Source of the DNA: Clostridiales bacterium
Lineage (GTDB): Bacteria; Bacillota; Clostridia; Oscillospirales; Oscillospiraceae
Reading direction: 5' to 3'
DNA: 64,000 bases
Assembly (NCBI GenBank): GCA_021202775.1
Contig: JAJQCJ010000004.1
Coordinates: 4,517 to 68,516, forward strand
The notes under the pieces are model-generated. The model made no database searches and was not told the DNA's origin. It saw nothing but the letters and a program-made list of their open reading frames with translations. The translations under genes and the position numbers were made by a program. Of the stretch, positions 1 through 64,000 are shown piece after piece. Numbering within the stretch: position 1 is the stretch's first letter; each line of letters begins with the position of its first letter.

Positions 1-190
1 TGGGATGGCTCTGCCAGCTGCCCTCCAGCAGCAGGCGCATCCCGGTGCAGACCCCCGGCAGGACACCCACCACCGTCACGGGTTCCCCGTGGCCGGGCTT
101 CAGCCGCAGCACGGAGTAACCGTTCTCCTGATTCTGAAAAATCACGGCGGAGACGGTGCCCTCCAGCTGTTCCAGTTCCGTATTCGCCAT
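1..190 (-). CDS. recD2: RecD2-like ATP-dependent DNA helicase, N-terminal 63 codons only (gene runs off the left edge)
   Basis: Reverse-strand ATG at 190..188. The translation MANTELEQLEGTVSAVIFQNQENGYSVLRLKPGHGEPVTVVGVLPGVCTGMRLLLEGSWQSHP fits the conserved RecD2 N-terminal module (..ENGY.V.R....V.G....G....L.G.W..H). It is absent from the ORF track because it has no stop inside the window. Confidence 0.6.
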   Translation of the reverse strand, partial: MANTELEQLEGTVSAVIFQNQENGYSVLRLKPGHGEPVTVVGVLPGVCTGMRLLLEGSWQSHP

Positions 191-223
191 TTGCGTTCAC
201 CATCCTCATGCCGCGCGGGAGAT

Positions 224-547
224 TCAGCGGCGCGCCGAATCCCCCTGCGGCCTTCGTATCAACAATATGTGGGGTTTCCCCCGGACGGCCCGCAGCAGGC
301 GGACCCGTCCTTCCTCCGTCAGGCCGCCGTCCGTCACTTCAATCCGGCCCCGCAGCAGGCCGGAGGCGGTCAGCCACCCCAGGGCCCGGAGCGTGGCCTC
401 CGCCTTCACCCCGTCTCCGGCGGCGGAGAGCCGGACGGAGACGGCACAGTCCCGTCCCCCGGACAGCAGCAGCCAGCCGTAAATCATCCACACCAGGCAG
501 CACAGGCCGAAGGCCGCCCCCAGCGCCAGCAATGCAGTCAACATCAA
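224..547 (-). CDS. hypothetical small membrane-anchored protein
   Basis: 107-aa ORF with an N-terminal hydrophobic helix (MMLTALLALGAAFGLCCLVWMIYGWLLL). It lies directly upstream of recD2 on the same strand. No family recognised. Confidence 0.4.
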   Translation of the reverse strand: MMLTALLALGAAFGLCCLVWMIYGWLLLSGGRDCAVSVRLSAAGDGVKAEATLRALGWLTASGLLRGRIEVTDGGLTEEGRVRLLRAVRGKPHILLIRRPQGDSARR

Positions 548-624
548 TCCTCACCCCCGGAGCATCCTATGCTCTTTAGGGGAGGAATGCGCATAATAGA
601 TTGGGAAGGCGAACGCTTCATTTT

Positions 625-696
625 CTGTAGGGGCGGCCCCTGGCCGCCCGCTAGAACCGCCTGCTTACCCCGGGCGGCCGAGGGCCGCCCCTACAG
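625..696. repeat. GC-rich nested palindrome (REP-like intergenic element)
   Basis: The arms ctgtaggggcggcccctggccgcccg (625-650) and cgggcggccgagggccgcccctacag (671-696) are reverse complements except for 2 central mismatches. Each arm also contains its own ggcggcc..ggccgcc hairpin. Confidence 0.6.
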
Positions 697-731
697 AAAC
701 AGTTGCAAATAGCAGAGCCGTTCTTATCTTT

Positions 732-875
732 GCGCAGGAACACTTCGCTGCCACCCCTCCACCGGCTGTCGCCGGTCCCCCTCCCCCTTCGTGGGAGGCA
801 AGGAAACTGTGGAGATTACCACGTCATTGGCGCCCCTGAAAGGGGAGCTGTCGGCGTAGCCGACTGAGGGGTGGA
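732..875 (+). repeat. MITE-like element family, degenerate copy A (core only, terminal repeats not recognisable)
   Basis: The core aligns with 1494-1628 and with the reverse complement of 30874-31006 (..cccctccaccggct.tcgccgg..cccctgaaaggggagctg..gactgaggggt..). Confidence 0.6.
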
Positions 876-942
876 AAGGCCGGGCAAATTCTTTATAAAA
901 AACAATCCCTAAGGAAAACAAACCCCAAAAATCAAACATCGC

Positions 943-1443
943 CTAAAACAGCGACGCCACCCCATAGCTGACAACGCTGACAATGCCCCCGGCGGCCAGC
1001 ACCCCCAGGGTGATGGCGGGGGCGGCGTTGCGGATGCGCACCCCGGCCAGAGCGGCCAGCATGGAGGCGGTCCAGGCCCCGGTGCCAGGGAGGGGAACGG
1101 CGGTCAGGACGAACAGGGCGACCCCGGCATAGCGGTTCAGAAAGTCCTGATGCTTCGTGCAGTGCCGCTCCAGCCACAGGGCGAAGCGGCCCACCACGCC
1201 GCCCCGGTGGCGCATCCACCGCAGCACCCGCTGGAACAGCACCAGAATGGGGATGATGGGGATGCAGTTCCCGATGATGCAGATGGGAATGGCGAGCTTT
1301 GGCGCGAGGCCGAATCCCACCGCGATGGGGATGCCTCCCCGCAGCTCCACCACCGGCAGCATGGAGACGAAACAGGAGATCAGCACCTTACCGGCGATGG
1401 TGGAGGTGAACCAGGCCCACAGGCTCTGGAGCGCAGCAATCAT
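943..1443 (-). CDS. small multidrug-export family membrane protein (Sm_multidrug_ex / COG2426-like)
   Basis: 166-aa polytopic ORF. It has the family-typical segment MLPVVELRGGIPIAVGFGL and a C-terminal PLPGTGAWTASMLAAL. Confidence 0.65.
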   Translation of the reverse strand: MIAALQSLWAWFTSTIAGKVLISCFVSMLPVVELRGGIPIAVGFGLAPKLAIPICIIGNCIPIIPILVLFQRVLRWMRHRGGVVGRFALWLERHCTKHQDFLNRYAGVALFVLTAVPLPGTGAWTASMLAALAGVRIRNAAPAITLGVLAAGGIVSVVSYGVASLF

Positions 1444-1466
1444 ATATGAGGCGTCCTTTCTTTCTT

Positions 1467-1661
1467 GCGGGAATCAATTTTGAAATCCGCTTTGCACAGG
1501 AACCCCTCCACCGGCTATCGCCGGTTCCCATCCCCTTTCAGGGGAGGTAAGAAGATTTTGTAACCACTACGTCAATGGCTCCCCTGAAAGGGGAGCTGGC
1601 TGGCCGCAAGGCCAGACTGAGGGGTCCCTTTGATGCATTTGACCGAAAATTTGATTTCCGT
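1467..1661 (+). mobile_element. 195-bp non-autonomous MITE-like element, copy B
   Basis: The left end is gcgggaatcaatttt (1467-1481). The right end is aaatttgatttccgt (1647-1661), which is the reverse complement of acggaaatcaaattt. The interior matches copy C almost end to end. There is no ORF of transposase size. Confidence 0.65.
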
Positions 1662-1717
1662 GCTTCTTTTCTGTTATGGGGATACGGAGGAGAGCGCGGC
1701 TGTTTGATGGGGGGTTC

Positions 1718-2065
1718 CTAAGACAGGGTGGGGAAGGCCCGGCGGAGCTGGGCCTGACAGTGCTCCACGGCGCAGTGCAGCGTCAGAGGGGACAGGCCGA
1801 TGAACTTGTTTTTGCAGTCCTGCTCGGCATAGCTGTCCTCATAGCCCATCAGCCGGTCCAGAGCGTAGGTGCTGTAGAACTGAAAACAGGTCTGGTAGTG
1901 CGCCGCCACCCAGTCCGTGTTGGGGAAGAGGAGGGGGGCCAGCCGTTTTGCCAGCTCTGCGGCCTCCTCCAGCCCGCCGGGGAACAGCCTGGCGGCGAAC
2001 TCCGGCCGGAACCCGTCATAGGCCAGGCCGATTTGCTGCATCTGAAATTGTTCCATATAATTCAT
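1718..2065 (-). CDS. hypothetical protein
   Basis: 115-aa ORF that starts 4 nt after the uvrA stop on the same strand. The composition is non-repetitive and protein-like. No family recognised. Confidence 0.45.
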   Translation of the reverse strand: MNYMEQFQMQQIGLAYDGFRPEFAARLFPGGLEEAAELAKRLAPLLFPNTDWVAAHYQTCFQFYSTYALDRLMGYEDSYAEQDCKNKFIGLSPLTLHCAVEHCQAQLRRAFPTLS

Positions 2066-2068
2066 GAT

Positions 2069-4906
<2,838 letters not shown>

Positions 4907-4956
4907 GACCGCTCCTTGGATAACCTTGATTTAAAACACAGGATAATTTGGCTTCT

Positions 4957-5229
4957 TTAGTATTCAAAACCGCAGACCGGACAGCGGCTGTAGTCAAAGT
5001 CGTGCCTGCTGCCGCACTGGGGGCAGGTGCGCTGGGCCGTCCCCGGCGTAGCGTACTGCTGCTCCGGTTTGTATAATTCCAGCTTTCCGCAGGAGGGGCA
5101 GCAATACACATCTGCGGCAAAACCGCTGTGAAGGACTTCCTTCATCACCTGCACCTTGCCGGTGCGGATGAACACGGAATCCTGCTTCAGCAGTTCACAG
5201 CTGCAGTTGGGACAAATGCGCTTTTTCAT
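4957..5229 (-). CDS. zinc-ribbon protein (hypothetical)
   Basis: 90 aa with four CxxC pairs (CPNC, CPSC, CPQC, CPVC). It sits between uvrB and uvrA on the same strand. Confidence 0.55.
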   Translation of the reverse strand: MKKRICPNCSCELLKQDSVFIRTGKVQVMKEVLHSGFAADVYCCPSCGKLELYKPEQQYATPGTAQRTCPQCGSRHDFDYSRCPVCGFEY

Positions 5230-5234
5230 ATCTG

Positions 5235-7220
5235 TCAGGATTTTCCTTTCTGTTTTGGAAGCTTTCCCCGCAGCTCGATAATCTGGTCCCGCAGCGCGGC
5301 GGCCAGCTCGAACTCCAGCTGCTGGGCGGCCTTGCGCATTTGCTTCTCCAGCTTGTCGATGGCGGACCTGATCTCGGCCTGGGTCATCTGTTTGCCGCTG
5401 AAATCGTCGGTGTCCTCCACCGCTCTGGAGATCTCCAGCAGCTCCCGCACGTCCTTTTTGATGGTTTTGGGGACGATGCCGTGGGCCCTGTTGTAGGCGT
5501 CCTGCTTCTCCCGGCGGCGGGCGGTCTCGTCCATGGCGTAGGCCATGGAGGGGGTGACGGTGTCGGCGTAGAGGATGACCTTGCCCTCTGCGTTCCGGGC
5601 GGCCCGGCCGATGGTCTGAATCAGGGAGGTGCCGGAGCGCAGAAAGCCCTCTTTATCCGCGTCCAGAATGACCACCAGGCTGACCTCTGGCATATCCAGC
5701 CCCTCCCGCAGCAGGTTGATGCCCACCAGCACGTCAAAGGTGCCCAGCCGCAGGTCACGAATCATCTCCGTCCGCTCAATGGTCTCCACCGAGTGGTGCA
5801 TATACTTTGCCTTGATGCCGGAGGAGCGGAGGTATTCCGTCAGGTCCTCCGCCATTTTGATGGTCAGGGTGGTGACCAGCACCCGCTCCTTCCGCTCGAT
5901 GCGCAGGTTGATTTCCCCAATCAGGTCATCGATCTGGCCCTCCACCGGGCGCACCTCGATCTCCGGGTCCAGCAGGCCGGTGGGCCGGATGAGCTGCTCC
6001 ACCACCTGGCCGGAGCGCTCCTGCTCGTACTTGCCGGGGGTGGCGGAGACATAAATCACCTGGTTGATGCGCGCCTCGAACTCGTCAAATTTCAGAGGGC
6101 GGTTGTCGTAGGCGCAGGGCAGGCGAAAGCCGTAGTCTACCAGGGTGGTTTTACGCTGATGGTCGCCGTTGTACATGGCCCGCACTTGGGGGAGGGTGAC
6201 GTGGCTCTCGTCAATGAACATGAGAAAATTGTCCGGGAAATAGTCCAGCAGCGTCAGGGGCGGGGAGCCCACCGGCCGGTCGGAAATCACCCGGGAATAG
6301 TTCTCGATGCCCTGGCAGTAGCCCAGCTCCCGAATCATCTCCATGTCGTACTGGGTGCGCTGGCGGATGCGCTGGGCCTCCACCGCCTTGCCCTGGGCTT
6401 CGAAAAAGGCCACCCGCTCCCACATCTCCTTTTCAATCTCCACCAGCGCCCGTTCCAGCTTCTCTTTGGAGGTGACATAGTGGCTGGCAGGGTAGATGGC
6501 CACATGGTTCAGAATGCGGGTGGGGGCGCCGGTGACCACGTTGATCTCACTGATGCGGTCGATTTCGTCCCCCCAGAACTCCACGCGGATGGCGTGATCT
6601 TTGGCGTACACCGGGAAGATCTCCACCGTGTCCCCCCGGACGCGGAACATATTCCGGTCAAAAGCGATGTCGTTGCGCTCATAGCGAATTTCGATGAGCT
6701 TGCTCAGCAGGGCGTCCCGGTCATATTCCATGCCGGTGCGGAGGCTGATGACCATGTTTTTGTAGTCGATGGGGTCGCCCAGGCCGTAGATGCAGGAGAC
6801 GGAGGCCACCACAATCACGTCCTCCCGCTCAAACAGGGCGGAGGTGGCGGAGGAGCGGAGCCGGTCAATTTCGTCGCTGATGCTGGCGTCCTTTTCAATG
6901 TAGGTGTCGGTGTGGGGGATGTAGGCCTCCGGCTGATAGTAGTCGTAGTAGGAAACGAAGTACTCCACCGCGTTCTCCGGGAAGAACTCCTTAAACTCCG
7001 CGCAGAGCTGGGCGGCCAGGGTCTTGTTGTGGGCCAGCACCAGGGTGGGGCGCTGCACCTGCTCGATGACCTTGGCCATGGTGAAGGTTTTGCCGGAGCC
7101 GGTGACCCCCAGCAGGGTCTGCTCATCCAGGCCCAGCGTTACCCCCTGGGCCAGGGCGGCAATGGCCTCCGGCTGGTCGCCGGAGGGCTCAAAGGGGGCG
7201 TGTACTTTGAAAGGGGGCAA
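5235..7220 (-). CDS. uvrB: excinuclease ABC subunit B
   Basis: 661 aa with helicase motifs GVTGSGKTF and DESH and a C-terminal UVR domain ([16 protein letters not shown]). TTG start at 7220 is preceded by a GGGAGGTGA RBS. Confidence 0.97.
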
Positions 7221-7261
7221 GGGGGTTCACCTCCCGTGGTGAAATAGGGGAACAGGGCGGT

Positions 7262-7936
7262 TTACGCCTTTGCGCCGTACTGTTCCAGATAGGCTTCCAT
7301 TTTGCCCTTCATGGCGTCGTCAATGTAAATTTTGCCGTCGATGGGGCGGTTGTGGAGGAAGGCGATGATTTCCTTTACGGTGACAATGGGGCAGACCTTG
7401 ATGCCGTAGTCCTGCCGCAGCTCATCCAGGGTGGAGCAGTCCCGCGTGCCCCGCTCCATCCGGTCCACGCTGACGAACAGGTAGGCCAGCTTTGCGTCGG
7501 CCACGTGTTTGAACAGCTCAATGCTCTCCCGGACGGCGGTGCCGGCGGTGACCACATCCTCCACAATGGCAATCACATCCCCATCCTGGGGCTTGTAGCC
7601 CACCATGCTGCCGCCTTCGCCGTGGTCCTTGGCCTCCTTGCGGTTGAAGCAGTAGGGCAGGTCGATACCGTAGTTGCGGTACAGGCTGGCGGAGGCGGTG
7701 ACCACCAGGGGGATGCCCTTGTAGGCGGGGCCGAACAGGGCGGTGACTTCGTCCCCCAGATTCTCTTTCAGACAGGCGGCGTAATAGTCCCCCAGCCTGG
7801 CGGCCTGGGCGCCGGTTTTGTAGTTGCCGGTGTTGATGAAGTAAGGGGTTTTCCGGCCGCTCTTTGTGGTAAAATCACCGAAGGTCAGCACGCCGGAGCG
7901 CACCATAAAGGTGATGAATTCCTCTTTGTAGGTCAT
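7262..7936 (-). CDS. pyrE: orotate phosphoribosyltransferase
   Basis: 224 aa with the N-terminal GDFTTKSGRKTPYFINTG and the PRPP-binding loop VIAIVEDVVTAGTAV. Confidence 0.9.
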   Translation of the reverse strand: MTYKEEFITFMVRSGVLTFGDFTTKSGRKTPYFINTGNYKTGAQAARLGDYYAACLKENLGDEVTALFGPAYKGIPLVVTASASLYRNYGIDLPYCFNRKEAKDHGEGGSMVGYKPQDGDVIAIVEDVVTAGTAVRESIELFKHVADAKLAYLFVSVDRMERGTRDCSTLDELRQDYGIKVCPIVTVKEIIAFLHNRPIDGKIYIDDAMKGKMEAYLEQYGAKA

Positions 7937-7988
7937 GATGAAGCACTCCTTCTATTCTATTCCGGTCAGGGAAATTCACATCGGGTAC

Positions 7989-8017
7989 AGTATAGCACAT
8001 TTGTTCCCATGAGACAA
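7989..8017 (-). promoter_or_regulatory. sigma-A-type promoter for pyrE(-uvrB)
   Basis: Reverse strand reads TTGTCT-17 nt-TATACT with TGc just upstream (extended -10), about 50 nt before the pyrE ATG. Confidence 0.45.
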
Positions 8018-8055
8018 GCGGAGAATCAAAAATGCGCTCCCGGTTCGGAGGAAAC

Positions 8056-8952
8056 TTACACCCCGGCAGGCCCTTCCGCTGCGTCGGCCACATCCGCCCA
8101 GTGCTGCTCCTCCAGCGGCTCGTAGGCCGCCGTCTTGCGGATGATGGCCTTCAGCAGGCTGTCCAGCCGGGAGCCCTCCCGGTAGTCGGCAGGGGCGAAG
8201 TAACGGATGCGGTCATCCCGCATCATCCGAAACACCCTGGCCCGGTCGCCGGTGTCCGGGTCGTAGACCCCGATGGCGTGGCCGCCGTAGCTGTTCACCA
8301 GCTTCATGCAGGGGATGTCGGTGGCGCTGTCCCCGATGTAAACCATGTTGCGGAAGGGCACCCGCACCTGCTCCGGCGGGAAATAGTCGTTCACGGCGGC
8401 GTCGTTCACGTCCAGCACCCCCTTCTTGATGCGGAACAGGAACTGGGTCTTGCTGGTGTAGTTGATGGCCTGGGCGGGCCACTCCGCCACTCCCCGCTCA
8501 TTAAAATAGAAGGCGCTGGCGTAGATTTTCCGGAACACCCCCTGCCTGGCGATGGAGGAGCCTTCGATCATCTCTTTCAGCCCGGAGGAGATGATATAAT
8601 GCTCCACCAGAACCCCCTGGTCCTGGCCGTAGGCCCCCATCCGGTCAAACCAGCCCTCCACGCCGGGGAAGAGCTGCACCTTCCCGCCGTACTCCATCAG
8701 GGAGGCCCGGGTGAAGGGGAGCTGCTTTTCCTTGGCCTTTTGCACCATCTTGTACATATAGGACAGGTTGCTGTCCATATCGTGTTCCCGGGAGAAGGCA
8801 TTGGTCTCCGCCCAGAACTGCTCCACATCGTAGCCCACCGACTGAATGTAGCCCTGGGCCTGCATATCGTCCGGCGACAGGGTCTTGTCAAAGTCGTAGC
8901 AGATGGCCAGCACGGGCCGGGATTCCTTGTGGCGGCGTTCAAATGGCTCCAT
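8056..8952 (-). CDS. HAD-superfamily hydrolase
   Basis: 298 aa with HAD motif I in AICYDFDKTLSP and a late acidic motif YIGDSATDIP. Confidence 0.75.
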   Translation of the reverse strand: MEPFERRHKESRPVLAICYDFDKTLSPDDMQAQGYIQSVGYDVEQFWAETNAFSREHDMDSNLSYMYKMVQKAKEKQLPFTRASLMEYGGKVQLFPGVEGWFDRMGAYGQDQGVLVEHYIISSGLKEMIEGSSIARQGVFRKIYASAFYFNERGVAEWPAQAINYTSKTQFLFRIKKGVLDVNDAAVNDYFPPEQVRVPFRNMVYIGDSATDIPCMKLVNSYGGHAIGVYDPDTGDRARVFRMMRDDRIRYFAPADYREGSRLDSLLKAIIRKTAAYEPLEEQHWADVADAAEGPAGV

Positions 8953-9035
8953 GGCGGTACCTCCTGTGGGGAAACAGTCTTTCCTCCACTATACCCGCGT
9001 CCTTTGGGAAAGTCAACGGTTTTCCGGCACACTTC

Positions 9036-9204
9036 ACGGAAATCAGGTTTTTGGTCAAATATGCCAAAGGAACCCCTCAGTCTGGCTTTGCAGCCAGCCA
9101 TTTCCGCCGCGCTCCCTATCCTTTTAAGGCAATATCATCAACTTAAACGGGCAACCTATCTTGGATTGAGGAGAATAACGTAGCCTTACAGTCAGATTTC
9201 CGCG
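9036..9204 (-). mobile_element. MITE-like element, truncated/variant copy D
   Basis: It starts with acggaaatcaggttt (9036-9050) and shares the first ~65 nt with copy C (..ggtcaa.ata..ca.ag.aacccctcag.ctggc.ttgc.gccagcca), then diverges. A gatttccg end-like motif lies at 9195-9202. Confidence 0.5.
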
Positions 9205-9460
9205 ACCAAAGGATGACCAAATTGCCGCCCGTTCCGCCGTAAGGCATAGGGAGCGCAGCGGAAATGCCGCTTGACGGCGGGAACGTGGCGGCAATCCCCG
9301 CCAGCCGCCATCGGCGGCAGCTTTGGTGCGTAACAAGTCACATCGTCTCTAACGGGATAGACCACCTATGGGCTGAACAGCGCGAAGCCCCAGCGGGATA
9401 GGAGAGGGGTTCTTAGGGGGGAGCGAGGCCCCGAGCTTCCCCCTGAGCCGCCTTCTTTTG

Positions 9461-9490
9461 CTACTTTTCTTGGCGGAGCAAGAAAAGTAG
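9461..9490. repeat. perfect 12-bp stem hairpin inside a repeat-dense intergenic region
   Basis: ctacttttcttg (9461-9472), gcggag loop, caagaaaagtag (9479-9490). Confidence 0.6.
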
Positions 9491-9611
9491 GCCCCGCTTC
9501 CCGGCAGGGAAGGCCGGACAAAACCTTTATAGCGAACGTTATCTCAGGAGATATTGTCGGGAAGGTCAGCCGGGCGCACACCCTTTCTGCGGAAAATCTT
9601 TCGATTTCCTG

Positions 9612-9658
9612 TTGACAGGACGGACTGCATGTGCTATTGTATTATTAACCTAATACAA
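9612..9658 (+). promoter_or_regulatory. promoter plus probable YtrA/GntR operator of the gntR-ABC operon
   Basis: TTGACA (9612-9617)-17 nt-TATTGT (9635-9640) with TGc upstream. The inverted repeat ttgtatta-N6-taatacaa (9637-9644 / 9651-9658) overlaps the -10 and the transcription start. Confidence 0.55.
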
Positions 9659-9673
9659 TAAGGAGGTAAGACA

Positions 9674-10039
9674 ATGGACTGGAACATCGCCTCAGGCCGG
9701 CCCATCTGGCTCCAGCTGAAGGAGGAGCTGACCCGCCGCATCGTCGTCGGTGCATACCCCATGGGCAGCCGCTTCCCCACTGTGCGGGAGCTGGCGGCGG
9801 AGGCGGGGGTCAACCCCAACACCATGCAGCGGGCCCTGTCCGAGCTGGAGAAAGACGGCCTGGTGGAGAGCAACCGCACCGCCGGACGGCTGGTGACCTC
9901 CGACGCCCAGCGGGTGGAGGAAGTGCGGAGCCGGCTGGCGGCCCAGCTCCTGGAGGAGTTCTGCCGCGGCATGGAGGGGCTGGGCTATACCCCGGCTCAG
10001 ATACAGCAGAAGTTGAAGGAGGAAAATCCCTATGAATGA
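9674..10039 (+). CDS. GntR-family transcriptional regulator, YtrA subfamily
   Basis: 121 aa with a winged-helix segment FPTVRELAAEAGVNPNTMQRALSELEKDGLVES and a short C-terminal region typical of YtrA. AAGGAGG RBS. It overlaps the next gene by 8 nt. Confidence 0.9.
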   Translation: MDWNIASGRPIWLQLKEELTRRIVVGAYPMGSRFPTVRELAAEAGVNPNTMQRALSELEKDGLVESNRTAGRLVTSDAQRVEEVRSRLAAQLLEEFCRGMEGLGYTPAQIQQKLKEENPYE

Positions 10040-10733
10040 ACTGGTACACCTTTCCGGCGTCACCAAATCCTACGGCAGGCAGGCCGCCCTTCTGGATGTG
10101 AATCTGGATTTGCAGCCGGGCCGCATTGTGGGGCTGCTGGGCCCCAACGGGGCGGGCAAGACCACCCTGATCAAGCTGTTAAACGGCCTGCTCCAGCCCG
10201 ATGCCGGGGTGGTGGAGATCGACGGCAAAGCGCCGGGGGTCTACACGAAGGCCATCGTCAGCTACCTGCCGGACCGCACCTACCTGGCGGAGTGGATGAA
10301 GGTGGGGCAGGTGCTGGACCTGTTTCAGGATTTTTACGCCGACTTTGACCGGCCCAGGGCGGAGGCCATGTGCGACAGCCTCCACATTCAGCAGTCCATG
10401 AAAATCAAGACCATGAGCAAGGGGACGCTGGAGAAGATGCAGCTGGTGCTGGTGATGAGCCGCCGGGCCAGGCTCTACCTGCTGGACGAACCCATCGCCG
10501 GGGTGGACCCCGCCGCCCGGGACTATATTATGGACACCATCCTGTCCAACTACAACCCGGAGGGCACCGTCCTGATCTCCACCCACCTGATCGCCGACGT
10601 GGAGCGGGTGCTGGACGAGGCCGTGTTTCTTCGGGAGGGCCGGGTCATCCTCCACGACACGGTGGACGACATCCGGGAGCGGGAGGGCATGAGCCTGGAC
10701 GAGGTGTTCCGGGCCATGTTCCGCATGATTTGA
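10032..10733 (+). CDS. ABC transporter ATP-binding protein
   Basis: 233 aa with Walker A GPNGAGKTT, Walker B LYLLDEP and H-loop STH. Confidence 0.9.
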   Translation: MNELVHLSGVTKSYGRQAALLDVNLDLQPGRIVGLLGPNGAGKTTLIKLLNGLLQPDAGVVEIDGKAPGVYTKAIVSYLPDRTYLAEWMKVGQVLDLFQDFYADFDRPRAEAMCDSLHIQQSMKIKTMSKGTLEKMQLVLVMSRRARLYLLDEPIAGVDPAARDYIMDTILSNYNPEGTVLISTHLIADVERVLDEAVFLREGRVILHDTVDDIREREGMSLDEVFRAMFRMI

Positions 10734-10747
10734 GAGGGGGAAGCGCA

Positions 10748-11551
10748 ATGTTTGGAAAATTGTGTAAGCTGGAGATGCGCTATGTGATGCGCAACTTTCT
10801 GCCCATCTGGGGGGTCGTGCTGGTGCTGGCGGCGCTGAACGGCGTTGCCTTCTCCCTGGATTTGGACGGAAATACGGCCTTCGGCCTGCTGCTGACGGCG
10901 CTGGTGGGGGTGCTGATCGCCATGGCCGTCCTCTGTCTGGTGCTGGTGGTGCAGCGGTTCTATGAGGGCCTCTTAAAGAACGAGGGCTACCTCATGTTCA
11001 CCCTGCCGGTGAAAACCGGCTCCCTGATCCTGTCCAAGGGGCTGGCGGCCCTGGTGGTCATGGTGGTCAGCGGCATTGTGGGGGTGCTGGCCTTCGCCCT
11101 GGTGGCGGGCAGAGTGCTGGACTGGTCCGTGCTGTCGGAATCGGTCACTTACCTGTTCCAGGAGAGCGGGGCCACGGCGGGCAACCTGACCCTGATCACC
11201 CTTGCCACCGTTCTGCTGGCCCTGATGGTGGTGGCCTTCCACATTCAGATGATCTACCTGGCCCAGGCCATCGGCCATATGGCCAGCAGCCACCGGGTGG
11301 GCATGAGCGTGCTGGCCTACCTGGCCATCTCCGTGGTGCTGTCCACTATGGGGAATCTGCTGAGCAATGTGGTGAGCGTGCTGAGCGAGGACTATCTGCT
11401 GGACCTGATGGAGGGATATGAAACCCTGGCGGAGTGCATTCCCACCATTGCGGGGGCGGAGCTGGTGAACGCGGCCCTCTATCTGGCGGGGACGGTGCTG
11501 TTCTTCTTCCTCACCCGGTACATTCTGGACACCCGGCTGAATTTGGAGTGA
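10748..11551 (+). CDS. ABC-associated integral membrane protein (permease-like)
   Basis: ATG at 10748 (MFGKLCKLEMRYVMRNFLPIWG..), 267 aa, about 6 hydrophobic helices. It is the third gene of the YtrA-type module. The longer track ORF from 10370 overlaps the ATPase and is not credible. Confidence 0.7.
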   Translation: MFGKLCKLEMRYVMRNFLPIWGVVLVLAALNGVAFSLDLDGNTAFGLLLTALVGVLIAMAVLCLVLVVQRFYEGLLKNEGYLMFTLPVKTGSLILSKGLAALVVMVVSGIVGVLAFALVAGRVLDWSVLSESVTYLFQESGATAGNLTLITLATVLLALMVVAFHIQMIYLAQAIGHMASSHRVGMSVLAYLAISVVLSTMGNLLSNVVSVLSEDYLLDLMEGYETLAECIPTIAGAELVNAALYLAGTVLFFFLTRYILDTRLNLE

Positions 11552-11587
11552 CGGGGAGGATTTCCCCGCCGGAACGGCGTGTTTTAC

Positions 11588-11616
11588 TTGACAGTGAGTG
11601 TGCCTTGTGCTACTAT
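11588..11616 (+). promoter_or_regulatory. sigma-A-type promoter for the alcohol dehydrogenase gene
   Basis: TTGACA (11588-11593)-17 nt-TACTAT (11611-11616, continuing as TACTATAAT), about 100 nt upstream of the ATG. Confidence 0.5.
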
Positions 11617-11718
11617 AATAAAAGATGCATACCGAAAGAAGTGTGCTCGAAGGGTACGCCCTACCCAACAAAAAATAAACCCGTATTTTTGACAAAGGCA
11701 GAAAGGATGTAATTCGTT

Positions 11719-12861
11719 ATGGTCAATCGTTTTGTACTCAACGGCATTTCCTATCACGGCAAGGGCGCCATTCAGGAGATCCCCGGCATCATCCAGAGCA
11801 AGGGCTTCCAGAAGGCCTTCGTGGCCTCCGACCCCGACCTGGTCAAGTTCAATGTCACCAAGAAGGTCACTGACCTGCTGGACGCCAACGGCATGGCCTA
11901 TGAGGTCTATTCCGACATCAAGCCCAACCCCACCATTGAGAACGTTCAGAGCGGCGTGGAAGCCTACAAGAAGTCCGGCGCGGACTATATGATCACCATC
12001 GGCGGCGGCTCCTCCATGGACACCGGCAAGGCCATCGGCATCATCATCAACAACCCTGAGTTTGCCGACGTCCGCTCCCTGGAGGGCGTGGCCCCCACCA
12101 AGAACCGCACCGTGTTCACCATCGCCGTCCCCACCACCGCCGGCACCGCCGCTGAGGCCACCATCAACTACGTCATCACCGACGTGCAGAAGAAGCGCAA
12201 GTTCGTCTGCGTGGACGTGAACGACATCCCCGACATCGCCATTGTGGACCCCGACATGATGTCCACCATGCCCAAGGGCCTGACCGCCTCCACCGGTATG
12301 GACGCCCTGACCCATGCCATCGAGGGCTACACCACCAAGGCCGCCTGGGAGCTGGCCGACTGCCTGAACCTGGAGGCCATCAAGCTGATCTCCAAGAACC
12401 TCCGCGCCGCCGTCAAGAACGAGCAGGAGGGCCGTGAGGGCATGGCTCTGGGCCAGTTCGTCACCGGCATGGCCTTCTCCAACGTGGGCCTGGGCATTGC
12501 CCACTCCATGGCCCACACCCTGGGCGCTGTCTATGACACCCCCCACGGCGTCGCCTGCGCCATGATGCTCCCCATCGTCATGGAGTACAACGCCGACGCC
12601 ACCGGCACCAAGTTCAAGGACATCGCCGAGGCCATGGGCGTTGACACCACCGGCATGGATCAGGCCGCCTACCGCAAGGCCGCCATCGACGCCGTCAAGC
12701 AGCTCTCCGCCGACGTGGGCATCCCCACCAAGCTGGAGAAGATGAAGGAGGAGGATCTGGACTTCCTGGCCCAGTCCGCTGCCGCCGATGCCTGCGCCCC
12801 CGGCAACCCCAAGGAGGCCAGCATTGAGGACTTCAAGACCCTGTTCCGCAAGCTGATGTAA
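11719..12861 (+). CDS. iron-containing alcohol dehydrogenase (lactaldehyde / 1,2-propanediol oxidoreductase-like)
   Basis: 380 aa with Fe-ADH motifs GGGSSMDTGKA and PTTAGTAAE and metal-binding His residues in GIAHSMAHTLG and HGVACA. Confidence 0.9.
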   Translation: MVNRFVLNGISYHGKGAIQEIPGIIQSKGFQKAFVASDPDLVKFNVTKKVTDLLDANGMAYEVYSDIKPNPTIENVQSGVEAYKKSGADYMITIGGGSSMDTGKAIGIIINNPEFADVRSLEGVAPTKNRTVFTIAVPTTAGTAAEATINYVITDVQKKRKFVCVDVNDIPDIAIVDPDMMSTMPKGLTASTGMDALTHAIEGYTTKAAWELADCLNLEAIKLISKNLRAAVKNEQEGREGMALGQFVTGMAFSNVGLGIAHSMAHTLGAVYDTPHGVACAMMLPIVMEYNADATGTKFKDIAEAMGVDTTGMDQAAYRKAAIDAVKQLSADVGIPTKLEKMKEEDLDFLAQSAAADACAPGNPKEASIEDFKTLFRKLM

Positions 12862-12874
12862 TCAGAGTTTCACA

Positions 12875-12910
12875 AAAGGCCGGCCTGCCCCGCGCAGGCC
12901 GGCCTTTTCT
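12875..12910. terminator. bidirectional rho-independent terminator (adh / gpr convergent)
   Basis: aaaggccggcctg..caggccggccttt stem flanked by an A-run and a T-run. Confidence 0.7.
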
Positions 12911-12912
12911 GC

Positions 12913-13803
12913 TCAGCTGAGCAGCGCCTCTAGGTCCTCCAGGCTCAGCCCCTGCTGCAGGGCCATGCTGATGCCGTAGCCCAGCAGCTTGGACAGGTCG
13001 GCCACCAGCGCGTCGATCTCCTTGGGGGTCACCAGCAGGGAGGCCAGGTCCTCCTGCCCCTCCGGCTGACCGCCCCACTGGGAGGCCAGCACCTCCGCCC
13101 GGACCACGGTGGGGACGCCCACCGCCACCACCGGCACCCCCAGCGTCTCCTCCGTCAGCGCATAGCGGGCGTTGCCCACCCCGCTGCCGGGGACGATGCC
13201 GGTGTTGCTGAACTGCACCGTGGAGCCCAGCCGCCGGACGCTGCGGGCGCACAGGGCGTCCACCGCGATGACCGCGTCCGGCTTCAGCGCCCCGGCCACG
13301 GCCTGCACCACCTGGCCGCTCTCCAGGCCGGTGGCCCCCAGCACCCCCGCCGCCAGGGCGGAGACGGGGCGGAAGGCCCCGAACACCTCCGGCATCTGCT
13401 CCACCAGATGCCGGGTCACCAGCACCCGGTCCGCCGTCCGGGGGCCTACGGCGTCCGGCGTCACCGCCCGGTTCCCCAGGCCTACCACCAGCACCTGCTC
13501 CGCCTCCGGCGGCAGCAGCCGCGCCACCTGCTGGGCCACGGCCTCCACCGCCTGGGAGAATTGGACGGTGCGCCGGGGCAGCAGGGCCTCCAGGGAGAGG
13601 GTCAGGTACAGCCCCTCCGGCTTGCCCACCTGCTCCGCCCCCCGGGGGCTCAGCACCTCCACCTCGCTGAGGGAGAAGGGGCCGCAGGCCCGCTCCTCCG
13701 AACGGATGCCGGGCAGGTCGCCGGGGTCCCCCTGCCCGGCGCGCCAAAGCTCCCTGGCCTCGTCGATCAGGTCTGAATCATACCGTCTCATCGTCAAAGT
13801 CAC
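12913..13803 (-). CDS. gpr: GPR endopeptidase (spore germination protease)
   Basis: 296 aa. The conserved blocks VLVVGLGNRAVTPDAVGP, AAGVLGATGLESG, AVDALCARSVRRLGSTVQFSNTGIVPGSGVGN and LGVPVVAVGVPTVV match the GPR family. Confidence 0.85.
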   Translation of the reverse strand: MTLTMRRYDSDLIDEARELWRAGQGDPGDLPGIRSEERACGPFSLSEVEVLSPRGAEQVGKPEGLYLTLSLEALLPRRTVQFSQAVEAVAQQVARLLPPEAEQVLVVGLGNRAVTPDAVGPRTADRVLVTRHLVEQMPEVFGAFRPVSALAAGVLGATGLESGQVVQAVAGALKPDAVIAVDALCARSVRRLGSTVQFSNTGIVPGSGVGNARYALTEETLGVPVVAVGVPTVVRAEVLASQWGGQPEGQEDLASLLVTPKEIDALVADLSKLLGYGISMALQQGLSLEDLEALLS

Positions 13804-13870
13804 CTCAAACCAGTCTTGCCCGCGGCGCTGAAAATTATGAAATCTCCCAACAAAAAAACGAAAAAACCAG

Positions 13871-13899
13871 TTGCAAAGGGTTTTCTTTCATGGTATAAT
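13871..13899 (+). promoter_or_regulatory. sigma-A-type promoter for rpsT
   Basis: TTGCAA (13871-13876)-17 nt-TATAAT (13894-13899). Confidence 0.55.
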
Positions 13900-13959
13900 A
13901 TGTGACTGCACAGGTGTAAATTTGGTGCGCCTGCGATGCTGGTACAGGAGGTGTTAGAT

Positions 13960-14223
13960 TTGCCCAATATCAAGTCCGCGAAGAAGCGTGTTCTGGTTGC
14001 CCAGAGCAAGAATGCCCAGAACAAGGCTGCAAAGTCTGAAATGAAGACTCTGATCAAGAACTTTGATGCCAAGGCTGACGAAGGCGACCGCGCTGAGGCC
14101 GCCACCGCCTACAAAGCCGCAATCAAGTGCGTTGACAAGGCTGCCGCGAAGGGCCTGATTCATCGGAACAAGGCCGCTCACAAGAAGAGCCAGATGACCA
14201 TCCGGTTGAACGCGATTGACTGA
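13960..14223 (+). CDS. rpsT: 30S ribosomal protein S20
   Basis: TTG start at 13960, 8 nt after GGAGGTG. The product (M)PNIKSAKKRVLVAQSKNAQNKAAKSEMKT..KGLIHRNKAAHKKS is canonical S20. The track ORF start at 13936 is probably too early. Confidence 0.9.
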   Translation: MPNIKSAKKRVLVAQSKNAQNKAAKSEMKTLIKNFDAKADEGDRAEAATAYKAAIKCVDKAAAKGLIHRNKAAHKKSQMTIRLNAID

Positions 14224-14371
14224 GCATGAGCCATTGATTGGTTAGCATAAGCCGTCTGCCCGGTTTGCAGGCGGTTTTTGCTATTTGTCCCGCCGGTGAT
14301 AAACGGGCTGCGGGGCGCATATCATACCGGGGAAGGCACAGCGCAGGTGCCCCCAGAAAAGAGGTGCTGAT

Positions 14372-15259
14372 ATGGAGAAGAAGGTGAACAGCTGGCTGGA
14401 GCGGATGGCCGCGCGGCATTACCCGGTGCGGTTTCTTTACTGCGTGGTCAACGTCTTTCTGGACCGGCGGATCTCCCGCTCCGGCGCGGAGTTTGCCTAC
14501 TATGCACTGATGACGGTGTTCCCCCTGTTGATTATGGTGATCGGCATCATCGGCGTGCTGCCCATCAGCGATACCCAGGTGCTGGGGGTCATAGCGGCTG
14601 TGCTGCCGGAGCAGATTTATGAGCTGCTGGAGGACTACGTGTCCTACGTCCTGAACAACCTGAGCGTCGCCCTGCTGATCACGGGGCTGATCACCATGCT
14701 GACGGCCTCCTCCGCCGCGTTCCGCAGCCTGATCTCCATCTCCGGCGAGATTTACTGCCAGAGAAGCCTGCGGGGCGTGAAGTATATCCTGTTTTCCGTG
14801 CTGTATTCTGTGCTGCTCATCCTGTTTATCTACTTCACCATGATCATTGTCTTTACGGGCAGCTGGTTCATTCAGGCGGTCAACGACTTCTTCTCCATCT
14901 CCATCCCCACCAGACTGTGGAACTGGTCCAGGGCGGGCATCATGTTCGGCCTGGCCATGCTGCTGCTGATGCTCATTTACCGCATTACCTCCCCCGGCGG
15001 GAAGAACCACCCGCCGGTGGTCAGCGGCGCGCTGTTCGCGTCGCTGGCGCTGACGCTGTTCACCTGGCTGTTCTCCTTCTTCATCACCCTGTCCAATCGG
15101 TATTCCATGATTTACGGCTCCCTGGCCTCCATTGTGCTGCTGATGATGTGGCTGTACTTCTGTGGAACCATCGTGATTCTGGGCAACGTGGTGAACTATG
15201 TGCGCTGGCGGCACAGGCAGGGCCTTGAGGTCAGCTATATTCTGGAGCATGTTCTGTAA
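14372..15259 (+). CDS. YihY/BrkB-family membrane protein
   Basis: 295 aa, polytopic, with the family-typical N-terminal segment RSGAEFAYYALMTVFPLLIM. Confidence 0.8.
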   Translation: MEKKVNSWLERMAARHYPVRFLYCVVNVFLDRRISRSGAEFAYYALMTVFPLLIMVIGIIGVLPISDTQVLGVIAAVLPEQIYELLEDYVSYVLNNLSVALLITGLITMLTASSAAFRSLISISGEIYCQRSLRGVKYILFSVLYSVLLILFIYFTMIIVFTGSWFIQAVNDFFSISIPTRLWNWSRAGIMFGLAMLLLMLIYRITSPGGKNHPPVVSGALFASLALTLFTWLFSFFITLSNRYSMIYGSLASIVLLMMWLYFCGTIVILGNVVNYVRWRHRQGLEVSYILEHVL

Positions 15260-15283
15260 CGTATCCTTTATAAATGTATCGCA

Positions 15284-15334
15284 TCGGACAGAGGGCCGCC
15301 TGACGGCAGAGAAGCCCTCTGTCCGATTCATTTT
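15284..15334 (+). terminator. rho-independent terminator after the YihY-family gene
   Basis: tcggacagagggc (15284-15296) pairs with gccctctgtccga (15314-15326), followed by ttcatttt. Confidence 0.6.
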
Positions 15335-15379
15335 GACACAATCAGATGAAATTTTACAGCAGGAAGAGATGTTTCCCGC

Positions 15380-15408
15380 TTGTCCCCATGAAAGGAATAT
15401 GTTACAAT
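15380..15408 (+). promoter_or_regulatory. sigma-A-type promoter for galK-galT
   Basis: TTGTCC-17 nt-TACAAT with TGt immediately upstream (extended -10). Confidence 0.45.
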
Positions 15409-15500
15409 AAAACCACGGTAAACACAGCCCCGGCAGGCGGCGAACGGGGAAGCTGAGAAACGGCAGCCGCCTGCGCAACAATCTTACAGGAGGAACAGCT

Positions 15501-16814
15501 ATGTTGACAATCCAAGAGCTGCGGGAGCAGTTGACAGGCGGGGCATATGACGCCCGCCTGTCCTATCTTTATTGCCGGCCATCCGGGGAGGTGGCCGATT
15601 TGCGGCAGCGCATCCTGCACGCCACGGAGGGCTTTCAGGCCGCCTTTTCCAGAGGGGACGAGACGGAGGTGGCCGTCTATTCCGCCCCCGGCCGGACGGA
15701 GCTGGGGGGCAACCACACCGACCATCAGGGGGGCAAGGTGCTCACCGGCAGCGTGGACCTGGACGCCCTGGCCGTCTGCGCCAGGAATGGCTCCGCCCTG
15801 GTCAACATCTGGTCGGAGGGCTACGGCCTGATCACGGTGGATACCAATCAGCTGGAGAAGGTGGCGTCGGAGGAGAACACCACCCAGTCCCTGGTGCGGG
15901 GCGTTCTGGCCAGGGTCAGCCAGCTGGGGTATGCCGTGGGCGGCTTTGACGCCTATGTGACCTCCAACGTGCCGGGGGGCAGCGGCCTGTCCTCCTCCGC
16001 CTGCTTCGAGGTGCTGATGGGCGTGGCGGCCAACGCCCTGTTCTGCGGCGGCGCCCTCTCCATGGCCCAGGTGGCCCAGATCGGGCAGTATGCGGAGAAC
16101 GTCTACTTCGGCAAACCCTCCGGCCTGCTGGACCAGATGGGCTGCGCCATGGGCGGCGTGGTCACCATTGACTTTGCCGACGCCGGCAGCCCCGTCTACC
16201 ATGCGGTGGACTTTGACTTTGCGAAAGAGGGCTACGCCCTCTGCATTGTGGACACCGGCGCGGACCATGCGGACATGACCGCCGACTATGCGGCGATGCC
16301 CGCCGAGATGCGGGCTGTGGCGGCCTGCTTCGGCAAGGAAATTTTGTCCCAGGTGGATGAGGGCGCGTTTTACGAAGCGATTCCCGCTGTCCGGGCCGAG
16401 TGCGGCGACCGGGCGGTGCTCCGGGCCATCCACTACTTCTCCGACTGTCATCGGGTGGAGCAGCAGGTGGCCGCTCTGGAGGCGGGGCAGTTTGACCGGT
16501 TCCTGGCGCTGGTGTCGGAGTCCGGCCGTTCCTCCTTCATGTACTTACAGAATATTGCCACCTTCCGGGACAGCGCCTCCCAGCCCGTGGCGGTGGCCCT
16601 GGCTATGGCGGAGCATTTGCTGGCGGGGAAGGGAGCCTTCCGGGTCCACGGCGGTGGCTTTGCCGGCACCATTCAGGCCTTCGTCCCGGTGGAACAGGTG
16701 CCCGGTTTCCGGGCGGGGATGGACGCCCTGCTGGGCGAGGGGGCCTGTCGCGTGACGGCCATCCGCCCGGTGGGGGGCTGCACCTTAATTGGAGAATCGG
16801 AGTTACAGAACTAA
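15501..16814 (+). CDS. galK: galactokinase
   Basis: 437 aa with the galactokinase signature ELGGNHTDHQGG, the GHMP motif PGGSGLSSSA and an AGGAGG RBS. Confidence 0.9.
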   Translation: MLTIQELREQLTGGAYDARLSYLYCRPSGEVADLRQRILHATEGFQAAFSRGDETEVAVYSAPGRTELGGNHTDHQGGKVLTGSVDLDALAVCARNGSALVNIWSEGYGLITVDTNQLEKVASEENTTQSLVRGVLARVSQLGYAVGGFDAYVTSNVPGGSGLSSSACFEVLMGVAANALFCGGALSMAQVAQIGQYAENVYFGKPSGLLDQMGCAMGGVVTIDFADAGSPVYHAVDFDFAKEGYALCIVDTGADHADMTADYAAMPAEMRAVAACFGKEILSQVDEGAFYEAIPAVRAECGDRAVLRAIHYFSDCHRVEQQVAALEAGQFDRFLALVSESGRSSFMYLQNIATFRDSASQPVAVALAMAEHLLAGKGAFRVHGGGFAGTIQAFVPVEQVPGFRAGMDALLGEGACRVTAIRPVGGCTLIGESELQN

Positions 16815-16827
16815 GGAGGGTATCACA

Positions 16828-18321
16828 ATGTTGGAACAGGAAATTTCTCAGTTGGTAGAATACGCGGTGCAAAAGAACTGGCTGGAGGAGGTAGACCGCA
16901 TCTGGGCGGCGAACCAGCTTCTGGCCGCCCTGCACCTGGACGGCTTTGACGGCCTGGTGGAGGTGGACAGCCTTCCCCCCATCCAGACCATCCTGGATAA
17001 GCTCTGCGACTACGCCTACGAAAACGGGGTCATCGAGGGCAACTCCGTCACCTATCGGGACCTCTTTGACACCAAGCTGATGGGCCTGCTGACCCCCAAG
17101 CCCTCCGAGGTCATCGACGAGTTTTTGAACTTCTACGAGGAGAGCCCGGAGGCCGCCACCGACTGGTACTACACCTTCTCCGGGGACACCAACTATATCC
17201 GCCGGGACCGCATCGCCAGGGACCAGAAGTGGACGGTGGAGACGGAGTACGGCACCATCGACATCACCATCAACCTCTCCAAGCCGGAAAAGGACCCCAA
17301 GGCCATCGCGGCGGCGGGAAAGGCCAAAAGCACCAGCTACCCCAAGTGCCAGCTCTGCGCGGAGAACGAGGGCTACCAGGGCCGGCTGAACCACCCCGCC
17401 CGGCAGAATCACCGCATCATTCCCCTGGAGCTGGGGGGAAAGGACTACTTCCTCCAGTACAGCCCCTACGTCTATTATAATGAGCACTGCATTGTCCTCT
17501 GTAAGGACCATGTGCCCATGCACATTGACGAGGTCTGTTTCAACAACCTGCTGGACTTCGTCACCCTGTTTCCCCACTACTTTGTGGGCTCCAACGCGGA
17601 CCTGCCCATCGTGGGAGGCAGCGTGCTGAGCCACGACCACTATCAGGGCGGGCATTATACGTTTGCCATGGCCAAGGCCCCCTGCGAGGAGGCGTTCACC
17701 GTCTCCGGCTATGAAGGGGTGACCTGCGGCCTGGTGAAGTGGCCCATGAGCGTGATCCGCCTGAAGGGGGCCGACCCGAAGCAGGTCGTGGCCCTGGCCA
17801 CCCACATTCTGGCGGCCTGGCGGGGCTACGACGACCCGGCGGCGGACATCCTCCACGAGACGGACGGGACGCCCCACTCCACCATCACCCCCATCGCCCG
17901 CCGGAGAGGGGCGAACTATGAGCTGGATCTGGTGCTGCGGAACAACCGCACCACGGAGGAGTATCCCCTGGGCATCTTCCATCCCCATGACGAGAAGCAC
18001 CACATTAAGAAGGAGAACATCGGCCTCATCGAGGTGATGGGCCTTGCGGTGCTGCCCGCCCGGCTGAAGGAGGAGCTGGAGGTGCTGGAGGACGCCATCT
18101 CCGAGGGCAGAGATCTGATGGCGGACGAGCGCACCGCCAAGCACGCTGTCTGGGCCAACGAAGTGCAGGCCCGGCACCCGGAAATGACCGACGGCAACCG
18201 GATGCGTATCCTCCGGGAAGAGGTCGGCCAGGTCTTTGTGGGCGTGCTGGAGGACGCAGGCGTGTTCAAGCGGACAGAGGAGGGGAAGGCCGCCTTCCAC
18301 CGCTTCCTGGCGACCCTGTGA
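16828..18321 (+). CDS. galT: UDP-glucose--hexose-1-phosphate uridylyltransferase (long Firmicutes type)
   Basis: ATG at 16828 after TAAGGAGGG. 497 aa (MLEQEISQLVEYAVQKNW..) with YPKCQLCAENEGY and the active-site region SHDHYQGG. Confidence 0.9.
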   Translation: MLEQEISQLVEYAVQKNWLEEVDRIWAANQLLAALHLDGFDGLVEVDSLPPIQTILDKLCDYAYENGVIEGNSVTYRDLFDTKLMGLLTPKPSEVIDEFLNFYEESPEAATDWYYTFSGDTNYIRRDRIARDQKWTVETEYGTIDITINLSKPEKDPKAIAAAGKAKSTSYPKCQLCAENEGYQGRLNHPARQNHRIIPLELGGKDYFLQYSPYVYYNEHCIVLCKDHVPMHIDEVCFNNLLDFVTLFPHYFVGSNADLPIVGGSVLSHDHYQGGHYTFAMAKAPCEEAFTVSGYEGVTCGLVKWPMSVIRLKGADPKQVVALATHILAAWRGYDDPAADILHETDGTPHSTITPIARRRGANYELDLVLRNNRTTEEYPLGIFHPHDEKHHIKKENIGLIEVMGLAVLPARLKEELEVLEDAISEGRDLMADERTAKHAVWANEVQARHPEMTDGNRMRILREEVGQVFVGVLEDAGVFKRTEEGKAAFHRFLATL

Positions 18322-18896
18322 GGCGGCCCGTGAAGGGGCGTGTTTGGGCGCTGTTCCTGGCCCTGTGCCTGATGGCGGGCACCCTCACCGGCTGCGGCGG
18401 CGGGGACAAGGCGGAGCAGTCCGCCGCCCCTGCCGAGACGGTCTGCGCCTCCGCAGAGGCCATCAGCGAAGCCACCGGTTTTGTCATGCAGGAGCTGACC
18501 ATTTCGGGGGCGGAGGCCACGAGTTATACCGTCCTGAACGGCACCGTCGGACAGATCGACTATGCCTATGACGGCACCGTCATCGAGCTGCGGATGTCCG
18601 TGCTGAAGGAGGACTATGAGGGCCTGTCCGGCCTCCTGAACGGCAGGAATGCCGGCGGCATCCAGTATGCAGACAGCAAGTTCAGCGACCTGGACGTGTG
18701 GCTGCTGGAGGACACCTATTACTGCGAATTCACCTATGGCGGCGCGGACGGCACGCTGTACTTCTCCCTGTCTCAGACGGACGGCAGCTTTACCGGCTTT
18801 GCGGATATCCTCCTGACCCTGGTGGAGCAGATCGCCCCCGCCGAGGAAGCGGAGGAGGAGACAGAGACGGAAACGGAGGAGGAGGCCGCGGAGTGA
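18318..18896 (+). CDS. hypothetical lipoprotein
   Basis: 192 aa with a signal peptide and lipobox (LMAGTLTGC) and an acidic C-terminal tail (EEAEEETETETEEEAAE). The GTG start overlaps the galT stop (GTGA); an alternative GTG lies at 18330. Confidence 0.6.
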   Translation: MRRPVKGRVWALFLALCLMAGTLTGCGGGDKAEQSAAPAETVCASAEAISEATGFVMQELTISGAEATSYTVLNGTVGQIDYAYDGTVIELRMSVLKEDYEGLSGLLNGRNAGGIQYADSKFSDLDVWLLEDTYYCEFTYGGADGTLYFSLSQTDGSFTGFADILLTLVEQIAPAEEAEEETETETEEEAAE

Positions 18897-18921
18897 TCCG
18901 GGGGCGCCCCATCCGAAAAAC

Positions 18922-18950
18922 TTGCATTTTGCCGTTTCCCGTGTTAAACT
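18922..18950 (+). promoter_or_regulatory. sigma-A-type promoter for the LytTR two-component operon
   Basis: TTGCAT-17 nt-TAAACT with TGt upstream (extended -10). Confidence 0.45.
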
Positions 18951-18993
18951 GTCAGAAAGGAATTGATAAAACGTTTTTTTCGGACGAGGGGGT

Positions 18994-19710
18994 ATGAATG
19001 CCATGCTGCGGATCGCGATTGCGGAGGACGAAGCGGAACACCGCGCACAGCTGACGGAATTTTTGCGGCAATATGGAACGACCTACTCCGTGGAGATGGA
19101 GGTCTCCTGCTTCTCCAGCGGCGTGGAGCTGGTGGAGGGCTACCGGCCGGAGTATGACATCATCCTGCTGGACATCGCCATGCCGAACATGGACGGCATG
19201 GAGGCGGCCCGGCGCATCCGGCAGGTGGATGAGCAGGTGGTGCTGGTGTTCATCACCCAAATGGCCCAGTATGCCATCAACGGCTATGAGGTGGGGGCCC
19301 TGGACTTTATTCTGAAGCCGCTGAACTATGACGTGTTCGCCATGAAGCTGACCAAGGCCATCCGCCGGGCGGAGAGCCGGGAGGGGAAGCGCATTGTGCT
19401 GACCCTGCCCAGCGGCGTCCAGGTGCTGCAAACCAGGGACATCTACTATGTGGAGATTCAGAACCACATCCTGCACTACCACACCAACCAGGGGGACTTT
19501 GCCCTGCGGGGGACGATGCAGAAGGCGGCGCAGGAGCTGGAGCCGTATCATTTCAGCCGGTGCAGCAACTGGTGCCTGGTGAATCTGGCCTATGTGTCCC
19601 AGGTGGATAAGAACGTGGTGACTGTGACGGGGACGCCCCTGGACATCAGCCGCCGGAACCGGTCGGCCTTCATGGCGGCGGTGACGCGGTACATGGGGGG
19701 CAACACATGA
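18994..19710 (+). CDS. LytTR-family response regulator
   Basis: 238 aa. It has a receiver domain (IAIAEDE, ILLDIAMPNMDG, LDFILKP) plus a C-terminal LytTR DNA-binding domain (IYYVEIQNHILHYHT..FSRCSNWCLVNLAYV). An alternative ATG lies at 19003. Confidence 0.9.
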   Translation: MNAMLRIAIAEDEAEHRAQLTEFLRQYGTTYSVEMEVSCFSSGVELVEGYRPEYDIILLDIAMPNMDGMEAARRIRQVDEQVVLVFITQMAQYAINGYEVGALDFILKPLNYDVFAMKLTKAIRRAESREGKRIVLTLPSGVQVLQTRDIYYVEIQNHILHYHTNQGDFALRGTMQKAAQELEPYHFSRCSNWCLVNLAYVSQVDKNVVTVTGTPLDISRRNRSAFMAAVTRYMGGNT

Positions 19711-21008
19711 TGGAGCAAACCTATTGGTCAAATTTCTGCTCCTATGTGTTCTGCTGGGGGTTCTGCCTGGTATTCCTGCTGCCCCTGCCCCGGAGAAGGA
19801 GCTTCCCCCTGTGGGCCGCGGCCTTCCTGCTCCTGAACGGCCTGCTCTGCTTTGGCACGCTGCGCCTGGCGCCGGAGCAAAGCGGCTGGTTTGCCCCTGT
19901 GGAGCTGCTGGCCTCTGCCACGTTGATGACGCTGGCCTGCTGTAAGGTGAAGGCCAGCATCGCCCTGTACTTCGGCGTCTGGTCAACCCTGTGTGTTGCG
20001 CTGCTGGAGGAGATTTATGACCTGCCCTACCTCCATCTGACCTTCCCGGTGCTGGACGGGATGGCGTATCGCGTCGGAATTCTGATGGCGGTCATCTGCA
20101 TCGCCGGCGTGGTGCTGGCCCTGACGGAGCGGAAATGGCTGCCGGTGTACGGCAACGACCATGTGGGGCCCAGGCAGCTGATCTCCGCTGTCATGCTCTA
20201 CATGATTTTCATGGTGCTGATGGGCGTTTACTACGGCCATTCGGAGCTGACCCTGGGCAGCCTTTTGATTCTGATCGGGCAGGCGTACTGCATCACCCTG
20301 CTGTACCTGCAAACGGCCCTGTTCAAAAAGAGCGCCCTCCAGCAGGAGGTGGACACCCTGAACCTGCTGTGGCAGCAGCAGAAGCGGCAGTATGAGTTCT
20401 CCAGGGAAAACATCGCCCGGGTGAATCAGAAGTACCACGACCTGAAGCATATGCTGGCGGCGGTCCGCAGCATGGAGAGCAGTGAGCGCCAGCGCAGCGC
20501 CCTCCAGGAGATCGAGGACTCCGTCCATGGCTACGATCTGAGCGTCAACACCAACAACGAGACGCTGAACACCGTCCTGACGGAGAAGCAGCTGGAGTGT
20601 GACCGCAAGGGCATCACAGTGAACTGCGTGGTGGACGGGGCCAGCGTGGACTTTATGAACCCCGTGGACCTGTACACCATCATGGGCAACGCCATGGACA
20701 ACGCCATCGAGGCCGTCTCCAAATTTGAGCGGCCCCATCTGCGCATCATCGACGTGCTGGTGCACGTCCGGCAGCGGTTCCTGGTCATCAGCATCACCAA
20801 CCCCATGAAGGAGGCGCCCAGCTTTGAGGACGGCCTGCCCGTCTCCACCAAGGAGCGGGACGGCTTCCACGGCTTCGGCATCCGCAGCATCCGCTCCACC
20901 GCGGCAAAGTACGGCGGCGAAACGGTGATCGACACCAGAGACGGCTGCTTTTGCCTGAGCATCACCATCCCCCTGCCGGAGAAAGGACAGGACAAACAGA
21001 AACCATAA
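19707..21008 (+). CDS. AgrC-like (HPK10-type) sensor histidine kinase
   Basis: 433 aa with about 6 N-terminal TM helices, an H-box region YHDLKHML, an N-box GNAMDNAIEA and a G-box GFHGFGIRS. It overlaps the regulator stop (ATGA). Confidence 0.85.
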   Translation: MMEQTYWSNFCSYVFCWGFCLVFLLPLPRRRSFPLWAAAFLLLNGLLCFGTLRLAPEQSGWFAPVELLASATLMTLACCKVKASIALYFGVWSTLCVALLEEIYDLPYLHLTFPVLDGMAYRVGILMAVICIAGVVLALTERKWLPVYGNDHVGPRQLISAVMLYMIFMVLMGVYYGHSELTLGSLLILIGQAYCITLLYLQTALFKKSALQQEVDTLNLLWQQQKRQYEFSRENIARVNQKYHDLKHMLAAVRSMESSERQRSALQEIEDSVHGYDLSVNTNNETLNTVLTEKQLECDRKGITVNCVVDGASVDFMNPVDLYTIMGNAMDNAIEAVSKFERPHLRIIDVLVHVRQRFLVISITNPMKEAPSFEDGLPVSTKERDGFHGFGIRSIRSTAAKYGGETVIDTRDGCFCLSITIPLPEKGQDKQKP

Positions 21009-21031
21009 AGAGAAAATATGCAGCAGATTGT

Positions 21032-21071
21032 CGGTAAGGAAGAAACATCTCCTTCCTTACCGGCTTTTTTT
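21032..21071 (+). terminator. rho-independent terminator after the kinase gene
   Basis: cggtaaggaag..cttccttaccg stem followed by gcttttttt. Confidence 0.7.
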
Positions 21072-21078
21072 GTGCAAT

Positions 21079-21109
21079 ACGACCACTTACGCCACAAAAA
21101 CGACCACTT
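21079..21109 (+). promoter_or_regulatory. pair of 10-bp direct repeats, candidate LytTR regulator binding site
   Basis: ACGACCACTT occurs at 21079-21088 and again at 21100-21109. The start-to-start distance is 21 bp. The pair ends 12 bp upstream of the -35 of the GH2 promoter. Confidence 0.4.
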
Positions 21110-21121
21110 CGGGCAGGGACC

Positions 21122-21150
21122 TTGAAAAATTTTAAGGTAAAAGGTATAAC
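21122..21150 (+). promoter_or_regulatory. sigma-A-type promoter for the GH2 gene
   Basis: TTGAAA (21122-21127)-17 nt-TATAAC (21145-21150). Confidence 0.45.
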
Positions 21151-21209
21151 TTTTTTACAAAAGCCTGAGTACGATGCGGAGCATCAGACCAAAGGATTGG
21201 AGAAAAGAT

Positions 21210-23132
21210 ATGAAAAGAACAATGAACCTGAATCAATCCTGGCAGTTCACCGGGAAGGACGGCGTCACTGTACCGGTGGACGTTCCCCACACCTGGAACA
21301 ACATCGACGGACAGGACGGTGGGAACGACTACTACCGGGGCACCTGTGTCTATGAAAAACAGTTCCCCGCACCGGACTATGACCCGGCCACCGAACGGGT
21401 CTATCTGGAGTTCCGGGGGGTCAACGCCTCGGCGGAGGTCATTTTGAACGGGGCCACCGTGATGACCCACGACGGCGGCTACTCCACCTTCCGGGCGGAC
21501 GTGACCGACGTGCTGAAGGCGGACAACGCCCTCACCGTCAAGGCGGACAACAGCGTCAACGACCGGGTCTACCCCCAGAAGGCGGACTTCACCTTTTACG
21601 GCGGCATTTACCGGGATGTGCTGCTGCGGGTGGTGAACAAAGTTCACTTCGACCTGGACTACTTCGGCGGCGAAGGGCTGCAGGTCACCCCCAAGGTGGA
21701 CGGCGTCAACGGCAAGGTGCAGGTCAAAACCTGGCATAACGGCGAAAACGCCGCCGTGTCCGTCCGGCTGCTGGACGGTGCGGGGGCCGAGGTGGCCTCC
21801 GGCGCAGGGGATGACGTGACCCTGACCATCCCCTCCGTCCACCTGTGGAACGGGGTGAAGGACCCCTACCTCTATACGGCGGTGGCCACCCTGACGGTGG
21901 ACGGCCAGGCGGTGGACGAGGTCAGCGCCCGCTTCGGCGTGCGCACCTGCCGGGTGGACCCCAAGGAGGGCTTCTTCCTGAACGGCAAATCCTATCCCCT
22001 CCGGGGCGTCAGCCGCCACCAGGACTGGAAGGGCATCGGCAACGCCCTGACGAAACAACATCACGAGACGGACATGGCCATCATCCGGGAGATGGGGGTC
22101 AACACCATCCGTCTGGCCCACTATCAGCATGACCAGTACTTCTATGACCTGTGCGACCAGTACGGCATGGTGGTCTGGGCGGAGATCCCCTACATTTCGG
22201 AGCATATGCCCAACGGCCGGGCCAACACCATCAGCCAGATGACCGAGCTGATCGTGCAGAATTACAACCATCCCTCCATCGTCTGCTGGGGCGTCTCCAA
22301 TGAGATCACCATCAGCACCAAGGACAAGGCGGATATGCTGGACAACCACCATGTTCTGAATGACCTGTGCCACAAGATGGACCCCACCCGCTTCACCACC
22401 CTGGCCTGCTACGCCATGTGCGGCCCCTTCAACAAGGTGGCCCACATCACCGACGTGGTCAGCTGGAACCTGTATCTGGGCTGGTATGTGCCGGGCCTGT
22501 TCCTGAACGACCTGTGGATCGACTTCTTCCACTGGAAGTATCCCAACCGCTGCCTGGGCTATTCGGAGTACGGCTGCGAGGCCATGCCCAACCTCCACAG
22601 CGACCATCCCAAGCGGGGCGACCAGTCCGAGGAATATCAGGCCATCTACCACGAGTATATGCTGAAATGCTTCGAGAAGCGGCCCTTCATGTGGGCCACC
22701 CACGTCTGGAATATGTTCGACTTCGCGGCGGACGCCCGGGACCAGGGCGGCGAGCCGGGGATGAACCACAAGGGCCTCGTCACCTTTGACCGCAAGACGA
22801 AGAAGGACAGCTTCTACCTCTACAAAGCCTACTGGAGTGATGAGCCCTTCGTCCACATCTGCGGCAAGCGGCAGGAGGACCGGGTGGGCGGCCAAACCGA
22901 GCTGAAGGTCTACTCCAACCAGCCGAAGGTTGTCCTCTATGTGGGGGACAAGCAGATCTCCGAGGCCCAGGGGGACAAGATTTTCCGCTTCACCGTGCCC
23001 ATGGACGGAGACATTTCCGTTCGCGTGGTGGCCGGGGCCTGCGAGGACACCGCCGCCTTCCACAAGGTGGACACCCCCAACCCCCGTTACAAGCTCCAGG
23101 CCGGGGACGGCAACGGCGGGAACTGGGTGTAA
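21210..23132 (+). CDS. glycoside hydrolase family 2 protein (beta-galactosidase / beta-glucuronidase-like)
   Basis: ATG at 21210 (MKRTMNLNQSWQFTGKDG..), 640 aa. The GH2 sugar-binding, Ig-like and TIM-barrel blocks are present (HTWNNIDGQDGGNDYYRG, NTIRLAHYQH, VWAEIPY, WGVSNEI, GYSEYGCEA). Confidence 0.85.
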   Translation: MKRTMNLNQSWQFTGKDGVTVPVDVPHTWNNIDGQDGGNDYYRGTCVYEKQFPAPDYDPATERVYLEFRGVNASAEVILNGATVMTHDGGYSTFRADVTDVLKADNALTVKADNSVNDRVYPQKADFTFYGGIYRDVLLRVVNKVHFDLDYFGGEGLQVTPKVDGVNGKVQVKTWHNGENAAVSVRLLDGAGAEVASGAGDDVTLTIPSVHLWNGVKDPYLYTAVATLTVDGQAVDEVSARFGVRTCRVDPKEGFFLNGKSYPLRGVSRHQDWKGIGNALTKQHHETDMAIIREMGVNTIRLAHYQHDQYFYDLCDQYGMVVWAEIPYISEHMPNGRANTISQMTELIVQNYNHPSIVCWGVSNEITISTKDKADMLDNHHVLNDLCHKMDPTRFTTLACYAMCGPFNKVAHITDVVSWNLYLGWYVPGLFLNDLWIDFFHWKYPNRCLGYSEYGCEAMPNLHSDHPKRGDQSEEYQAIYHEYMLKCFEKRPFMWATHVWNMFDFAADARDQGGEPGMNHKGLVTFDRKTKKDSFYLYKAYWSDEPFVHICGKRQEDRVGGQTELKVYSNQPKVVLYVGDKQISEAQGDKIFRFTVPMDGDISVRVVAGACEDTAAFHKVDTPNPRYKLQAGDGNGGNWV

Positions 23133-23312
23133 CGAAGCCCCAGAGCATCGTCTATTTTGCGCACTTTTTTAAGGGTTGTTTTGGTGCGTGTGAATAGAAC
23201 GCGGCGGCCCCCGTATACGGGGCGGGGGCCGCTGCCCAGTGTGGAAAGGAGGATGTTCCCCGGAGAAGCAAAGACGAATTTGATACTATGACAGGATTGG
23301 AGGAAATCCAAA

Positions 23313-26310
23313 ATGGCAAAAAAAGAAAAGAAGAAGGGCACCGGCGTAGTCAAGTGGTCGGTGCTGACCGCTGTGATGGCGATCATCATGATCGCCGGCT
23401 TTGTTGGCAACTATTTCGGCGGCGTTTATGCCACCACAGTGAATATCTACCTTGGCACATCCACCTATAAAGTTGTGAACGGCAACGACGATGCCGTGTA
23501 CTTTACCAGTGACTTCTCCAGCCAGGAAGAGCTAGAGGCTTACGAAGCGGAGCTTTGCGCCACTGTGGAAGCGGAAGGCGCGGCCCTGCTGACCAACGAG
23601 AACGATGCGCTGCCTCTGGCATCCGGCGCCAAGGTGAGCCTGTTCGCCCGTGGCTCCGTGGATCTGATGTACGGCGGCACCGGCTCCGGCTCCGTTGACA
23701 CCAGCGCCGCCCCCACGCTGCTGGAGGCCCTGACCACCTATGGCATTGAGGTCAACCAGACCCTGTGGGATTGGTATGAGTCCGTAGCGGACAGCTACAG
23801 CCGCGTGACCCCCGCCGCCATCTCCGACGTGCTGGAGGCCAACACCCAGTATGCCGTCAACGAGGCTCCCTGGTCTGAGGTAGAGGCCGGCGCCGGCGAT
23901 TCCTTCGCTGAGTACGGCGACGCCGCCATCGTGGTGTTTTCCCGCTCCGGCGGCGAGGGCGCTGACCTGCCTGCCGGCGATACCGGCGCTGACCTGTGGT
24001 ACAGCTCCGGCTCTGAGGGCGACGGCAACTATCTGGCCCTCTCCGCGGAGGAGCTGGAGCTGCTGGCCGGTCTGAAGGAGCTGAAGGATGAGGGCGTGTT
24101 CCAGTCCATCATCGTCCTGCTCAATACCTCCAACGCCATCGAGCTGGACTTCCTGGACCCTGACGTCTGCGGCGTGGATTACGGCGTGGATGCCTGCATG
24201 TGGATCGGCGACGTGGGCCAGACCGGTGCCAACGGCGTGGCGCAGCTCCTGTCCGGCGCAGTTTCTCCCTCCGGCAGCCTGGTGGATACCTATTGGTATG
24301 ACAACCTGGCCAACCCCGCTGTGACCAACTTCTACGCCAGAGAGTATCCCAACGCCTCTGATTACGGCTTCTCTTCCGACGATGCCGACTATGGCAACCA
24401 GGCTATGTACAGCGTCTACCAGGAGGGCATTTACCTGGGCTACCGTTATACCGAGACCCGCTATGAAGACGTGGTGATGGGCACTGCCAATGCCGGTGAC
24501 TTTGACTATGCCTCCACCGTGGCCTATGCCTTCGGCTATGGCATCAGCTATACCACCTTTGAGTACAGCGATTATTCCATGACCGCCACCGATGACGGCT
24601 TTGAGATCACTGTCACCGTCACCAACACCGGCGACACCTACTCCGGCAAGAAGACCGTTCAGGTTTACTTCCAGAGCCCCTACACCGATTATGACAAGGC
24701 CAACGGCATTGAAAAGGCCAGCGTAGAGCTGTGCGGCTATGCCAAGACCGACACCCTGGCCCCCGGCGAGTCCGAGACGGTCACCATTACGGTGGACAAG
24801 TCCGAGCTGCGGACCTATGACTCCAACAACGCCCAGACCTACATTCTGGACGCCGGCGATTACTACTTCACCGTCGGCAACGGCTCTCATGACGCCATCA
24901 ACAACATCCTGGCCGCCAAGGGCTACACCACTGCGGACGGCATGACCGCCGACGGCGACACCTCTCTGGTCGCCACCTGGACCCAGGACACTCTGGACAC
25001 CGAGATTTTCGCCACCTCCGAGGCCACCGGCACCGCCATCACCAACCTGTTTGACGAGGCCGACCCCAACAAGGCTTCCTACAGCCCCGGCGAGGTCACC
25101 TGGCTGTCCCGTTCCGACTGGGAAGGCACCTATCCCACCGGCACCTTCGACCTGACCATGAACGATGAGCTGGCGGCTGAGCTGGCTACCACCCGTTACG
25201 ATTCCTCCGAGGTGGAGGAGATGGAAATGCCCACCCTGGGGGCGGACAACGGCTTGAACCTGTCCTCCATGATCGGCAAGGACTACGACGACCCCGATTG
25301 GGATCTGCTGCTGGATCAGCTGACCTATTCTGAGATGGTGGAAACCATCACCCTGGGCTTCCACAACACCAAGCAGGTCAACTCTGTCTCCAAGCCCGCC
25401 ACCAGCGACGAGAACGGCCCCCCAGGGCCTGACCGCCTCCCTGACCGGCGGCGACTCCGCCATGTGCTATACCTCTGAGGACGTGATGGCGGCTACCTTC
25501 AACGATGAGTTGATTTATCAGGTGGGCCTGTGCATCGGCGAGGACTGCCTGGGCCACGGTTATTCCGGCCTGTACGGCCCCGGCATCAATATGCACCGCA
25601 CCGCCTATTCCGGCCGTAACTTCGAGTATTACTCCGAGGACCCCTACATTGCCGGTACCATCTGCGCCTCCGAGGTGCAGGGCATCCAGTCCAAGGGCGT
25701 CTATGTCTATCTGAAGCACGTCGCTCTGAACGACTCCGAGACCAGCCGTGAGGGCGTCAGCACCTGGCTCAACGAGCAGGCTGCCCGTGAGATCTATCTG
25801 GAGGTGGCCGACAAGGCCATCGTGGACGGCGGCGCCTGGTGCGTCATGTCCGGCTTCAACCGCTGGGGCGCTTACTGGTGCGGTGAGTACTACAACCTCC
25901 AGACCGCTTACCTCCGGGATGAGCTGGGCCTCCAGGGTATGTCTCTGACCGACTTCTCCGGCTATAGCCACTACATGGATCTGCCCGATGCCCTCATCGG
26001 CGGCACCGACATCTATGACAGCCCTGCAACGCTGATCCATACTGCTGACGCTTACGCAGCGGCCTATGATGAGAATGACCCCTACATGATTCAGGAAATG
26101 AAGGACGCCATGCACCGTATCCTGTATACCGTGGCCAACTCCAACGCCATGAACGGCTGGGATGAGAATACCTACATCAAGACCGTCACCCCCTGGTGGC
26201 AGATGGCTGTCTATGCAATCATCGTGGTCGGCATTGTGGGTACGATTGCCTGCGCGGTGATGCTGGTTCTGGCCATCCGCAGGAGGAATGCCGCAAAGGC
26301 CGCAAAGTAA
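23313..26310 (+). pseudogene. circularly permuted GH3 beta-glucosidase-like enzyme, reading frame broken at a C6 run
   Basis: Track ORFs 23313-25478 and 25462-26310 are two frames of one gene. The first part holds an N-terminal TM helix, the GH3 C-terminal alpha/beta-sandwich domain (GGTGSGSV, GEGADL, IVLLNTSNAIE, LSGAVSPSGSL) and an Fn3-like domain (FGYGISYTTF). The second part holds the GH3 TIM-barrel domain (GRNFEYYSEDPY, KHVALNDSE, VMSGFNRW) and a C-terminal TM helix. Removing one C from cccccc (25418-25423) gives a continuous DENGPQGLTASLTGGDSAMCYTSED. Confidence 0.8.
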
Positions 26311-26394
26311 CTACGCAGAAATCTCCTTTCAATCCCTGCCCCTCCCCGGAGGGGCAGGGACCGCCCACCGTATGACTGACTTGAGGTGAATCCT

Positions 26395-27975
26395 ATGAGT
26401 GAAGAAACTAAAACAGCGCCTGCAGGTGTGAACCGCGCGAAAATGTATCAGCTGGTGCTGTTCCCCATGAACAACGGGGCCACCAACGTCTACTTCGTCC
26501 TGGTGCTGTCCTATGTGGCCCAGTTCGGCTCCAGCGTGCTGCAGCTGGGGATGTTCGCGTCCATCATGGTGACGGTTATGCGTGTGACCGACGCCATCAC
26601 CGACCCTGTTATCGGCGCACTGATGGATCGCACCAGCACCAGAATTGGCAAGTTCCGTCCCTTTATGATTCTCGGCAGCGCCATTATGGCGGTCAGCGTC
26701 CTTATAATGTATGTGCTGCTGCCCTTCATTCCGGAGAGCATGATGGCCCTGCGGTACATCGGCTTCGTGGTCATTTACTTCATCTGGGTGATTGGCTACA
26801 CCTTCCAGACCTCCTGCACCCGGGCCGGGCAGACCGTGCTGACCAACGACCCCAACCAGCGGCCCCTGTTTACCATTTTCAATACTGTCGGCTCCCTGCT
26901 GGGCATGGGCGTTATGCAGTTCATGATCCCCATCATCAAGAATATGTACAACGTCTATGACGATGCCGGCAACCTGCTGACCTCCGGCTACGCCCGTCCG
27001 GAACTGTACCGCGTGATTGCTCCGATCGGCATCGTGGTGTCTGTCCTCCTGACCATCCTGGCCATCATCGGCATCGCCGGGAAGGACCGCCCCGAGTTCT
27101 ATGGCATTGGCGGCGGCAAGCAGGAGAAGGTCAAGGTCTCCGAGTATGTGGAGATCATTAAGAGCAATAAACCCATGCAGCGGCTGATGGTGGCCGGCGC
27201 AGGCTGCAAGCTGGCCCTGGCCATCGCCACCAACACCACGGTGTTGCTGGCCCTCTACGGCATCTTGATGGGCAACTACGACAGCCTGTACCTGCCCATG
27301 ATGGTTCTGGGCTATGTCTGCTCGGTGCCATTCTTCCTGATGTCTGCCCGCACCTCTCAGAAGCTGGGGCAGAAGGCATCTCTGACCCGATATGTCTCCG
27401 TGGCGCTGATTTGCTACGTCGGCGTGCTGGCCCTCCTGCTGCTGTGCGACCACACCAGCGGCAGCGCCCTGACCCTGTCCTTCCCCTACAATGGCGGCGG
27501 CGGCATCAATTTGTACACCATCCTGTTCATCCTCTGCTTCGGCATCGGCTACGGCGCGTATTATGCTACGGCGGATATGCCCATCCCCATGGTGGCGGAC
27601 TGCTCCGACTACGAGACCTATCGCTCCGGCAAGTACATCCCCGGCATTATGGGAACCCTGTTCTCTCTGGTGGATAAGCTGGTGTCCTCTCTGGCCCAGA
27701 CCCTGGTGTCGATTATCTTCCTGATCTGCGCGGGGCTCAGCGAGCTGCCCACCGACGCCACCCCCTATTCCGGCGGCATCAAGGTGGCGGTCATCGTCAT
27801 GTTCTGCGTCATCCCCATGCTGGCCTGGGCGGCCACCCTTTGGGCCATGCACGGCTACTCCCTCACCGGCGAAAAGATGAAGGAGATTCAGGCCGTCAAT
27901 GCCAAGCGCAAGGAAGAGGTTGCCAACGGCATGACCCTGGAGGACGCCATGAAGAAGTGGCCCGGCGAGGACTGA
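26395..27975 (+). CDS. GPH-family (glycoside-pentoside-hexuronide) cation symporter
   Basis: ATG at 26395, 8 nt after TGAGG. About 526 aa and 12 TM helices, with the GPH loop motif DAITDPVIGALMDRTSTRIGKFRPF. Confidence 0.85.
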   Translation: MSEETKTAPAGVNRAKMYQLVLFPMNNGATNVYFVLVLSYVAQFGSSVLQLGMFASIMVTVMRVTDAITDPVIGALMDRTSTRIGKFRPFMILGSAIMAVSVLIMYVLLPFIPESMMALRYIGFVVIYFIWVIGYTFQTSCTRAGQTVLTNDPNQRPLFTIFNTVGSLLGMGVMQFMIPIIKNMYNVYDDAGNLLTSGYARPELYRVIAPIGIVVSVLLTILAIIGIAGKDRPEFYGIGGGKQEKVKVSEYVEIIKSNKPMQRLMVAGAGCKLALAIATNTTVLLALYGILMGNYDSLYLPMMVLGYVCSVPFFLMSARTSQKLGQKASLTRYVSVALICYVGVLALLLLCDHTSGSALTLSFPYNGGGGINLYTILFILCFGIGYGAYYATADMPIPMVADCSDYETYRSGKYIPGIMGTLFSLVDKLVSSLAQTLVSIIFLICAGLSELPTDATPYSGGIKVAVIVMFCVIPMLAWAATLWAMHGYSLTGEKMKEIQAVNAKRKEEVANGMTLEDAMKKWPGED

Positions 27976-28020
27976 GTCCTGTTCCGGCACAAAGCCCTTC
28001 CAGCGCCTTCCATAGCAGTT

Positions 28021-28062
28021 AAACAGAGCGGCTGCGCTTTTCGGAGCGCAGCCGCTCTGTTT
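28021..28062 (+). terminator. long perfect hairpin downstream of the symporter (terminator-like, weak T-tail)
   Basis: aaacagagcggctgcgct (28021-28038) pairs with agcgcagccgctctgttt (28045-28062). Confidence 0.55.
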
Positions 28063-28139
28063 CGCCCCTGGGCTTCGGCGGGAAGGGGCCGGAGGTTCCC
28101 CTCCCGGAAGAAACAACCGGGCTGGAAACAAATCCGCGG

Positions 28140-28168
28140 TTGATAAACCCGCGCGGTTGTGGCATAAT
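28140..28168 (+). promoter_or_regulatory. sigma-A-type promoter of the repeat-protein gene
   Basis: TTGATA (28140-28145)-17 nt-CATAAT (28163-28168). Confidence 0.5.
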
Positions 28169-28211
28169 AGAAGTTAATCTATGATGAGCTAAAACTCCGG
28201 GAGCGTTCTGC

Positions 28212-30056
28212 ATGAAAAAAGGTTGGCAGGCTGTGACGGCGTTGGCGCTGGCTGTGCTCTGCGGCAGCATCCTGGCACCAACCGCAGCCGCGGTAGAGCT
28301 TGATTTCAATGGTATATATGAGCATCCGGTGCGGGTGGCGGTGGGCGTGGTCTGCCTTGTGGCGGCTGTGGCGCTGCTGCTCTATCGTGTGCTGCGGCAT
28401 CCCATGGACAAGGCCAGACGCTCCCGCAGCTATGGCGGGGACAAGGGGGCCAGAGGCCCGTCGATGGAATCCTATCGCCGGTCCCGCCGGAAAAAGAAGT
28501 CGCCCAGCGGCGGCGTGTTTGGCTTGCTGTTGCCCAGCTACAAGGGCAGGAGGCAGGGGCGGGCCGGGCCGTCGGTGTCTGTGGCTGCGCCGGAGCGCCA
28601 TCGCACGGTGAAGCGCCGCCGCGCCCCGTCGCCCATTCGGGGCTTCTCCAATCAATCCTATAAGGGCGGCGGCAGCGCGGCAGGCACCGCCAACCCCCGC
28701 ACGATCTTACCGGACAGCTATAAGGCGCCCTGGGGCAGCAAAGGCCGCTACGGCACCCTGCGCCTGAAATCGGGCGAAGCGCGGTACAGGGGCGGCGGCA
28801 GCGCGGCGGGCACCGCCAATGTCCGCACCGCCCAGCCGGACAGCTACCGGGAGCCCTGGGGCGGGAAGAAGCGCTACGGCGGATTTTCCCTGCCCGCCCT
28901 TCCGATTCCCTATCTGGGCCGGAGGAAGGAGGCGGATTCCACCGTAAAAGGCCCCCACACGCCGGCCAGACACACCGGGAAGGGGATTCTCCGTCCCGCC
29001 CCGGCGAAGGTCACTGTGGCGACGCCGGAACGCTACCGGGAACGCCTTGGCCTGCGGCGGCGCTACGGGATGAAAAATCCCCGGGATGAGATACCGATTT
29101 ACCACGGCGGGAGCCATGTGCTCCGGGCGGCCAGGGTGGCGCTGGCTGCGCCCATGAGCTATCGGGAGCCCTGGGGCAGCAGGCGGCGGTACGGGACGCA
29201 GACCGTCATGGACTGGCTGCCCGTTTACCGGGGCAGCGTCTCCATCACCAGGAGCAGGAACGCCTACCCCGCCGTCCCCCTGAGCTATCGGGAGCCGTGG
29301 GGAAGGAAATCCCGCTACGGCAAGGGGGCCGTCCCCTATGTGCTGCCCCAGAGCCACCGGGAGCCTCAGGGGATGCAATCCCGCTACGGTAAGGGGGCTG
29401 TCCCCTATGCGCTGCCCCAGAGCCACCGGGAGCCCCAGGGGATGCAATCCCGCTACGGCAGGGGGGCTGTCCTCTGTGAACTGCCCCTGAGCTACCGGGA
29501 GCCCTGGGGGAGGAAAGCCCGCTACGGCGAGGGGGCCGTCCCCTATGCGCTGCCCCAGAGCCACCGGGAGCCCCAGGGGATGAAATTCCGATACGGCAGG
29601 GGAGCCGTCCCCTGTGAAGCGCCCCTGAGTTACCGGGAACCCTGGGGAAGGAAGGCCCGTTACGGCAGAGGGGCCGTCCCGGACGAACTGCCCCTGAGCT
29701 ATCGGGAGCCCTGGGGACTCCTGCGCCGCTACGGCGCGGGGGACCCGCTGGAGCGGACGGCCCTGCCGCTGCCCCTCCCCTACCTGGGGGGCAGCACCAC
29801 CACCGCAAAGGAGCCGTGGATCGACCCGGACACGGGGCGGCTGGCGGAGCCGGTGCAGCCCAGCCGGAAGCAGTACGGCAACAGGCGCTATGGCGGGAAA
29901 CTCTACGGCGGGCGCATCGTCCGGTACCGGGAGGAGGAGCCGCCGGACGGCAGCACCGTCCTGCACGACGAGGAGGTGTCGGACAGCAGCACCGCCCTGC
30001 ACGACGGGGAGGACGGCCTCCGGTATGCGGCACAGTCCGACGCCACAGATACATAA
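28212..30056 (+). CDS. membrane-anchored, highly basic tandem-repeat protein (S-Y-R-E-P-W-G-x3-R-Y-G repeats), no recognisable family
   Basis: 614-aa ORF with a GGGAG RBS 8 nt upstream, its own promoter and its own terminator. It opens with a signal-like N-terminus MKKGWQAVTALALAVLCGSILAPTAAA, then one TM helix VRVAVGVVCLVAAVALLLY followed by RVLRHPMDKARRSRS. The rest holds at least 11 motif copies and an acidic C-terminal tail. Confidence 0.7.
   Translation: MKKGWQAVTALALAVLCGSILAPTAAAVELDFNGIYEHPVRVAVGVVCLVAAVALLLYRVLRHPMDKARRSRSYGGDKGARGPSMESYRRSRRKKKSPSGGVFGLLLPSYKGRRQGRAGPSVSVAAPERHRTVKRRRAPSPIRGFSNQSYKGGGSAAGTANPRTILPDSYKAPWGSKGRYGTLRLKSGEARYRGGGSAAGTANVRTAQPDSYREPWGGKKRYGGFSLPALPIPYLGRRKEADSTVKGPHTPARHTGKGILRPAPAKVTVATPERYRERLGLRRRYGMKNPRDEIPIYHGGSHVLRAARVALAAPMSYREPWGSRRRYGTQTVMDWLPVYRGSVSITRSRNAYPAVPLSYREPWGRKSRYGKGAVPYVLPQSHREPQGMQSRYGKGAVPYALPQSHREPQGMQSRYGRGAVLCELPLSYREPWGRKARYGEGAVPYALPQSHREPQGMKFRYGRGAVPCEAPLSYREPWGRKARYGRGAVPDELPLSYREPWGLLRRYGAGDPLERTALPLPLPYLGGSTTTAKEPWIDPDTGRLAEPVQPSRKQYGNRRYGGKLYGGRIVRYREEEPPDGSTVLHDEEVSDSSTALHDGEDGLRYAAQSDATDT
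29277..29759 (+). repeat. in-frame tandem array, 7 x 69 nt (23 aa), two unit subtypes
   Basis: Subtype A is PLSYREPWGRK.RYG.GAVP... and subtype B is PQSHREPQGM..RYG.GAV..... The order is A-B-B-A-B-A-A(degenerate). Adjacent B units are nearly identical over their first ~45 nt. Confidence 0.85.
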
Positions 30057-30091
30057 AAAGCGGCAGGAAACCGGTTCCTGCCGCTTTTTTT
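30056..30091. terminator. bidirectional rho-independent terminator
   Basis: aaaaagcggcaggaa (30056-30070) pairs with ttcctgccgcttttt (30075-30089). The A-run and T-run allow termination for both convergent genes. Confidence 0.8.
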
Positions 30092-30114
30092 GCATAGTCA
30101 AAGGTCCTCCGGGT

Positions 30115-30750
30115 TCAGTAACCCAAATCCTCCCCCACCAGAATGACGTGGATCCTGCCCTCCGGCTTGCAGTGGCGAGTGATGACCGTCTGGGCGCAGA
30201 TGCAGTCCGGGCTGTGGCAGTCCCCACACCTGCCGGTGGCGGCGCAGGGGGTCTCCCGGCCAAGGCGGATGGCGTTGATGGGGGCGGCGATATGGTGGAT
30301 ACGCTCAATGGCGGCGGCCTCGTCTTTGCACACCTTGTTCATCCCGGCCACCACAACGACCTTCTTCGGGCCGAACAGGAGCATGGCCAGGCGGTTGCCG
30401 TTGCCGTCCACGTTGACCAGTTTCCCGTCCAGGGTGACGGCGTTGGCGCTCATGAAAAAGACGTCCGAACCGAAGGACTGCTGATAGATTTGCTGCCGCT
30501 CCTCCTCGCTCCGGGCGGTGCGGCGGTCAATCAGGGTGCAGCCGGAGGCCTCCGCCACCGGGAAGAAGCCGATCTCCTCCAGGGTCATGCTGCCCCCGAA
30601 GGAGACGGAGACGCCGGGCTGCAAAAAGGTCCGCACCTGCGCCAGGGTTTCCGCACGGTTGGCGGCGTAGGCGCCGGTCATACCGTGCTGCTCCAGCCGG
30701 GCCAGAATGGCCGCGGCGGTGATGGTGTTGTACTGTTCACGAGGGGTCAT
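30115..30750 (-). CDS. LUD-domain (lactate-utilisation YkgG/LutC-like) protein
   Basis: 211 aa with the typical blocks FGGSMTLEEIG, FMSANAVTLDGKLVNVDGNGNR and GMNKV and a C-terminal Cys cluster CAATGRCGDCHSPDCIC. Confidence 0.75.
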   Translation of the reverse strand: MTPREQYNTITAAAILARLEQHGMTGAYAANRAETLAQVRTFLQPGVSVSFGGSMTLEEIGFFPVAEASGCTLIDRRTARSEEERQQIYQQSFGSDVFFMSANAVTLDGKLVNVDGNGNRLAMLLFGPKKVVVVAGMNKVCKDEAAAIERIHHIAAPINAIRLGRETPCAATGRCGDCHSPDCICAQTVITRHCKPEGRIHVILVGEDLGY

Positions 30751-30841
30751 AGGGTGCTCCTTCCTGCGTCAAAACGCATTGCAATTTGATACCATTTTAT
30801 CACAGGAAGGAGGGGATTACCAGCGGCAATTTCCATCGCCT

Positions 30842-31036
30842 ACGGAAATCAAGTTTTCGGTCAACATACCACAGAAACCCCTCAGCCTGGCCTTGCGGCC
30901 AGCCAGCTCCCCTTTCAGGGGAGCCAATGACGTGGTGATTCCCACAATTTTCTTGCCTCCCCGGTCGGGGGAGGGGGACCGGCGGTAGCCGGTGGAGGGG
31001 TTCCTATACGAAATGAAGTTTAAACTTGATTTCCGT
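30842..31036 (-). mobile_element. 195-bp MITE-like element, copy C (best preserved)
   Basis: It has perfect 15-bp terminal inverted repeats: acggaaatcaagttt (30842-30856) and aaacttgatttccgt (31022-31036). The interior is the reverse complement of copy B. Confidence 0.7.
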
Positions 31037-31089
31037 GTCCGCCGCCGGATGGGTTCAGGGCGGAAGGGCTGCGCCGGTGCGCTGTCCGA

Positions 31090-31263
31090 TTACAGCCCCA
31101 TGGCGTCGGTGATGTTGTCCATCACATCGGCCACCGCGCGGATGGTCTTTCCGGTGTGGGTGTTCTTCAGCAGCCGCTGGCGCTTCGGGGTCATGGCGAT
31201 GCCAATGGCGGCTCCCACGGCCACGCCCAGGCCCATGCCCCGCAGAAAGTTCGTTTTGGTCAT
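31090..31263 (-). CDS. small hydrophobic protein (57 aa), hypothetical
   Basis: It is below the track's length cut-off. ATG at 31263 follows GAGAGGTG. The product is MTKTNFLRGMGLGVAVGAAIGIAMTPKRQRLLKNTHTGKTIRAVADVMDNITDAMGL, with one glycine-zipper-like helix. Confidence 0.45.
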   Translation of the reverse strand: MTKTNFLRGMGLGVAVGAAIGIAMTPKRQRLLKNTHTGKTIRAVADVMDNITDAMGL

Positions 31264-31512
31264 ACCTGTTCACCTCTCTTTCCGCTCTTAGTATGACCCG
31301 CGGGAGGGAAAATGCCGGTGGAAAATGCCACCGAAACAGCCAGCGGTCTCTACCTTTTTTGAATTTTTTGTAAATACGAAACTGCCGCTGGTGCGCAGAA
31401 TCGTTTTGTGCTATAATAACGCCAAACTGCCCCGGCAGGCGGGGCACAATAAATACCTTGCGGCTGTCCCGGCCCTCTGACGGCGAGGCCGTCCGGAAAG
31501 GATGGAAAGAAA

Positions 31513-33333
31513 ATGAAGCAAAAGACAAAATGGACGATTTGCGCCGGCCTGGCCGTTGCCGGGCTGGCGGCGGCGGCCCTCCTGCTGGCTGTGTTTGTCA
31601 GCCGGCTGGTGGGCGGTATCCTGCTGGCGGTGCTGGCTGTGGCGGGCATTGTCGCGTTCTACAGCAGGAGGTTCCTCTCCGGCGAGACGGCGGTGCGGGA
31701 TTCCTGGAAGGTGAAAACGGGCAAGTACCTGTCCGGCGACCAGGAGCTGCACGTCTCCTCCTTTGCCGCCTCCTGCAAATCCGACCTGGACATTCTGCAA
31801 ATCGTCCCCGACGAAGCGGAGGAGAAGGGCTTCACCTACTATGACCGGCAGGTGCAGGAGCGTCTGGCGGCGGCCATCGTCAAGCTGTCCTCCAAAGGGC
31901 GCTATACGCTGGAGAAGCCTCTGGCCATCCTGAACCCCTTCGGCACGGCGGGGAACAGCCTGTACCTGTCTTTTACCACCACCTTCCAGGGGCAGGTACG
32001 GTACACCATCCATGTGGACCGGGAGGACATCCCGGACTACACCGCCCGGGCCAACGACGGGGACGGGGCCACCACCCGCCACGAGTTCCAGATCATCGGC
32101 CTGGTGCCGGGGATGAAAAACCATGTGACCCTGGAGCTGATTGGCCCCAAAGGGCGGCTGGTCAACGACATGGCGTTCACGGTGGAGATGCCCAAACCGG
32201 TGTCCGAGTACCAGGTGAAGCTGGACTATCAGGAGGGGGAGAGCACCGCGCCCCTGTCCTCCGGCCTGTACACCCTGGTTCGGGTGGGGGGCCACAACGG
32301 CTACGCCTTCTTCTATGACAACAGCGGGGTCCTGCGCTATGAGATGGTGCTGGAGGGGTACAGCCTGGACCGCATCCTCTGGTACAAGGGGCAGATGCTC
32401 ACCTGCGTCTCCACCTTCAAGCTGGCCCAGTTCAACGCCCTGGGGCAGGCAGTGGCGGTGTACCCCCTGGAGGGCTACGAGATGCACCACGACATGGCGC
32501 TGAAGGGGGACGAGCCGAAGGTGCTGATCCTGACCAGCGACGTGGGCGAGGTGAACGACGTGGAGGACCTGCTGGTGGAGCTGGATCTGGAGACCGGGGC
32601 CGTGACCCAGCTGCTGGACTTCAAGGACCTGTTCCGTTCCTATTATGAGCAGGAGACCTCCACCATCACGCCCCAGGATGCGTTTTTCTGGATGGCGGGG
32701 AAGAACGACTGGCTCCATCTGAACACGATTCAGTATATCCCGGAGGGTGACAGCATTATCGTCAGCTCCCGGGAGACCTCCACCATTATCAAGGTGGTCA
32801 AGATTCACACCGCACCGGAGATCAGCTACCTCATCGGTGACCCGGCGTTCTGGCAGGATACGGACTTTGCCCGGTACTCCTACACCCCGGTGGGGGACTT
32901 CGTCCCCCAGTACGGCCAGCACACCGTGGAGTATCAGCCGGACAGTGTGCTCCCTGAGGGACAGTACTATCTGCGGCTGTACAACAACAACTATTGGGCC
33001 AACAGCACCCGCCACGGCTGGAAGCCGCCCAAACTGCCGGACAGCGTGGGGACGGTGCTGGCCGGCGGCTCCCTGACCTCCCAGATGTACCGCTATCTGG
33101 TGGACGAAAAGGCCAGAACCTTCTCCCTGGTTTTCTCCTTCGACGTGCCCTATTCCAGCATCGTCTCCAACGTCACCCCGCTGGAGGGCAACTACATCTG
33201 CAACAGCGGCACCGCCAAGGTGTTTGGCGAGTATGACGGGGAGGGCAGGCTGATTCGCCAGTTCGCCTATGAGTGCGGCCTGCAAACCTACCGGACGCCG
33301 AAGGACACCTTCATCGGCTTCTGGTTCCGGTGA
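31513..33333 (+). CDS. aryl-sulfate sulfotransferase (ASST) family protein, N-terminally membrane-anchored
   Basis: 606 aa with N-terminal TM helices. The beta-propeller-type blocks typical of ASST are present (YEMHHDMAL, NDWLHLNTIQYIPEGDSIIVSSRETSTIIKV, GQHTVEYQ). Confidence 0.75.
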   Translation: MKQKTKWTICAGLAVAGLAAAALLLAVFVSRLVGGILLAVLAVAGIVAFYSRRFLSGETAVRDSWKVKTGKYLSGDQELHVSSFAASCKSDLDILQIVPDEAEEKGFTYYDRQVQERLAAAIVKLSSKGRYTLEKPLAILNPFGTAGNSLYLSFTTTFQGQVRYTIHVDREDIPDYTARANDGDGATTRHEFQIIGLVPGMKNHVTLELIGPKGRLVNDMAFTVEMPKPVSEYQVKLDYQEGESTAPLSSGLYTLVRVGGHNGYAFFYDNSGVLRYEMVLEGYSLDRILWYKGQMLTCVSTFKLAQFNALGQAVAVYPLEGYEMHHDMALKGDEPKVLILTSDVGEVNDVEDLLVELDLETGAVTQLLDFKDLFRSYYEQETSTITPQDAFFWMAGKNDWLHLNTIQYIPEGDSIIVSSRETSTIIKVVKIHTAPEISYLIGDPAFWQDTDFARYSYTPVGDFVPQYGQHTVEYQPDSVLPEGQYYLRLYNNNYWANSTRHGWKPPKLPDSVGTVLAGGSLTSQMYRYLVDEKARTFSLVFSFDVPYSSIVSNVTPLEGNYICNSGTAKVFGEYDGEGRLIRQFAYECGLQTYRTPKDTFIGFWFR

Positions 33334-33455
33334 GGGGCGCAGCGGAAGAAAATCCCACGCTTTCTGTTAGAACTGTTTCGTCGCCCATCCCGCCACGGCA
33401 ACAGCCGGCGGCGGAGTGGGCGACGTCGTATTCTTTGGATGAAATTATTTTTCGC

Positions 33456-33683
33456 TTAAAAAGACGCCCCATCCCCATCAGACGGGACGCCGCCGGCGGC
33501 CTCCGGCGACAGGTCAGGGTCCGTATCCGCCCCGCCGTCGGTGGCCGCGGCATCCTCCGCGATGCTGACGGACAGGGCCCCGTCCTCCGGGCGGGGGCTG
33601 TCCCCTCCGGCGTCGTTACAGGAGGAAAAAAGCAGGGCCAAAAGGAGCGCCAGCGGCAGGAGCAAAAGGCTTTGCAGGTTCAT
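33456..33683 (-). CDS. small acidic lipoprotein (hypothetical)
   Basis: 75 aa with a strong AGGAGG RBS, a signal peptide plus lipobox-like LLFSSC, then an Asp/Gly/Ala/Pro-rich low-complexity region. Confidence 0.5.
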   Translation of the reverse strand: MNLQSLLLLPLALLLALLFSSCNDAGGDSPRPEDGALSVSIAEDAAATDGGADTDPDLSPEAAGGVPSDGDGASF

Positions 33684-33823
33684 GGTGACCTCCTATTCTC
33701 TGATGGCAAGTTCCGGTTCCGCCTCTATTGTACCGGAGAACGGGCGATAGCGGGATTAAGATTTTATGAAGATTTTGGGGAGAATATGCGCCGTCGACAA
33801 CCGGCCCCGCCAGAAAAAACCGG

Positions 33824-33852
33824 TTGACAGCCGGCCCAAACCATTCTATGAT
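33824..33852 (+). promoter_or_regulatory. sigma-A-type promoter for the TraX-family gene
   Basis: TTGACA (33824-33829)-17 nt-TATGAT (33847-33852). The 16-mer ttgacagccggcccaa recurs at 34642. Confidence 0.45.
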
Positions 33853-33881
33853 AACGGGAGAACAGTCCGGGGAGGGATTCC

Positions 33882-34604
33882 ATGGAAGCACGCAAAACCG
33901 GCCGGTCAGCGCCCGGCTTCAACCAGAACCAGCTAAAGCTGATCGCCGCGGCCACCATGCTGGTGGACCACATCGGGGCGGAGCTGCTGCCCGGGGTCAT
34001 CGCCCTGCGCATCATCGGGCGGCTGTCCTTCCCCCTGTTTGCCTACTTCATCTATGAGGGCAGCCGGTACACCCACGACCGGCGGGCCTACCTGACCCGG
34101 ATGCTGGGGCTGGGCCTTCTGTGTGTGGCGGCTTACTATGTCTATGACGGGGAGATTTACGGCAATGTGCTGATCACCTTTTCCCTGTCCATCTGTGTGT
34201 TGTACGCCGTCCAGGAGTGGAAAAGGCGGCGGGACGGGCCGAGCTTGGCGGTTGTGGCCCTCTGCCTCCTGGGGGCGTACCTGCTGTGTCTGTTCGTTAC
34301 GGTGGACTACGGTTTCCTGGGAGTGCTGCTGCCGGTGTTTGCCGAGCTGTGCAGCCTGCCGCCGGAGGTCTGCGCCCGCCTGCCCCAGGTTCTGCGGGAG
34401 CGTCTGCCCCTGTTGGGCTTCGGCGTGGGGCTGCTGCTGTTGTCTCTGGAGACGGGGTGGGTGCAGCCTTACAGCCTGCTCTCCCTGCTCCTGCTGCTGG
34501 CCTACAACGGGCAGCGGGGCAGCCGAAACCTGAAAAACTTCTTCTACTGGTTCTACCCGCTGCATTTGCTGGCCATCGGCGGGGTCAGTATGCTCCTCTC
34601 CTGA
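33882..34604 (+). CDS. TraX-family membrane protein
   Basis: 240 aa, polytopic, with the family-typical start NQNQLKLIAAATMLVDHIG and RLSFPLFAYFI. Confidence 0.75.
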   Translation: MEARKTGRSAPGFNQNQLKLIAAATMLVDHIGAELLPGVIALRIIGRLSFPLFAYFIYEGSRYTHDRRAYLTRMLGLGLLCVAAYYVYDGEIYGNVLITFSLSICVLYAVQEWKRRRDGPSLAVVALCLLGAYLLCLFVTVDYGFLGVLLPVFAELCSLPPEVCARLPQVLRERLPLLGFGVGLLLLSLETGWVQPYSLLSLLLLLAYNGQRGSRNLKNFFYWFYPLHLLAIGGVSMLLS

Positions 34605-34736
34605 CACAGCGAAAAAGCATCGACAATTTGGACAGAATTCCTTGACAGCCGGCCCAATTACTGCGAAAATAAGAGGCAGCCCGCCGCCGATGGCGCGGCA
34701 GGCGTCCTTCCGAGAGAAAGAATGGAGGCTATTCCC

Positions 34737-35909
34737 ATGAAACGAAGAATCATTGCCCTGCTGCTGGCGCTGGCCACAGCCTGTTCCCTGGCCGCCTGCG
34801 GGCAGAGCGCGGACAGCGACACCTCTGACGGTGAAGCGTCGTCCGCCAGCGCATCCACCGAGGCGGAGTCCGCCTCCGGCTCCGACCTCTCCAGCGAGGA
34901 GGAGGCGATTCTGGCCGCTGTCCCCGCAGAGGCCAGAGAGGACTGCGTATCCTACCTGACCGACGGCGTTATGAGCAATGACACCGTGGTCATCTCCCTG
35001 GACGGGGCGGAGGTCACGGCGGATATGTTCATTTATTATCTGAGCTACTATGAGACGTACTATATGCTGATGTTCTCCCTCTACGGCTATGACATCAGCC
35101 TGGACGACGCCTACAGCGACGATATGACCTATTCCGACTTCTTCGTCCAGATGGCGGAGTATGCCTCCCTCCAGATGGTGGTGGCCCGGAAGCTGGCAGA
35201 GGATGCCGGGGTCACGCTCTCCGAGGAGGACCAGACCGACATGGAGGACGCTCTGGCCGAATTGCTGGAGTCCGACCTGCTCTATCTGGGGTCCAACCTG
35301 AGCGCGATGGAGAAGATCTTCACCTGCACCACCTATGGCAACAACTATCAGTCAGCGGTTTACGGCGAAGGCGGCTCCGAGGAAATTACGGATGAGATGG
35401 CCGAAGAATACGCCGAGGAGAACGGCTACTATAACTGCCGGTACATCCTGTTCAACGGCGTGGATTTGGAGGATGAGGAGCTGGAGGAAGTTCATGCTGA
35501 GGCACAGGCTTGCTACGAGGCCCTCGCCCAGCTCAGCGGCGACGAGCTGGTGGAGGAGTTCCAAGCTCAGCAGGCGGAACTGAATGAGGACGGCGACGCA
35601 GAGGAGTGCTACGTCAGTCCCTCCAGCAGCCTGTCCTTCGGTGATACAGTGCTGGCCCTGGACGAGTATGAGGTGGGCATCACCGACGCCACCGACTACG
35701 GCTACTTCGTGGTGCTCCGCCTGCCTCTGGGGGAGGAGAACCTGTCCAGCGTGCGGCAGGACTACGCCGACGACCTGTTCAGCGCCGCCATCAGCGAAGC
35801 TGCCTCCGCCGCCGATGTCACCTATGCGGACGTGCTGGAGGAGCTGGACTATGCCGCCTTCTTCGACGCCCTGGCCGCTTTGCAGGAAACCATCAACAGC
35901 GCGTCGTAA
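34737..35909 (+). CDS. acidic lipoprotein with degenerate parvulin-type PPIase-like domain (PrsA-like)
   Basis: ATG at 34737, 8 nt after GGAGG. It has a lipobox LATACSLAAC. The C-terminal half resembles a PrsA-type PPIase domain (NCRYILF.., ..TDYGYFVVLRL). The assignment is tentative. Confidence 0.5.
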   Translation: MKRRIIALLLALATACSLAACGQSADSDTSDGEASSASASTEAESASGSDLSSEEEAILAAVPAEAREDCVSYLTDGVMSNDTVVISLDGAEVTADMFIYYLSYYETYYMLMFSLYGYDISLDDAYSDDMTYSDFFVQMAEYASLQMVVARKLAEDAGVTLSEEDQTDMEDALAELLESDLLYLGSNLSAMEKIFTCTTYGNNYQSAVYGEGGSEEITDEMAEEYAEENGYYNCRYILFNGVDLEDEELEEVHAEAQACYEALAQLSGDELVEEFQAQQAELNEDGDAEECYVSPSSSLSFGDTVLALDEYEVGITDATDYGYFVVLRLPLGEENLSSVRQDYADDLFSAAISEAASAADVTYADVLEELDYAAFFDALAALQETINSAS

Positions 35910-36196
35910 TGCCCCAGGCCCGGTATTGTTCATAAAGGCTTTACAATTTTTTCTAATTCTGTTCAAGAACAGACCGGACCCCCGTGCTATGATAATACCG
36001 TAATCAAGAGTTCTACTTTTTTCTCCTCTCTTTTTCTTTTCCAAGCGAAGGGCCGCCTCACAGCCGTGGGGCGGCCCTTTGTGGCTTTGTCCATTTGTCC
36101 AAAGGAAAGGGAAAAATCACGGATTGCAACTGACGGGGTATTGTGCTATACTCATCTCCGCGAACGGGTGAACATCTGAGAGAGAGGGAATCGGCT

Positions 36197-37528
36197 GTGT
36201 TATTTTCAAAGCAGGATTTAAGGAAACTGATCGGGCCGCTGCTGCTGGAGCAGGCCCTGGCCATCACGGTGGGCATGATCGACACCATGATGGTGTCCTC
36301 CGTGGGGGAGGCGGCCATCTCCGGGGTCTCCCTGGTGGATATGATCAACAACCTGATTTTCGCCGTACTGTCGGCGCTGGCCACCGGCGGGGCCGTGGTC
36401 ACCTCCCAGTACCTGGGGGGCGGCAACCGGCAGGCTGCCTGCCGCTCCTCCCGGCAGCTGATTGTGTCGGTGGGGGCCATCACGGTGGTGATTGCGGCGT
36501 TGTTCCTGCTGATGCACCGGCCCATCCTGCTGCTGTTCTTCGGCTCCATCGAGGCGGACGTGCTGGAGGACGCCATCACCTACCTGCTGATCACGGCGCT
36601 GTCCTTCCCCTTCCTGGCGGTGTACAGTTGCTGCGCCGCCCTGTTCCGCTCCATGGGGAACTCCAAAATCACCTTCCAGGTTTCGGCGCTGATGAACGTC
36701 ATCAACATCGTCGGCAACGCCATCGGCGTCTATGTGCTCCACGCCGGGGTGGCGGGGGTGGCGGTGCCCACCCTGATTTCCAGGGCTGTGGCGGCGGTGG
36801 TGCTGTACCGGATGCTGAACGATCAGTCGCTGACCATCCACCTGCTCCGGGAACCTTACCACTTTGAAAAGGACGTGGTGGGAAAAATCCTGTACATCGG
36901 CATCCCCAGCGGCATTGAAAACGGCCTGTTCCAGCTGGGCCGGGTGCTGGTGGTCAGCATTATCTCCGGCTTCGGTACGGTGCAGATTGCGGCCAACGGC
37001 GTGGCTAACAGTCTGGACGCAATGGGCTGCATCGCCGGCCAGGCCATGAGCCTGGTGATGATTACCGTCATTGGCCGCTGTGTGGGGGCCGGGGACGAGG
37101 CCCAGGTGCGGTATTACACCAAACTGCTGCTGGGCATCACCTATGCCCTCACCGCCGTTCAGAATATCACAATTCTCCTGCTGCTTTCCCCCATCCTGTC
37201 CCTCTACGGCCTGGGGGCGGAGACCACGGAGCTGGCCCGGACGCTGGTGCTGATTCACGACGGCGTCGCCATCTTCCTGTGGCCGGCGTCCTTTGTGCTG
37301 CCCAATATGCTGCGGGCCTGCAACGATGTGCATTTTACCATGGGAATCTCCGTGTTCTCCATGTGTATGTTCCGGGTGGCGTTCAGCTATGTCCTGGGGG
37401 TCCATATGGGGATGGGCGCCATCGGCGTCTGGATCGCCATGGTGATGGACTGGGTGTTCCGGGTCATTTGCTTTGTGAGCCGGTACCTGGCCGGAAGCTG
37501 GCGGAAGAAGGCGGGGCTGGCGGCGTGA
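36197..37528 (+). CDS. MATE-family efflux transporter
   Basis: GTG at 36197 follows GAGGGAA; the track ORF starts at ATG 36143 without an RBS. About 12 TM helices with the typical N-terminus LRKLIGPLLLEQALAITVGMIDTMMVS. Confidence 0.85.
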   Translation: MLFSKQDLRKLIGPLLLEQALAITVGMIDTMMVSSVGEAAISGVSLVDMINNLIFAVLSALATGGAVVTSQYLGGGNRQAACRSSRQLIVSVGAITVVIAALFLLMHRPILLLFFGSIEADVLEDAITYLLITALSFPFLAVYSCCAALFRSMGNSKITFQVSALMNVINIVGNAIGVYVLHAGVAGVAVPTLISRAVAAVVLYRMLNDQSLTIHLLREPYHFEKDVVGKILYIGIPSGIENGLFQLGRVLVVSIISGFGTVQIAANGVANSLDAMGCIAGQAMSLVMITVIGRCVGAGDEAQVRYYTKLLLGITYALTAVQNITILLLLSPILSLYGLGAETTELARTLVLIHDGVAIFLWPASFVLPNMLRACNDVHFTMGISVFSMCMFRVAFSYVLGVHMGMGAIGVWIAMVMDWVFRVICFVSRYLAGSWRKKAGLAA

Positions 37529-37574
37529 CAGGGCCGCTCGATCCCTGTGGACTGTAAAAAGGGGATGTGTGCTT

Positions 37575-37799
37575 ATGGAACGGAAATTCAGCAGCGAATA
37601 TCAGAAGCTGGGACTTAATATTGCCTACTACCGGAAGGAAAAGCATCTGTCACAGATTCAGCTGGCAGAGCTGGCAGACATCAGCAGAACCCATATGTCC
37701 AGAATCGAGAACAGCGACTGCGCCGTGTCGCTGGATGTGGTGTTCGGGATTGCCAGGGCGCTGGACATTCCTGTTTACAAGCTGTTTGAGTTCCGGTGA
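37575..37799 (+). CDS. XRE-family helix-turn-helix transcriptional regulator
   Basis: 74 aa with the HTH LSQIQLAELADISRTHMSRIENS. Confidence 0.85.
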   Translation: MERKFSSEYQKLGLNIAYYRKEKHLSQIQLAELADISRTHMSRIENSDCAVSLDVVFGIARALDIPVYKLFEFR

Positions 37800-37992
37800 G
37801 GGAGCAGGGGGAAACGCCGGAGACCGGGAAAAAAGCAGCCCCATCCCACTGCACGAAAGCTTGTTCGATTGACAGGCATGGTATAATAAACCTGTAGGAA
37901 TCGGTCGAAACCTGTGCGGGGCCGCGGGCCATTCCGGCGCTGCGCTCCCGCGATTCCGGCCACAGACAATAAGTAAAAAGGAGTGTACGAAC

Positions 37993-38751
37993 ATGAAACT
38001 GGAAGGAAAATCCGTAGTCGTCACCGGCGCATCATCCGGCATTGGCAAGGCCATTGTGGAACTCTTTGCCAAAGAGGGCGCCAACGTCATCGCCGTCGCC
38101 CGCCGGAAGGAGCGGCTGGAGGCGCTGGCTGCGTCTGCGGAAGGTTATCCCGGCAAGGTTGTCCCCTGTCCCGGCGATGTGTCCAAAGAAGAAGACGTCA
38201 ACGCCGCCATTGACAAGGCGGTTGCGGAGTTCGGCAAGCTGGACATCCTGGTGAACAACGCCGGCGTTATGGACGATATGTCCCCCATCGGCGACGCCAC
38301 CAACGAGCGGATGGAGCAGGTGTTCTCCGTCAACGTCTACGGCCCCATGTACGCCATGCGCAAGGCCGTCCAGGTGTTCCTGGCCCAGGGCAACGGCGGC
38401 AACATCGTCAACATCACCTCCCTGGGTGGTATGCGCACCTGTGCTGGCGCGATCTACTGCGCCTCCAAGGCGGCTATGATCTCCCTGACCAAGAACACCG
38501 CCTTTATGTATCTCCCCAATGGCATCCGCTGCAACGCCGTGGCGCCCGGCGGGGTCAAGACCGAGATCTCCACTTCCATGGGTATGCCCAACATGAACGG
38601 CTACGGGCGGGTCAAGGACGTGCTGGCGGCCGCTCCGGAGTCCGGCACGCCGGAGCAGCTGGCGGCAGCGACCCTGTTCCTCGCCAGCGATGACTCCAGC
38701 TACGTCAACGGTGACGTGCTGGTGGTGGACGGCGGCTGGAACGCAGGCTGA
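37993..38751 (+). CDS. SDR-family oxidoreductase
   Basis: 252 aa with TGASSGIGKA (cofactor binding), NNAG and the catalytic YCASKAA (YxxxK). Confidence 0.9.
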   Translation: MKLEGKSVVVTGASSGIGKAIVELFAKEGANVIAVARRKERLEALAASAEGYPGKVVPCPGDVSKEEDVNAAIDKAVAEFGKLDILVNNAGVMDDMSPIGDATNERMEQVFSVNVYGPMYAMRKAVQVFLAQGNGGNIVNITSLGGMRTCAGAIYCASKAAMISLTKNTAFMYLPNGIRCNAVAPGGVKTEISTSMGMPNMNGYGRVKDVLAAAPESGTPEQLAAATLFLASDDSSYVNGDVLVVDGGWNAG

Positions 38752-38788
38752 TCTGCCGACCCTGCACACGGCAAACAAACAGAAGCAG

Positions 38789-38826
38789 CATCCCGCCCGG
38801 TGGGAACCGGGCGGGATGTTTTTTTG
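38789..38826 (+). terminator. rho-independent terminator after the SDR gene
   Basis: catcccgcccgg..ccgggcgggatg stem followed by tttttttt. Confidence 0.8.
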
Positions 38827-38845
38827 ATGCCGCAGGACAGATTCC

Positions 38846-40444
38846 TCACCTGTCCCACTTCTGGATAAGGGCGCGGATCTGGTCGGTGAACTTCGCCAGG
38901 TCCTTGTTGGTGCCGCCCTTGTTTCTGCCGATGACCTCCAGCAGCTGCCGCCCGGCCTCCTCCAGACGCCGGTAGGCGGGGGAGCCCTCCTGCCACCTGG
39001 ACTCCGACTTCTTCGGCGGGGCCACGCCCTTTTCCGTCACCACGCCGGCGGCCAGGTCAAAGACCTCCCGCCACTCTGGGGCGTGGGCCCGGTAGCCTAT
39101 CCGGTTCAGCTCCGATGCGAAGCCCTCGCAGACCGCCCCGTCCCCATGCACCACAAAGACCTGGGTGGGCTTCGGACGGTCAAACTGGGAGACCCATCGG
39201 ATGAGTGCGTCATGGTCGGCGTGGGAGGACATGCCGTCCAGCTGGACGATGGAGGCCCGCACCGCCACGTCCTCCCCGAACAGCCGGACGTGCTCCTTCC
39301 CCTCCAGCAGGGCCCTGCCCAGGGTGCCCTGGGCCTGATAGCCCACGAACACGATGGCGCACTCCGGACGCCAGAGGTTGTGCTTCAAATGGTGCCGAAT
39401 CCGGCCCGCGTCGCACATCCCGGAGGCGGAGATAATCACTCTGGGGGTCATGTCGCTGTTCAGCGCTTTGGATTCCTCGCTGGTCTGGGTCAGCCGCAGG
39501 TTGTCCACCTGGAACAGGGAGACGCCGTCGTCCACCAGGGCCAAAGCGTCCTCGTCCAGGTAGCCGGTCAGGTCGCCGGAGAAGATCTGGGTGGCCTGGG
39601 TGGCCAGGGGGCTGTCCACCACCACCTCAAAGTCGGGCAGGGCGGTGACCAGCCCGGCCAGCTTGATCTCCCGGAGGAAATAGAGCAGCTCCTGGGTGCG
39701 GCCCACCGCGAAGGAGGGGATGATGACGTTGCCCCCCTGGGCGAAGGTGGCGTTCAGCACCTCTGCCAGAGCGGCGGTGTAGCCGGTGTGGGCGCCGTGG
39801 TTCCGGTCACCGTAGGTGGACTCCATGATGACGTAGTCCCCACCGGAGATGGGCTGGGGGTCCCGGATGATGGGCTGGTTCGTGTTGCCGATGTCGCCGG
39901 AAAAGACCAGCTTCCGGCTGACATCCCCCTCCCGGAGCCACAGCTCCACATAGGCGCTGCCCAGGAGGTGGCCCGCATCGGTCATGCGGAACCGGACGCC
40001 CTCCCCCAGGGAGACCGTCTGGCCGTAGTCCAACGGCACCAGCAGCTTCAGCGCCGCCTCCGCGTCGGCAACGGTGTAGAGGGGCTCCACCGGCTCCTTC
40101 CCCGCCCGGCGGCCCTTCTGGTTGGCCCAGCTGGCATCGCTCTCCTGGATGTGGGCGGAGTCCAGCAGCATGATGGCCAGCAGTTTGCAGGTCATGGCGG
40201 TGGCGTAGATGGGGCCCCGGAAGCCCTCCTTCACCAGCAGGGGCAGGCGGCCGGAGTGGTCGATGTGGGCGTGGGTCACCAGGACGGCGTCAATTCGGCC
40301 GGCGGAGAAGGGGAATGCCTGGTTGTCCACCTCGTCCCTGCCCTGCTGCAGGCCGCAGTCCACCAGAATCTGCATCCCGCAGGCGGAGACGCAGTGGCAG
40401 GAGCCTGTGACGGCGTGGGCCGCGCCATAAAATCGAAGTTCCAT
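38846..40444 (-). CDS. MBL-fold / beta-CASP metallo-hydrolase (RNA-metabolising type)
   Basis: ATG at 40444 after AGGAGGG (MELRFYGAAHAVTGSCH..), 532 aa. It has HAHIDHSG (HxHxDH), beta-CASP blocks and a C-terminal HADHDAL. The upstream extension of the track ORF to 40585 lacks an RBS. Confidence 0.8.
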   Translation of the reverse strand: MELRFYGAAHAVTGSCHCVSACGMQILVDCGLQQGRDEVDNQAFPFSAGRIDAVLVTHAHIDHSGRLPLLVKEGFRGPIYATAMTCKLLAIMLLDSAHIQESDASWANQKGRRAGKEPVEPLYTVADAEAALKLLVPLDYGQTVSLGEGVRFRMTDAGHLLGSAYVELWLREGDVSRKLVFSGDIGNTNQPIIRDPQPISGGDYVIMESTYGDRNHGAHTGYTAALAEVLNATFAQGGNVIIPSFAVGRTQELLYFLREIKLAGLVTALPDFEVVVDSPLATQATQIFSGDLTGYLDEDALALVDDGVSLFQVDNLRLTQTSEESKALNSDMTPRVIISASGMCDAGRIRHHLKHNLWRPECAIVFVGYQAQGTLGRALLEGKEHVRLFGEDVAVRASIVQLDGMSSHADHDALIRWVSQFDRPKPTQVFVVHGDGAVCEGFASELNRIGYRAHAPEWREVFDLAAGVVTEKGVAPPKKSESRWQEGSPAYRRLEEAGRQLLEVIGRNKGGTNKDLAKFTDQIRALIQKWDR

Positions 40445-40657
40445 GGAATCCCTCCTTCGGGAGACGGGCAGGTGTGCCGCCTGCCGGGCAAATAATAGAT
40501 TTGAAACTATTTTAATACATTCTTTTGAAAATGTCAACCGCTGGAAGTGGGGCTTATGGGGGGCCTCCAGCGTCGCAGAAGGCATAAATATTTCTATTTA
40601 AGGATAAAATGCCCTATATTTTACAGTTCTTTCACACAAAATCCCAGAAAGTATGGT

Positions 40658-42220
40658 ATGATTAAAACCATTCTAAAGGAAAGGAGCTTCCAATTGACCG
40701 GTAAAGATCTCATCAAAGAAAAAATCAAAGAAGCCATAGCCTCCGTACTGCCCATCACTGTGGTGGTGGCGCTGCTGTGCTTCTTTTTCATCCCCGTCAG
40801 CACAGGGCTGCTGCTGTCCTTCCTGGTGGGCTCGCTGCTGCTGATTGTGGGCATCGGCCTGTTCACCCTGGGGGCAGATATGGCCATGTCCCCCATTGGG
40901 ATGCACATCGGCGCGAAGATGACAAAAACCCGTCGCCTGTGGCTCATCCTGCTGCTCAGCTTCGTCCTGGGGGTGGCGGTGACCCTGGCGGAGCCGGATT
41001 TACAGGTGCTGGCGGGCAATGTGCCGGGCATCGACACCACCGTACTGATGTGGACGGTGGCGGCAGGGGTGGGGCTGTTCCTGATGCTCTGTATGCTCCG
41101 GGCGCTGTTCCACATTCCGCTGCGGGCGCTGCTGCTCCTCAGTTACGGGCTGGTGTTTCTGCTGGCCGCCCGCTCTGACCCGGACTTCCTGGCGGTGGCC
41201 TTCGACGCCGGAGGCGTCACCACAGGGCCCATGACGGTGCCCTTCATTATGGCCCTGGGTGTGGGCATCACCGCCATCCGCAGCGATGAAAACGCCAGGT
41301 CCGACAGCTTCGGCCTGGTGGCCCTGTGCTCCGTCGGCCCGGTGCTGGCGGTGCTGATTTTGGGCTTCCTCTACCCGAACAGCACCGGCGGGGCGGCGGA
41401 GACCATTGTGCAGGACTTTGCCGACACCGTGGCTTTGGGCACCGGCTACCTGGCCAGCCTGCCCACCTATCTGGAGGAGGTGGCCACCGCCCTTCTGCCC
41501 ATCTTCGCCTTCTTTCTGGTGTTTCAGGTGGCGTCCCTCCGCCTGCAAAGGGTGCCCTTCCTGCGGATTCTGGTGGGGGTGCTGTATACTTATGTAGGGC
41601 TGGTGCTGTTCCTGACCGGTGCCAATGTGGGCTTCTCCTCCCTGGGCTATGTGCTGGGCGGGGCCATTGCGGAGAGCCGTTATCCCTTCCTGCTGGTGCC
41701 CCTGGCCATGCTGATGGGCTGGTTCATCATCAACGCGGAGCCTGCCGTCCATGTGCTGAACAAACAGGTGGAGGAGGTCAGCGCCGGGGCCATCTCCGCC
41801 GGGGCGATGAAGTGGAGCCTCTCCATCGCCATCGCCGTGGCCACAGGGCTTGCCATGGTACGGGTGCTGACGGGGGTTTCCATCCTGTGGTTCGTGTTGC
41901 CGGGGTATATGATTGCGTTGGCCCTGTCCTTCTTCGTGCCGGAGACCTTTACTGCCATCGCCTTTGACTCCGGCGGCGTGGCCTCCGGCCCCCTGACCGC
42001 CACCTTCCTGCTGCCCTTCGCCATGGGGGCCTGCTCCGCCCTGGGTGGGAATATTATGACGGACGCCTTCGGCCTGGTGGCGCTGGTGGCCATGACGCCG
42101 TTGATCACGGTGCAGGTCATGGGCGTCGTCTATGTGGTGAAAACCCGCCGGGCCGCCGTCCGTCCGCCGGTGCCGGACTTTGCCGACCATGACGTGATCG
42201 AGCTTTGGGAGGTGTCTTAA
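40658..42220 (+). CDS. DUF1538-family integral membrane protein (two tandem halves)
   Basis: About 520 aa, polytopic. The two halves share AFDAGGVTTGPMTVPFIMALG and AFDSGGVASGPLTATFLLPFAMG. The start is uncertain: ATG 40658, or TTG 40694, which has the stronger RBS (AAAGGAAAGGAG, 7-nt spacing). Confidence 0.7.
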   Translation: MIKTILKERSFQLTGKDLIKEKIKEAIASVLPITVVVALLCFFFIPVSTGLLLSFLVGSLLLIVGIGLFTLGADMAMSPIGMHIGAKMTKTRRLWLILLLSFVLGVAVTLAEPDLQVLAGNVPGIDTTVLMWTVAAGVGLFLMLCMLRALFHIPLRALLLLSYGLVFLLAARSDPDFLAVAFDAGGVTTGPMTVPFIMALGVGITAIRSDENARSDSFGLVALCSVGPVLAVLILGFLYPNSTGGAAETIVQDFADTVALGTGYLASLPTYLEEVATALLPIFAFFLVFQVASLRLQRVPFLRILVGVLYTYVGLVLFLTGANVGFSSLGYVLGGAIAESRYPFLLVPLAMLMGWFIINAEPAVHVLNKQVEEVSAGAISAGAMKWSLSIAIAVATGLAMVRVLTGVSILWFVLPGYMIALALSFFVPETFTAIAFDSGGVASGPLTATFLLPFAMGACSALGGNIMTDAFGLVALVAMTPLITVQVMGVVYVVKTRRAAVRPPVPDFADHDVIELWEVS

Positions 42221-42271
42221 ACGGAACTCTACTATATCATCAGCATCATCGACCGGGACAGGGCCAGGGAA

Positions 42272-42895
42272 ATGGCCGCCCTCTGCCGGGATACGGGGCT
42301 GAACCTGGTGCTCACCAATCTGGGGGAGGGCACCGCCACCCGGCAGCAGCTCTCCCGCTACGGTCTGGACCGCACGGAGAAGGCGGTGGTCAGCGCAGTG
42401 GCCGGGGCGGACGCCAGGAAGCGGGTGTTCAAAGCCGCGAAACGGAGGCTGTCTATCGACATTCCGGGCAACGGCATCCTGATGGCCGTCCCCGTGAAAA
42501 GCGTAGGAGGCGGCAGAACGCTGACCTATCTGACAGACAGCAAAGTACCCAACGGAGGTGTGCCGGATATGAAGTTTGAATATGAACTGATCGTCGCCAT
42601 CCTGAATGAAGGCTATGCCGACATGGTGATGGACGCGGCCCGGTCCGCCGGGGCCGCGGGAGGAACGGTGCTCCACGCCAGGGGCACCGGCGCGGGGGAG
42701 ACGGAGCGGTTTTTCAGCGTGTCCCTGGCGGAGGAGAAGGACGTGATTTACATCGTCTCCACAGGGAAGGAGAAGGCGGCCATTATGCGCGCCATCAGCA
42801 GCCAGGCCGGGCCGGAGACCAGGGCGGGGGCCATCTGCTTCTCCCTGCCGGTTTCCTCGGTGGCGGGGCTGCGCCGGCTGGACGACGACGAATAG
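42272..42895 (+). CDS. tandem P-II-like (GlnB-fold) protein. The first canonical start lies inside the first beta-strand.
   Basis: It contains two ~100-aa P-II-like units; the second starts MKFEYELIVAILNEGYADMVMDAARSAGAAGGTVLHARGTG. P-II-like sequence (TELYYIISIIDRDRARE) already begins at 42221, right after the in-frame TAA of the DUF1538 gene. No ATG, GTG or TTG occurs before 42272. Confidence 0.65.
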   Translation: MAALCRDTGLNLVLTNLGEGTATRQQLSRYGLDRTEKAVVSAVAGADARKRVFKAAKRRLSIDIPGNGILMAVPVKSVGGGRTLTYLTDSKVPNGGVPDMKFEYELIVAILNEGYADMVMDAARSAGAAGGTVLHARGTGAGETERFFSVSLAEEKDVIYIVSTGKEKAAIMRAISSQAGPETRAGAICFSLPVSSVAGLRRLDDDE

Positions 42896-42912
42896 GGCAG
42901 CAAAAAGAGAAC

Positions 42913-42956
42913 CTCTGCGCAGCGGGCGAAAGGCCGCAGCTGCGCAGAGTTTTTTT
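42913..42956. terminator. bidirectional rho-independent terminator
   Basis: ctctgcgcagc (42913-42923) pairs with gctgcgcagag (42939-42949), followed by ttttttt. An A-run on the left side serves the convergent gene. Confidence 0.75.
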
Positions 42957-42968
42957 GCCGGCCGGGGT

Positions 42969-43487
42969 TCACTTCACCCGCAGCCTGCCGCAGTTTTTGC
43001 ACTTGCCGAACACGGACAGTTCGCCGCCGCAGTGGAGGCAGCGGCCTGACCGCATGGGGTTATAGGGGGTGTTCTCAAAGGCGGTCTGGCCCACCTCCTC
43101 CACCCCACCCTGGGTGTTCACCATCTTCAGGTTGATGCAGCCGGAGAAGGCCCCGTCCTCAATGAGCCGGACGCTGGCGGGGATGGTGATGGCCGCCAGG
43201 CGGCGGTTGTCCTGAAACGCCCCTTCCTCAATCACCCGAATACAGTCGGGCAGGGTGAGGGAGGCGGCCCGGCCGGTGTACGCCACCAGCACGCCGTTGC
43301 GCACGTCCAGATACTTCCAGTTTTGCAGGGAGCGGTACAGACGCTCCGTCCGCTCGTCCCCCACGCCCAGCTCCAGCGTCCGCCGCACCAGCCGCTCCGC
43401 ATCGGCAAAGCTGCCCTCCTTGATGTACTGATCCACCAGCCTGGCCCACCGGGCCGCCTGGGATGACCGTTCCTGTTCTGCCGCCAT
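42969..43487 (-). CDS. BspA-type leucine-rich-repeat protein with C-terminal zinc ribbon
   Basis: 172 aa with LRR_5-like units (LTLPDCIRVIEEGAFQDNRRLAAITIPASVRLIEDGAFSGCINL) and a terminal CLHCGG..CKNCG. Confidence 0.6.
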   Translation of the reverse strand: MAAEQERSSQAARWARLVDQYIKEGSFADAERLVRRTLELGVGDERTERLYRSLQNWKYLDVRNGVLVAYTGRAASLTLPDCIRVIEEGAFQDNRRLAAITIPASVRLIEDGAFSGCINLKMVNTQGGVEEVGQTAFENTPYNPMRSGRCLHCGGELSVFGKCKNCGRLRVK

Positions 43488-43619
43488 GGTTCTGCCTCCC
43501 GTGTGTCGTTTTTGATACTTTCATAGTACATGGTTCCGGGCCGTTTGTCAAACGGAACGGAGCGGTACCCTCAAAAAAACAGACACAGGATTTGACCGCC
43601 GGTGCCGCAGGATAAAAAA

Positions 43620-44242
43620 TCAACGCCTCCAAAGTAGCTTCACCTTCACGTTCATTTTTTCTTTCTCTTCCTGGCTGGTGAGCAGTCGGCCAAACACCAG
43701 CCCTGTGATGAGCAGAAATCCGACACAAACCGCCGTCGCCCCGCTGGTCAGATACAGCGCCGCCAGTGTGCAGAAGTAGGTGACCAGCGTGCGATAGTAG
43801 TGGGGCGTGATTTGCAGACACAGGGAGAACAGGAGGAAGAAGGCGGCGAAAATTGCTACCGGTTTGATTGCCGGCAGCAGGCCCAGAAGGCAGCCAAAGG
43901 TGACTGCGATTCCCTTTCCGCCCTGAAAGCAGTAGAAAACCGGCAGAATGTGCCCCAGCACAGGGGCCGTCATCACCAGAGACAGCCAGGGGTCATTCCA
44001 CGGGGACACACCGGAGCCCGCCAGGTAGAGCCCCACGGGGAGCGCCCCTTCAGCAGGTCGCCGCAGAGGGTGAGCAGGCCGCACCGGAAGCCGCCGTAGC
44101 GGAAGGCGTTGAACGCCCCCGGATTTTGATCCGGGCTCTCCTCAATGGCACCCTTCCGGTGAAACAGCCGCTCCGCTATCCGGGCAAACAAAACGGAACC
44201 GGACAGATAGCCGATGATTGTGTAAAAAATGGCTCTTTTCAT
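43620..44242 (-). pseudogene. plsY: PlsY-family glycerol-3-phosphate acyltransferase-like gene, frame broken at a 4-nt homopolymer
   Basis: Track ORFs 43973-44242 (..NPGAFNAFRYGG..LCGDLLKG) and 43620-44084 (ALPVGLY..VLGHILPVFYCFQGGKGIAVTFG..) are consecutive parts of one PlsY-like protein. Adding one G to the gggg run (plus-strand cccc 44045-44048) restores GDLLKGALPVG. Confidence 0.75.
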
Positions 44243-44344
44243 CCAATCTCTCTCCTCTTATCTCCGCAGATATGGGGCCTCCCCTGCGCCGAAAAACGGA
44301 ACGCAGGCCCGCCGGGTGCTGCCCCGGCAGGCCTGCGCTGTCTG

Positions 44345-44659
44345 TTAGAAATGACCGCCGTGAGGGCCGCCGGGTCCGCCCATGGGACCGCCGGGGCCGC
44401 CCATCGGGCCGGGGCCGGGGCCAGGGCCGGGACGTCTGGGGCGGCGGGGACGGATCAGCCGACGCAGGAGGCTGGCCCCTGCGGCAACGCCTGCCACCGT
44501 CCCGGCGACTTTGACCGCATCGGACGCGGTAAACGAACCGTTGCTGCTGTTCGCCGCGGCGTCATTCGCGGCTGTTCCGGCAAGGCTGATACCACAGTTG
44601 GAGCAGAATTTTGCATTCTCTGACAGTTCAGCCCCGCAGTTTTCACAATACTTGGCCAT
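44345..44659 (-). CDS. zinc-ribbon protein with Gly/Pro-rich tail (hypothetical)
   Basis: ATG at 44659 after AAGGAG, 104 aa. It reads MAKYCENCGAELSENAKFCSNCG, then one hydrophobic segment, then RPRRPRRPGPGPGPGPMGGPGGPMGGPGGPHGGHF. Confidence 0.6.
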   Translation of the reverse strand: MAKYCENCGAELSENAKFCSNCGISLAGTAANDAAANSSNGSFTASDAVKVAGTVAGVAAGASLLRRLIRPRRPRRPGPGPGPGPMGGPGGPMGGPGGPHGGHF

Positions 44660-44908
44660 AGTGGAACACTCCTTTGCTGTTTGATAAGAAAAGTATAACA
44701 CCCTTCCGACATGGAAAACATGAACGTTCCGTGAACAAACGCCCGTATTTGTACCCCAATTTTGAACATTTGGGCAGTTTTTGCCTGCCGTGTCAGGCCG
44801 GAGCGCCGCTGCCGGTTTTCCCGGAACACAAACATCCCCCGCCGGAAGCCCGGCGGGGGATGCGGTTTGCTGCAAACTGGAAAGCGATGGCAAACGTGAA
44901 CAGGCTGC

Positions 44909-46747
44909 TTAGAACGTTTGCACCAGTTCCGCAGCGGACCAGGTAGCGTTTAGGAGGTTGGAGACCGTCTTGCAGTCGCCGATCAGGTGGATCTTCTCGC
45001 CATAGAGATCCTTGATTTCGTCATACAGCGTCGTATTGGGGAGGTAGCCCACAGAGGCGATGACAGTATCGCAGTCAATGCAGTGCTGCTCACCGGCGAC
45101 GGAATAATAGACTTTCCCCTTTTCAAACTTTTCGACGGAGGCCGACAGGTGAACCGGGATCTGATAGTACTTGATGATCTGCTGCAGCATCTGACCGTTG
45201 GCGGCGCATACCACGTCCATACCCAGAATGCTGTCCTTCATCTCAACGACTTCGACATGCTTCCCGCTGAGAACCATGTCGTAGGTCAGCTCGATGCCGG
45301 TCAGTCCGCCGCCGATCACGACCACATTCTGCCCGACTTCCTTTCTCCCCCGCAGCGCATCGATGGCGCTGATGACTTCCACATCTTCTATGCCGGGGAT
45401 GCCGCGGAGCGTGCGCGCCGTGGCGCCGGTTGCGACGATGATTTCATCAAAGTCCAGCGTTTCCAGCAGTTCCTTCGTCACAGGTGTATTCATGTGGAAA
45501 ACCACGACGGCCTTCTGACACTCGTCAATGTACCACTGAATGAGCCGGCGGTCCGCAGCCTTAAAGGACATGGAGCTTGCCGCGATAAAGGCGCCGCCCA
45601 GCTCGCCGCTGGCCTCGTACAGGTCAACCGTATGCCCCTTCTTGCGCAGATCCAGCGCAGCCTCCATGCCGGCGATGCCGCCGCCCACGATGAAGAACTT
45701 CTTCGGGGCGTCCGTCACCTCGTATTTGTAGTCGATCTCCGCGCAGCATTCCGGGTTGATTGCGCAGCCCATCCGCTTCCCCTGGAACAGTCTGCCCAGG
45801 CAGCCGATCTGGCAGCCAATGCAGGGCTTGATGGTTTCCTTCTGCCCTGCCATGGCCTTGTTGGGCCACTGGGGGTCGGCCAGCAGAATGCGCGCCATGG
45901 ACACGCCGTCAATGCGTCCGTCCGCAATCGCCTGGCCGCAGACATCCGGATCGGCCATCTTGCCGGCGCAGAACACCGGAATGTTCACATACTTCTTGAT
46001 GAACGCGGCGTCATCCAGATTGCAGTATTCCGGCATGTAGACCGGGGGATGCGGCCAGAACCAGGAGTCGTAGGTGCCGTTATCGACGTCCAGCGCGGCG
46101 TAGCCGATCTTTTCCAGGTACTGGGCGACCTCGATGCTGTCCTCGTAGTCACGGCCGAACTCCTTGTAGGTTTCGCCCGGCAGAGCGCCATCGTTGAAGC
46201 CCTTCATCTTGCTGACGACAGAATAACGCATCAGGACAGGGAAATCGTCCCCGCAGGACTCGTGAACCGCGTCGATGATCTCCTTGCAGAAGCGAAGCCG
46301 CCCTTCCACGTCTCCGCCGAATTCGTCTGTGCGGTTGTTCATGGATTTAATGGCAAACTGGTCCAGCAGGTACCCTTCATGAACCGCGTGAACCTCAATG
46401 CCGTCAAAGCCTGCGGCCTTGGCAACGACGGCACCCTTGCGGAACCCGTCAATATAGTAGGTGCGAATCTCATCCGCGGTCAGGGCGCGGTGCTTCAGGC
46501 TGGGTACCCAGACATTCGGCAGGCCATCGCTGGGGCCGATGGGGTCAGCGCCGCTGGAAAGCCAGATGGGATTCTGACGGCCTGTGCCGGCGGTCAGCTG
46601 CGTGATGATTTTGCACCCGTACTGATGTACGCCGTCTGTCAGAGGCTTCATCCCATCGATATAGGCCTGTCCGGCGATGGAAATGGTCGTGGCATCGGCA
46701 TCTGCCTCAAATTTGTTCTGCACCTGGGCCGCGCCGGTGGTGATCAA
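44909..46747 (-). CDS. 2-enoate / 2,4-dienoyl-CoA reductase-like flavoprotein (OYE barrel + FAD/NAD domain), probably 5'-truncated
   Basis: It has a 4Fe-4S motif CIGCQIGCLG..C and dinucleotide folds FFIVGGGIAGMEAA and VVVIGGGLTGIE. Homology begins at AKGGVGLITTG, about 45 residues into typical family members. Only a TTG without an RBS is available as a start. Confidence 0.75.
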   Translation of the reverse strand: MITTGAAQVQNKFEADADATTISIAGQAYIDGMKPLTDGVHQYGCKIITQLTAGTGRQNPIWLSSGADPIGPSDGLPNVWVPSLKHRALTADEIRTYYIDGFRKGAVVAKAAGFDGIEVHAVHEGYLLDQFAIKSMNNRTDEFGGDVEGRLRFCKEIIDAVHESCGDDFPVLMRYSVVSKMKGFNDGALPGETYKEFGRDYEDSIEVAQYLEKIGYAALDVDNGTYDSWFWPHPPVYMPEYCNLDDAAFIKKYVNIPVFCAGKMADPDVCGQAIADGRIDGVSMARILLADPQWPNKAMAGQKETIKPCIGCQIGCLGRLFQGKRMGCAINPECCAEIDYKYEVTDAPKKFFIVGGGIAGMEAALDLRKKGHTVDLYEASGELGGAFIAASSMSFKAADRRLIQWYIDECQKAVVVFHMNTPVTKELLETLDFDEIIVATGATARTLRGIPGIEDVEVISAIDALRGRKEVGQNVVVIGGGLTGIELTYDMVLSGKHVEVVEMKDSILGMDVVCAANGQMLQQIIKYYQIPVHLSASVEKFEKGKVYYSVAGEQHCIDCDTVIASVGYLPNTTLYDEIKDLYGEKIHLIGDCKTVSNLLNATWSAAELVQTF

Positions 46748-46869
46748 CCCAACGCCGCCCTTGGCCCCAGTCTGCTGTGCGCACTGTATCTGTCGGATAT
46801 CCAGCAGGGATTTACGCTCTTTTCCCCGTACAACCGGTATGACCTGGATACCAGCGCCTCCAGGGGCAT

Positions 46870-47053
46870 CAAACTCCAGGTCGAAATCGTGAGAAAGGGA
46901 CAGAAAACAGGGGAAATCAGAGCCGGCGACCCTGTTATGATGGTCCGGGCATTCCTGGCCGCGGTGACGGGTGTCGCGCTGGCCTGGAGCAGCGGCGGCG
47001 GAGTGATGGATGAAAAGGAGGAGCTGCGGAAGGTGTTTGATATTATTTTTTGA
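46870..47053 (+). pseudogene. TetR-family regulator, C-terminal fragment only
   Basis: The tail of track ORF 44987-47053 reads IKLQVEIVRKGQKTGEIRAGDPVMMVRAFLAAVTGVALAWSSGGGVMDEKEELRKVFDIIF*, a typical TetR_C end. No HTH-coding part exists upstream, because that space is occupied by the opposite-strand reductase. Confidence 0.5.
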
Positions 47054-47295
47054 TACATGGCAAAGCCGGCCGAGGCGAGCGGAGCCTCAGCCAACGAAAT
47101 GTTCCTCCGGCGTGTGGAGCAGCTGAGGTATCCTGCTGCGCTGCCTTATGTGAAGCGTGGGACGGCGTGAGTCTGGTGTGTCTGCTGCCGTTCGCAACGC
47201 AGAAAAATGTATAAAATCCTCCATTTTACAGAGAATACGTTCAGCAGACAGGGCAGGAAAGAACCGTGTAGAGACAGAAGATGGAGGAGCTTGCG

Positions 47296-47376
47296 ATGAA
47301 GGCAACGGGTATTGTAAGGCGGATTGACTATGAGGTTATAATGGGGACACGGTTAGAAGCCGTGAAAACAGGGTAG
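47296..47376 (+). pseudogene. AbrB/SpoVT-family regulator, first 11 codons only
   Basis: GGAGGAG RBS followed by MKATGIVRRID, the canonical AbrB-type N-terminus. The sequence then becomes unrelated and stops after 26 codons. Confidence 0.35.
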
Positions 47377-47679
47377 GTTCGCTGATTTTGTCCACTTTCA
47401 GAACGAATAGATCCCATGCCAGCGGAGGTAAAACCACAAGTTCATAGTACCGCACAGAGCGCCGGTTTGCAATGACATCGTTGACCAACCGGCGCTCTTG
47501 CCTGTTTACAGTTCAATTTCAATGTTCAAATGTGCCAAAGAGGGGCTGAACAAATACGAGGGGGTGTATATAAAGCGTCACAGCGTCACTTGCGTCACAG
47601 GCAAGGGGACAACCACAGACAGAGTACATGGCTATGCGTACAGCCTTGTACCCTGTCACCGTTTTGAGAGGAGGATTTT

Positions 47680-47856
47680 ATGCAAACAACAGAACCGAAG
47701 GAAAATGAAAAATATATGTAAGGTGGCGGCTTCCATGTCGTGAAGGGCAAGACCACTTATGAGGTTTCACTGTTTTTCAACAAGAACAGCAAAGTAACTC
47801 TGGAGGAAAAATTGAAGCGTCTTATTCGCCAGGACGTGAAAAACGAGGACTTTTAA
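47680..47856 (+). pseudogene. TnpW-like small conjugative-transposon protein, two frameshifts
   Basis: GAGAGGAGG RBS. The product is split over three frames: MQTTEPKENEKYM*, then ..NICKV.., then GGFHVVKGKTTYEVSLFFNKNSKVTLEEKLKRLIRQDVKNEDF*. The shifts fall at an a5 run and at gtgg. Confidence 0.45.
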
Positions 47857-47888
47857 TTTCCGAAAAATTAAGTCTTGACAAGAAGAAC

Positions 47889-48356
47889 TTGAAGGGCAGC
47901 ATTGTAGTCGAGTGCGGGAATGCCATGTTGAAGCATGGGTATCGCCTGAAAATCTTCAATACTATCAACTTCAAGAAGTCGATGCACTACAATCCCTTCG
48001 CCTATATCCACAGCGAGAAGGACATCTTGAAGCTGGTCACGACCCCTATCACTAACACCAAGGGCAACGGCAAGGGCGGCGATCCTTTCTGGGAGAAGGC
48101 GGAGACCCTGCTCTATACAGCGCTGATTGGGTATATCCACTACGAAGCGCCGGTGGAGGAGCAGGACTTTGCCATCCTCATCGAGTTCATTAATGCGATG
48201 GAAGTGTGGGAGGATGACGAGACCTTTGAAAATCCGGTAGACCTGATGTTCAAGGAACTGAAGAAAAAGAACCCAAATCACTTTGCGGTGCGGCAATATG
48301 CCAAGTTCAAACTATCCGCAGGTAAGACGGTGAAAGAAGGAGGAAACCAAACCTGA
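47889..48356 (+). pseudogene. VirD4/TraG-type conjugative coupling protein, internal fragment
   Basis: ..LKHGYRLKIFNTINFKKSMHYNPFAYIHSEKDILKLVTTPITNTKG..DPFWEKAETLLYTALIGYIHYEAPVEEQ..HFAVRQYAKFKLSAGKT matches the middle of Firmicutes ICE coupling proteins. The Walker A N-terminus and the C-terminus are missing. Confidence 0.6.
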
Positions 48357-48657
48357 GCCGGATGCCCGCAAGTCCCTGGGGAGATGCCCGGCCTGCGGTT
48401 CCGATGTGGTGGAGCACCCCAAGTCCTACGCCTGCTCCAACCGGCAATGTAACTTTGCCCTCTGGAAGAGCAACCGATACTTCGAGGCCATTGGCAAGCG
48501 GATGACCGAAAGCGTGGCGAAACGGCTCCTGAAAACCGACTCTGTCCGCATGAAGGACTGCTATTCCAGAAGATTGGACAGGTATTCTGACGCAACCATC
48601 TTCCTGGACTTCGACGAGACCGGCAAAGTCCAGTACAGAATGGAAAAAGGGATGTAA
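48341..48657 (+). pseudogene. ICE-type DNA topoisomerase III, C-terminal zinc-finger fragment
   Basis: ..GRCPACGSDVVEHPKSYACSNRQCNFALWKSNRYFEAIGKRMTESVAKRLLK.. is the C-terminal Zn-finger tail of conjugative-element TopB. It opens right after a TGA at about 48338. Confidence 0.5.
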
Positions 48658-48674
48658 AAGGAGGGGTTCAAGAT

Positions 48675-48872
48675 GGCAGCTTTCGAGATTCCTCTCTTGT
48701 CGGCCCCATTCTTCTGCATTGTCTCACCGTGGGCGGCGCTGAAAATGACAATGTGCGCGCTGTTCTGCCTGCTAATGGTTTACCTGCTCTCCTCTGCCGC
48801 CGAGAGGTACGTGCCGATGCCGGAGCCGCCGACGGAGCGCGCATAGAGCTGAAAAAAACAAACAGAAAATAA
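48675..48872 (+). CDS. small hydrophobic ORF (65 aa by my reading), hypothetical
   Basis: AAAGGAGGGG RBS 6 nt upstream. The product is MAAFEIPLLSAPFFCIVSPWAALKMTMCALFCLLMVYLLSSAAERYVPMPEPPTERIELKKTNRK. It is not listed in the supplied ORF track, so the coordinates need checking. Confidence 0.25.
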   Translation, partial: GSFRDSSLVGPILLHCLTVGGAENDNVRAVLPANGLPALLCRREVRADAGAADGARIELKKTNRK

Positions 48873-48929
48873 AAAATCGGACGCGCCGACTTGCTTGGTG
48901 CGTCCGATTTACTTTGTTTGCCCGTGCTG

Positions 48930-49499
48930 TCAGCCGTTCGGCAGCGCGTCAACAGCGCGGCGGAGAATGGCTTCTGGGTCGTTGCCTATAATGTCCAGCC
49001 CCTCGGCGCTGATGCACTGGGTTTCCCTGATGCCGAACATACCTTTGCAGAGCGCGGCAAGGTTAGCGTAGCCCATGTTCGTCTCCTCGCGCACCGTCCC
49101 GCCGGAGGTCATGACGTACCACAGCTTTTTCGCCTTGCACAGTCCGACGGGCACGCCGCTTTCACTGTAGCGGAACGTCAGCCCGTTTACGCACACCTGC
49201 TCAATCCAGCACTTGAGCACGGCGGGGCAGCTCAAGTCCCAATACGGCGCGGCGACCACGAGCTGATCGCACTCGAGCAGTGCGCGGGCGAAGCGGAACA
49301 TGGGAGCGGAGTAGTCGCCGCGGGCTACAAGCTCGTCGCGCTGCCTGAGCGTCTCGCTCGTGAGGTAAGTCACGCCCTCGGCGGCAAGGTCAATCTCCGT
49401 GACTTCGCCGTGCAGGCAAGCGGCAAGCTCACGCGCAAGACGCAGCGTGCGCGAAGCGGAGCCGCGCACACAGGCGTTGACAAGAAGAATTTTGTCCAT
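48930..49499 (-). CDS. flavodoxin-fold NAD(P)H-dependent oxidoreductase (azoreductase / FMN-reductase-like)
   Basis: 189 aa. The start MDKILLVNACVRGSASRT and the blocks LVVAAPYWDLSCPAVLKCWIE and LWYVMTSGG are typical of the family. Confidence 0.75.
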   Translation of the reverse strand: MDKILLVNACVRGSASRTLRLARELAACLHGEVTEIDLAAEGVTYLTSETLRQRDELVARGDYSAPMFRFARALLECDQLVVAAPYWDLSCPAVLKCWIEQVCVNGLTFRYSESGVPVGLCKAKKLWYVMTSGGTVREETNMGYANLAALCKGMFGIRETQCISAEGLDIIGNDPEAILRRAVDALPNG

Positions 49500-49844
49500 T
49501 TTTCACATCTCCTGCGGAAGAATTCAGTATAAAAAATACCTGCGCAGCTCATAACAGCCGCCTATTGCGGCCATTATAGCACGGCACGCATAAATCCGTC
49601 AATATGAGGCCTTTCAGCTTCTTCCAATGCGGCGCACTTTTTGGCGCGAAGGCCCGTGTGGACGGTGATGTCGCTGCGGCGGAACAGCAGCTTGAACACG
49701 GTACGGATAAGCGGCTGAATGTATATTCCCTGGCTGAATGCTGCCGAGCGTATCGGGGAGCTGATGGAGACCGGTCAGTTTGCCACCAACAAGCAGCGGA
49801 GATATATACCGAGGCATTGCTTGCAGCAGTTGCCCCATGCCATT

Positions 49845-50519
49845 TTATACCCGATCTCTGCGGCAGACTTCAATTGCCGTTCCGGAGAGAAACAGGGCGA
49901 TACCAATGAGCAATGTGAACAGAGCCAACGTGCAGGCATCGGATTGGGAGGCAAGCGCTCCCATAGAAAAGACTGAAATAACCGCAAACAGATTGTCCTG
50001 TGAGAAGAAAGCGGTCATGAAATAGTAGATCAGCGTGAGCATCATGGACACCCCGGAGCTGCGGAAAAGAATACAGATGAAATAAAATAACGCCGCAAAA
50101 AAGATACTCTGTGTGCCAATACGAAGCCATTCCTGCGCCATTCCAATCTGCACGCCCAAGCTCCAAAACCACCACGCCAGCAGCAGGAACAGCAGGGCGA
50201 TATGCAGCAGATACCATAGTATGGCAATCAGACAGCGAAGGGGAATCCCAGTTCTGTCCGGCTCATAGGCATACAGCACCTCTCTCCCGTTTCCCTCCAA
50301 TGATTCCTTTATGACAAGATAAATCCACCACACGGCACAGATCGGAATCAGCGTCTGAAACAGGTTTGTGATGGTGTAAATGCCGTCTGACACACCGAAA
50401 CGGTTTAGTATAAACCAGATGATAAGCGGCAGCAGCACAGCATCAATGAACAAGGGGATACCATACAGTACCCGTTCATTGCGGAAGGTATGGAAGATCA
50501 ATCTGAATTGTTTTTTCAT
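49845..50519 (-). CDS. ABC-2-like membrane permease (hypothetical)
   Basis: ATG at 50519 overlaps the ATPase stop (ATGA). 224 aa and about 6 TM helices. Confidence 0.65.
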   Translation of the reverse strand: MKKQFRLIFHTFRNERVLYGIPLFIDAVLLPLIIWFILNRFGVSDGIYTITNLFQTLIPICAVWWIYLVIKESLEGNGREVLYAYEPDRTGIPLRCLIAILWYLLHIALLFLLLAWWFWSLGVQIGMAQEWLRIGTQSIFFAALFYFICILFRSSGVSMMLTLIYYFMTAFFSQDNLFAVISVFSMGALASQSDACTLALFTLLIGIALFLSGTAIEVCRRDRV

Positions 50520-51358
50520 CCCAGCCCCTTTATGCGGCACAGATACCCGTCTTCAATGGTCGCTTCTTCCTGTGTTCCGTTCTGTTCCACAGGGGAAAGG
50601 ATGCGGAGAAGCCCGTTTCCGCTCTCCTTCTTTAACACAAAAAAGGGGTCCTGCAACTGATCCACCATCGTTTCCGGAACGCTGTACACCTTTCCATCTG
50701 CGATTTTGCAGATGTCCGAGCTGCTTCCGGCACCCACAAGGCTGCCATTGTTGATCAGAATGATATGGTCACAGACGGCCTCCACATCTTCCACAATATG
50801 AGTTGAGAGCAGCACAGTCTTTTCCCCCGAAAGCCTGGACAGAAGTAGCTTAAAACGAGCCCGTTCCTCCGGGTCGAGCCCCGCCGTCGGTTCATCTACA
50901 ATGATAAAATGCGGGTCGCCCAATACCGCCTGGGCGATCCCCAATCGCCTTATCATACCGCCTGACAGAGTACGAATCCTGTCATCTCTACGGTCGCTCA
51001 GATTGACCATTTCCAGGCTCTCCTCAATCATGCTCCGCTGCCTGCTCCGGGGAATCTCTTTTAGTTCTGCAAAGTAACGCAGCATTTCTGTAACGGTATA
51101 GCCGGGAAACAGGCCGAATTGCTGGGGCAGATAGCCGACACAGCGGCTGTAAGCGGTATTTCTTTCGATGCTCGTCCCGTTGTATAAAATCTGACCTTCC
51201 TGGATGGAATAGACGCCTGCCAAAGACCGGATCAGCGTCGTTTTTCCGGCCCCGTTTGGCCCCAGCAGCCCATAGATACCATGCTCCAGAGACAGGGTGA
51301 TGTTGTTCAACACCTGCTTCTTTTTGAAGCACTTGCTCAGTCCCTTGACTTCAATCAT
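50516..51358 (-). CDS. ABC transporter ATP-binding protein
   Basis: 280 aa with Walker A GPNGAGKTT, signature LSGGMIRR and Walker B FIIVDEP. Confidence 0.9.
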   Translation of the reverse strand: MIEVKGLSKCFKKKQVLNNITLSLEHGIYGLLGPNGAGKTTLIRSLAGVYSIQEGQILYNGTSIERNTAYSRCVGYLPQQFGLFPGYTVTEMLRYFAELKEIPRSRQRSMIEESLEMVNLSDRRDDRIRTLSGGMIRRLGIAQAVLGDPHFIIVDEPTAGLDPEERARFKLLLSRLSGEKTVLLSTHIVEDVEAVCDHIILINNGSLVGAGSSSDICKIADGKVYSVPETMVDQLQDPFFVLKKESGNGLLRILSPVEQNGTQEEATIEDGYLCRIKGLG

Positions 51359-53108
51359 GTTCGGCCTCCTCTGTTTGGACAGGGTGGTTTTCCATCCACT
51401 CCTGTATGCTGCGGTTCAGAACCGTCTCGTTATAGGAGTCTGTCAGGATGTGATCCTCAAAGCAAATCACGGTTGCTTCTTCATTGGCGTTGGCCTGGAG
51501 CAGCGTCACTGGGAGGCGAAACACCTGATACGAGCTGAGCGGTTCCTGCCTGTACTCCTCCAGCAGCGACACCAGTGTTTGAAAAGAGCTGGGCGCCGCA
51601 TAGGTCAGGGATTCTCCCATCACCTGATAGAGATAGGAAATCCTGTTCAGCTCCCGTTCCTCCACCAGCCCTCCGATCAATGTCACTGTCTGGGCCATTC
51701 CGGAAAACGTATGCTCGTCTGTCTCATCCAGATTTGAGAGAATGTTCAAACCCGAATCTACCGTGACGGTGAACTTCTTCGTTTCAAAGTCCGTATTCAC
51801 CTTCATGCTGCTGGAGCTGCTTTCCCACAGGGCGAGGCAGCCGGCCATCGGGTAATAGGCGAAATAACCCGGCAGGGCAATGCCCTGACTGTTGCTGTAA
51901 TACTTGCCGCCGGTTCCCTCGTAGGATATCACCATGCCGTCCACCGGCTCACAGGTCACCTCCAGATAGTCGCCCGCTCTGGTATATGGAAGGTCATTTC
52001 CCTCCTGATCTGTCACGCCGGTAACGACGTATCCATGATAAAGGGTAAACGAATAGGCGCCGTTTTCCGGACTCCCGGAGAGGGTCAGCGTGGCGGTTGC
52101 TTTCAGCCTGCGCCGGACGGAAAAATCCAGCTCATACGATTCCACCTGAAAGGCTGCCTCCTCCTCCCGAATCACAGCATCTTCGCTGTAGTGATAATAA
52201 TACCAGTCAGCGTCAAACGTCCTGGTGGTACGGGCCGCATAAGGGTCATCCTTCAGAATATAGCTGTCATTTCCCGACTGTCCATAATTCCACAGGCTGC
52301 ACAATGCAATAGCCGAACATGCGATGCATACGATGCGTCTCCCCGTGCGCTTGCCCTGCTTTGCGGAGAGCAGGCAGACACAGCCAATGCTCAAAACAGA
52401 CAGCCAGAAAATTGCCTTGTCCCACCGATAGCCTTCCATAGGCACCCCATAGACTGCGTCCGTTACCCAGTTTAAATCAGGGGCGCAGATGGAAAACAGG
52501 TCGAACAGCGGATAGGCGTCGATTTGAGACGAGGAGACTGCGGAAACTGCCGCCGCGAGAAACTCCCCCAGAAACGCAGCCAGAGCGGTTACCAGAAAGA
52601 TGATTCCATAAGCAACGTACCGGGTGCAGAGCCGGGCCAAAAGGACGCCAAAGAGCAGCCCGATCATCATGACAAAAAACAGGTTCAGCAGGGAGCATTT
52701 GAGCAGGTATGGAACGAGGAGTGAAAGGTCAGCCCCTTGTGTGACACAGGCGAACACGCAATAGCCAAAAATCACGGAGGTGAGCAGGACGGCCAGGATC
52801 AGCAGATCCAGCACCTGAAACCACCGGAACCGTGCCTGCCTCTGATAGTGACATACGGATTCCTCCAGACGGCAGTTCCGCTCCATAGAAAGAAATTCAT
52901 AGGCAAGGAACGCAAAGCAGAGGAAGCCTAAAATGCCGAGGTTTTGGCTGTTCGTCAGCGTCTCCGCCAGACCGTCGGTGTCGAGCCAATACAGCAAACG
53001 CTGCATGAAGGCGCAGCTGATGATTAGAACAGCCAGGTAGGAGAAAAGCAGCCTCCTGGTTCGGAAAAACAGCCTTATGCTGCTGCAAAATAATGTGTTC
53101 ATCATCAT
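51351..53108 (-). CDS. large membrane protein with about 300-aa extracytoplasmic C-terminal domain, no recognisable family
   Basis: 585 aa. The N-terminal half has about 7 TM helices and the C-terminal half is soluble and Tyr/Ser/Thr-rich. Its stop overlaps the ABC ATPase start by 8 nt. Confidence 0.65.
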   Translation of the reverse strand: MMMNTLFCSSIRLFFRTRRLLFSYLAVLIISCAFMQRLLYWLDTDGLAETLTNSQNLGILGFLCFAFLAYEFLSMERNCRLEESVCHYQRQARFRWFQVLDLLILAVLLTSVIFGYCVFACVTQGADLSLLVPYLLKCSLLNLFFVMMIGLLFGVLLARLCTRYVAYGIIFLVTALAAFLGEFLAAAVSAVSSSQIDAYPLFDLFSICAPDLNWVTDAVYGVPMEGYRWDKAIFWLSVLSIGCVCLLSAKQGKRTGRRIVCIACSAIALCSLWNYGQSGNDSYILKDDPYAARTTRTFDADWYYYHYSEDAVIREEEAAFQVESYELDFSVRRRLKATATLTLSGSPENGAYSFTLYHGYVVTGVTDQEGNDLPYTRAGDYLEVTCEPVDGMVISYEGTGGKYYSNSQGIALPGYFAYYPMAGCLALWESSSSSMKVNTDFETKKFTVTVDSGLNILSNLDETDEHTFSGMAQTVTLIGGLVEERELNRISYLYQVMGESLTYAAPSSFQTLVSLLEEYRQEPLSSYQVFRLPVTLLQANANEEATVICFEDHILTDSYNETVLNRSIQEWMENHPVQTEEAEHD

Positions 53109-53249
53109 CTTCCTCTCTGGCGTATGATTCCGGTCCGCTCACGGTATCGAAGGAAAGCTGCCATCCTCATACGCGGTCTGAATCTGTTGCTGCCGGTCAT
53201 GTAAATTTTCAAAGGCTCCACAGCCCCCTCACCTCCCTTCTGAACAGTA

Positions 53250-53272
53250 GACGCAAGTGCGGGCAGATCGTT
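53250..53272 (-). promoter_or_regulatory. ECF-sigma-type promoter (duplicate copy) in front of the membrane-protein/ABC operon
   Basis: The reverse strand reads tgtAAC-16 nt-CGTCta. It lies within a ~97-nt segment (53193-53289) that duplicates 54438-54537. Confidence 0.6.
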
Positions 53273-53282
53273 ACAGGTTTTT

Positions 53283-53320
53283 GAAAAAGAAAGCAGCCGC
53301 CTCGCATTCTGCGAGGCGGC
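53283..53320 (-). terminator. rho-independent terminator after the anti-sigma gene
   Basis: The reverse strand has a gccgcctcgca..tgcgaggcggc stem followed by tgctttcttttt. Confidence 0.6.
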
Positions 53321-53328
53321 CGCCCTGC

Positions 53329-53994
53329 CTATTGCGCATCCTTATCGTAAATCATCAGTTCGTTGCCGTCGCCGTCTATCAGGGTGATGCTGTGGTCTGC
53401 TGTGATTGGGCCGTCTAAGTGGCCCAGACCATCCGTAAAGGCCCCACATGTCAGCCTGTTATCCAGCCGCTCCTGCATGTCGTTCGGGGCGTGCTTCCGA
53501 TAACAGAGGATAAAGAGGTAGTAATCCCCCTCCTCATCTGTCTCTACGCCGGTGGCGAAAGGATACAGGTCGGTATCCAGACGGAGGACAAAGTACACCG
53601 TCCCGTCCTCCTGTACCTCACATTCCTCCACCTCCACATCGGACACGGGCAGGCGGACAAAGGTATCATAGGTATATGTCCACCAGGTCTGGTAGCCCAG
53701 CGTACCTGCCGCTGCTACAAGTGCCAAAAATACCAGCGCGAAAGCGGCTATCGCGAACCCCCGTACCGTCTGCCGGATGCCAGCCAGAACCGATTTTTTC
53801 AGGGCTGCCGCCTCCTGCTGCCGCTGCTGCACCGTCTTTTCCGACGGCGCAGGCTCCCGCATCTGCGCCAGCCTGGCCCGGCAGCGGGGGCAGTCCGCCA
53901 GATGCTCCTCTACCAGCGCCACCGTCTCCCGGCCGCAGACCTCGTCTGCGTACAGGGGCAGCAGGTCGTCCATCACATCACAGCTCAGCTTCAT
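53329..53994 (-). CDS. zf-HC2 anti-sigma factor, single-pass membrane protein
   Basis: ATG at 53994 (AAGGAGG RBS) overlaps the sigma stop (ATGA). It has the zinc motif HLADCPRC preceded by CDVMDDLLPLYADEVC, and a TM helix FAIAAFALVFLALVAAAGTLGY. Confidence 0.8.
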   Translation of the reverse strand: MKLSCDVMDDLLPLYADEVCGRETVALVEEHLADCPRCRARLAQMREPAPSEKTVQQRQQEAAALKKSVLAGIRQTVRGFAIAAFALVFLALVAAAGTLGYQTWWTYTYDTFVRLPVSDVEVEECEVQEDGTVYFVLRLDTDLYPFATGVETDEEGDYYLFILCYRKHAPNDMQERLDNRLTCGAFTDGLGHLDGPITADHSITLIDGDGNELMIYDKDAQ

Positions 53995-54479
53995 GTCGAT
54001 TCCTCCTTTAGCTTGCATCTGGCCCGGTAAAAGGTCACTCTGGCCCAGCTGTCGCTCTTGCCGAACAGCTCGCCGATGTCGGCGAAGGACAGCTCCCCGA
54101 ACACCCGAAGGGAGAACACCTCCCGATACGGCTCCGGCAGGCCATGGAGCCTGCGGTGCAGCTCCATGGCGGATTCCCGATCCAGCAGCTGTTCCTCCAG
54201 ACTCCCGGATTGGACGGACTCCGGGGCGTCCTCCAGGGAGGTGAGCCGTTTATCCCTCCGGCAGCGGCTGAGGTAGTCGTTCCGGGCGATTTGGAGCAGC
54301 CAGCTTTTCACGCTGCACTCTCCCCGAAAGCTGCCCATCTGCCGAAGGGCCTTGAAAAAGGTCTCCTGGGCGATGTCCTCCGCCAGGTGCGGATCGCCGC
54401 ACAGGGAGCAGGCAAATTGAAACACGTCCCGGAAATACCGGTCATACACATCCTCAAAGGGCTCCACAGGCTCTCTCAC
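53991..54479 (-). CDS. ECF-type RNA polymerase sigma-70 family factor
   Basis: About 160 aa with region 2 (DIAQETFFKAL) and region 4 (LSFADIGELFGKSDSWARVTFYRARCKL). The exact start is uncertain: GTG 54479 abuts the RBS, and GTG 54467 is an alternative. Confidence 0.88.
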   Translation of the reverse strand: MREPVEPFEDVYDRYFRDVFQFACSLCGDPHLAEDIAQETFFKALRQMGSFRGECSVKSWLLQIARNDYLSRCRRDKRLTSLEDAPESVQSGSLEEQLLDRESAMELHRRLHGLPEPYREVFSLRVFGELSFADIGELFGKSDSWARVTFYRARCKLKEEST

Positions 54480-54497
54480 CTCCCTTTCTGAACAGTA

Positions 54498-54520
54498 GAC
54501 GCAGCTGTGGGCAGAACGTT
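54498..54520 (-). promoter_or_regulatory. autoregulatory ECF-sigma-type promoter
   Basis: The reverse strand reads tgtAAC-16 nt-CGTCta immediately upstream of the sigma gene. Confidence 0.6.
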
Positions 54521-54724
54521 ACAACATTTTTTCAAAATGACAGCCGTATGATTCTGAATGGGCGGTGCGGCGTTCTACAAAGATGATAGATCATATAGCA
54601 GCAGAGCGAATGATGACCTCCGCCAAAAGCGGACTTTGTTCAGGGCACACTTTACCCGCTGCATTTTCGTCCTCTGGCACCATTATACCATAGATCCAGT
54701 ATCCTGTCTTTCTCTAAAAGATTG

Positions 54725-55300
54725 CTATCTCTGCGCAGCACCAGGAAATACGATGGCACCTCCATAAACGACGTCATATACGGACGGTTTTGGGTAAGTG
54801 TTCTTTTCCGGAATTTCCGGCTCCGCCAGAATCTGATCGAACCGTTCCACGGCATTCCCGACCTGCATGGCATTGACGGAAGCATAGATCATTTTCATCA
54901 GAACGGAGGTGATCACAGGCACAAAAATCAGATAAAAAATAAAGGATGCGGCAAATGCCGGATAATCGTTTATGGAACTGCCGATCCAGATCCCTATCGG
55001 GATAAAAAACAGATAGATGCCGTTCAGCGCTGCGGACAGTGCTGCGGTCATCAGCTCCTGGCTTAAGGAATACGGAATGACGGTTTTTGTATAATTCTTA
55101 ATAGAATCATACAGCCGCTTAAAGGAAAATGCGGTCTGTCGGAATGCCTTCACTACAGCGATTCCCCGGATGTACTCCACGGAAGCATTGCTCATATCCT
55201 CCAGGGAAGGCTGACAGTCCTCCATCAGCTATTTCGTCTTGTCCCCGCCGGAGGTAATGCCATATACAAGGAGCGTGAAACCAATCCACAGCATCCTTTA
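54725..55300 (-). pseudogene. type-1 ABC exporter (MsbA-like), internal transmembrane-domain fragment
   Basis: ..SNASVEYIRGIAVVKAFRQTAFSFKRLYDSIKNY..LFFIPIGIWIGS.. is the TM4-TM6 region of an exporter. It has an in-frame TAG just upstream, no ATPase domain follows, and no N-terminus is present. Confidence 0.55.
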
Positions 55301-55507
55301 CAGTGTAGCACAGCCCTTGGAGAGGGGCTATAAAAACTACTACTCTATAATGCAAGGGGCGTATAACCAATCCTGTTGCTGCCGGGCACCTGCTGCCACT
55401 GGAAAGCTGCCTTCGGTGAGGTGATTCCCCTGTTGGAGCGCAGCTTTTATGCGGTCTGCGTCTCCTACTGAGTTTGTATAAACAAAGCAGAAAGGCGGTG
55501 AAACGCT

Positions 55508-55663
55508 ATGAAGGATATCTGTGATGTGTGCGGCTACGAGTATGATGAGGCGCTTGGCGATCCCGATAACGGCATTGCTCCCGGCACGAAATGGGAGGAT
55601 CTGCCCGATGAGTGGGTGTGTCCGCTGTGTCAGGCTGGCAAGGATCAGTTCAGCCCTGCGTAA
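55508..55663 (+). CDS. rubredoxin
   Basis: 51 aa, below the track cut-off. [51 protein letters not shown] carries both CxxCG knuckles and the conserved GDPD.GI.PGT..EDLP..W.CP.C core. Confidence 0.85.
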
Positions 55664-55733
55664 GGTGCGTTTCTTACCGCAGATGCAAATATGCAACTTT
55701 ACGCTGCGCGACATATCCAAGGTACCAGGTTTC

Positions 55734-55781
55734 AGCGCCCATCAGAGAATGCGAATCGTTCTCTGATGGGCGCTCTTTTTT
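55734..55781 (+). terminator. rho-independent terminator after rubredoxin
   Basis: agcgcccatcagagaa (55734-55749) pairs with ttctctgatgggcgct (55759-55774), followed by cttttttcc. Confidence 0.8.
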
Positions 55782-56083
55782 CCTTATTCTTGAAAGGACA
55801 TCACAGAAATTGCAGCGGACTGTCAAGGTTCTTCTCTCACAGCATTATCTGATTCTCCTAAATCTGCAAATGGGAGTGTAAGCGTTCCGCAGGAATGCGC
55901 AGTCCATCCCCGCCGGGGGTGTTCAAAAGGGGGTTGGGGATTCCCCCAACCAACCAGCGCAGCGGAGCTTTTGCAGCACAAAAGCATTGCTTGCTACAAT
56001 CTGTTTAACCCGGAACAGTGCTGGTGAAACAGTGCTGTTCAACAGCACTTTCCTGGACTACGATAAACGGACAACCTGAAGAT

Positions 56084-57226
56084 TCACTCGCCCACGCTCT
56101 CGTAGATGCGCCGCAGCAGTTCCGGGTGCAGGTCGGCGTAGTTGGGAAGGTAGTTCAAAACGTGCTGCACATAGAAGATGGACAGCTTGCCGGAGGGCTC
56201 CATGGAGGCCAGCGCCCCCGCTGCCCCGTCCCAGCCAAACTCTCCTGCCGGGACCCCGCCATCGTCTGACAGATGCACCCGCATCCCCAGACCGTAGCCC
56301 TCGGCAGGGCTGGGCTTCATGGTGTTGTGGAAGTCATCCAGGGTCGTCCCCTGGAGCTGGTTGACGTGGAGCAGGGCCACCGACTCCGGCGTCAGGATAC
56401 GGGCTCCGTTGGCACCCACGCCGCCGCAGGCCAGGGCATCCAGGAAGAGGATATAGTCCTCTGCCCGGCAGCAGATGCCCGCCCCGCCGGAGTCGTAAGG
56501 CTCTGTCAGCTGGTGGGAGTTGTCCTTGGGAAAGCGAATCATCTTGTCCTCCTCCGGGACATAGAACAGCTGGTCGGGCATATGGTCCAGCTTCTCCCCG
56601 TCCGGGTGGAAGGTCAGGCCGGTGATGCCCAGGGGGGCAGCGATATGGCGGCTCACATAATCCGAGAACCGCTCCCCGGACACCACTTCAATCACCGCCC
56701 CCATCACGTCATGGCACATACTGTAGCAGAAGTGGGTGCCGGGGTCGAAGGCCAGGGGCTCCCTGGCCAGGGCGGCGATCATCTGCCGGGTGGTGGCCTG
56801 GTTGTGGCTCTCCTCCCGCTGCCGCACCAGGCTCTCCAGGGTCTGGTCATAGGTGAAGCCGCCGGTCATGGTCATCAGGTGCCGAAGAGTCATCACCGTC
56901 CGGGCCGGGCGGAGGGTGCCGTCCGCCTCCCGCACCAGGGGGGCGGACAGCTCCGGCAGGTACTTGGCCACCGGGTCGTCCAGCTCCAGCAGGCCCCGCT
57001 CCCGCAGCTGCATCACCGCTGTCATGGTCATCAGCTTGGTGCAGGAATAGATCCAGTACCACTCGCCCCCGGCCAGGGGGGCAGTTCCCTCCCAGTCCAG
57101 ATGACCGGCGGTGTGGCGGTAAATTTGCCGGTGGTTCTGATAGAGAATGCACTCGCAGGCGGGGACGCCGTAGCGCTCATTCACCTGGTCCAGGAACTCC
57201 GTTACCTCTGTAAACTTCATCTCCAT
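56084..57226 (-). CDS. beta-lactamase-family serine hydrolase (class C / esterase EstB-like)
   Basis: 380 aa with the SxxK nucleophile motif in YSCTKLMT, an AGGAGA RBS, and a start that overlaps the GH42 stop by 10 nt. Confidence 0.85.
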   Translation of the reverse strand: MEMKFTEVTEFLDQVNERYGVPACECILYQNHRQIYRHTAGHLDWEGTAPLAGGEWYWIYSCTKLMTMTAVMQLRERGLLELDDPVAKYLPELSAPLVREADGTLRPARTVMTLRHLMTMTGGFTYDQTLESLVRQREESHNQATTRQMIAALAREPLAFDPGTHFCYSMCHDVMGAVIEVVSGERFSDYVSRHIAAPLGITGLTFHPDGEKLDHMPDQLFYVPEEDKMIRFPKDNSHQLTEPYDSGGAGICCRAEDYILFLDALACGGVGANGARILTPESVALLHVNQLQGTTLDDFHNTMKPSPAEGYGLGMRVHLSDDGGVPAGEFGWDGAAGALASMEPSGKLSIFYVQHVLNYLPNYADLHPELLRRIYESVGE

Positions 57227-59122
57227 TGTCCATCTCCTGTCTGAATCAGCACCTCCATGGCCCCCAGCGTCACCGTCTGCCCGTTCATCGGGAAGGACTG
57301 GCCATGAAGGGTGTTGTTAAAGATAAAACGGTAACTGCCGCCGGGACCGGTGCGCTCCGTCACCTCTACCCCCGCCGGCAGCATATCCATGGCGGGGATG
57401 CCCTGGCGGGGGAAAATTTCCAGCAGCAGGGCGCGGTACAGAGCCTTCTCCCCCACGGTACCCACATAGTAGGCCCAGCCCTTGCCGAAGCGGTTGCGGG
57501 TAATGGCCGGGGTACCGGCGTAGAACCGGCCCGTATACCTGGCCCAGACCTCCGCTGTCTCCGGTGTCAGCAGGCCGCACCAGCTGGTGACGCGATAGGT
57601 GCTCCCCTGGCTGGTGGTGATTTGCTGGGTCGATGGGCCGATGGCGTCATACTCCGCCACCGTGCAGCCGCACAGCTTCCGCAGCAGGGTGGGCAGGGGC
57701 TGGCCCAGGACGCAGTTGCCGTGCTTGTCCTTCACGCCGCTGCGGTTGGTGATCACCACCGTCCCCCCCCACTCGGGCGAAGGCTTCCAGATTTGCCACC
57801 ACCTGGGGGTCGGTGATGAAGTGGGTGGGCACCAGCACCACCCGGTAGCCCTCCAGGGGGGCCGTCTCCGGCAGCACGTCCACGTTGACCCCCAGGCCCA
57901 TGCAGGCGTTGTGGAACAGCCGCAGCTGCGTCCAGTAGGCAAAGCCCTCTGACTGCCGCTGATTCTTCAGGGCGAACTCCTGCTCCGAGGAATAGAGCAG
58001 GGCCACCTGGCTGTGGAGGGTGGTGCGGTTCAGTTCCGGCAGCCCCTCCAACCGGCGGCACAGCCGCTCCAGTTCCTCCAACCGGCGGTTGGGCCGGTTG
58101 TCGTGGTCCAGCAGGCCGTGGCAGAACATCTCCGCCCCGGTGCAGGCCGTCTGCCACCGGAAGAAGCTGATAAGGTCGGCCCCGTGGGCCACCGCCTGGA
58201 GGGCGTAGCCCTCCAGCATCCCCGGCTCCATGGCGGGGGTGATAGGGCTCCAGCACCCCATTGGCCCGCCCAGCTGCTCCATGATCCAGAAGTTCTGCTG
58301 CTCAAAGCTGCGCACGAAGTCCAGAGCGAATGCGTTGGAGTACAGGGCCTCCGGGTCCTCCGGCAGCCGCACCGGGGGATAGTTGTCATATGAGGCCACG
58401 TCCAGGGGGGCGAACTCCTGGTGGAAGTCCGGCATATGGGCGGGGAAACAGCTGTTGGTGGTGATGACCGCCTCCGGGTCGTACCGCCGGATGAGTTCCG
58501 CCTGGAAGCGCACATAGTCCGCCAGGCAGCCCTCCTCCGTCTGGATGGAGATCTGCTCCCACGCGCTGTACTCGCCGCTCCAGACCACGGTGCCCCAGGC
58601 TTCGTTCAGCGCCTCCAGGGTGCCGTACTTTTCCCGCAGATAGTCCCGGAATCCGGCGGTGCAGGCGGGGCAGGTGCAATGGTTGCTGTCCAGCTCGTTG
58701 TCGATTTGCCAGGCGAAAATCTCCGGCCTCCCGGCGTAGCGCCGGGCCATCTCCTCCACGATACGCCCGGCGTACCGGCGGAAGGTGGGGCTTTGCATAC
58801 ACCGGTGCCCCCGGATGCCCGTCAGGGTGGGCTGTCCGGAGCGGCTGTACTGGAGGGCCTCCGGGTGGTCATGATACAGCCACATGGGGCCGCAGTTGGT
58901 GGGTGTGCCCAGAATCACCTTCATCCCGTGGCGGCTCAGCACGGCGATGGCCTCGTCCAGCCACGAAAAGTCGAACCTGCCCTCCTCCGGCTCCAGCCGG
59001 CTCCAGGCAAATTCCGCAATGCGAACCACATGAACCCCCAGCCGCTCCATCCGGGCGGCGTCCTCCTCCCACAGAGCGGGGGGCCAGTGTTCGGGGTAGT
59101 AGTCGATGCCAATTTTGATCAT
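57217..59122 (-). pseudogene. GH42 beta-galactosidase, frame broken at a C8/G8 homopolymer
   Basis: Track ORF 57647-59122 (MIKIGIDYYPEHWP.., WQIDNELD, Cys cluster CTCPAC) and track ORF 57217-57942 (..GGTVVITNRSGVKDKHGN..) are one gene. Removing one C from cccccccc (57763-57770) yields EAFARVGGTVVITNRSG. Confidence 0.85.
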
Positions 59123-59153
59123 TTCGTACAGCCCTTTTCTATCAGATTCTTTT

Positions 59154-60026
59154 TCATATTGTGCAGGCGCGGCGGAGGAACGCCTCCATAATGTCCAGCA
59201 CGTCCCGGGACCAGAATACCGCGCCGCCGTGTCCGGCCTGCTCCAACTCGTAGTAGTCCGCCGCTTTGCCTGCCGTGGAAAGCTGCCGGTAGAGTTGGCG
59301 GCTCTGGGTCACGGAGACCTGTCCATCCGCCGCCCCGTGGAACAACAGTATTGGCGGCAGGGGCACGTCCGGCCTGATATAGTCCGCGCTGCTGGCGGAC
59401 GCCACCCTGGCCGGGTCCTCCGCCAGGTCGCTGAGGCCCAGCAGCACCTTACAGGGGCGGCGCTCCTCCGGGATCCAGCTTGGCAGCTCTGCCTGAGCGC
59501 ACAGCAGGATGTCCGACGGCGCGGATACGGAGATGACCCCGCTGATGGGGAAGCCCGGCAGCTCCGGGCCGTCCACAATGCCGCTCGCCCTGCGCAGCGC
59601 CGCCATCAGCGCAATGTGGCCCCCGGAGGAGTTCCCCGCCAGGAAGATGTGCTCCGTATCCATGTGGAACCCGGCCCAGGGCGCTTCCTCCTGTTTGGAG
59701 CGCACGAAGGCCACCGCCCGGTTCAAGTCCTCCACCTGGGCGGGGTACTGGGCCAGCGCCGCCTCCCGGTACTGCACCACCGCCACCACGAACCCCCGCT
59801 CCGCCAGCTTCGCATAGGCGGGGACACTGTTGTACATCTCCTGACGGCCCCAGCCGCTGCCGGGCAGGAAGGACACCAGGGGATACCTGGTGTCCTCCGT
59901 CCAGGCCGGGCGGTAGGGGACGAACAGGTGCAGCTTTCTGCTGCAATCACCGTATTCCGCATAGGTGACATCCGGAACGTAGAGCCATTCCGGCTCCGTC
60001 GCCTCCAGGCGCAGGGTCTGTTGCAT
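59154..60026 (-). CDS. alpha/beta-hydrolase (carbohydrate/carboxyl-esterase-like)
   Basis: 290 aa with a nucleophile elbow GNSSGGH, a late HGAADGQV and a GAGGTGA RBS. Confidence 0.8.
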   Translation of the reverse strand: MQQTLRLEATEPEWLYVPDVTYAEYGDCSRKLHLFVPYRPAWTEDTRYPLVSFLPGSGWGRQEMYNSVPAYAKLAERGFVVAVVQYREAALAQYPAQVEDLNRAVAFVRSKQEEAPWAGFHMDTEHIFLAGNSSGGHIALMAALRRASGIVDGPELPGFPISGVISVSAPSDILLCAQAELPSWIPEERRPCKVLLGLSDLAEDPARVASASSADYIRPDVPLPPILLFHGAADGQVSVTQSRQLYRQLSTAGKAADYYELEQAGHGGAVFWSRDVLDIMEAFLRRACTI

Positions 60027-60095
60027 CCCGCTTCACCTCACTGCCCTGTCACACCCGCTGGAACACGGGCATATAGTCCAGGGGCACGGCCACCG

Positions 60096-62078
60096 TCACC
60101 CGGAGCCGCCCTGGAACACCTCCCCGGTGGAGGTCAGCCGCCAGGCCCCGGCGGGCAGGTACACCTGCCGCTCCCGCTGGTGCAGCTGGAGGATGGGGGC
60201 CACCAGGCAGCGGGGGCCAAACATATACTGGTCCTGCAGCTCCCAGCAGGCGCTGTCCTCCGGGAACTCGTAGAACATGGCGCGGATCAGGGGGGAACCG
60301 TTCTCGCTGGCCTCGTCATAGAGGGATTTAATGTAGTCGTGCAGGTCAATGCGGATGTCGTAATAGTGCCGCAGGATGGCGTACACATCCTCCCCATAGC
60401 TCCACAGCTCGTTAGGCTGGCCGGTGTGGAGGTAGCCGCCGCCCCAGTCCCGCTCGTCCAGCGGGGGGATATTGTAGGGGCCGCGATCCCCGTGCATCCG
60501 GAGGACGGCGGAGTACACCGCGAACTGGTACCAGCGCACCAGCAGCTCCCGGAAGTCGGGGTCGTTCACGTCGTCAGTCATAAAACCGCCCACGTCTGTG
60601 GTCCACCAGGGGATACCCGCCAGGCCCATGTTCAGGCCGCACTGGATCTGGTCGGCCAGGGCCTCAAAGGTGCTGGGTACGTCCCCCGACCACACCACGT
60701 TGCCGTACTTCTGGGAACCGGCCCAGGCGCACCGCAGCAGGTTCGCCACCGGGCGTCTGCCCTCCTGGTACATCGGGTCATAGAATACCCGGCTGTACAG
60801 CTGGGGATACAGGCTGCTCACCGCCAAGGCGGGGCCTGCGGCGTAGCGGTACTGCTCGAAGTCATAGACGCCGAAATCCGGCTCGGAGTTGTCCAGCCAG
60901 AAGGCGTCGATGCCGTAGTCGTAATAGTTCCGCTTGCAGACTCCCCAGACGTACTCCCTGGCCCTGGGGTTGAACACGTCGATCTCCACGCAGTCCCCCT
61001 GATAGTCATAGGTCTGGGCGGCCCCCCGCTCCGTCCTGATGAGGAGGCCCTGCTCCATCATGGGGCCGAAGTTCTCGCTCTTCCGGTCCACCGAGGGCCA
61101 CACGGACACCAGGACTTTGATGCCCATAGCATGCAGCTCGTCCACCATGGCCTTGGGGTCGGGCCAATAGGTCTTGTCGAACTTCCAGTCCCCCTGGACC
61201 GTCCAGTGGAAGAAGTCGATGACGATTTGGTCGATTTTGATGCCCTCCGCCTGGTAGCGGCGGGCGACCTCCAGCACCTCCGCCTGAGTGCGGTAGCGGA
61301 GCTTGCACTGCCAGAGGCCCATCAAATCCTCCGGGAACTCCCCCGCCCGGCCGGTGGCGGCGGTGTAGTTGGCGAGGATCTGCTTCGGCGTGTCGGCGGC
61401 GGTGATCCAGTAGTCCATCTCACGGGTGGAGCGGGCGATCCATTCAGTGTAGTTCTTGCCGAAGGTGACCCGGCCCACGGCGGGGTTGTTCCACAGGAAG
61501 CCATAGCCCAGGGAGGACACCGCAAAGGGGACGGAGATTTGGGAGTTCCGCTGGGCCAGCTCCAGGACGCAGCCCTTCAAATCCATGTCCCGCTGCTGAT
61601 ACTGCCCCATGCCGAAGAGCTTCTCCTCCCGGTTGCTCTCGAACTTCACGTTCAGGGAATACTCGCTGCCGCCAATGATGCCCTTCCACGTCCGGTTGAC
61701 CACCTTCAGGCAGCGGCTCTCCCGGGAGAGGGTGCCGTCATAGGAGCGGAAGTACTCCCGCAGGAGCAGAGTATCGTCCCGATAGAAGGTGATGATGCCC
61801 GCAAAGTTCACCACGGCCCGTATCCGGCCGTTGGCGATGGTGGCGATTTCCCGCTGGTCATAGCTGCCGTCGCCTACCCAATGGGGTTCTTTTGCGATGG
61901 TGATCTGGGCCGGGGCAGTCTCCTGCTTCACCGGCTCTGTCAGCGCCCAGCGGTTGCCGCTGAAGGCGGACTGCATGGTGCTGCGCACCCGGAGGGCGTC
62001 GCTGCCCCAGGCCTCGATGCGCACCTGTTCACCCTGGTGATAAAAGACCAGAGCGCCGTTGTCGTTTTCAAACCTCAT
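60096..62078 (-). CDS. GH31 alpha-xylosidase/alpha-glucosidase-like enzyme. The stop looks premature.
   Basis: ATG at 62078 after AGGAGGAA, 660 aa. GH31 blocks are IDAFWLDNSEP (nucleophile region) and VVWSGDV. The conserved next segment VTVAVPLDYMPVFQRV* lies in the +1 frame (60049-60098) just after the ggg run at the stop. Confidence 0.85.
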   Translation of the reverse strand: MRFENDNGALVFYHQGEQVRIEAWGSDALRVRSTMQSAFSGNRWALTEPVKQETAPAQITIAKEPHWVGDGSYDQREIATIANGRIRAVVNFAGIITFYRDDTLLLREYFRSYDGTLSRESRCLKVVNRTWKGIIGGSEYSLNVKFESNREEKLFGMGQYQQRDMDLKGCVLELAQRNSQISVPFAVSSLGYGFLWNNPAVGRVTFGKNYTEWIARSTREMDYWITAADTPKQILANYTAATGRAGEFPEDLMGLWQCKLRYRTQAEVLEVARRYQAEGIKIDQIVIDFFHWTVQGDWKFDKTYWPDPKAMVDELHAMGIKVLVSVWPSVDRKSENFGPMMEQGLLIRTERGAAQTYDYQGDCVEIDVFNPRAREYVWGVCKRNYYDYGIDAFWLDNSEPDFGVYDFEQYRYAAGPALAVSSLYPQLYSRVFYDPMYQEGRRPVANLLRCAWAGSQKYGNVVWSGDVPSTFEALADQIQCGLNMGLAGIPWWTTDVGGFMTDDVNDPDFRELLVRWYQFAVYSAVLRMHGDRGPYNIPPLDERDWGGGYLHTGQPNELWSYGEDVYAILRHYYDIRIDLHDYIKSLYDEASENGSPLIRAMFYEFPEDSACWELQDQYMFGPRCLVAPILQLHQRERQVYLPAGAWRLTSTGEVFQGGSG

Positions 62079-63585
62079 GATGGTTTCCTCCTGATTGAGA
62101 TGATTCTGTTTGATAGGTGCAGCGGAATCGGGTGAATTCCGCCCGACTGTCCCCGGTGGCATACAGGCCCAGCAGGACGCCGGTGAACCCCCCTGCCACC
62201 TCGCTGGAAAGCAGCCGGGTGGGGGCCGACCCCAGCAGGACAGCCGATTCCCCCTGACGGACAAAAAAGCGGTAGCGCTCCGGGGAGAAGTCGATCTCCA
62301 CATCCCCCTCCCCCTCCGGCATGGGGATGCGGCCCTCCACATGGCGAATGCCGCCCACGTTCAGCCGCAGCAGCGCCTCCCAGCGGCCGCCCAGCCTGCG
62401 CAGAGCCAGCGCATAGTGGAAGTCCTCGCTCATGTAGACCGCAAGGCCTCCCTCTCCTCCGTCCAGCGAGAGATGACAACTGGCCCGGCCCCAAAACTCC
62501 CGCTGACGGATGCCCAGAAAGGTGGGCGAGCCGCCGTCTGACAGGGTGGCATTGCTACCCAGCAGCACCGCCCGTCCCGGGGAGAGGCTGTATCGCTCCG
62601 GATAGGGATGGCGCAGGTACAGCCAGTCCAGCCCCCACAGGGTATTCTCAAAGCTGTCCTCCGTCCGCAGGATTTGGATGCCCTCCCCTGCCGTCTCATA
62701 GCGCTCCAGGGTGTGGCCGCCGTCCCCCGCGGAAAACCAGCCGTCCTCCCCCAGCGGGGCCGGGGTCAGAAAGACCTCCCGCCCCAGGTGGTGGTAGGGC
62801 AGCCACCGGCCGATCTGGCGGAAGCCCAGGCTCAGGATATGCCACCCGCCTGCCCTGTCCTGAATCAGCTCGCCATGGCCGATTCCCTGAACCGGAGTGT
62901 CGGCGCAGTCCCGGTTGCTCAGCAGGGGGTTTGCCGGGCAGCCCTCATAAGGCCCCCAGAGGGAGGGGCTTCGGGCACAGGTGACCATATGGCCGTATTC
63001 CGTTCCCCCCTCCGCCGCAAGAAGGTAGTAGTAGGGGCCGATATGGTACAGGTGTGGGCCCTCCAGGTACCGCCCGCCGGAACCGCGCCAGAGGCAGCGG
63101 GTCTCGGACCGTTTTCTGCCGGTGGCGGGGTCGATCTCGCACTGGAAGATGCCCGGCCCGGCCTCATTGGTGCCGTTGCTCATAAAATAAGCCCGCCCAT
63201 GCTCAAAGGTAAGCGACGGGTCGATGCCGCTTTGCTCCACATAGACAGGCTCAGACCAGGGGCCGGTGATATCGTCGGTAAAAACATAGAAGTTTTCCCC
63301 CGTTGAGTTGTTGGTTGTCACCATATAAAATCTGCCGTTGTCAAACCGGATGGTAGGCGCAAAGACGCCGCCGCTGCTGGGGACTCCGGCCAGAGCCACC
63401 TGGCTGGGCCGGGTCAGCACGTGGCCCAGCTGCCTCCAGTTCACCAGGTCGTCGCTCTCAAACAGAGGCACCGCCGGGAAATACTGAAAGCTGCTGCACA
63501 CAAGATAATACTTTCCCCCGGCGAAGCAGACGCTGGGGTCGGGATAAAAGCCCCGGAGGACAGGGTTGCGGTATTGCACGCTCAT
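62068..63585 (-). CDS. GH43 beta-xylosidase / alpha-L-arabinofuranosidase
   Basis: 505 aa. The N-terminus NPVLRGFYPDPSV carries the catalytic Asp. A five-bladed-propeller part is followed by a C-terminal beta-sandwich domain. GAGAGGTGA RBS. Confidence 0.85.
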   Translation of the reverse strand: MSVQYRNPVLRGFYPDPSVCFAGGKYYLVCSSFQYFPAVPLFESDDLVNWRQLGHVLTRPSQVALAGVPSSGGVFAPTIRFDNGRFYMVTTNNSTGENFYVFTDDITGPWSEPVYVEQSGIDPSLTFEHGRAYFMSNGTNEAGPGIFQCEIDPATGRKRSETRCLWRGSGGRYLEGPHLYHIGPYYYLLAAEGGTEYGHMVTCARSPSLWGPYEGCPANPLLSNRDCADTPVQGIGHGELIQDRAGGWHILSLGFRQIGRWLPYHHLGREVFLTPAPLGEDGWFSAGDGGHTLERYETAGEGIQILRTEDSFENTLWGLDWLYLRHPYPERYSLSPGRAVLLGSNATLSDGGSPTFLGIRQREFWGRASCHLSLDGGEGGLAVYMSEDFHYALALRRLGGRWEALLRLNVGGIRHVEGRIPMPEGEGDVEIDFSPERYRFFVRQGESAVLLGSAPTRLLSSEVAGGFTGVLLGLYATGDSRAEFTRFRCTYQTESSQSGGNHHEV

Positions 63586-64000
63586 TCACCTCTCTCGGTT
63601 GCCGGAAGGCTGTTGTAGACAGGGACTATGGAAGAAAAACAGGGACAGGCCATGCCTGCCCACGGAGATTTTCCCGCTGTAGGTCAGAATGGCCATCAGT
63701 GTCTCCCACAGGGGACGGCTGCCCCCCTGCTCCCCGGCCATGGGATACTCCTCCAGGAGGAAGGCGCTGTCGCCGGTGAGCTCCACATAGCGGTACACCG
63801 CCTGCACCAGCCAGAGCTGGTCGTCGGAGCAGTCCCCCGGCTCCTTGCCGGCGAAAGTGAAATCGTGGTAGGCATAGCCCATGGGGAACACATTGCGCAC
63901 CCAGTTGGAGATCAAATCCTTGATGAGGTCGTTCTCCCCAATGGCGCTGAGGTAGTACATGGAGGCGTAGATGTCCTGAATCTCCCGGAAGCCGGTTTCC
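63586..64000 (-). pseudogene. GH94-like (cellobiose/chitobiose-phosphorylase-type) (alpha/alpha)6 fragment, 3'-truncated and running off the right edge
   Basis: CSDDQLWLVQAVYRYVELTGDSAFLLEEYP..LWETLMAILTYSGKISVGRHGL matches the segment that precedes the catalytic HGLPL.G.GDWND block of GH94 enzymes. Here it degenerates (SLFFFHSP..) and stops 1 nt before the GH43 ATG. Confidence 0.4.

Follow-up and report, generated by a model that had tools for sequence, protein, structure and literature searches.

A conserved gene of uncultured gut and rumen Clostridia encodes a predicted membrane-anchored, highly basic protein with a new 15-residue repeated motif

Within a 64,000-nucleotide stretch of Clostridiales DNA (the window, by which we mean the whole stretch analyzed), the region 28212–30056 is a genuine conserved gene of uncultured gut and rumen Clostridia. 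Its 614-residue product has no described protein family or fold, and the 15-residue motif that it repeats is new. Our preferred reading of its function, whose chances we would put at about even, is that the protein is a multivalent, disordered scaffold or hub tethered to the cytoplasmic face of the membrane. The features of the locus are as follows (+ and − denote strands; aa numbers refer to the product):

28021–28062, +, hairpin that terminates the MFS-symporter gene lying upstream (stem of 19 bp, −41.3 kcal/mol, z = −5.7)
28130–28169, +, promoter: AAATCCGCGG block at 28130–28139, −35 element TTGATA at 28140–28145, 17-nt spacer
28158–28169, +, TRTG-type extended −10 element TGTGGCATAATA, with CATAAT at 28163–28168
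28199–28203, +, ribosome-binding site GGGAG, 8 nt 5' of the ATG; GGAGCG is invariant in 8 loci
28212–30056, +, coding sequence, 614 aa plus stop, ATG start (from the ORF call, dN/dS and GC3)
28212–28292, +, signal-peptide-like segment, aa 1–27: MKK n-region, hydrophobic core, and P-T-A-A-A with AxA before V-E-L-D
28293–28334, +, predicted extracytoplasmic stub VELDFNGIYEHPVR, aa 28–41, terminating in conserved [EQ]-[HY]-P-[VI]-R; dN/dS 0.19
28335–28385, +, predicted transmembrane (TM) helix, aa 42–58: Kyte-Doolittle 19-mer mean up to 2.53, helical in AlphaFold2 (AF2)
28386–28652, +, highly basic juxtamembrane segment, aa 59–147, with RSRSYG, SYRRSRRKKK and LLPSYKG; AF2 pLDDT < 50
28653–28880, +, two composite A+B modules, aa 148–223: SY[KR]GGGSAAGTAN..R...PDSY[KR]xPWGxxxRYG
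29025–29069, +, degenerate B unit PERYRERLGLRRRYG, aa 272–286, conserved in orthologues
29151–29195, +, isolated B unit PMSYREPWGSRRRYG, aa 314–328, invariant across the family alignment
29277–29735, +, seven 23-residue B units in tandem, aa 356–508, among which SYREPWG and SHREPQG types alternate
29781–29915, +, conserved C-terminal linear block, aa 524–568, with invariant W, P, T, G and RYGGKLY; dN/dS 0.19
29922–30053, +, acidic tail of net charge −10, aa 571–614, containing a duplication of 12 residues
28707–30308, −, 533-aa antisense ORF, a by-product of the G+C-rich repeat and no gene; dN/dS about 1.4
29245–30054, −, 269-aa antisense ORF, a by-product of the same kind; dN/dS about 1.4
30055–30091, no strand assigned, intrinsic terminator hairpin (−25.3 kcal/mol, z = −6.6) common to the gene and the convergent LUD-domain gene

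Evidence that the gene is real comes from its conservation in related genomes. The median dN/dS of the plus frame is 0.30; read in the frames of the long antisense ORFs, the same DNA gives 1.41 and 1.42. Selection is purifying in every region of the protein (dN/dS 0.19 to 0.36), with the lowest value in the stub plus TM helix, tied with the C-terminal block, and the highest in the B array. All eight orthologues have intact ORFs, of 528–647 aa, despite changes in the number of repeats. GC3 is 0.83, as in the neighboring genes, and the overall G+C content of 0.69 (vs 0.61) is due to Gly, Arg, Pro and Ala codons. We considered whether the region is non-functional, being either a spurious ORF produced by a G+C-rich tandem repeat or the opposite strand of a true gene in the 533-aa antisense ORF, as the long ORFs on both strands and the lack of a known domain in the product might lead one to think. 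The sequence-only reading of this DNA had itself named the opposite-strand frame as a competitor, but it is the plus frame that is under selection and the antisense frames are not. In addition, the promoter, ribosome-binding site and ATG are conserved, the orthologous frames survive changes in repeat number, and homologs can be recognized at the protein level down to 28–32% identity. We therefore reject this explanation and give it practically no chance of being correct.

The expression signals form a compact unit. The site TTGATA-17-CATAAT (28140–28168), with a TG before the −10 element, matches the consensus at 10 of 12 positions and is the sole promoter-like site in 27800–30400, where 0.2 would be expected from shuffled sequences. 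The promoter block, ribosome-binding site and ATG are invariant across eight orthologous loci, whereas the DNA further upstream is unrelated. A 12-mer containing the extended −10 element, TGTG[CG][GC]ATAATA, occurs only once in the window (0.01 occurrences expected) and, at 10 of the 12 loci, stands upstream of the family gene; these loci include homologs with only 28–32% identity. The hairpin at 30055–30091 has A5 on one side and T7 on the other and could thus plausibly work in both directions, serving the convergent LUD-domain gene too. Our pattern scanner missed this hairpin, probably because the palindrome continues through the loop. On the other side, the hairpin at 28021–28062 insulates the unit from the sugar-utilization cluster. 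No RNA element was found in or near the gene by Rfam. The sequence-only reading had described a monocistronic gene with its own promoter and terminator, and the promoter scan, the conservation across eight loci, the hairpins on both sides and the dN/dS values all bear this out; its individual statements about the ORF, promoter, ribosome-binding site and terminator were all verified on the sequence.

It had also described the neighbors as unrelated, which is correct: a GH2/GH3/MFS sugar cluster lies upstream, and the convergent LUD-domain gene followed by an arylsulfotransferase gene lies downstream. Across the family loci that we compared, there is no recurring neighbor or operon partner. The arylsulfotransferase was examined as a candidate Tyr-modifying partner and rejected, because its position reflects ordinary synteny: it is kept only in the loci of close relatives, L001 and L004, and is absent from L002, L003, L010, L011 and L012.

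At its N-terminus the protein has a first hydrophobic segment (aa 5–27) that ends AAA|VE, then a stub of 14 residues, then a second hydrophobic segment (aa 42–58) followed by RVLRHPMDKARRSRS. This is the arrangement of signal-like segment, short stub and single TM helix that had been proposed from the sequence. Most clades retain the AxA|[VLI] site, among them the most divergent one (AAA|VN, AQA|IN), and it is degenerate or absent in the P0012, P0013, P0015 and L010 members. By this pattern the signal peptide is cleavable-looking and would probably be removed. In the family alignment, H38 and P39 of the stub are nearly invariant and R41 is invariant. AF2 predicts a helix over aa 39–73, with pLDDT block means of 82–84. 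There are six Lys or Arg residues in the 15 positions C-terminal to the TM helix vs one before it, and in relatives that have no signal peptide the helix is still preceded by an acidic N-terminal tail and followed by a basic C-terminal flank. By the positive-inside rule, the protein would have an N-out/C-in topology with approximately 555 residues in the cytoplasm, in agreement with the sequence-only reading, which had put most of the chain on the cytoplasmic side; both signal-peptide cleavage and topology were judged here by rules of thumb. The alternative that the protein is a lipoprotein was rejected: Cys 17 has no canonical lipobox before it, and the relative P0007 has Tyr there.

The predicted cytoplasmic region is extensive, repetitive and basic, with 103 Lys and Arg residues vs 47 Asp and Glu. 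Over the whole protein there are 107 Lys and Arg vs 50 Asp and Glu, with 12.7% Arg, 12.1% Gly, 9.4% Pro and 6.4% Tyr and a pI of 10.4, and the net charge over aa 60–570 is +66; the early description of the bulk as very basic and rich in Arg, Gly, Tyr and Pro thus holds. That description included at least 11 copies of a motif S-[YH]-[RK]-[EA]-P-[WQ]-G-x3-R-Y-G. The count is fair–we find 10 strict copies and one degenerate copy (ERYRERLGLRRRYG)–but the motif is longer than was proposed, with an invariant Pro at position −2. The full motif has 15 residues, P-x-S-[YH]-[RK]-E-P-[WQ]-G-x3-R-Y-G, and successive copies are joined by linkers of variable length. To gauge its conservation we considered 76 unique units at positions that are not forced by the search pattern: Pro(−2), Arg(+10) and Tyr(+11) are each present in 76 of 76, Pro(+4) in 68 and Glu(+3) in 62, while the linker positions are variable. 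The [YH] and [WQ] positions of the motif are coupled, in that Tyr is paired with Trp in 82 of 83 units and Trp occurs in none of 21 His units. We refer to this as Y-W/H-Q coupling, and it suggests that there may be some local structure within each unit. In the isolated B unit, the columns P314, S316–S323 and R326–G328 are invariant in the family alignment.

Copies of the motif are arranged differently in different family members. Tandem Repeats Finder reports a 69-bp repeat with 6.4 copies at 29277–29717 (score 495) and a higher-order period of 207 bp. The unit spacing is 23 aa in the window protein and 42 aa in P0007, and close orthologues contain from 4 to 11 copies of the motif. The two longer Y[KR]GGGSAAGTAN...PDSY[KR]xPWG modules that had been noticed by eye are indeed present, at aa 148–223, and close orthologues have 2–4 such A+B modules, L010 up to 11. 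Beyond the repeats, the C-terminal block has the pattern Y-x-G-G-S-T-T-x-A-K-x-P-W-x-[ND]-P-[DE]-T-G ... K-[QR]-[YF]-G-x-x-R-Y-G-G-K-L-Y-x-x-R. The duplication previously seen inside the acidic tail is confirmed at the DNA level, where Tandem Repeats Finder detects a 36-bp repeat with 2.2 copies at 29934–30012.

The cytoplasmic tail is probably intrinsically disordered, judging from structure prediction and charge-hydropathy analysis. The full-length AF2 model made with the family alignment has a mean pLDDT of 39.5, and only aa 1–73 are helical and confident; the alignment is shallow (11–12 sequences) and AF2 may overlook repeat folds that arise only upon binding or oligomerization. The charge-hydropathy value of 0.393 is below the boundary of 0.45. 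Modeled alone, the C-terminal block has a mean pLDDT of 58 and a pTM of 0.18, with no domain fold. Because the models are of low confidence, fold-search matches to them would be meaningless.

On searching 1.84 billion proteins exhaustively with a profile, we found approximately 20 related clusters, all belonging to one family and all from Oscillospiraceae, Ruminococcaceae or "Clostridiales" metagenome-assembled genomes (MAGs). The gene is therefore not strictly an orphan, as it had been called, but a member of a small family. Searching with a profile of the N-terminal module, for versions attached to other cytoplasmic domains, recovered only fragments of the same family. Family members are often fragmented or frameshifted in metagenome assemblies. 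The claim that the motif matches no named repeat family stands: the window protein and up to eight relatives have no family match in Pfam, NCBIfam, PHROGs or PADLOC, and the family profile has no match among PDB sequences. For the window protein, a Pfam search at E ≤ 10 found none of the wall-binding families SLH, CW_binding_1/2, LysM, SH3b or GW, and gave two sub-threshold matches to other families. At E ≤ 0.1, seven of eight relatives have no Pfam matches and the eighth (P0016) has two, which are sub-threshold and not wall-binding. We dismiss as noise a match to the SPMIP4-like family (PF15093; 18.7 bits, E = 0.0012), because it is below the gathering threshold of 27 bits, is found in none of eight relatives, and has no counterpart among sperm-MIP chains in PDB at E ≤ 10. 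An origin from a phage or mobile element was also rejected, as there is no match to a phage or plasmid record and GC3 equals that of the neighboring genes; PADLOC and PHROGs contain no matching anti-phage defense or phage profiles. The motif strings do not occur in the searchable literature.

In our preferred reading, a signal peptide (or in some relatives an acidic N-terminal tail alone) would place the conserved stub of 12–14 residues outside the cell, a single helix would span the membrane, and the remaining ~555 residues would stay in the cytoplasm. The anchor would thus hold a disordered polycation at the inner face of the membrane, where the repeated motifs may act as multiple equivalent Arg/Tyr/Trp-rich "stickers" for an abundant cytoplasmic ligand. 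That ligand would most plausibly be either a partner protein or a polyanion, whether RNA, DNA, polyphosphate or the head-groups of anionic lipids, and the motif copy number would set the valency. The protein would be expressed as a monocistronic unit from its own housekeeping-type promoter, which is σA-like with an extended −10 element. We infer the scaffolding or binding function as a whole from sequence features. Polyanion binding or condensate formation is plausible given the composition and the predicted disorder, and conservation of the motif appears equally compatible with a site of post-translational modification or with a structural (cross-linked) material. We also formulated a more specific version, which we consider improbable: a hitherto unrecognized type of bacterial organizer, namely a sticker-and-spacer polycation that, together with RNA, DNA or polyphosphate, builds a two-dimensional brush or condensate at the cytoplasmic membrane face of Oscillospiraceae, through at least 10 identical motifs whose copy number tunes valency, with the E-H-P-V-R ecto-stub coupling the assembly to the outside.

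Three other explanations need to be weighed against the scaffold. The repeats could be a passive tether or spacer, there to provide distance from the membrane or to provide charge, while a specific partner is bound by the C-terminal block alone. This would fit the distribution of constraint, which is strongest in the C block and in the stub plus TM helix and weakest in the B array, and the free variation in copy number, and there are precedents in the P/Q linker of ZipA and the central repeats of CotG, as proposed for both. Nevertheless we regard it as unlikely, because a pure spacer would not retain, at ~30% identity, a 15-residue motif in which Pro, Ser, Glu, Pro, Gly, Arg, Tyr and Gly hardly vary, nor would it be expected to show Y-W/H-Q coupling, and in AF2 the C block forms no folded domain for binding.

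Alternatively, the protein might be a structural component of the spore, synthesized by the mother cell and anchored to the outer membrane of the forespore, its basic, Tyr-rich tail forming part of the basement layer of the coat; it would then be a functional analog of the CotG-like proteins, possibly phosphorylated or cross-linked through Tyr. It resembles that class in its composition and modular layout (positively charged tandem repeats, disorder, and Ser, Tyr, Lys and Arg; PMC9765600), and a cytoplasm-facing tail on the engulfing membrane would face the coat. SpoVAD adjoins the family gene in locus L011, so at least one carrier lineage has sporulation genes, but this adjacency is limited to that single locus and the two genes are convergent. 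Throughout the family the promoter is of σA type (TTGATA-17-TGnCATAAT/GATAAT) and appears not to match the −10 consensus of σE or σK promoters well. We found no CotH domain in the 30 window proteins scanned (from about 19.0 to 62.3 kb) or among the called and scanned neighbors in L001–L004 and L010–L012, and no sporulation genes in the scanned part of the window. Since, moreover, the CotG-like proteins are soluble and described in Bacillus only, a sporulation role seems to us rather improbable. Still further from our preferred reading is an extracytoplasmic envelope protein, whose exported basic repeats would bind anionic wall polymers (teichoic acids or polysaccharide) or serve as a Tyr/Lys/Pro-rich adhesive of the mussel-foot type. 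Domains of basic repeats are a common feature of modules that attach to Gram-positive walls, there is a superficial likeness between the P-x-S-Y-K context and adhesive decapeptides, and the N-terminal signal peptide with its AxA site would suit export. Even so, a strongly hydrophobic segment of 17–20 residues with six Lys or Arg residues on its C-terminal side should stop transfer and leave the tail inside, the relatives without a signal peptide share the TM helix and the charge asymmetry, and no wall-binding family (SLH, CW_binding, LysM, SH3b) was detected, all of which makes an envelope location very unlikely.

The scaffold reading can be compared with several known systems. RGG and [G/S]Y[G/S] low-complexity regions and the Arg-rich C-terminal half of RNase E are disordered and enriched in Arg, Gly, Tyr and Pro, with many aromatic and Arg residues that recur evenly along them; RNase E is in addition membrane-associated and uses Arg-rich segments to bind RNA. 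The window protein shares the Arg/Gly/Tyr/Pro-enriched predicted disorder with repeated aromatic and Arg positions, but it has no catalytic or RNA-binding domain, and its long, strictly conserved motif contrasts with the degenerate, dipeptide-like RGG/YG elements. It also differs from sticker-and-spacer proteins, as its aromatic residues are not significantly more evenly spaced than in shuffled sequences (p about 0.07).

ZipA, the gammaproteobacterial membrane anchor of FtsZ, is an N-out/C-in bitopic protein with few residues outside, a charged juxtamembrane segment and a long, unstructured, Pro-rich cytoplasmic region (PMC6904479). The likeness lies in the single-pass N-out/C-in anchor, the few outside residues and the unstructured cytoplasmic stretch, which for the window protein are in silico results (positive-inside count and AF2). 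Unlike ZipA, which ends in a globular FtsZ-binding domain, the window protein ends in a non-folding linear block with no Pfam match to ZipA_C; the ZipA linker has no conserved repeated motif and is not polycationic; and the window protein has a cleavable-looking signal peptide, a Firmicute host and no sequence similarity to ZipA. HubP/FimV proteins are polar landmarks that act as multivalent recruitment hubs; they have an extracytoplasmic N-terminal part, one TM helix, a huge, charge-biased cytoplasmic region containing imperfect repeats, and a C-terminal element that is conserved (PMC12918733). The extracytoplasmic N-terminal part, the single TM helix, the large, repetitive, charged cytoplasmic region and the conserved C-terminal element are common to both, but HubP/FimV proteins have a periplasmic LysM domain (vs a 14-residue stub without a LysM match), an acidic cytoplasmic region (vs a basic one of net charge +66) and a C-terminal TPR-like FimV domain (vs no Pfam or NCBIfam match and no fold). 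The CotG-like proteins of the Bacillus spore coat have Lys/Arg/Ser/Tyr-rich tandem repeats, are highly positive and disordered, have grown by internal duplication and have interaction modules at their N- and C-terminal flanks (PMC9765600). Positively charged central tandem repeats, predicted disorder, repeat growth by duplication and modules at both flanks are found here too. However, CotG-like proteins are soluble proteins of ~170–200 aa with repeats of 6–7 residues, whereas this one has 614 aa, a membrane anchor (two N-terminal hydrophobic segments and a TM helix with pLDDT of 82–84), 23-residue units and a 15-residue motif with Trp, Pro and Gly among its residues. CotG-like genes lie beside cotH and have been described in Bacillus only, and phosphorylation of their products and assembly on the spore surface depend on CotH, whereas this gene has no cotH among the scanned neighbors, has a σA-type promoter and occurs in Oscillospiraceae, Ruminococcaceae and "Clostridiales" MAGs.

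For now, the narrow distribution of the family and the lack of a functional link limit its wider importance. Because the family is unannotated and its genes carry long spurious antisense ORFs, a family model would improve annotation. The 15-residue motif and the alternation of Tyr-Trp with His-Gln units provide handles for peptide pull-downs (with synthetic PLSYREPWGRKARYG and PQSHREPQGMQSRYG) and for mutagenesis. If the scaffold reading is true, the family would join the few disordered hubs that are tethered to bacterial membranes (ZipA and HubP/FimV) as a basic, motif-repeat version, and would be a natural case of tunable valency in Arg/aromatic multivalency in an abundant, little-studied gut and rumen lineage.

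The repeat-protein gene is present as the sequence-only reading had described it, with a 614-aa product, a TTGATA-17-CATAAT promoter, a GGGAG ribosome-binding site 8 nt upstream of the ATG, and a hairpin after the stop codon (-25.3 kcal/mol, z = -6.6). The promoter, whose -10 is preceded by TG, is the sole sigma-70-like site between 27800 and 30400 (0.2 expected from shuffles). The hairpin is flanked by A5 and T7 and can therefore terminate transcription of the convergent LUD-domain gene as well as that of the repeat-protein gene, as the bidirectional label implied; our pattern scanner overlooked it, probably because the loop is itself part of the palindrome. Upstream, the MFS symporter gene closes with a strong hairpin of its own (-41.3 kcal/mol), so the unit is insulated on either side. 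The neighbors are unrelated, again as claimed: a GH2/GH3/MFS sugar cluster on the 5' side, and on the 3' side the LUD-domain gene (- strand), an arylsulfotransferase-like gene, TraX and MatE. GC3 is 0.83, like that of the adjacent genes, so the gene is a native one, and its amino acid composition accounts for the high G+C.

Features of the window
23313-25478 (+): ORF with GH3_C plus Fn3-like domain
25462-26310 (+): ORF with GH3 N-terminal catalytic domain and a hydrophobic anchor at its C-terminal end
28021-28062: terminal hairpin of the MFS symporter gene
28140-28168: promoter of the repeat-protein gene
28212-30056 (+): repeat-protein gene
40547-42895 (+): DUF1538 membrane protein, then P-II-like protein
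42969-44084 (-): short ORFs matching only parts of BspA-type LRR protein (172 aa) and PlsY (154 aa, covering profile positions 66-154 of 164)
~47889-55225: stretch of lower GC3 (0.57-0.80 vs 0.8-0.9 elsewhere)
47889-48356: truncated T4SS coupling-protein fragment
53329-54018: zf-HC2 anti-sigma factor
53991-54479: ECF sigma factor

The upstream GH3 glycosidase (23313-26310) appears as two ORFs overlapping by 17 nt, which are either two genes or one domain-permuted GH3 that a frameshift (genuine or an assembly error) has divided. The low-GC3 stretch, which also contains a flavodoxin-like protein and an ABC ATPase, may be what is left of an integrated conjugative element. The BspA-type LRR and PlsY short ORFs may be truncated genes or pseudogenes, and DUF1538 and its P-II-like neighbor seem to form a conserved gene pair of unknown function.

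We recovered seven orthologous loci, extracted intact ORFs of 528-647 aa, and estimated dN/dS by the Nei-Gojobori method for each of the 28 pairs, reading the codon alignment in all six frames. Comparing the strands in this way, as the sequence-only reading had suggested, places selection in the + frame of the annotated ORF (median dN/dS 0.30) and not in the antisense frames of the 533-aa and 269-aa ORFs (1.41 and 1.42); the value of 0.44 in the wobble-sharing antisense frame is an artefact, as expected. All regions of the gene are under purifying selection, which is strongest in the stub (the short segment between two hydrophobic segments) plus TM helix and in the C-terminal block, a conserved stretch before the acidic tail (dN/dS 0.19 for each), and weakest in the tandem array (0.36). 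The idea that the ORF is spurious, or that the true gene lies antisense to it, has a negligible probability, being ruled out by these ratios and by the promoter footprint described below.

The description of the gene as an orphan did not hold. A word-indexed search found 11 relatives in Clostridiales MAGs, all unnamed or labeled "hypothetical protein", and an exhaustive HMM search of 1.84 billion cluster representatives with the family profile gave 20 matches (19 family members and one spurious). Among GTDB species representatives there are 7 loci, all in MAGs labeled Clostridiales, Ruminococcaceae (rumen) or Oscillospiraceae. When just the N-terminal module served as the profile, all matches were further fragments of the same family, many of them frameshifted through assembly problems in the repeats, and none had a different cytoplasmic domain. 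On these searches the family is narrow and closed, yet no singleton. Many public predictions (P0030, P0031, P0034, P0036 and P0037 among the protein relatives) are fragments or switch to an Ala/Pro-rich out-of-frame tail, as would fit G+C-rich repeats that collapse during assembly or acquire frameshift errors, so that metagenome catalogues systematically under-represent the family and mis-call its members.

The block AAATCCGCrG-TTGATAAAC-N-TTGTGGCATAATAG, the ribosome-binding site and the ATG do not vary among eight loci, and the sequence 5' of the block is unrelated, with a tRNA gene there in three. The 12-mer TGTG[CG][GC]ATAATA, a TRTG-type extended -10, has a single occurrence in the 64-kb window (0.01 expected) and precedes the family gene at 10 of 12 loci, among them those of homologs with only 28-32% protein identity. 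Judging from known consensus sequences, we read this as a family-wide conserved promoter of the sigma-A type. In loci L007, L008 and L009 the family gene begins ~200 nt past the tRNA gene (2673-2745 in L007), which marks the upstream junction as a rearrangement point among close relatives, with the promoter intact. L007 also has a tmRNA gene (9841-10222) ~5 kb 3' of the family gene, and SmpB is syntenic in L001 and L004. In the clade of protein P0012 and locus L010, the conserved extended -10 lies 150-190 nt 5' of the start codon (L003 1338-1495; L010 5641-5839), implying a long leader; the leaders of L003 and L010 match no Rfam family and have no obvious likeness to each other.

Close relatives retain the downstream order LUD, arylsulfotransferase, SmpB, and vary on the upstream side. 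In the distant homologs the neighbors are glutamate dehydrogenase in L002, a pterin-binding protein in L003, QueA, an AI-2E transporter, LarC and LarB in L010, SpoVAD and IMPDH in L011, and RuvX and DUF1292 in L012: all different, with no recurring partner gene among these five loci. The arylsulfotransferase as a modifier of the repeat protein's tyrosines is unsupported, because neighbors all differ at distant loci. A 6S RNA gene in the L012 flank (2939-3131) and a lysine riboswitch in the L010 flank (591-772) are unrelated to the repeat protein.

The proposed signal-peptide-like N-terminus and TM helix correspond to two hydrophobic segments, aa 5-27 (ending P-T-A-A-A before V-E-L-D) and aa 42-58 (Kyte-Doolittle mean up to 2.5), the second flanked by six K/R in 15 residues on its C-terminal side and one on its N-terminal side. 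Throughout the family, a stub of 12-14 residues ending [EQ]-[HY]-P-[VI]-R is followed by the TM helix, R-S-Y-G, two types of unit in varying number, A (S-Y-K-G-G-x-S-x-A) and B, the C-terminal block (Y-x-G-G-S-T-T-x-A-K-x-P-W-x-[ND]-P-[DE]-T-G ... K-[QR]-[YF]-G-x-x-R-Y-G-G-K-L-Y-x-x-R) and an acidic end. A signal-peptidase-like site, AxA|[VLI], is kept in most clades. In the P0012/P0013/L010 clade and in P0015 it is missing or degenerate; these members still retain the acidic N-tail and basic C-flank, so an N-out/C-in orientation is expected there too.

The window protein is rich in R (12.7%), G (12.1%), P (9.4%) and Y (6.4%), with 107 K+R against 50 D+E and a pI of 10.4. The reported minimum of 11 motif copies comprises 10 strict matches to S[YH][RK][EA]P[WQ]Gx3RYG and one degenerate copy; the two longer modules lie at aa 148-223, and the acidic-tail duplication is a 36-bp duplication in the DNA. 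The DNA encoding aa 356-508 is an array of 6.4 copies of a 69-bp repeat, with a higher order of 207 bp. The 15-residue B unit is P-x-S-[YH]-[RK]-E-P-[WQ]-G-x3-R-Y-G.

Residues at B-unit positions not forced by the search pattern (profile of 76 unique units)
Position -2: Pro, 76/76
Position +3: Glu, 62/76
Position +4: Pro, 68/76
Position +10: Arg, never Lys, 76/76
Position +11: Tyr, never Phe, 76/76

Linker positions are variable, unit spacing is 23 aa in the window protein vs 42 aa in its relative P0007, and copy number ranges from 4 to 11 among close orthologs. Conservation of a motif whose copy number and linker length are free to vary characterizes repeated short linear binding motifs, and neither a folded repeat domain nor a mere spacer. 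Tyr at position 1 is paired with Trp at position 5 in 82 of 83 instances, and His-type units have Trp in 0/21 and Gln in 10/21, counts whose instances are non-independent because units arise by duplication. The pairing, also present in distant members, suggests a local contact inside the unit or two ancient unit classes.

AlphaFold2 gave the full-length protein a mean pLDDT of 39.5 and pTM of 0.18, and the C-terminal block a mean pLDDT of 58 and pTM of 0.18 with no secondary-structure elements, from shallow alignments (11 and 12 sequences, respectively) that leave room for a fold forming only on binding. In the full-length model confidence is confined to the N-terminal helices (means of 10-residue blocks reach 84), and residues 74-614 are almost entirely below 50, rising slightly to 52-56 at ~530-547. 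The charge-hydropathy value of the tail, 0.393 against a boundary of 0.45, is on the disordered side. The claim that the protein belongs to no named repeat family was upheld: Pfam gave two sub-threshold matches (SPMIP4-like, 18.7 bits with a cutoff of 27; TauE, 12.2 bits, E = 0.14), NCBIfam, PHROGs, PADLOC and a PDB search with the family profile gave no match, and a permissive PDB search with the repeat region gave noise only. Seven of 8 relatives had no Pfam match and P0016 had two below threshold. Phage and plasmid records held nothing similar, and the motif strings had no match in the searchable literature.

The gene is conserved and has expression signals of its own, and its product has an N-terminal anchor, a long basic tail of strictly conserved short motifs and a conserved terminal block, an architecture in which we have high confidence. 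The signal peptide would be cleaved, leaving the stub outside and, by the positive-inside rule, the tail in the cytoplasm, where it is probably disordered and may serve as a multivalent, membrane-tethered scaffold; we regard a scaffold function as about an even bet. With a net charge of +66 and regularly recurring Arg, Tyr and Trp, the tail points to binding of a polyanion (putatively RNA, DNA, polyphosphate or acidic lipids) or cation-pi self-association. This is the most economical guess; a protein partner or a motif-recognizing modifying enzyme is equally allowed by the data, and we rate the polyanion or condensate version of the scaffold much below even.

A repeat region acting purely as a tether or spacer, in the style of ZipA or CotG, is unlikely given the motif conservation. 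ZipA shares the topology and an unstructured linker and differs in its globular FtsZ-binding end (PMC6904479). CotG-like proteins also have positively charged disordered repeats, but they are soluble, adjoin cotH and come from Bacillus (PMC9765600); we give a sporulation coat-associated protein a somewhat smaller chance, in view of the sigma-A type promoter, the membrane anchor and the lack of a CotH domain among the 30 window proteins scanned (about 19.0-62.3 kb) and the called or scanned neighbors in L001-L004 and L010-L012. An exported wall-binding or adhesive protein is very improbable, as the stop-transfer helix and charge asymmetry both speak against it. HubP/FimV resemble the repeat protein in having an outside part, one TM helix, a very large cytoplasmic region that is charged and repetitive, and a conserved element at the C-terminus, and differ in their LysM, acidic region and TPR domain (PMC12918733). 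All three are its closest analogs, not relatives; the repeat protein lacks at least one defining feature of each class.

The repeat protein would thus be of a known kind, the membrane-tethered disordered scaffold, and the sequence family that carries it is itself undescribed. Its restriction to a few uncultured lineages limits its interest for now; the gene is a genuine, clean feature that lacks annotation and has an unusual motif grammar.

Follow-up and report, generated by a model that had tools for sequence, protein, structure and literature searches.

Within the window (the whole 64,000-nt stretch of DNA that was analysed), a sigma/anti-sigma gene pair and three transporter genes form a cassette of ~4.8 kb (49845-54604), with an intrinsic terminator between the two groups and a segment bearing a predicted promoter that occurs twice, once before each of them (Table 1). 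The genome is a metagenome-assembled one (MAG), and contigs from public runs that carry the region represent relatives at 90-95%.

Table 1. Features of the sigma/transporter cassette, with window coordinates in the order in which the strand is read; U and D are the upstream and downstream copies of the repeated segment.
Feature	Coordinates	Strand	Basis or remark
Upstream copy U	54438..54544	-	Before sigma gene; 86/107 columns identical to D; T/A-rich tract, predicted ECF promoter, leader, SD, start, first ~10 sigma codons
U promoter core, TGTAAC-N16-CGTCTA	54496..54523	-	-35 AAC, -10 CGTC
ECF sigma factor, 158 aa	53991..54467	-	From GTG 54467; Pfam, NCBIfam
Anti-sigma factor, 221 aa	53329..53994	-	From ATG 53994; zf-HC2; longest ORF from 54018
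Intrinsic terminator	53290..53326	-	16-17 pairs, -34.2 kcal/mol, z = -4.45, then CUUUCUUUUU
Downstream copy D	53193..53294	-	Before transporter operon (585-aa membrane protein/ABC)
D promoter core, TGTAAC-N16-CGTCTA	53248..53275	-	Motif search and six-copy alignment
Small ORF, 38 aa, probable relic	53105..53221	-	Opened by copied sigma SD and start codon
Membrane protein, 585 aa	51351..53108	-	AlphaFold/Foldseek
ABC transporter ATPase, 280 aa	50516..51358	-	Pfam ABC_tran 1.5e-31
Small membrane protein, presumed permease	49845..50540	-	224 aa from ATG 50519 (231-aa ORF); last gene of cassette

The first gene encodes an ECF sigma factor. Its Sigma70_r2 (58 bits) and Sigma70_r4_2 (40.6 bits) matches both exceed the Pfam cut-offs, the NCBIfam model TIGR02937 (sigma70-ECF) scored 93.4 bits against a cut-off of 42.9, and the protein consists, like other group 4 sigma factors of about 160-200 aa, of regions sigma-2 and sigma-4 only. 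SigM_subfam (TIGR02950), the best NCBIfam subfamily model, scored 112.8 against a cut-off of 147.95, and the SigX, SigY, SigW and SigV models all fell far short of theirs, indicating that the protein is an ortholog of none of these named sigma factors; its nearest solved structure is that of B. subtilis SigW (E 6e-14). Translation probably begins at GTG 54467 (MEPFEDVY...); an alternative start, GTG 54479, would add four residues but lies inside the SD sequence. Directly adjoining is the cognate anti-sigma gene, whose ATG overlaps the sigma stop codon (ATGA). Its product matches Pfam zf-HC2 with 34.7 bits (cut-off 22.2) and has one transmembrane segment, an outer domain of ~120 aa, and the motif HLADCPRC, a predicted zinc finger of the ZAS type (H-x3-C-x2-C).

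The transporter operon opens with the gene for the 585-aa membrane protein, the true start of which is probably the third ATG, at 53102. The AlphaFold model of this protein (pLDDT 79, pTM 0.80) predicts a helical membrane domain at the N-terminus and, at the C-terminus, an outer domain resembling M1 aminopeptidases; in a Foldseek search the model matched LTA4H and bacterial M1 peptidases over ~295 columns (E 3e-9 to 1e-7). Neither the HExxH zinc site nor GxMEN was found in the 585-aa sequence, and the modelled outer domain is an M1 fold, not a catalytic member of the family. The start of the ATPase gene overlaps the end of the 585-aa gene, and the presumed permease ATG at 50519 overlaps the ATPase stop codon (ATGA). 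The ATPase carries the Walker/ABC_tran domain of an ABC-2-type exporter, with DrrA, NodI, GldA and lantibiotic-protection models as its best NCBIfam matches, all of them below cut-off, while the 585-aa and 231-aa membrane proteins could not be identified as ABC-2 permeases, having no Pfam or NCBIfam match. The same three-gene transporter module was found in other genomes.

The segment before the sigma gene (U) and that before the transporter operon (D) are near copies. A global alignment has 86 identical columns among 107, with five gap columns, and the local alignment score of 102 lies far above that of shuffled sequences (16.3 +/- 2.3, maximum 26, n=500); an ungapped core found in a repeat search (53235-53282 and 54483-54530) is 83% identical. 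The original prediction, which described an almost base-for-base match running from an ECF-type promoter through GGGAGG and the start codon into the first sigma codons, is thus upheld: the likeness spans the promoter spacer, leader, SD, start codon and 10-16 codons of sigma, and each copy holds TGTAAC and CGTCTA at a 16-nt spacing, as foreseen. No mobile element (IS, MITE or REP) that might carry the repeat was recognised, there being only two copies in the genome, and the terminator palindrome was the only inverted repeat that a repeat search reported near them.

The promoter motif itself is rare. TGTAAC-N16-CGTCTA matches the window twice, against 0.04 matches expected, and these sites in U and D are the only N16 matches in the 2.52-Mb genome (base composition predicts 0.15), with no crowd of random occurrences elsewhere; as the assembly is 95% complete and in 174 contigs, further targets could sit in the missing sequence. 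The genome also holds sites with looser hexamers or with N15 or N17 spacing. A third site in the window, with N15 (23128), was put down to chance, since it falls across the stop codon of a GH2 gene and is followed by a terminator hairpin. AAC at -35 and CGTC at -10 constitute the experimentally defined ECF promoter pattern of B. subtilis (PMC5758882), and ECF sigma factors are usually autoregulated and encoded beside their targets (PMC7826278). We compared the cassette with related sigma genes (45-54% identical) of other genera, which were found by protein similarity at loci labelled Falkowella, Faecalibacterium, Gemmiger, Flavonifractor and Pseudoflavonifractor. Here too TGTAAC-N16-(G)CGTC lies 50-90 nt upstream of the sigma gene, and the spacers are unrelated. 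The recurrence of the same hexamers with unrelated spacers before related sigma genes suggests that the sigma factor very probably recognises the motif as the promoter of its own gene, of the AAC/CGT type and conserved among relatives, and it bears out the ECF architecture first proposed. The genome G020 encodes two sigma paralogs, both behind the same motif, so motif and sigma need not correspond one to one. From these sequence comparisons we infer that the motif acts as a promoter, that the present sigma uses it, and that the regulon would consist of the two units only.

Taken as a whole, the cassette is likely to be a pair of transcription units, both placed behind copies of one promoter by a single duplication. 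Such a cassette would be a self-contained ECF signalling unit: (i) the first unit would comprise the sigma gene and that of its membrane-anchored zinc-finger anti-sigma, behind U as an autoregulatory promoter and ended by the terminator, and (ii) the second would comprise the three transporter genes behind D, the second copy of a ~105-nt segment. Once the anti-sigma released sigma, the sigma-RNA polymerase holoenzyme should initiate at U and D alike, yielding more sigma and anti-sigma (positive feedback) and switching on the transporter.

In D, the copied SD and start codon would open a short leader ORF, which is probably translated and shows no conservation as a protein. D had earlier been said to end in a seven-codon dead stub. 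The presence of a copied sigma start was correctly recognised, but the stub was read from the wrong codon: the first GTG, at 53232, lies inside the SD (GGAGGTG), and it is GTG 53221 that corresponds to the sigma start at 54467 and opens the 38-aa ORF, which, owing to a 1-nt deletion, no longer follows the sigma frame. The ORF ends in a TGA that shares bases with the first ATG of the 585-aa ORF and lies 2 nt before the third ATG. Because both its length (among the six D copies 24, 34, 38, 38, 38 and 56 aa) and its sequence drift between genomes, we regard it as probably a relic.

That this ORF is instead a functional leader, either coupled translationally to the 585-aa gene or encoding a regulatory leader peptide, we consider unlikely. 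In its favour, each of the six D copies, including that of the deeply diverged G021, has a start codon at the homologous position, ATG in five; the stop falls 2 nt before the conserved ATG in G000, G022 and L113 (overlapping the first ATG as ATGA), 14 nt before it in G020 and 16 nt in G021; and all other gene junctions of the cassette are overlapping and coupled. Against this, the ORF of L114 stops 44 nt short of the gene, G022 and L113 have a weaker SD (GGGGC), most differences between the peptides are amino-acid-changing, and beyond residue 12 the peptide of G021 bears no relation to the others. Coding constraint on the ORF was considered and rejected, given this drift and a second frame that is equally open in three genomes. 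Furthermore, the 585-aa gene has a conserved ribosome-binding site of its own, GAGAGGAA, and the leader RNA from the D promoter to the operon folds no better than shuffled sequences (z = 0.16). It seems similarly doubtful that the copied sigma start was kept for a job, with ribosomes crossing the leader and handing over to the 585-aa gene. Were it so, the duplication would at a stroke have given the transporter both the transcriptional and the translational control of sigma, and the entire cassette of 4.8 kb would travel between genomes ready-wired for sensing and export.

A second alternative concerns the promoter in D, which might be a decayed, silent relic, with transcription of the operon reading through from the sigma promoter or starting at some other promoter. 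In favour of this reading, intrinsic terminators are rarely 100% efficient; even so, we judge it improbable. The terminator that had been predicted between the two units is present immediately 3' of the anti-sigma gene, directly upstream of D, as a strong GC-rich hairpin with a U-tract that enters the 5' end of D. It is conserved in every locus examined (a hairpin was also folded in G020, G021 and contig L113, and its arms are visible in G022), indicating that the transporter needs a promoter of its own. No sigma-70-like promoter was found between terminator and operon. Moreover, all 12 hexamer positions are invariant among the six D copies, whereas the spacer varies at 9 of its 16 positions and the flanks drift. 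Because of this pattern, together with the conserved terminator and the lack of a sigma-70-like promoter in that interval, the D copy looks functionally needed. A search for RNA families in 52800-54900 returned two sub-threshold matches only, one of them on the terminator hairpin.

Likeness that runs through the spacer, leader, SD, start codon and sigma codons argues for copying rather than convergence, as originally proposed for the promoter region. The D copy of G021 has stayed in frame with sigma (MEILEDIYDRHL versus MEPFEDVYDRYF) and can be aligned as far as codon ~16. The sigma N-terminus MEPFEDVY, used as a search pattern, recovered relatives, and no extended second copy was found at 38 more distant sigma loci or at the ECF-plus-transporter loci L095 and L115; the retention of this N-terminus in relatives, with the lack of a second copy at the distant loci, identifies U as the source and D as the derivative. 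All five other loci or contigs with the sigma gene beside the transporter (G022, G020, G021, L113 and L114) have the D copy. The D copies cluster as one clade (UFboot 91 / SH-aLRT 84) and have in common characters that no U copy shows, TTTCTTTTTCAAAAA.CTGTAAC and, in five of the six, an ATG start, which together point to a single old duplication. The duplication is therefore not special to the present genome. Where they were searched, the single-motif-copy genomes of the genus contained no homolog of the 585-aa protein; D copy and transporter occur together.

Convergence under one sigma factor and similar translation signals, or ongoing gene conversion, in place of an old duplication is highly improbable: the same holoenzyme must bind both copies, and CAGGA in both G021 copies is one change shared within a genome, but the likeness covers positions without known constraint, in a spacer that is not conserved between genera, and extends to sigma codons whose frame is lost in D, while U/D identity within genomes is no higher than that between genomes and the U and D clades are separate.

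On the preferred reading, an old duplication, D would have arisen once, in the ancestor of all loci in which sigma stands beside the transporter, from a segment that ran from the T-rich terminator tail into the sigma gene, as far as codon ~16 or beyond. Two routes can be envisaged: either (i) a tandem duplication of the whole sigma/anti-sigma unit was followed by deletion of most of the second copy, or (ii) a short segment was copied directly. The D leader (53192-53100) yielded no further remains of the sigma or anti-sigma genes (score 21; shuffles 18 +/- 2). A candidate second partial leader copy in G021 was rejected, its score of 25 being equal to that of the best shuffle. In G021, sigma is 89% identical and the transporter proteins only 36-49%, a mismatch that a simple single origin would explain only if one part had also been exchanged.

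Regulons of ECF sigma factors are usually predicted by searching the rest of the genome for the autoregulatory -35/-10 motif. To our knowledge, the route by which target genes gain such a motif can seldom be traced. In this cassette it still can: the promoter of the target is a copy of the regulator's, together with its ribosome-binding site and the first sigma codons. The B. subtilis sigY-yxlCDEFG locus (ECF31) likewise unites an ECF sigma factor, its negative regulators and an ABC transporter, in one autoregulated operon with one promoter. Both systems place the sigma/anti-sigma genes next to an ABC ATPase and permease, the presumed main target, and the regulon of the present one, like that of sigY, would be very small. 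They differ in that the present cassette is split by a terminator, with a second promoter copy before the transporter, and in that its transporter includes the additional 585-aa protein with the M1-peptidase-like outer domain.

Promoters of the B. subtilis sigma-M, -X, -W and -V factors have AAC at -35 and CGTC or CGTA at -10, and their operons are autoregulated (PMC5758882). The cassette resembles these systems in its xGxAAC and CGTC elements and 16-17-nt spacer, in a promoter directly upstream of the sigma/anti-sigma pair, in a sigma of regions 2 and 4 only, and in its membrane zinc-finger anti-sigma. In B. subtilis, however, target and autoregulatory promoters share hexamers only, whereas here they share ~105 nt. 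The Firmicutes group ECF258 is associated with ABC transporters and with a DUF4179 anti-sigma (Casas-Pastor et al., PMC7826278); the cassette agrees with it in taxonomic setting and in its adjoining ABC transporter genes, but its anti-sigma is of the zf-HC2 type and has no DUF4179 match in Pfam.

Promoter reuse through 'putative mobile promoters', with promoter capture by duplication, has been described by Nijveen, Matus-Garcia and van Passel (PMC3575422), who cite the Cit+ promoter capture. As in that process, nearly the same upstream region stands before two non-homologous genes of one genome, those for sigma and the membrane protein, so that the second gene would be rewired to the regulation of the first, and the start of the donor gene was carried along. 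In contrast to promoter reuse as described (PMC3575422), no mobile element lies at the repeat edges, and the copy is 1.25 kb from its source in the same cassette. Further, the donor promoter is the regulator's own, so that copying it would create a regulon and not simply raise expression.

The cassette is a tidy but ordinary case of a gene wired to a regulator through a copied promoter, and involves no new mechanism. It offers a clean natural example of regulon growth by promoter duplication, in which the copy has become fixed and persists in several species, and its compact pair of promoters could be assayed with heterologous reporters.

The near-identity of the two promoter segments, as described in the original prediction, was confirmed. 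The upstream copy preceding the ECF sigma gene (U; 54544..54438) aligned with the downstream copy preceding the transporter operon (D; 53294..53193) with a score of 102, against 16.3 ± 2.3 (maximum 26) for 500 shuffles; 86 of the 107 columns were identical, and five single-base gaps were present. At the N16 spacing, the motif's 12 specified bases occurred twice in the window (0.04 expected), and the genome-wide search that the prediction had proposed (2.52 Mb, 60.7% GC) returned only U and D, where composition predicted 0.15 occurrences. A match with N15 spacing at 23128 was taken as chance: its TGTAAC takes in the TAA that ends a GH2 gene, and that gene's terminator follows.

Gene order and features of the cassette (window coordinates)
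Feature	Position	Strand
T/A-rich tract, then TGTAAC-N16-CGTCTA (U core)	54523..54496	minus
Short leader with GGGAGG, between U core and sigma gene		minus
ECF sigma gene, 158 aa	54467..53991	minus
Anti-sigma gene; ATG and sigma stop codon overlap	53994..53329	minus
Strong hairpin terminator	53326..53290	minus
Second promoter-segment copy (D), core	53275..53248	minus
38-codon ORF after D core	53221..53105	minus
585-aa membrane protein, ABC ATPase and ~224-aa membrane protein; three overlapping genes	53108..49845	minus

In profile searches the sigma factor, which contains regions 2 and 4 only, passed the general ECF model and failed all named subfamily models (SigM_subfam, 112.8; cut-off, 147.95). 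The anti-sigma factor has a zinc-finger motif, HLADCPRC, and a single membrane segment. The outer domain (C-terminal ~290 residues) of the 585-aa protein (51351-53108, minus strand) is predicted to adopt an M1-aminopeptidase fold (LTA4H, E 3e-9), the putative match spanning the N-terminal and catalytic regions of those enzymes; the HExxH and GxMEN motifs were both absent from the protein, and its membrane-protein family matched no Pfam or NCBIfam model.

We compared the 41 closest sigma-encoding loci, chosen by protein similarity with the motif ignored. About a dozen, including loci labeled Falkowella, Faecalibacterium, Gemmiger, Flavonifractor, and Pseudoflavonifractor, had TGTAAC-N16-(G)CGTC at a distance of 50-90 nt before the sigma start; across these sigma loci the hexamers alone are common, and the spacers are unrelated. 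Experimentally mapped ECF promoters of B. subtilis have AAC at -35 and CGTC at -10 (PMC5758882), and ECF sigma factors are as a rule autoregulated and encoded together with their targets (PMC7826278). Because the locus encodes an ECF-type sigma/anti-sigma pair, and the hexamers both lie upstream of relatives' sigma genes and match the B. subtilis pattern, we infer, as had been predicted from the AAC/CGTC architecture, that TGTAAC-N16-CGTCTA is the cognate promoter of this sigma factor. A sigma-70-like promoter (54682-54710, minus; AAGACA-17-TATAAT, with TG before the -10) lies in the same orientation as the ECF promoter, some 160 nt upstream of it, and is conserved in the related genome G020. 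A terminator-like hairpin precedes U in most relatives, and since its 5' arm has been lost in the source genome of the window, basal read-through from the sigma-70-like promoter into the sigma gene is possible there.

The likeness of U and D continues beyond the hexamers: 12 of 16 spacer positions agree, and so do, in large part, the T/A tract in front of the promoter and the leader, Shine-Dalgarno sequence, start codon, and some ten codons behind it. D of the sister genome G021 aligns with the sigma gene as far as approximately codon 16, and the sigma frame is still readable (MEILEDIYDRHL versus MEPFEDVYDRYF). D was present in every locus at which this sigma adjoins the transporter (G020, G021, another sister genome, G022, and the metagenome contigs L113 and L114). 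The six D copies formed one group in a tree of 18 copies (support 91/84) and have common characters found in no U copy. This evidence favors the predicted segmental duplication over convergence of the two sequences. Gene conversion is not needed to account for the likeness, since U/D identity within genomes is not above that between genomes, and the best reading would be a single duplication that predates the split of these species. The sigma N-terminus, MEPFEDVY, recovered relatives when used as a search pattern, and no extended second copy was found at the more distant sigma loci; we therefore take U to be the source and D the derivative. The interpretation offered in the original prediction is supported, with an addition on the age of the duplication and a correction to the start of the "dead stub" discussed below. 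In G021 (L011, G021:C30, 4929-9905), identity to the proteins of the window is 89% for the sigma and 77% for the anti-sigma factor, but only 36% for the membrane protein, 49% for the ATPase, and 24% for the permease; D is still present, in the sigma frame, despite the diverged transporter proteins. One half of this cassette seems to have been exchanged.

The terminator said to separate the two units is strong in the window (-34 kcal/mol, z -4.45) and was found after the anti-sigma gene in the loci examined, and no sigma-70-like promoter was found between it and the transporter operon. Among the six D copies, 12 of 12 hexamer positions are unchanged and 9 of 16 spacer positions vary. The extended motif occurs in 10 of 43 scanned genomes of the genus; within these 10, a copy precedes a non-sigma gene only in the four with the transporter, and no homolog of the 585-aa protein was found in those single-copy genomes that the protein search also covered. 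The conserved strong terminator, the lack of a sigma-70-like promoter, the invariant hexamers, and the co-occurrence of D with the transporter say, at the level of sequence, that the transporter would need its D copy.

The "dead stub" in D had been started at the first GTG (53232), which lies inside GGAGGTG and is an unlikely start. The codon matching the sigma start is GTG 53221 in the window; the five remaining D copies have ATG there. A 1-nt deletion is common to five of the six copies, and after it GTG 53221 opens a 38-aa ORF. The TGA of this small ORF shares bases with the first ATG of the 585-aa ORF and lies 2 nt before the third, the only one of that ORF's ATGs conserved in G020. This layout resembles translational coupling to the 585-aa gene, but such a function for the small ORF is unlikely: its length varies among relatives (38, 38, 34, 24, and 56 aa), with that of L114 ending 44 nt short of the gene, the peptide differences are mostly amino-acid changing, two D copies have a weakened Shine-Dalgarno sequence, and three are just as open in another frame. 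Otherwise, the small ORF is probably a translated relic.

Both U and D start in the T-rich tail behind a hairpin ending ...CGGCTG. Unequal exchange between two such tails could have duplicated the whole sigma/anti-sigma unit in tandem, and what is seen now would have followed from a later deletion that ran from approximately codon 16 in the second sigma copy up to the leader of the transporter; a short segment duplicated directly would be an alternative of equal standing. In G020 (L010, 6780-6925) and G021 (L011, 6105-6245), an extra stretch of ~50-85 nt lies between D and the anti-sigma terminator; it is flanked in G021 by direct GCTTTCTTTTT repeats and is absent from the source genome, G022, and L113. 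Loss of such a stretch, as if between repeats, may have given the tighter junction of the source genome. We infer this account, in its entirety, from the arrangements seen today.

In operation the cassette would be an ordinary ECF sigma/anti-sigma switch, autoregulated and controlling a tiny regulon. By gene content, its closest named analogue is the sigY operon of B. subtilis, which is one operon with one promoter. Elsewhere, the three-gene transporter module also lies beside unrelated ECF sigma/DUF4367 pairs, a recurrence consistent with transporters of this type being functionally linked to ECF signaling. At two such loci (L095, 2385-8576; L115, 653-5769), distant module homologs are neighbors of a different ECF sigma, itself partnered by a DUF4367 protein; the arrangement is tandem at one locus and divergent at the other, and neither has an extended promoter duplication. 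Duplicated promoters before non-homologous genes have been cataloged as promoter reuse (PMC3575422), and the present case has just two distinguishing points: the promoter that was copied is that of the regulator itself, and the start of the donor gene was copied along with it.

At the nucleotide level, G022 is homologous (90%) over exactly 49845-54604, and the flanks beyond either border are unrelated. Because of these exact borders, the low GC content of the patch in which it lies (47-56 kb, at 47-58%, relative to 61% for the genome), and its presence in only four of the 43 genus genomes scanned, the cassette looks like an accessory and probably transferred unit. Just upstream lies a 166-aa ORF (54725-55225, minus), apparently a gene fragment, whose only match is weak and partial, to an ABC exporter membrane domain (profile positions 173-249 of 274). 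In G020, two sigma paralogs follow the same extended motif, one alone (L106, G020:C34:5841) and one in the cassette (L010, G020:C75), and cross-talk between them is possible; the 585-aa gene of G020 matched only at residues 2-295 and contains a TGA, and the transporter looks broken. At L014 (JAJQEM010000080.1, 3948-5142), a locus of another species, no transporter is downstream and the next gene is convergent; the sigma there is 93% identical and the anti-sigma only 45%, and, judged by such identities, the sensing part is evolving much faster than the sigma factor.
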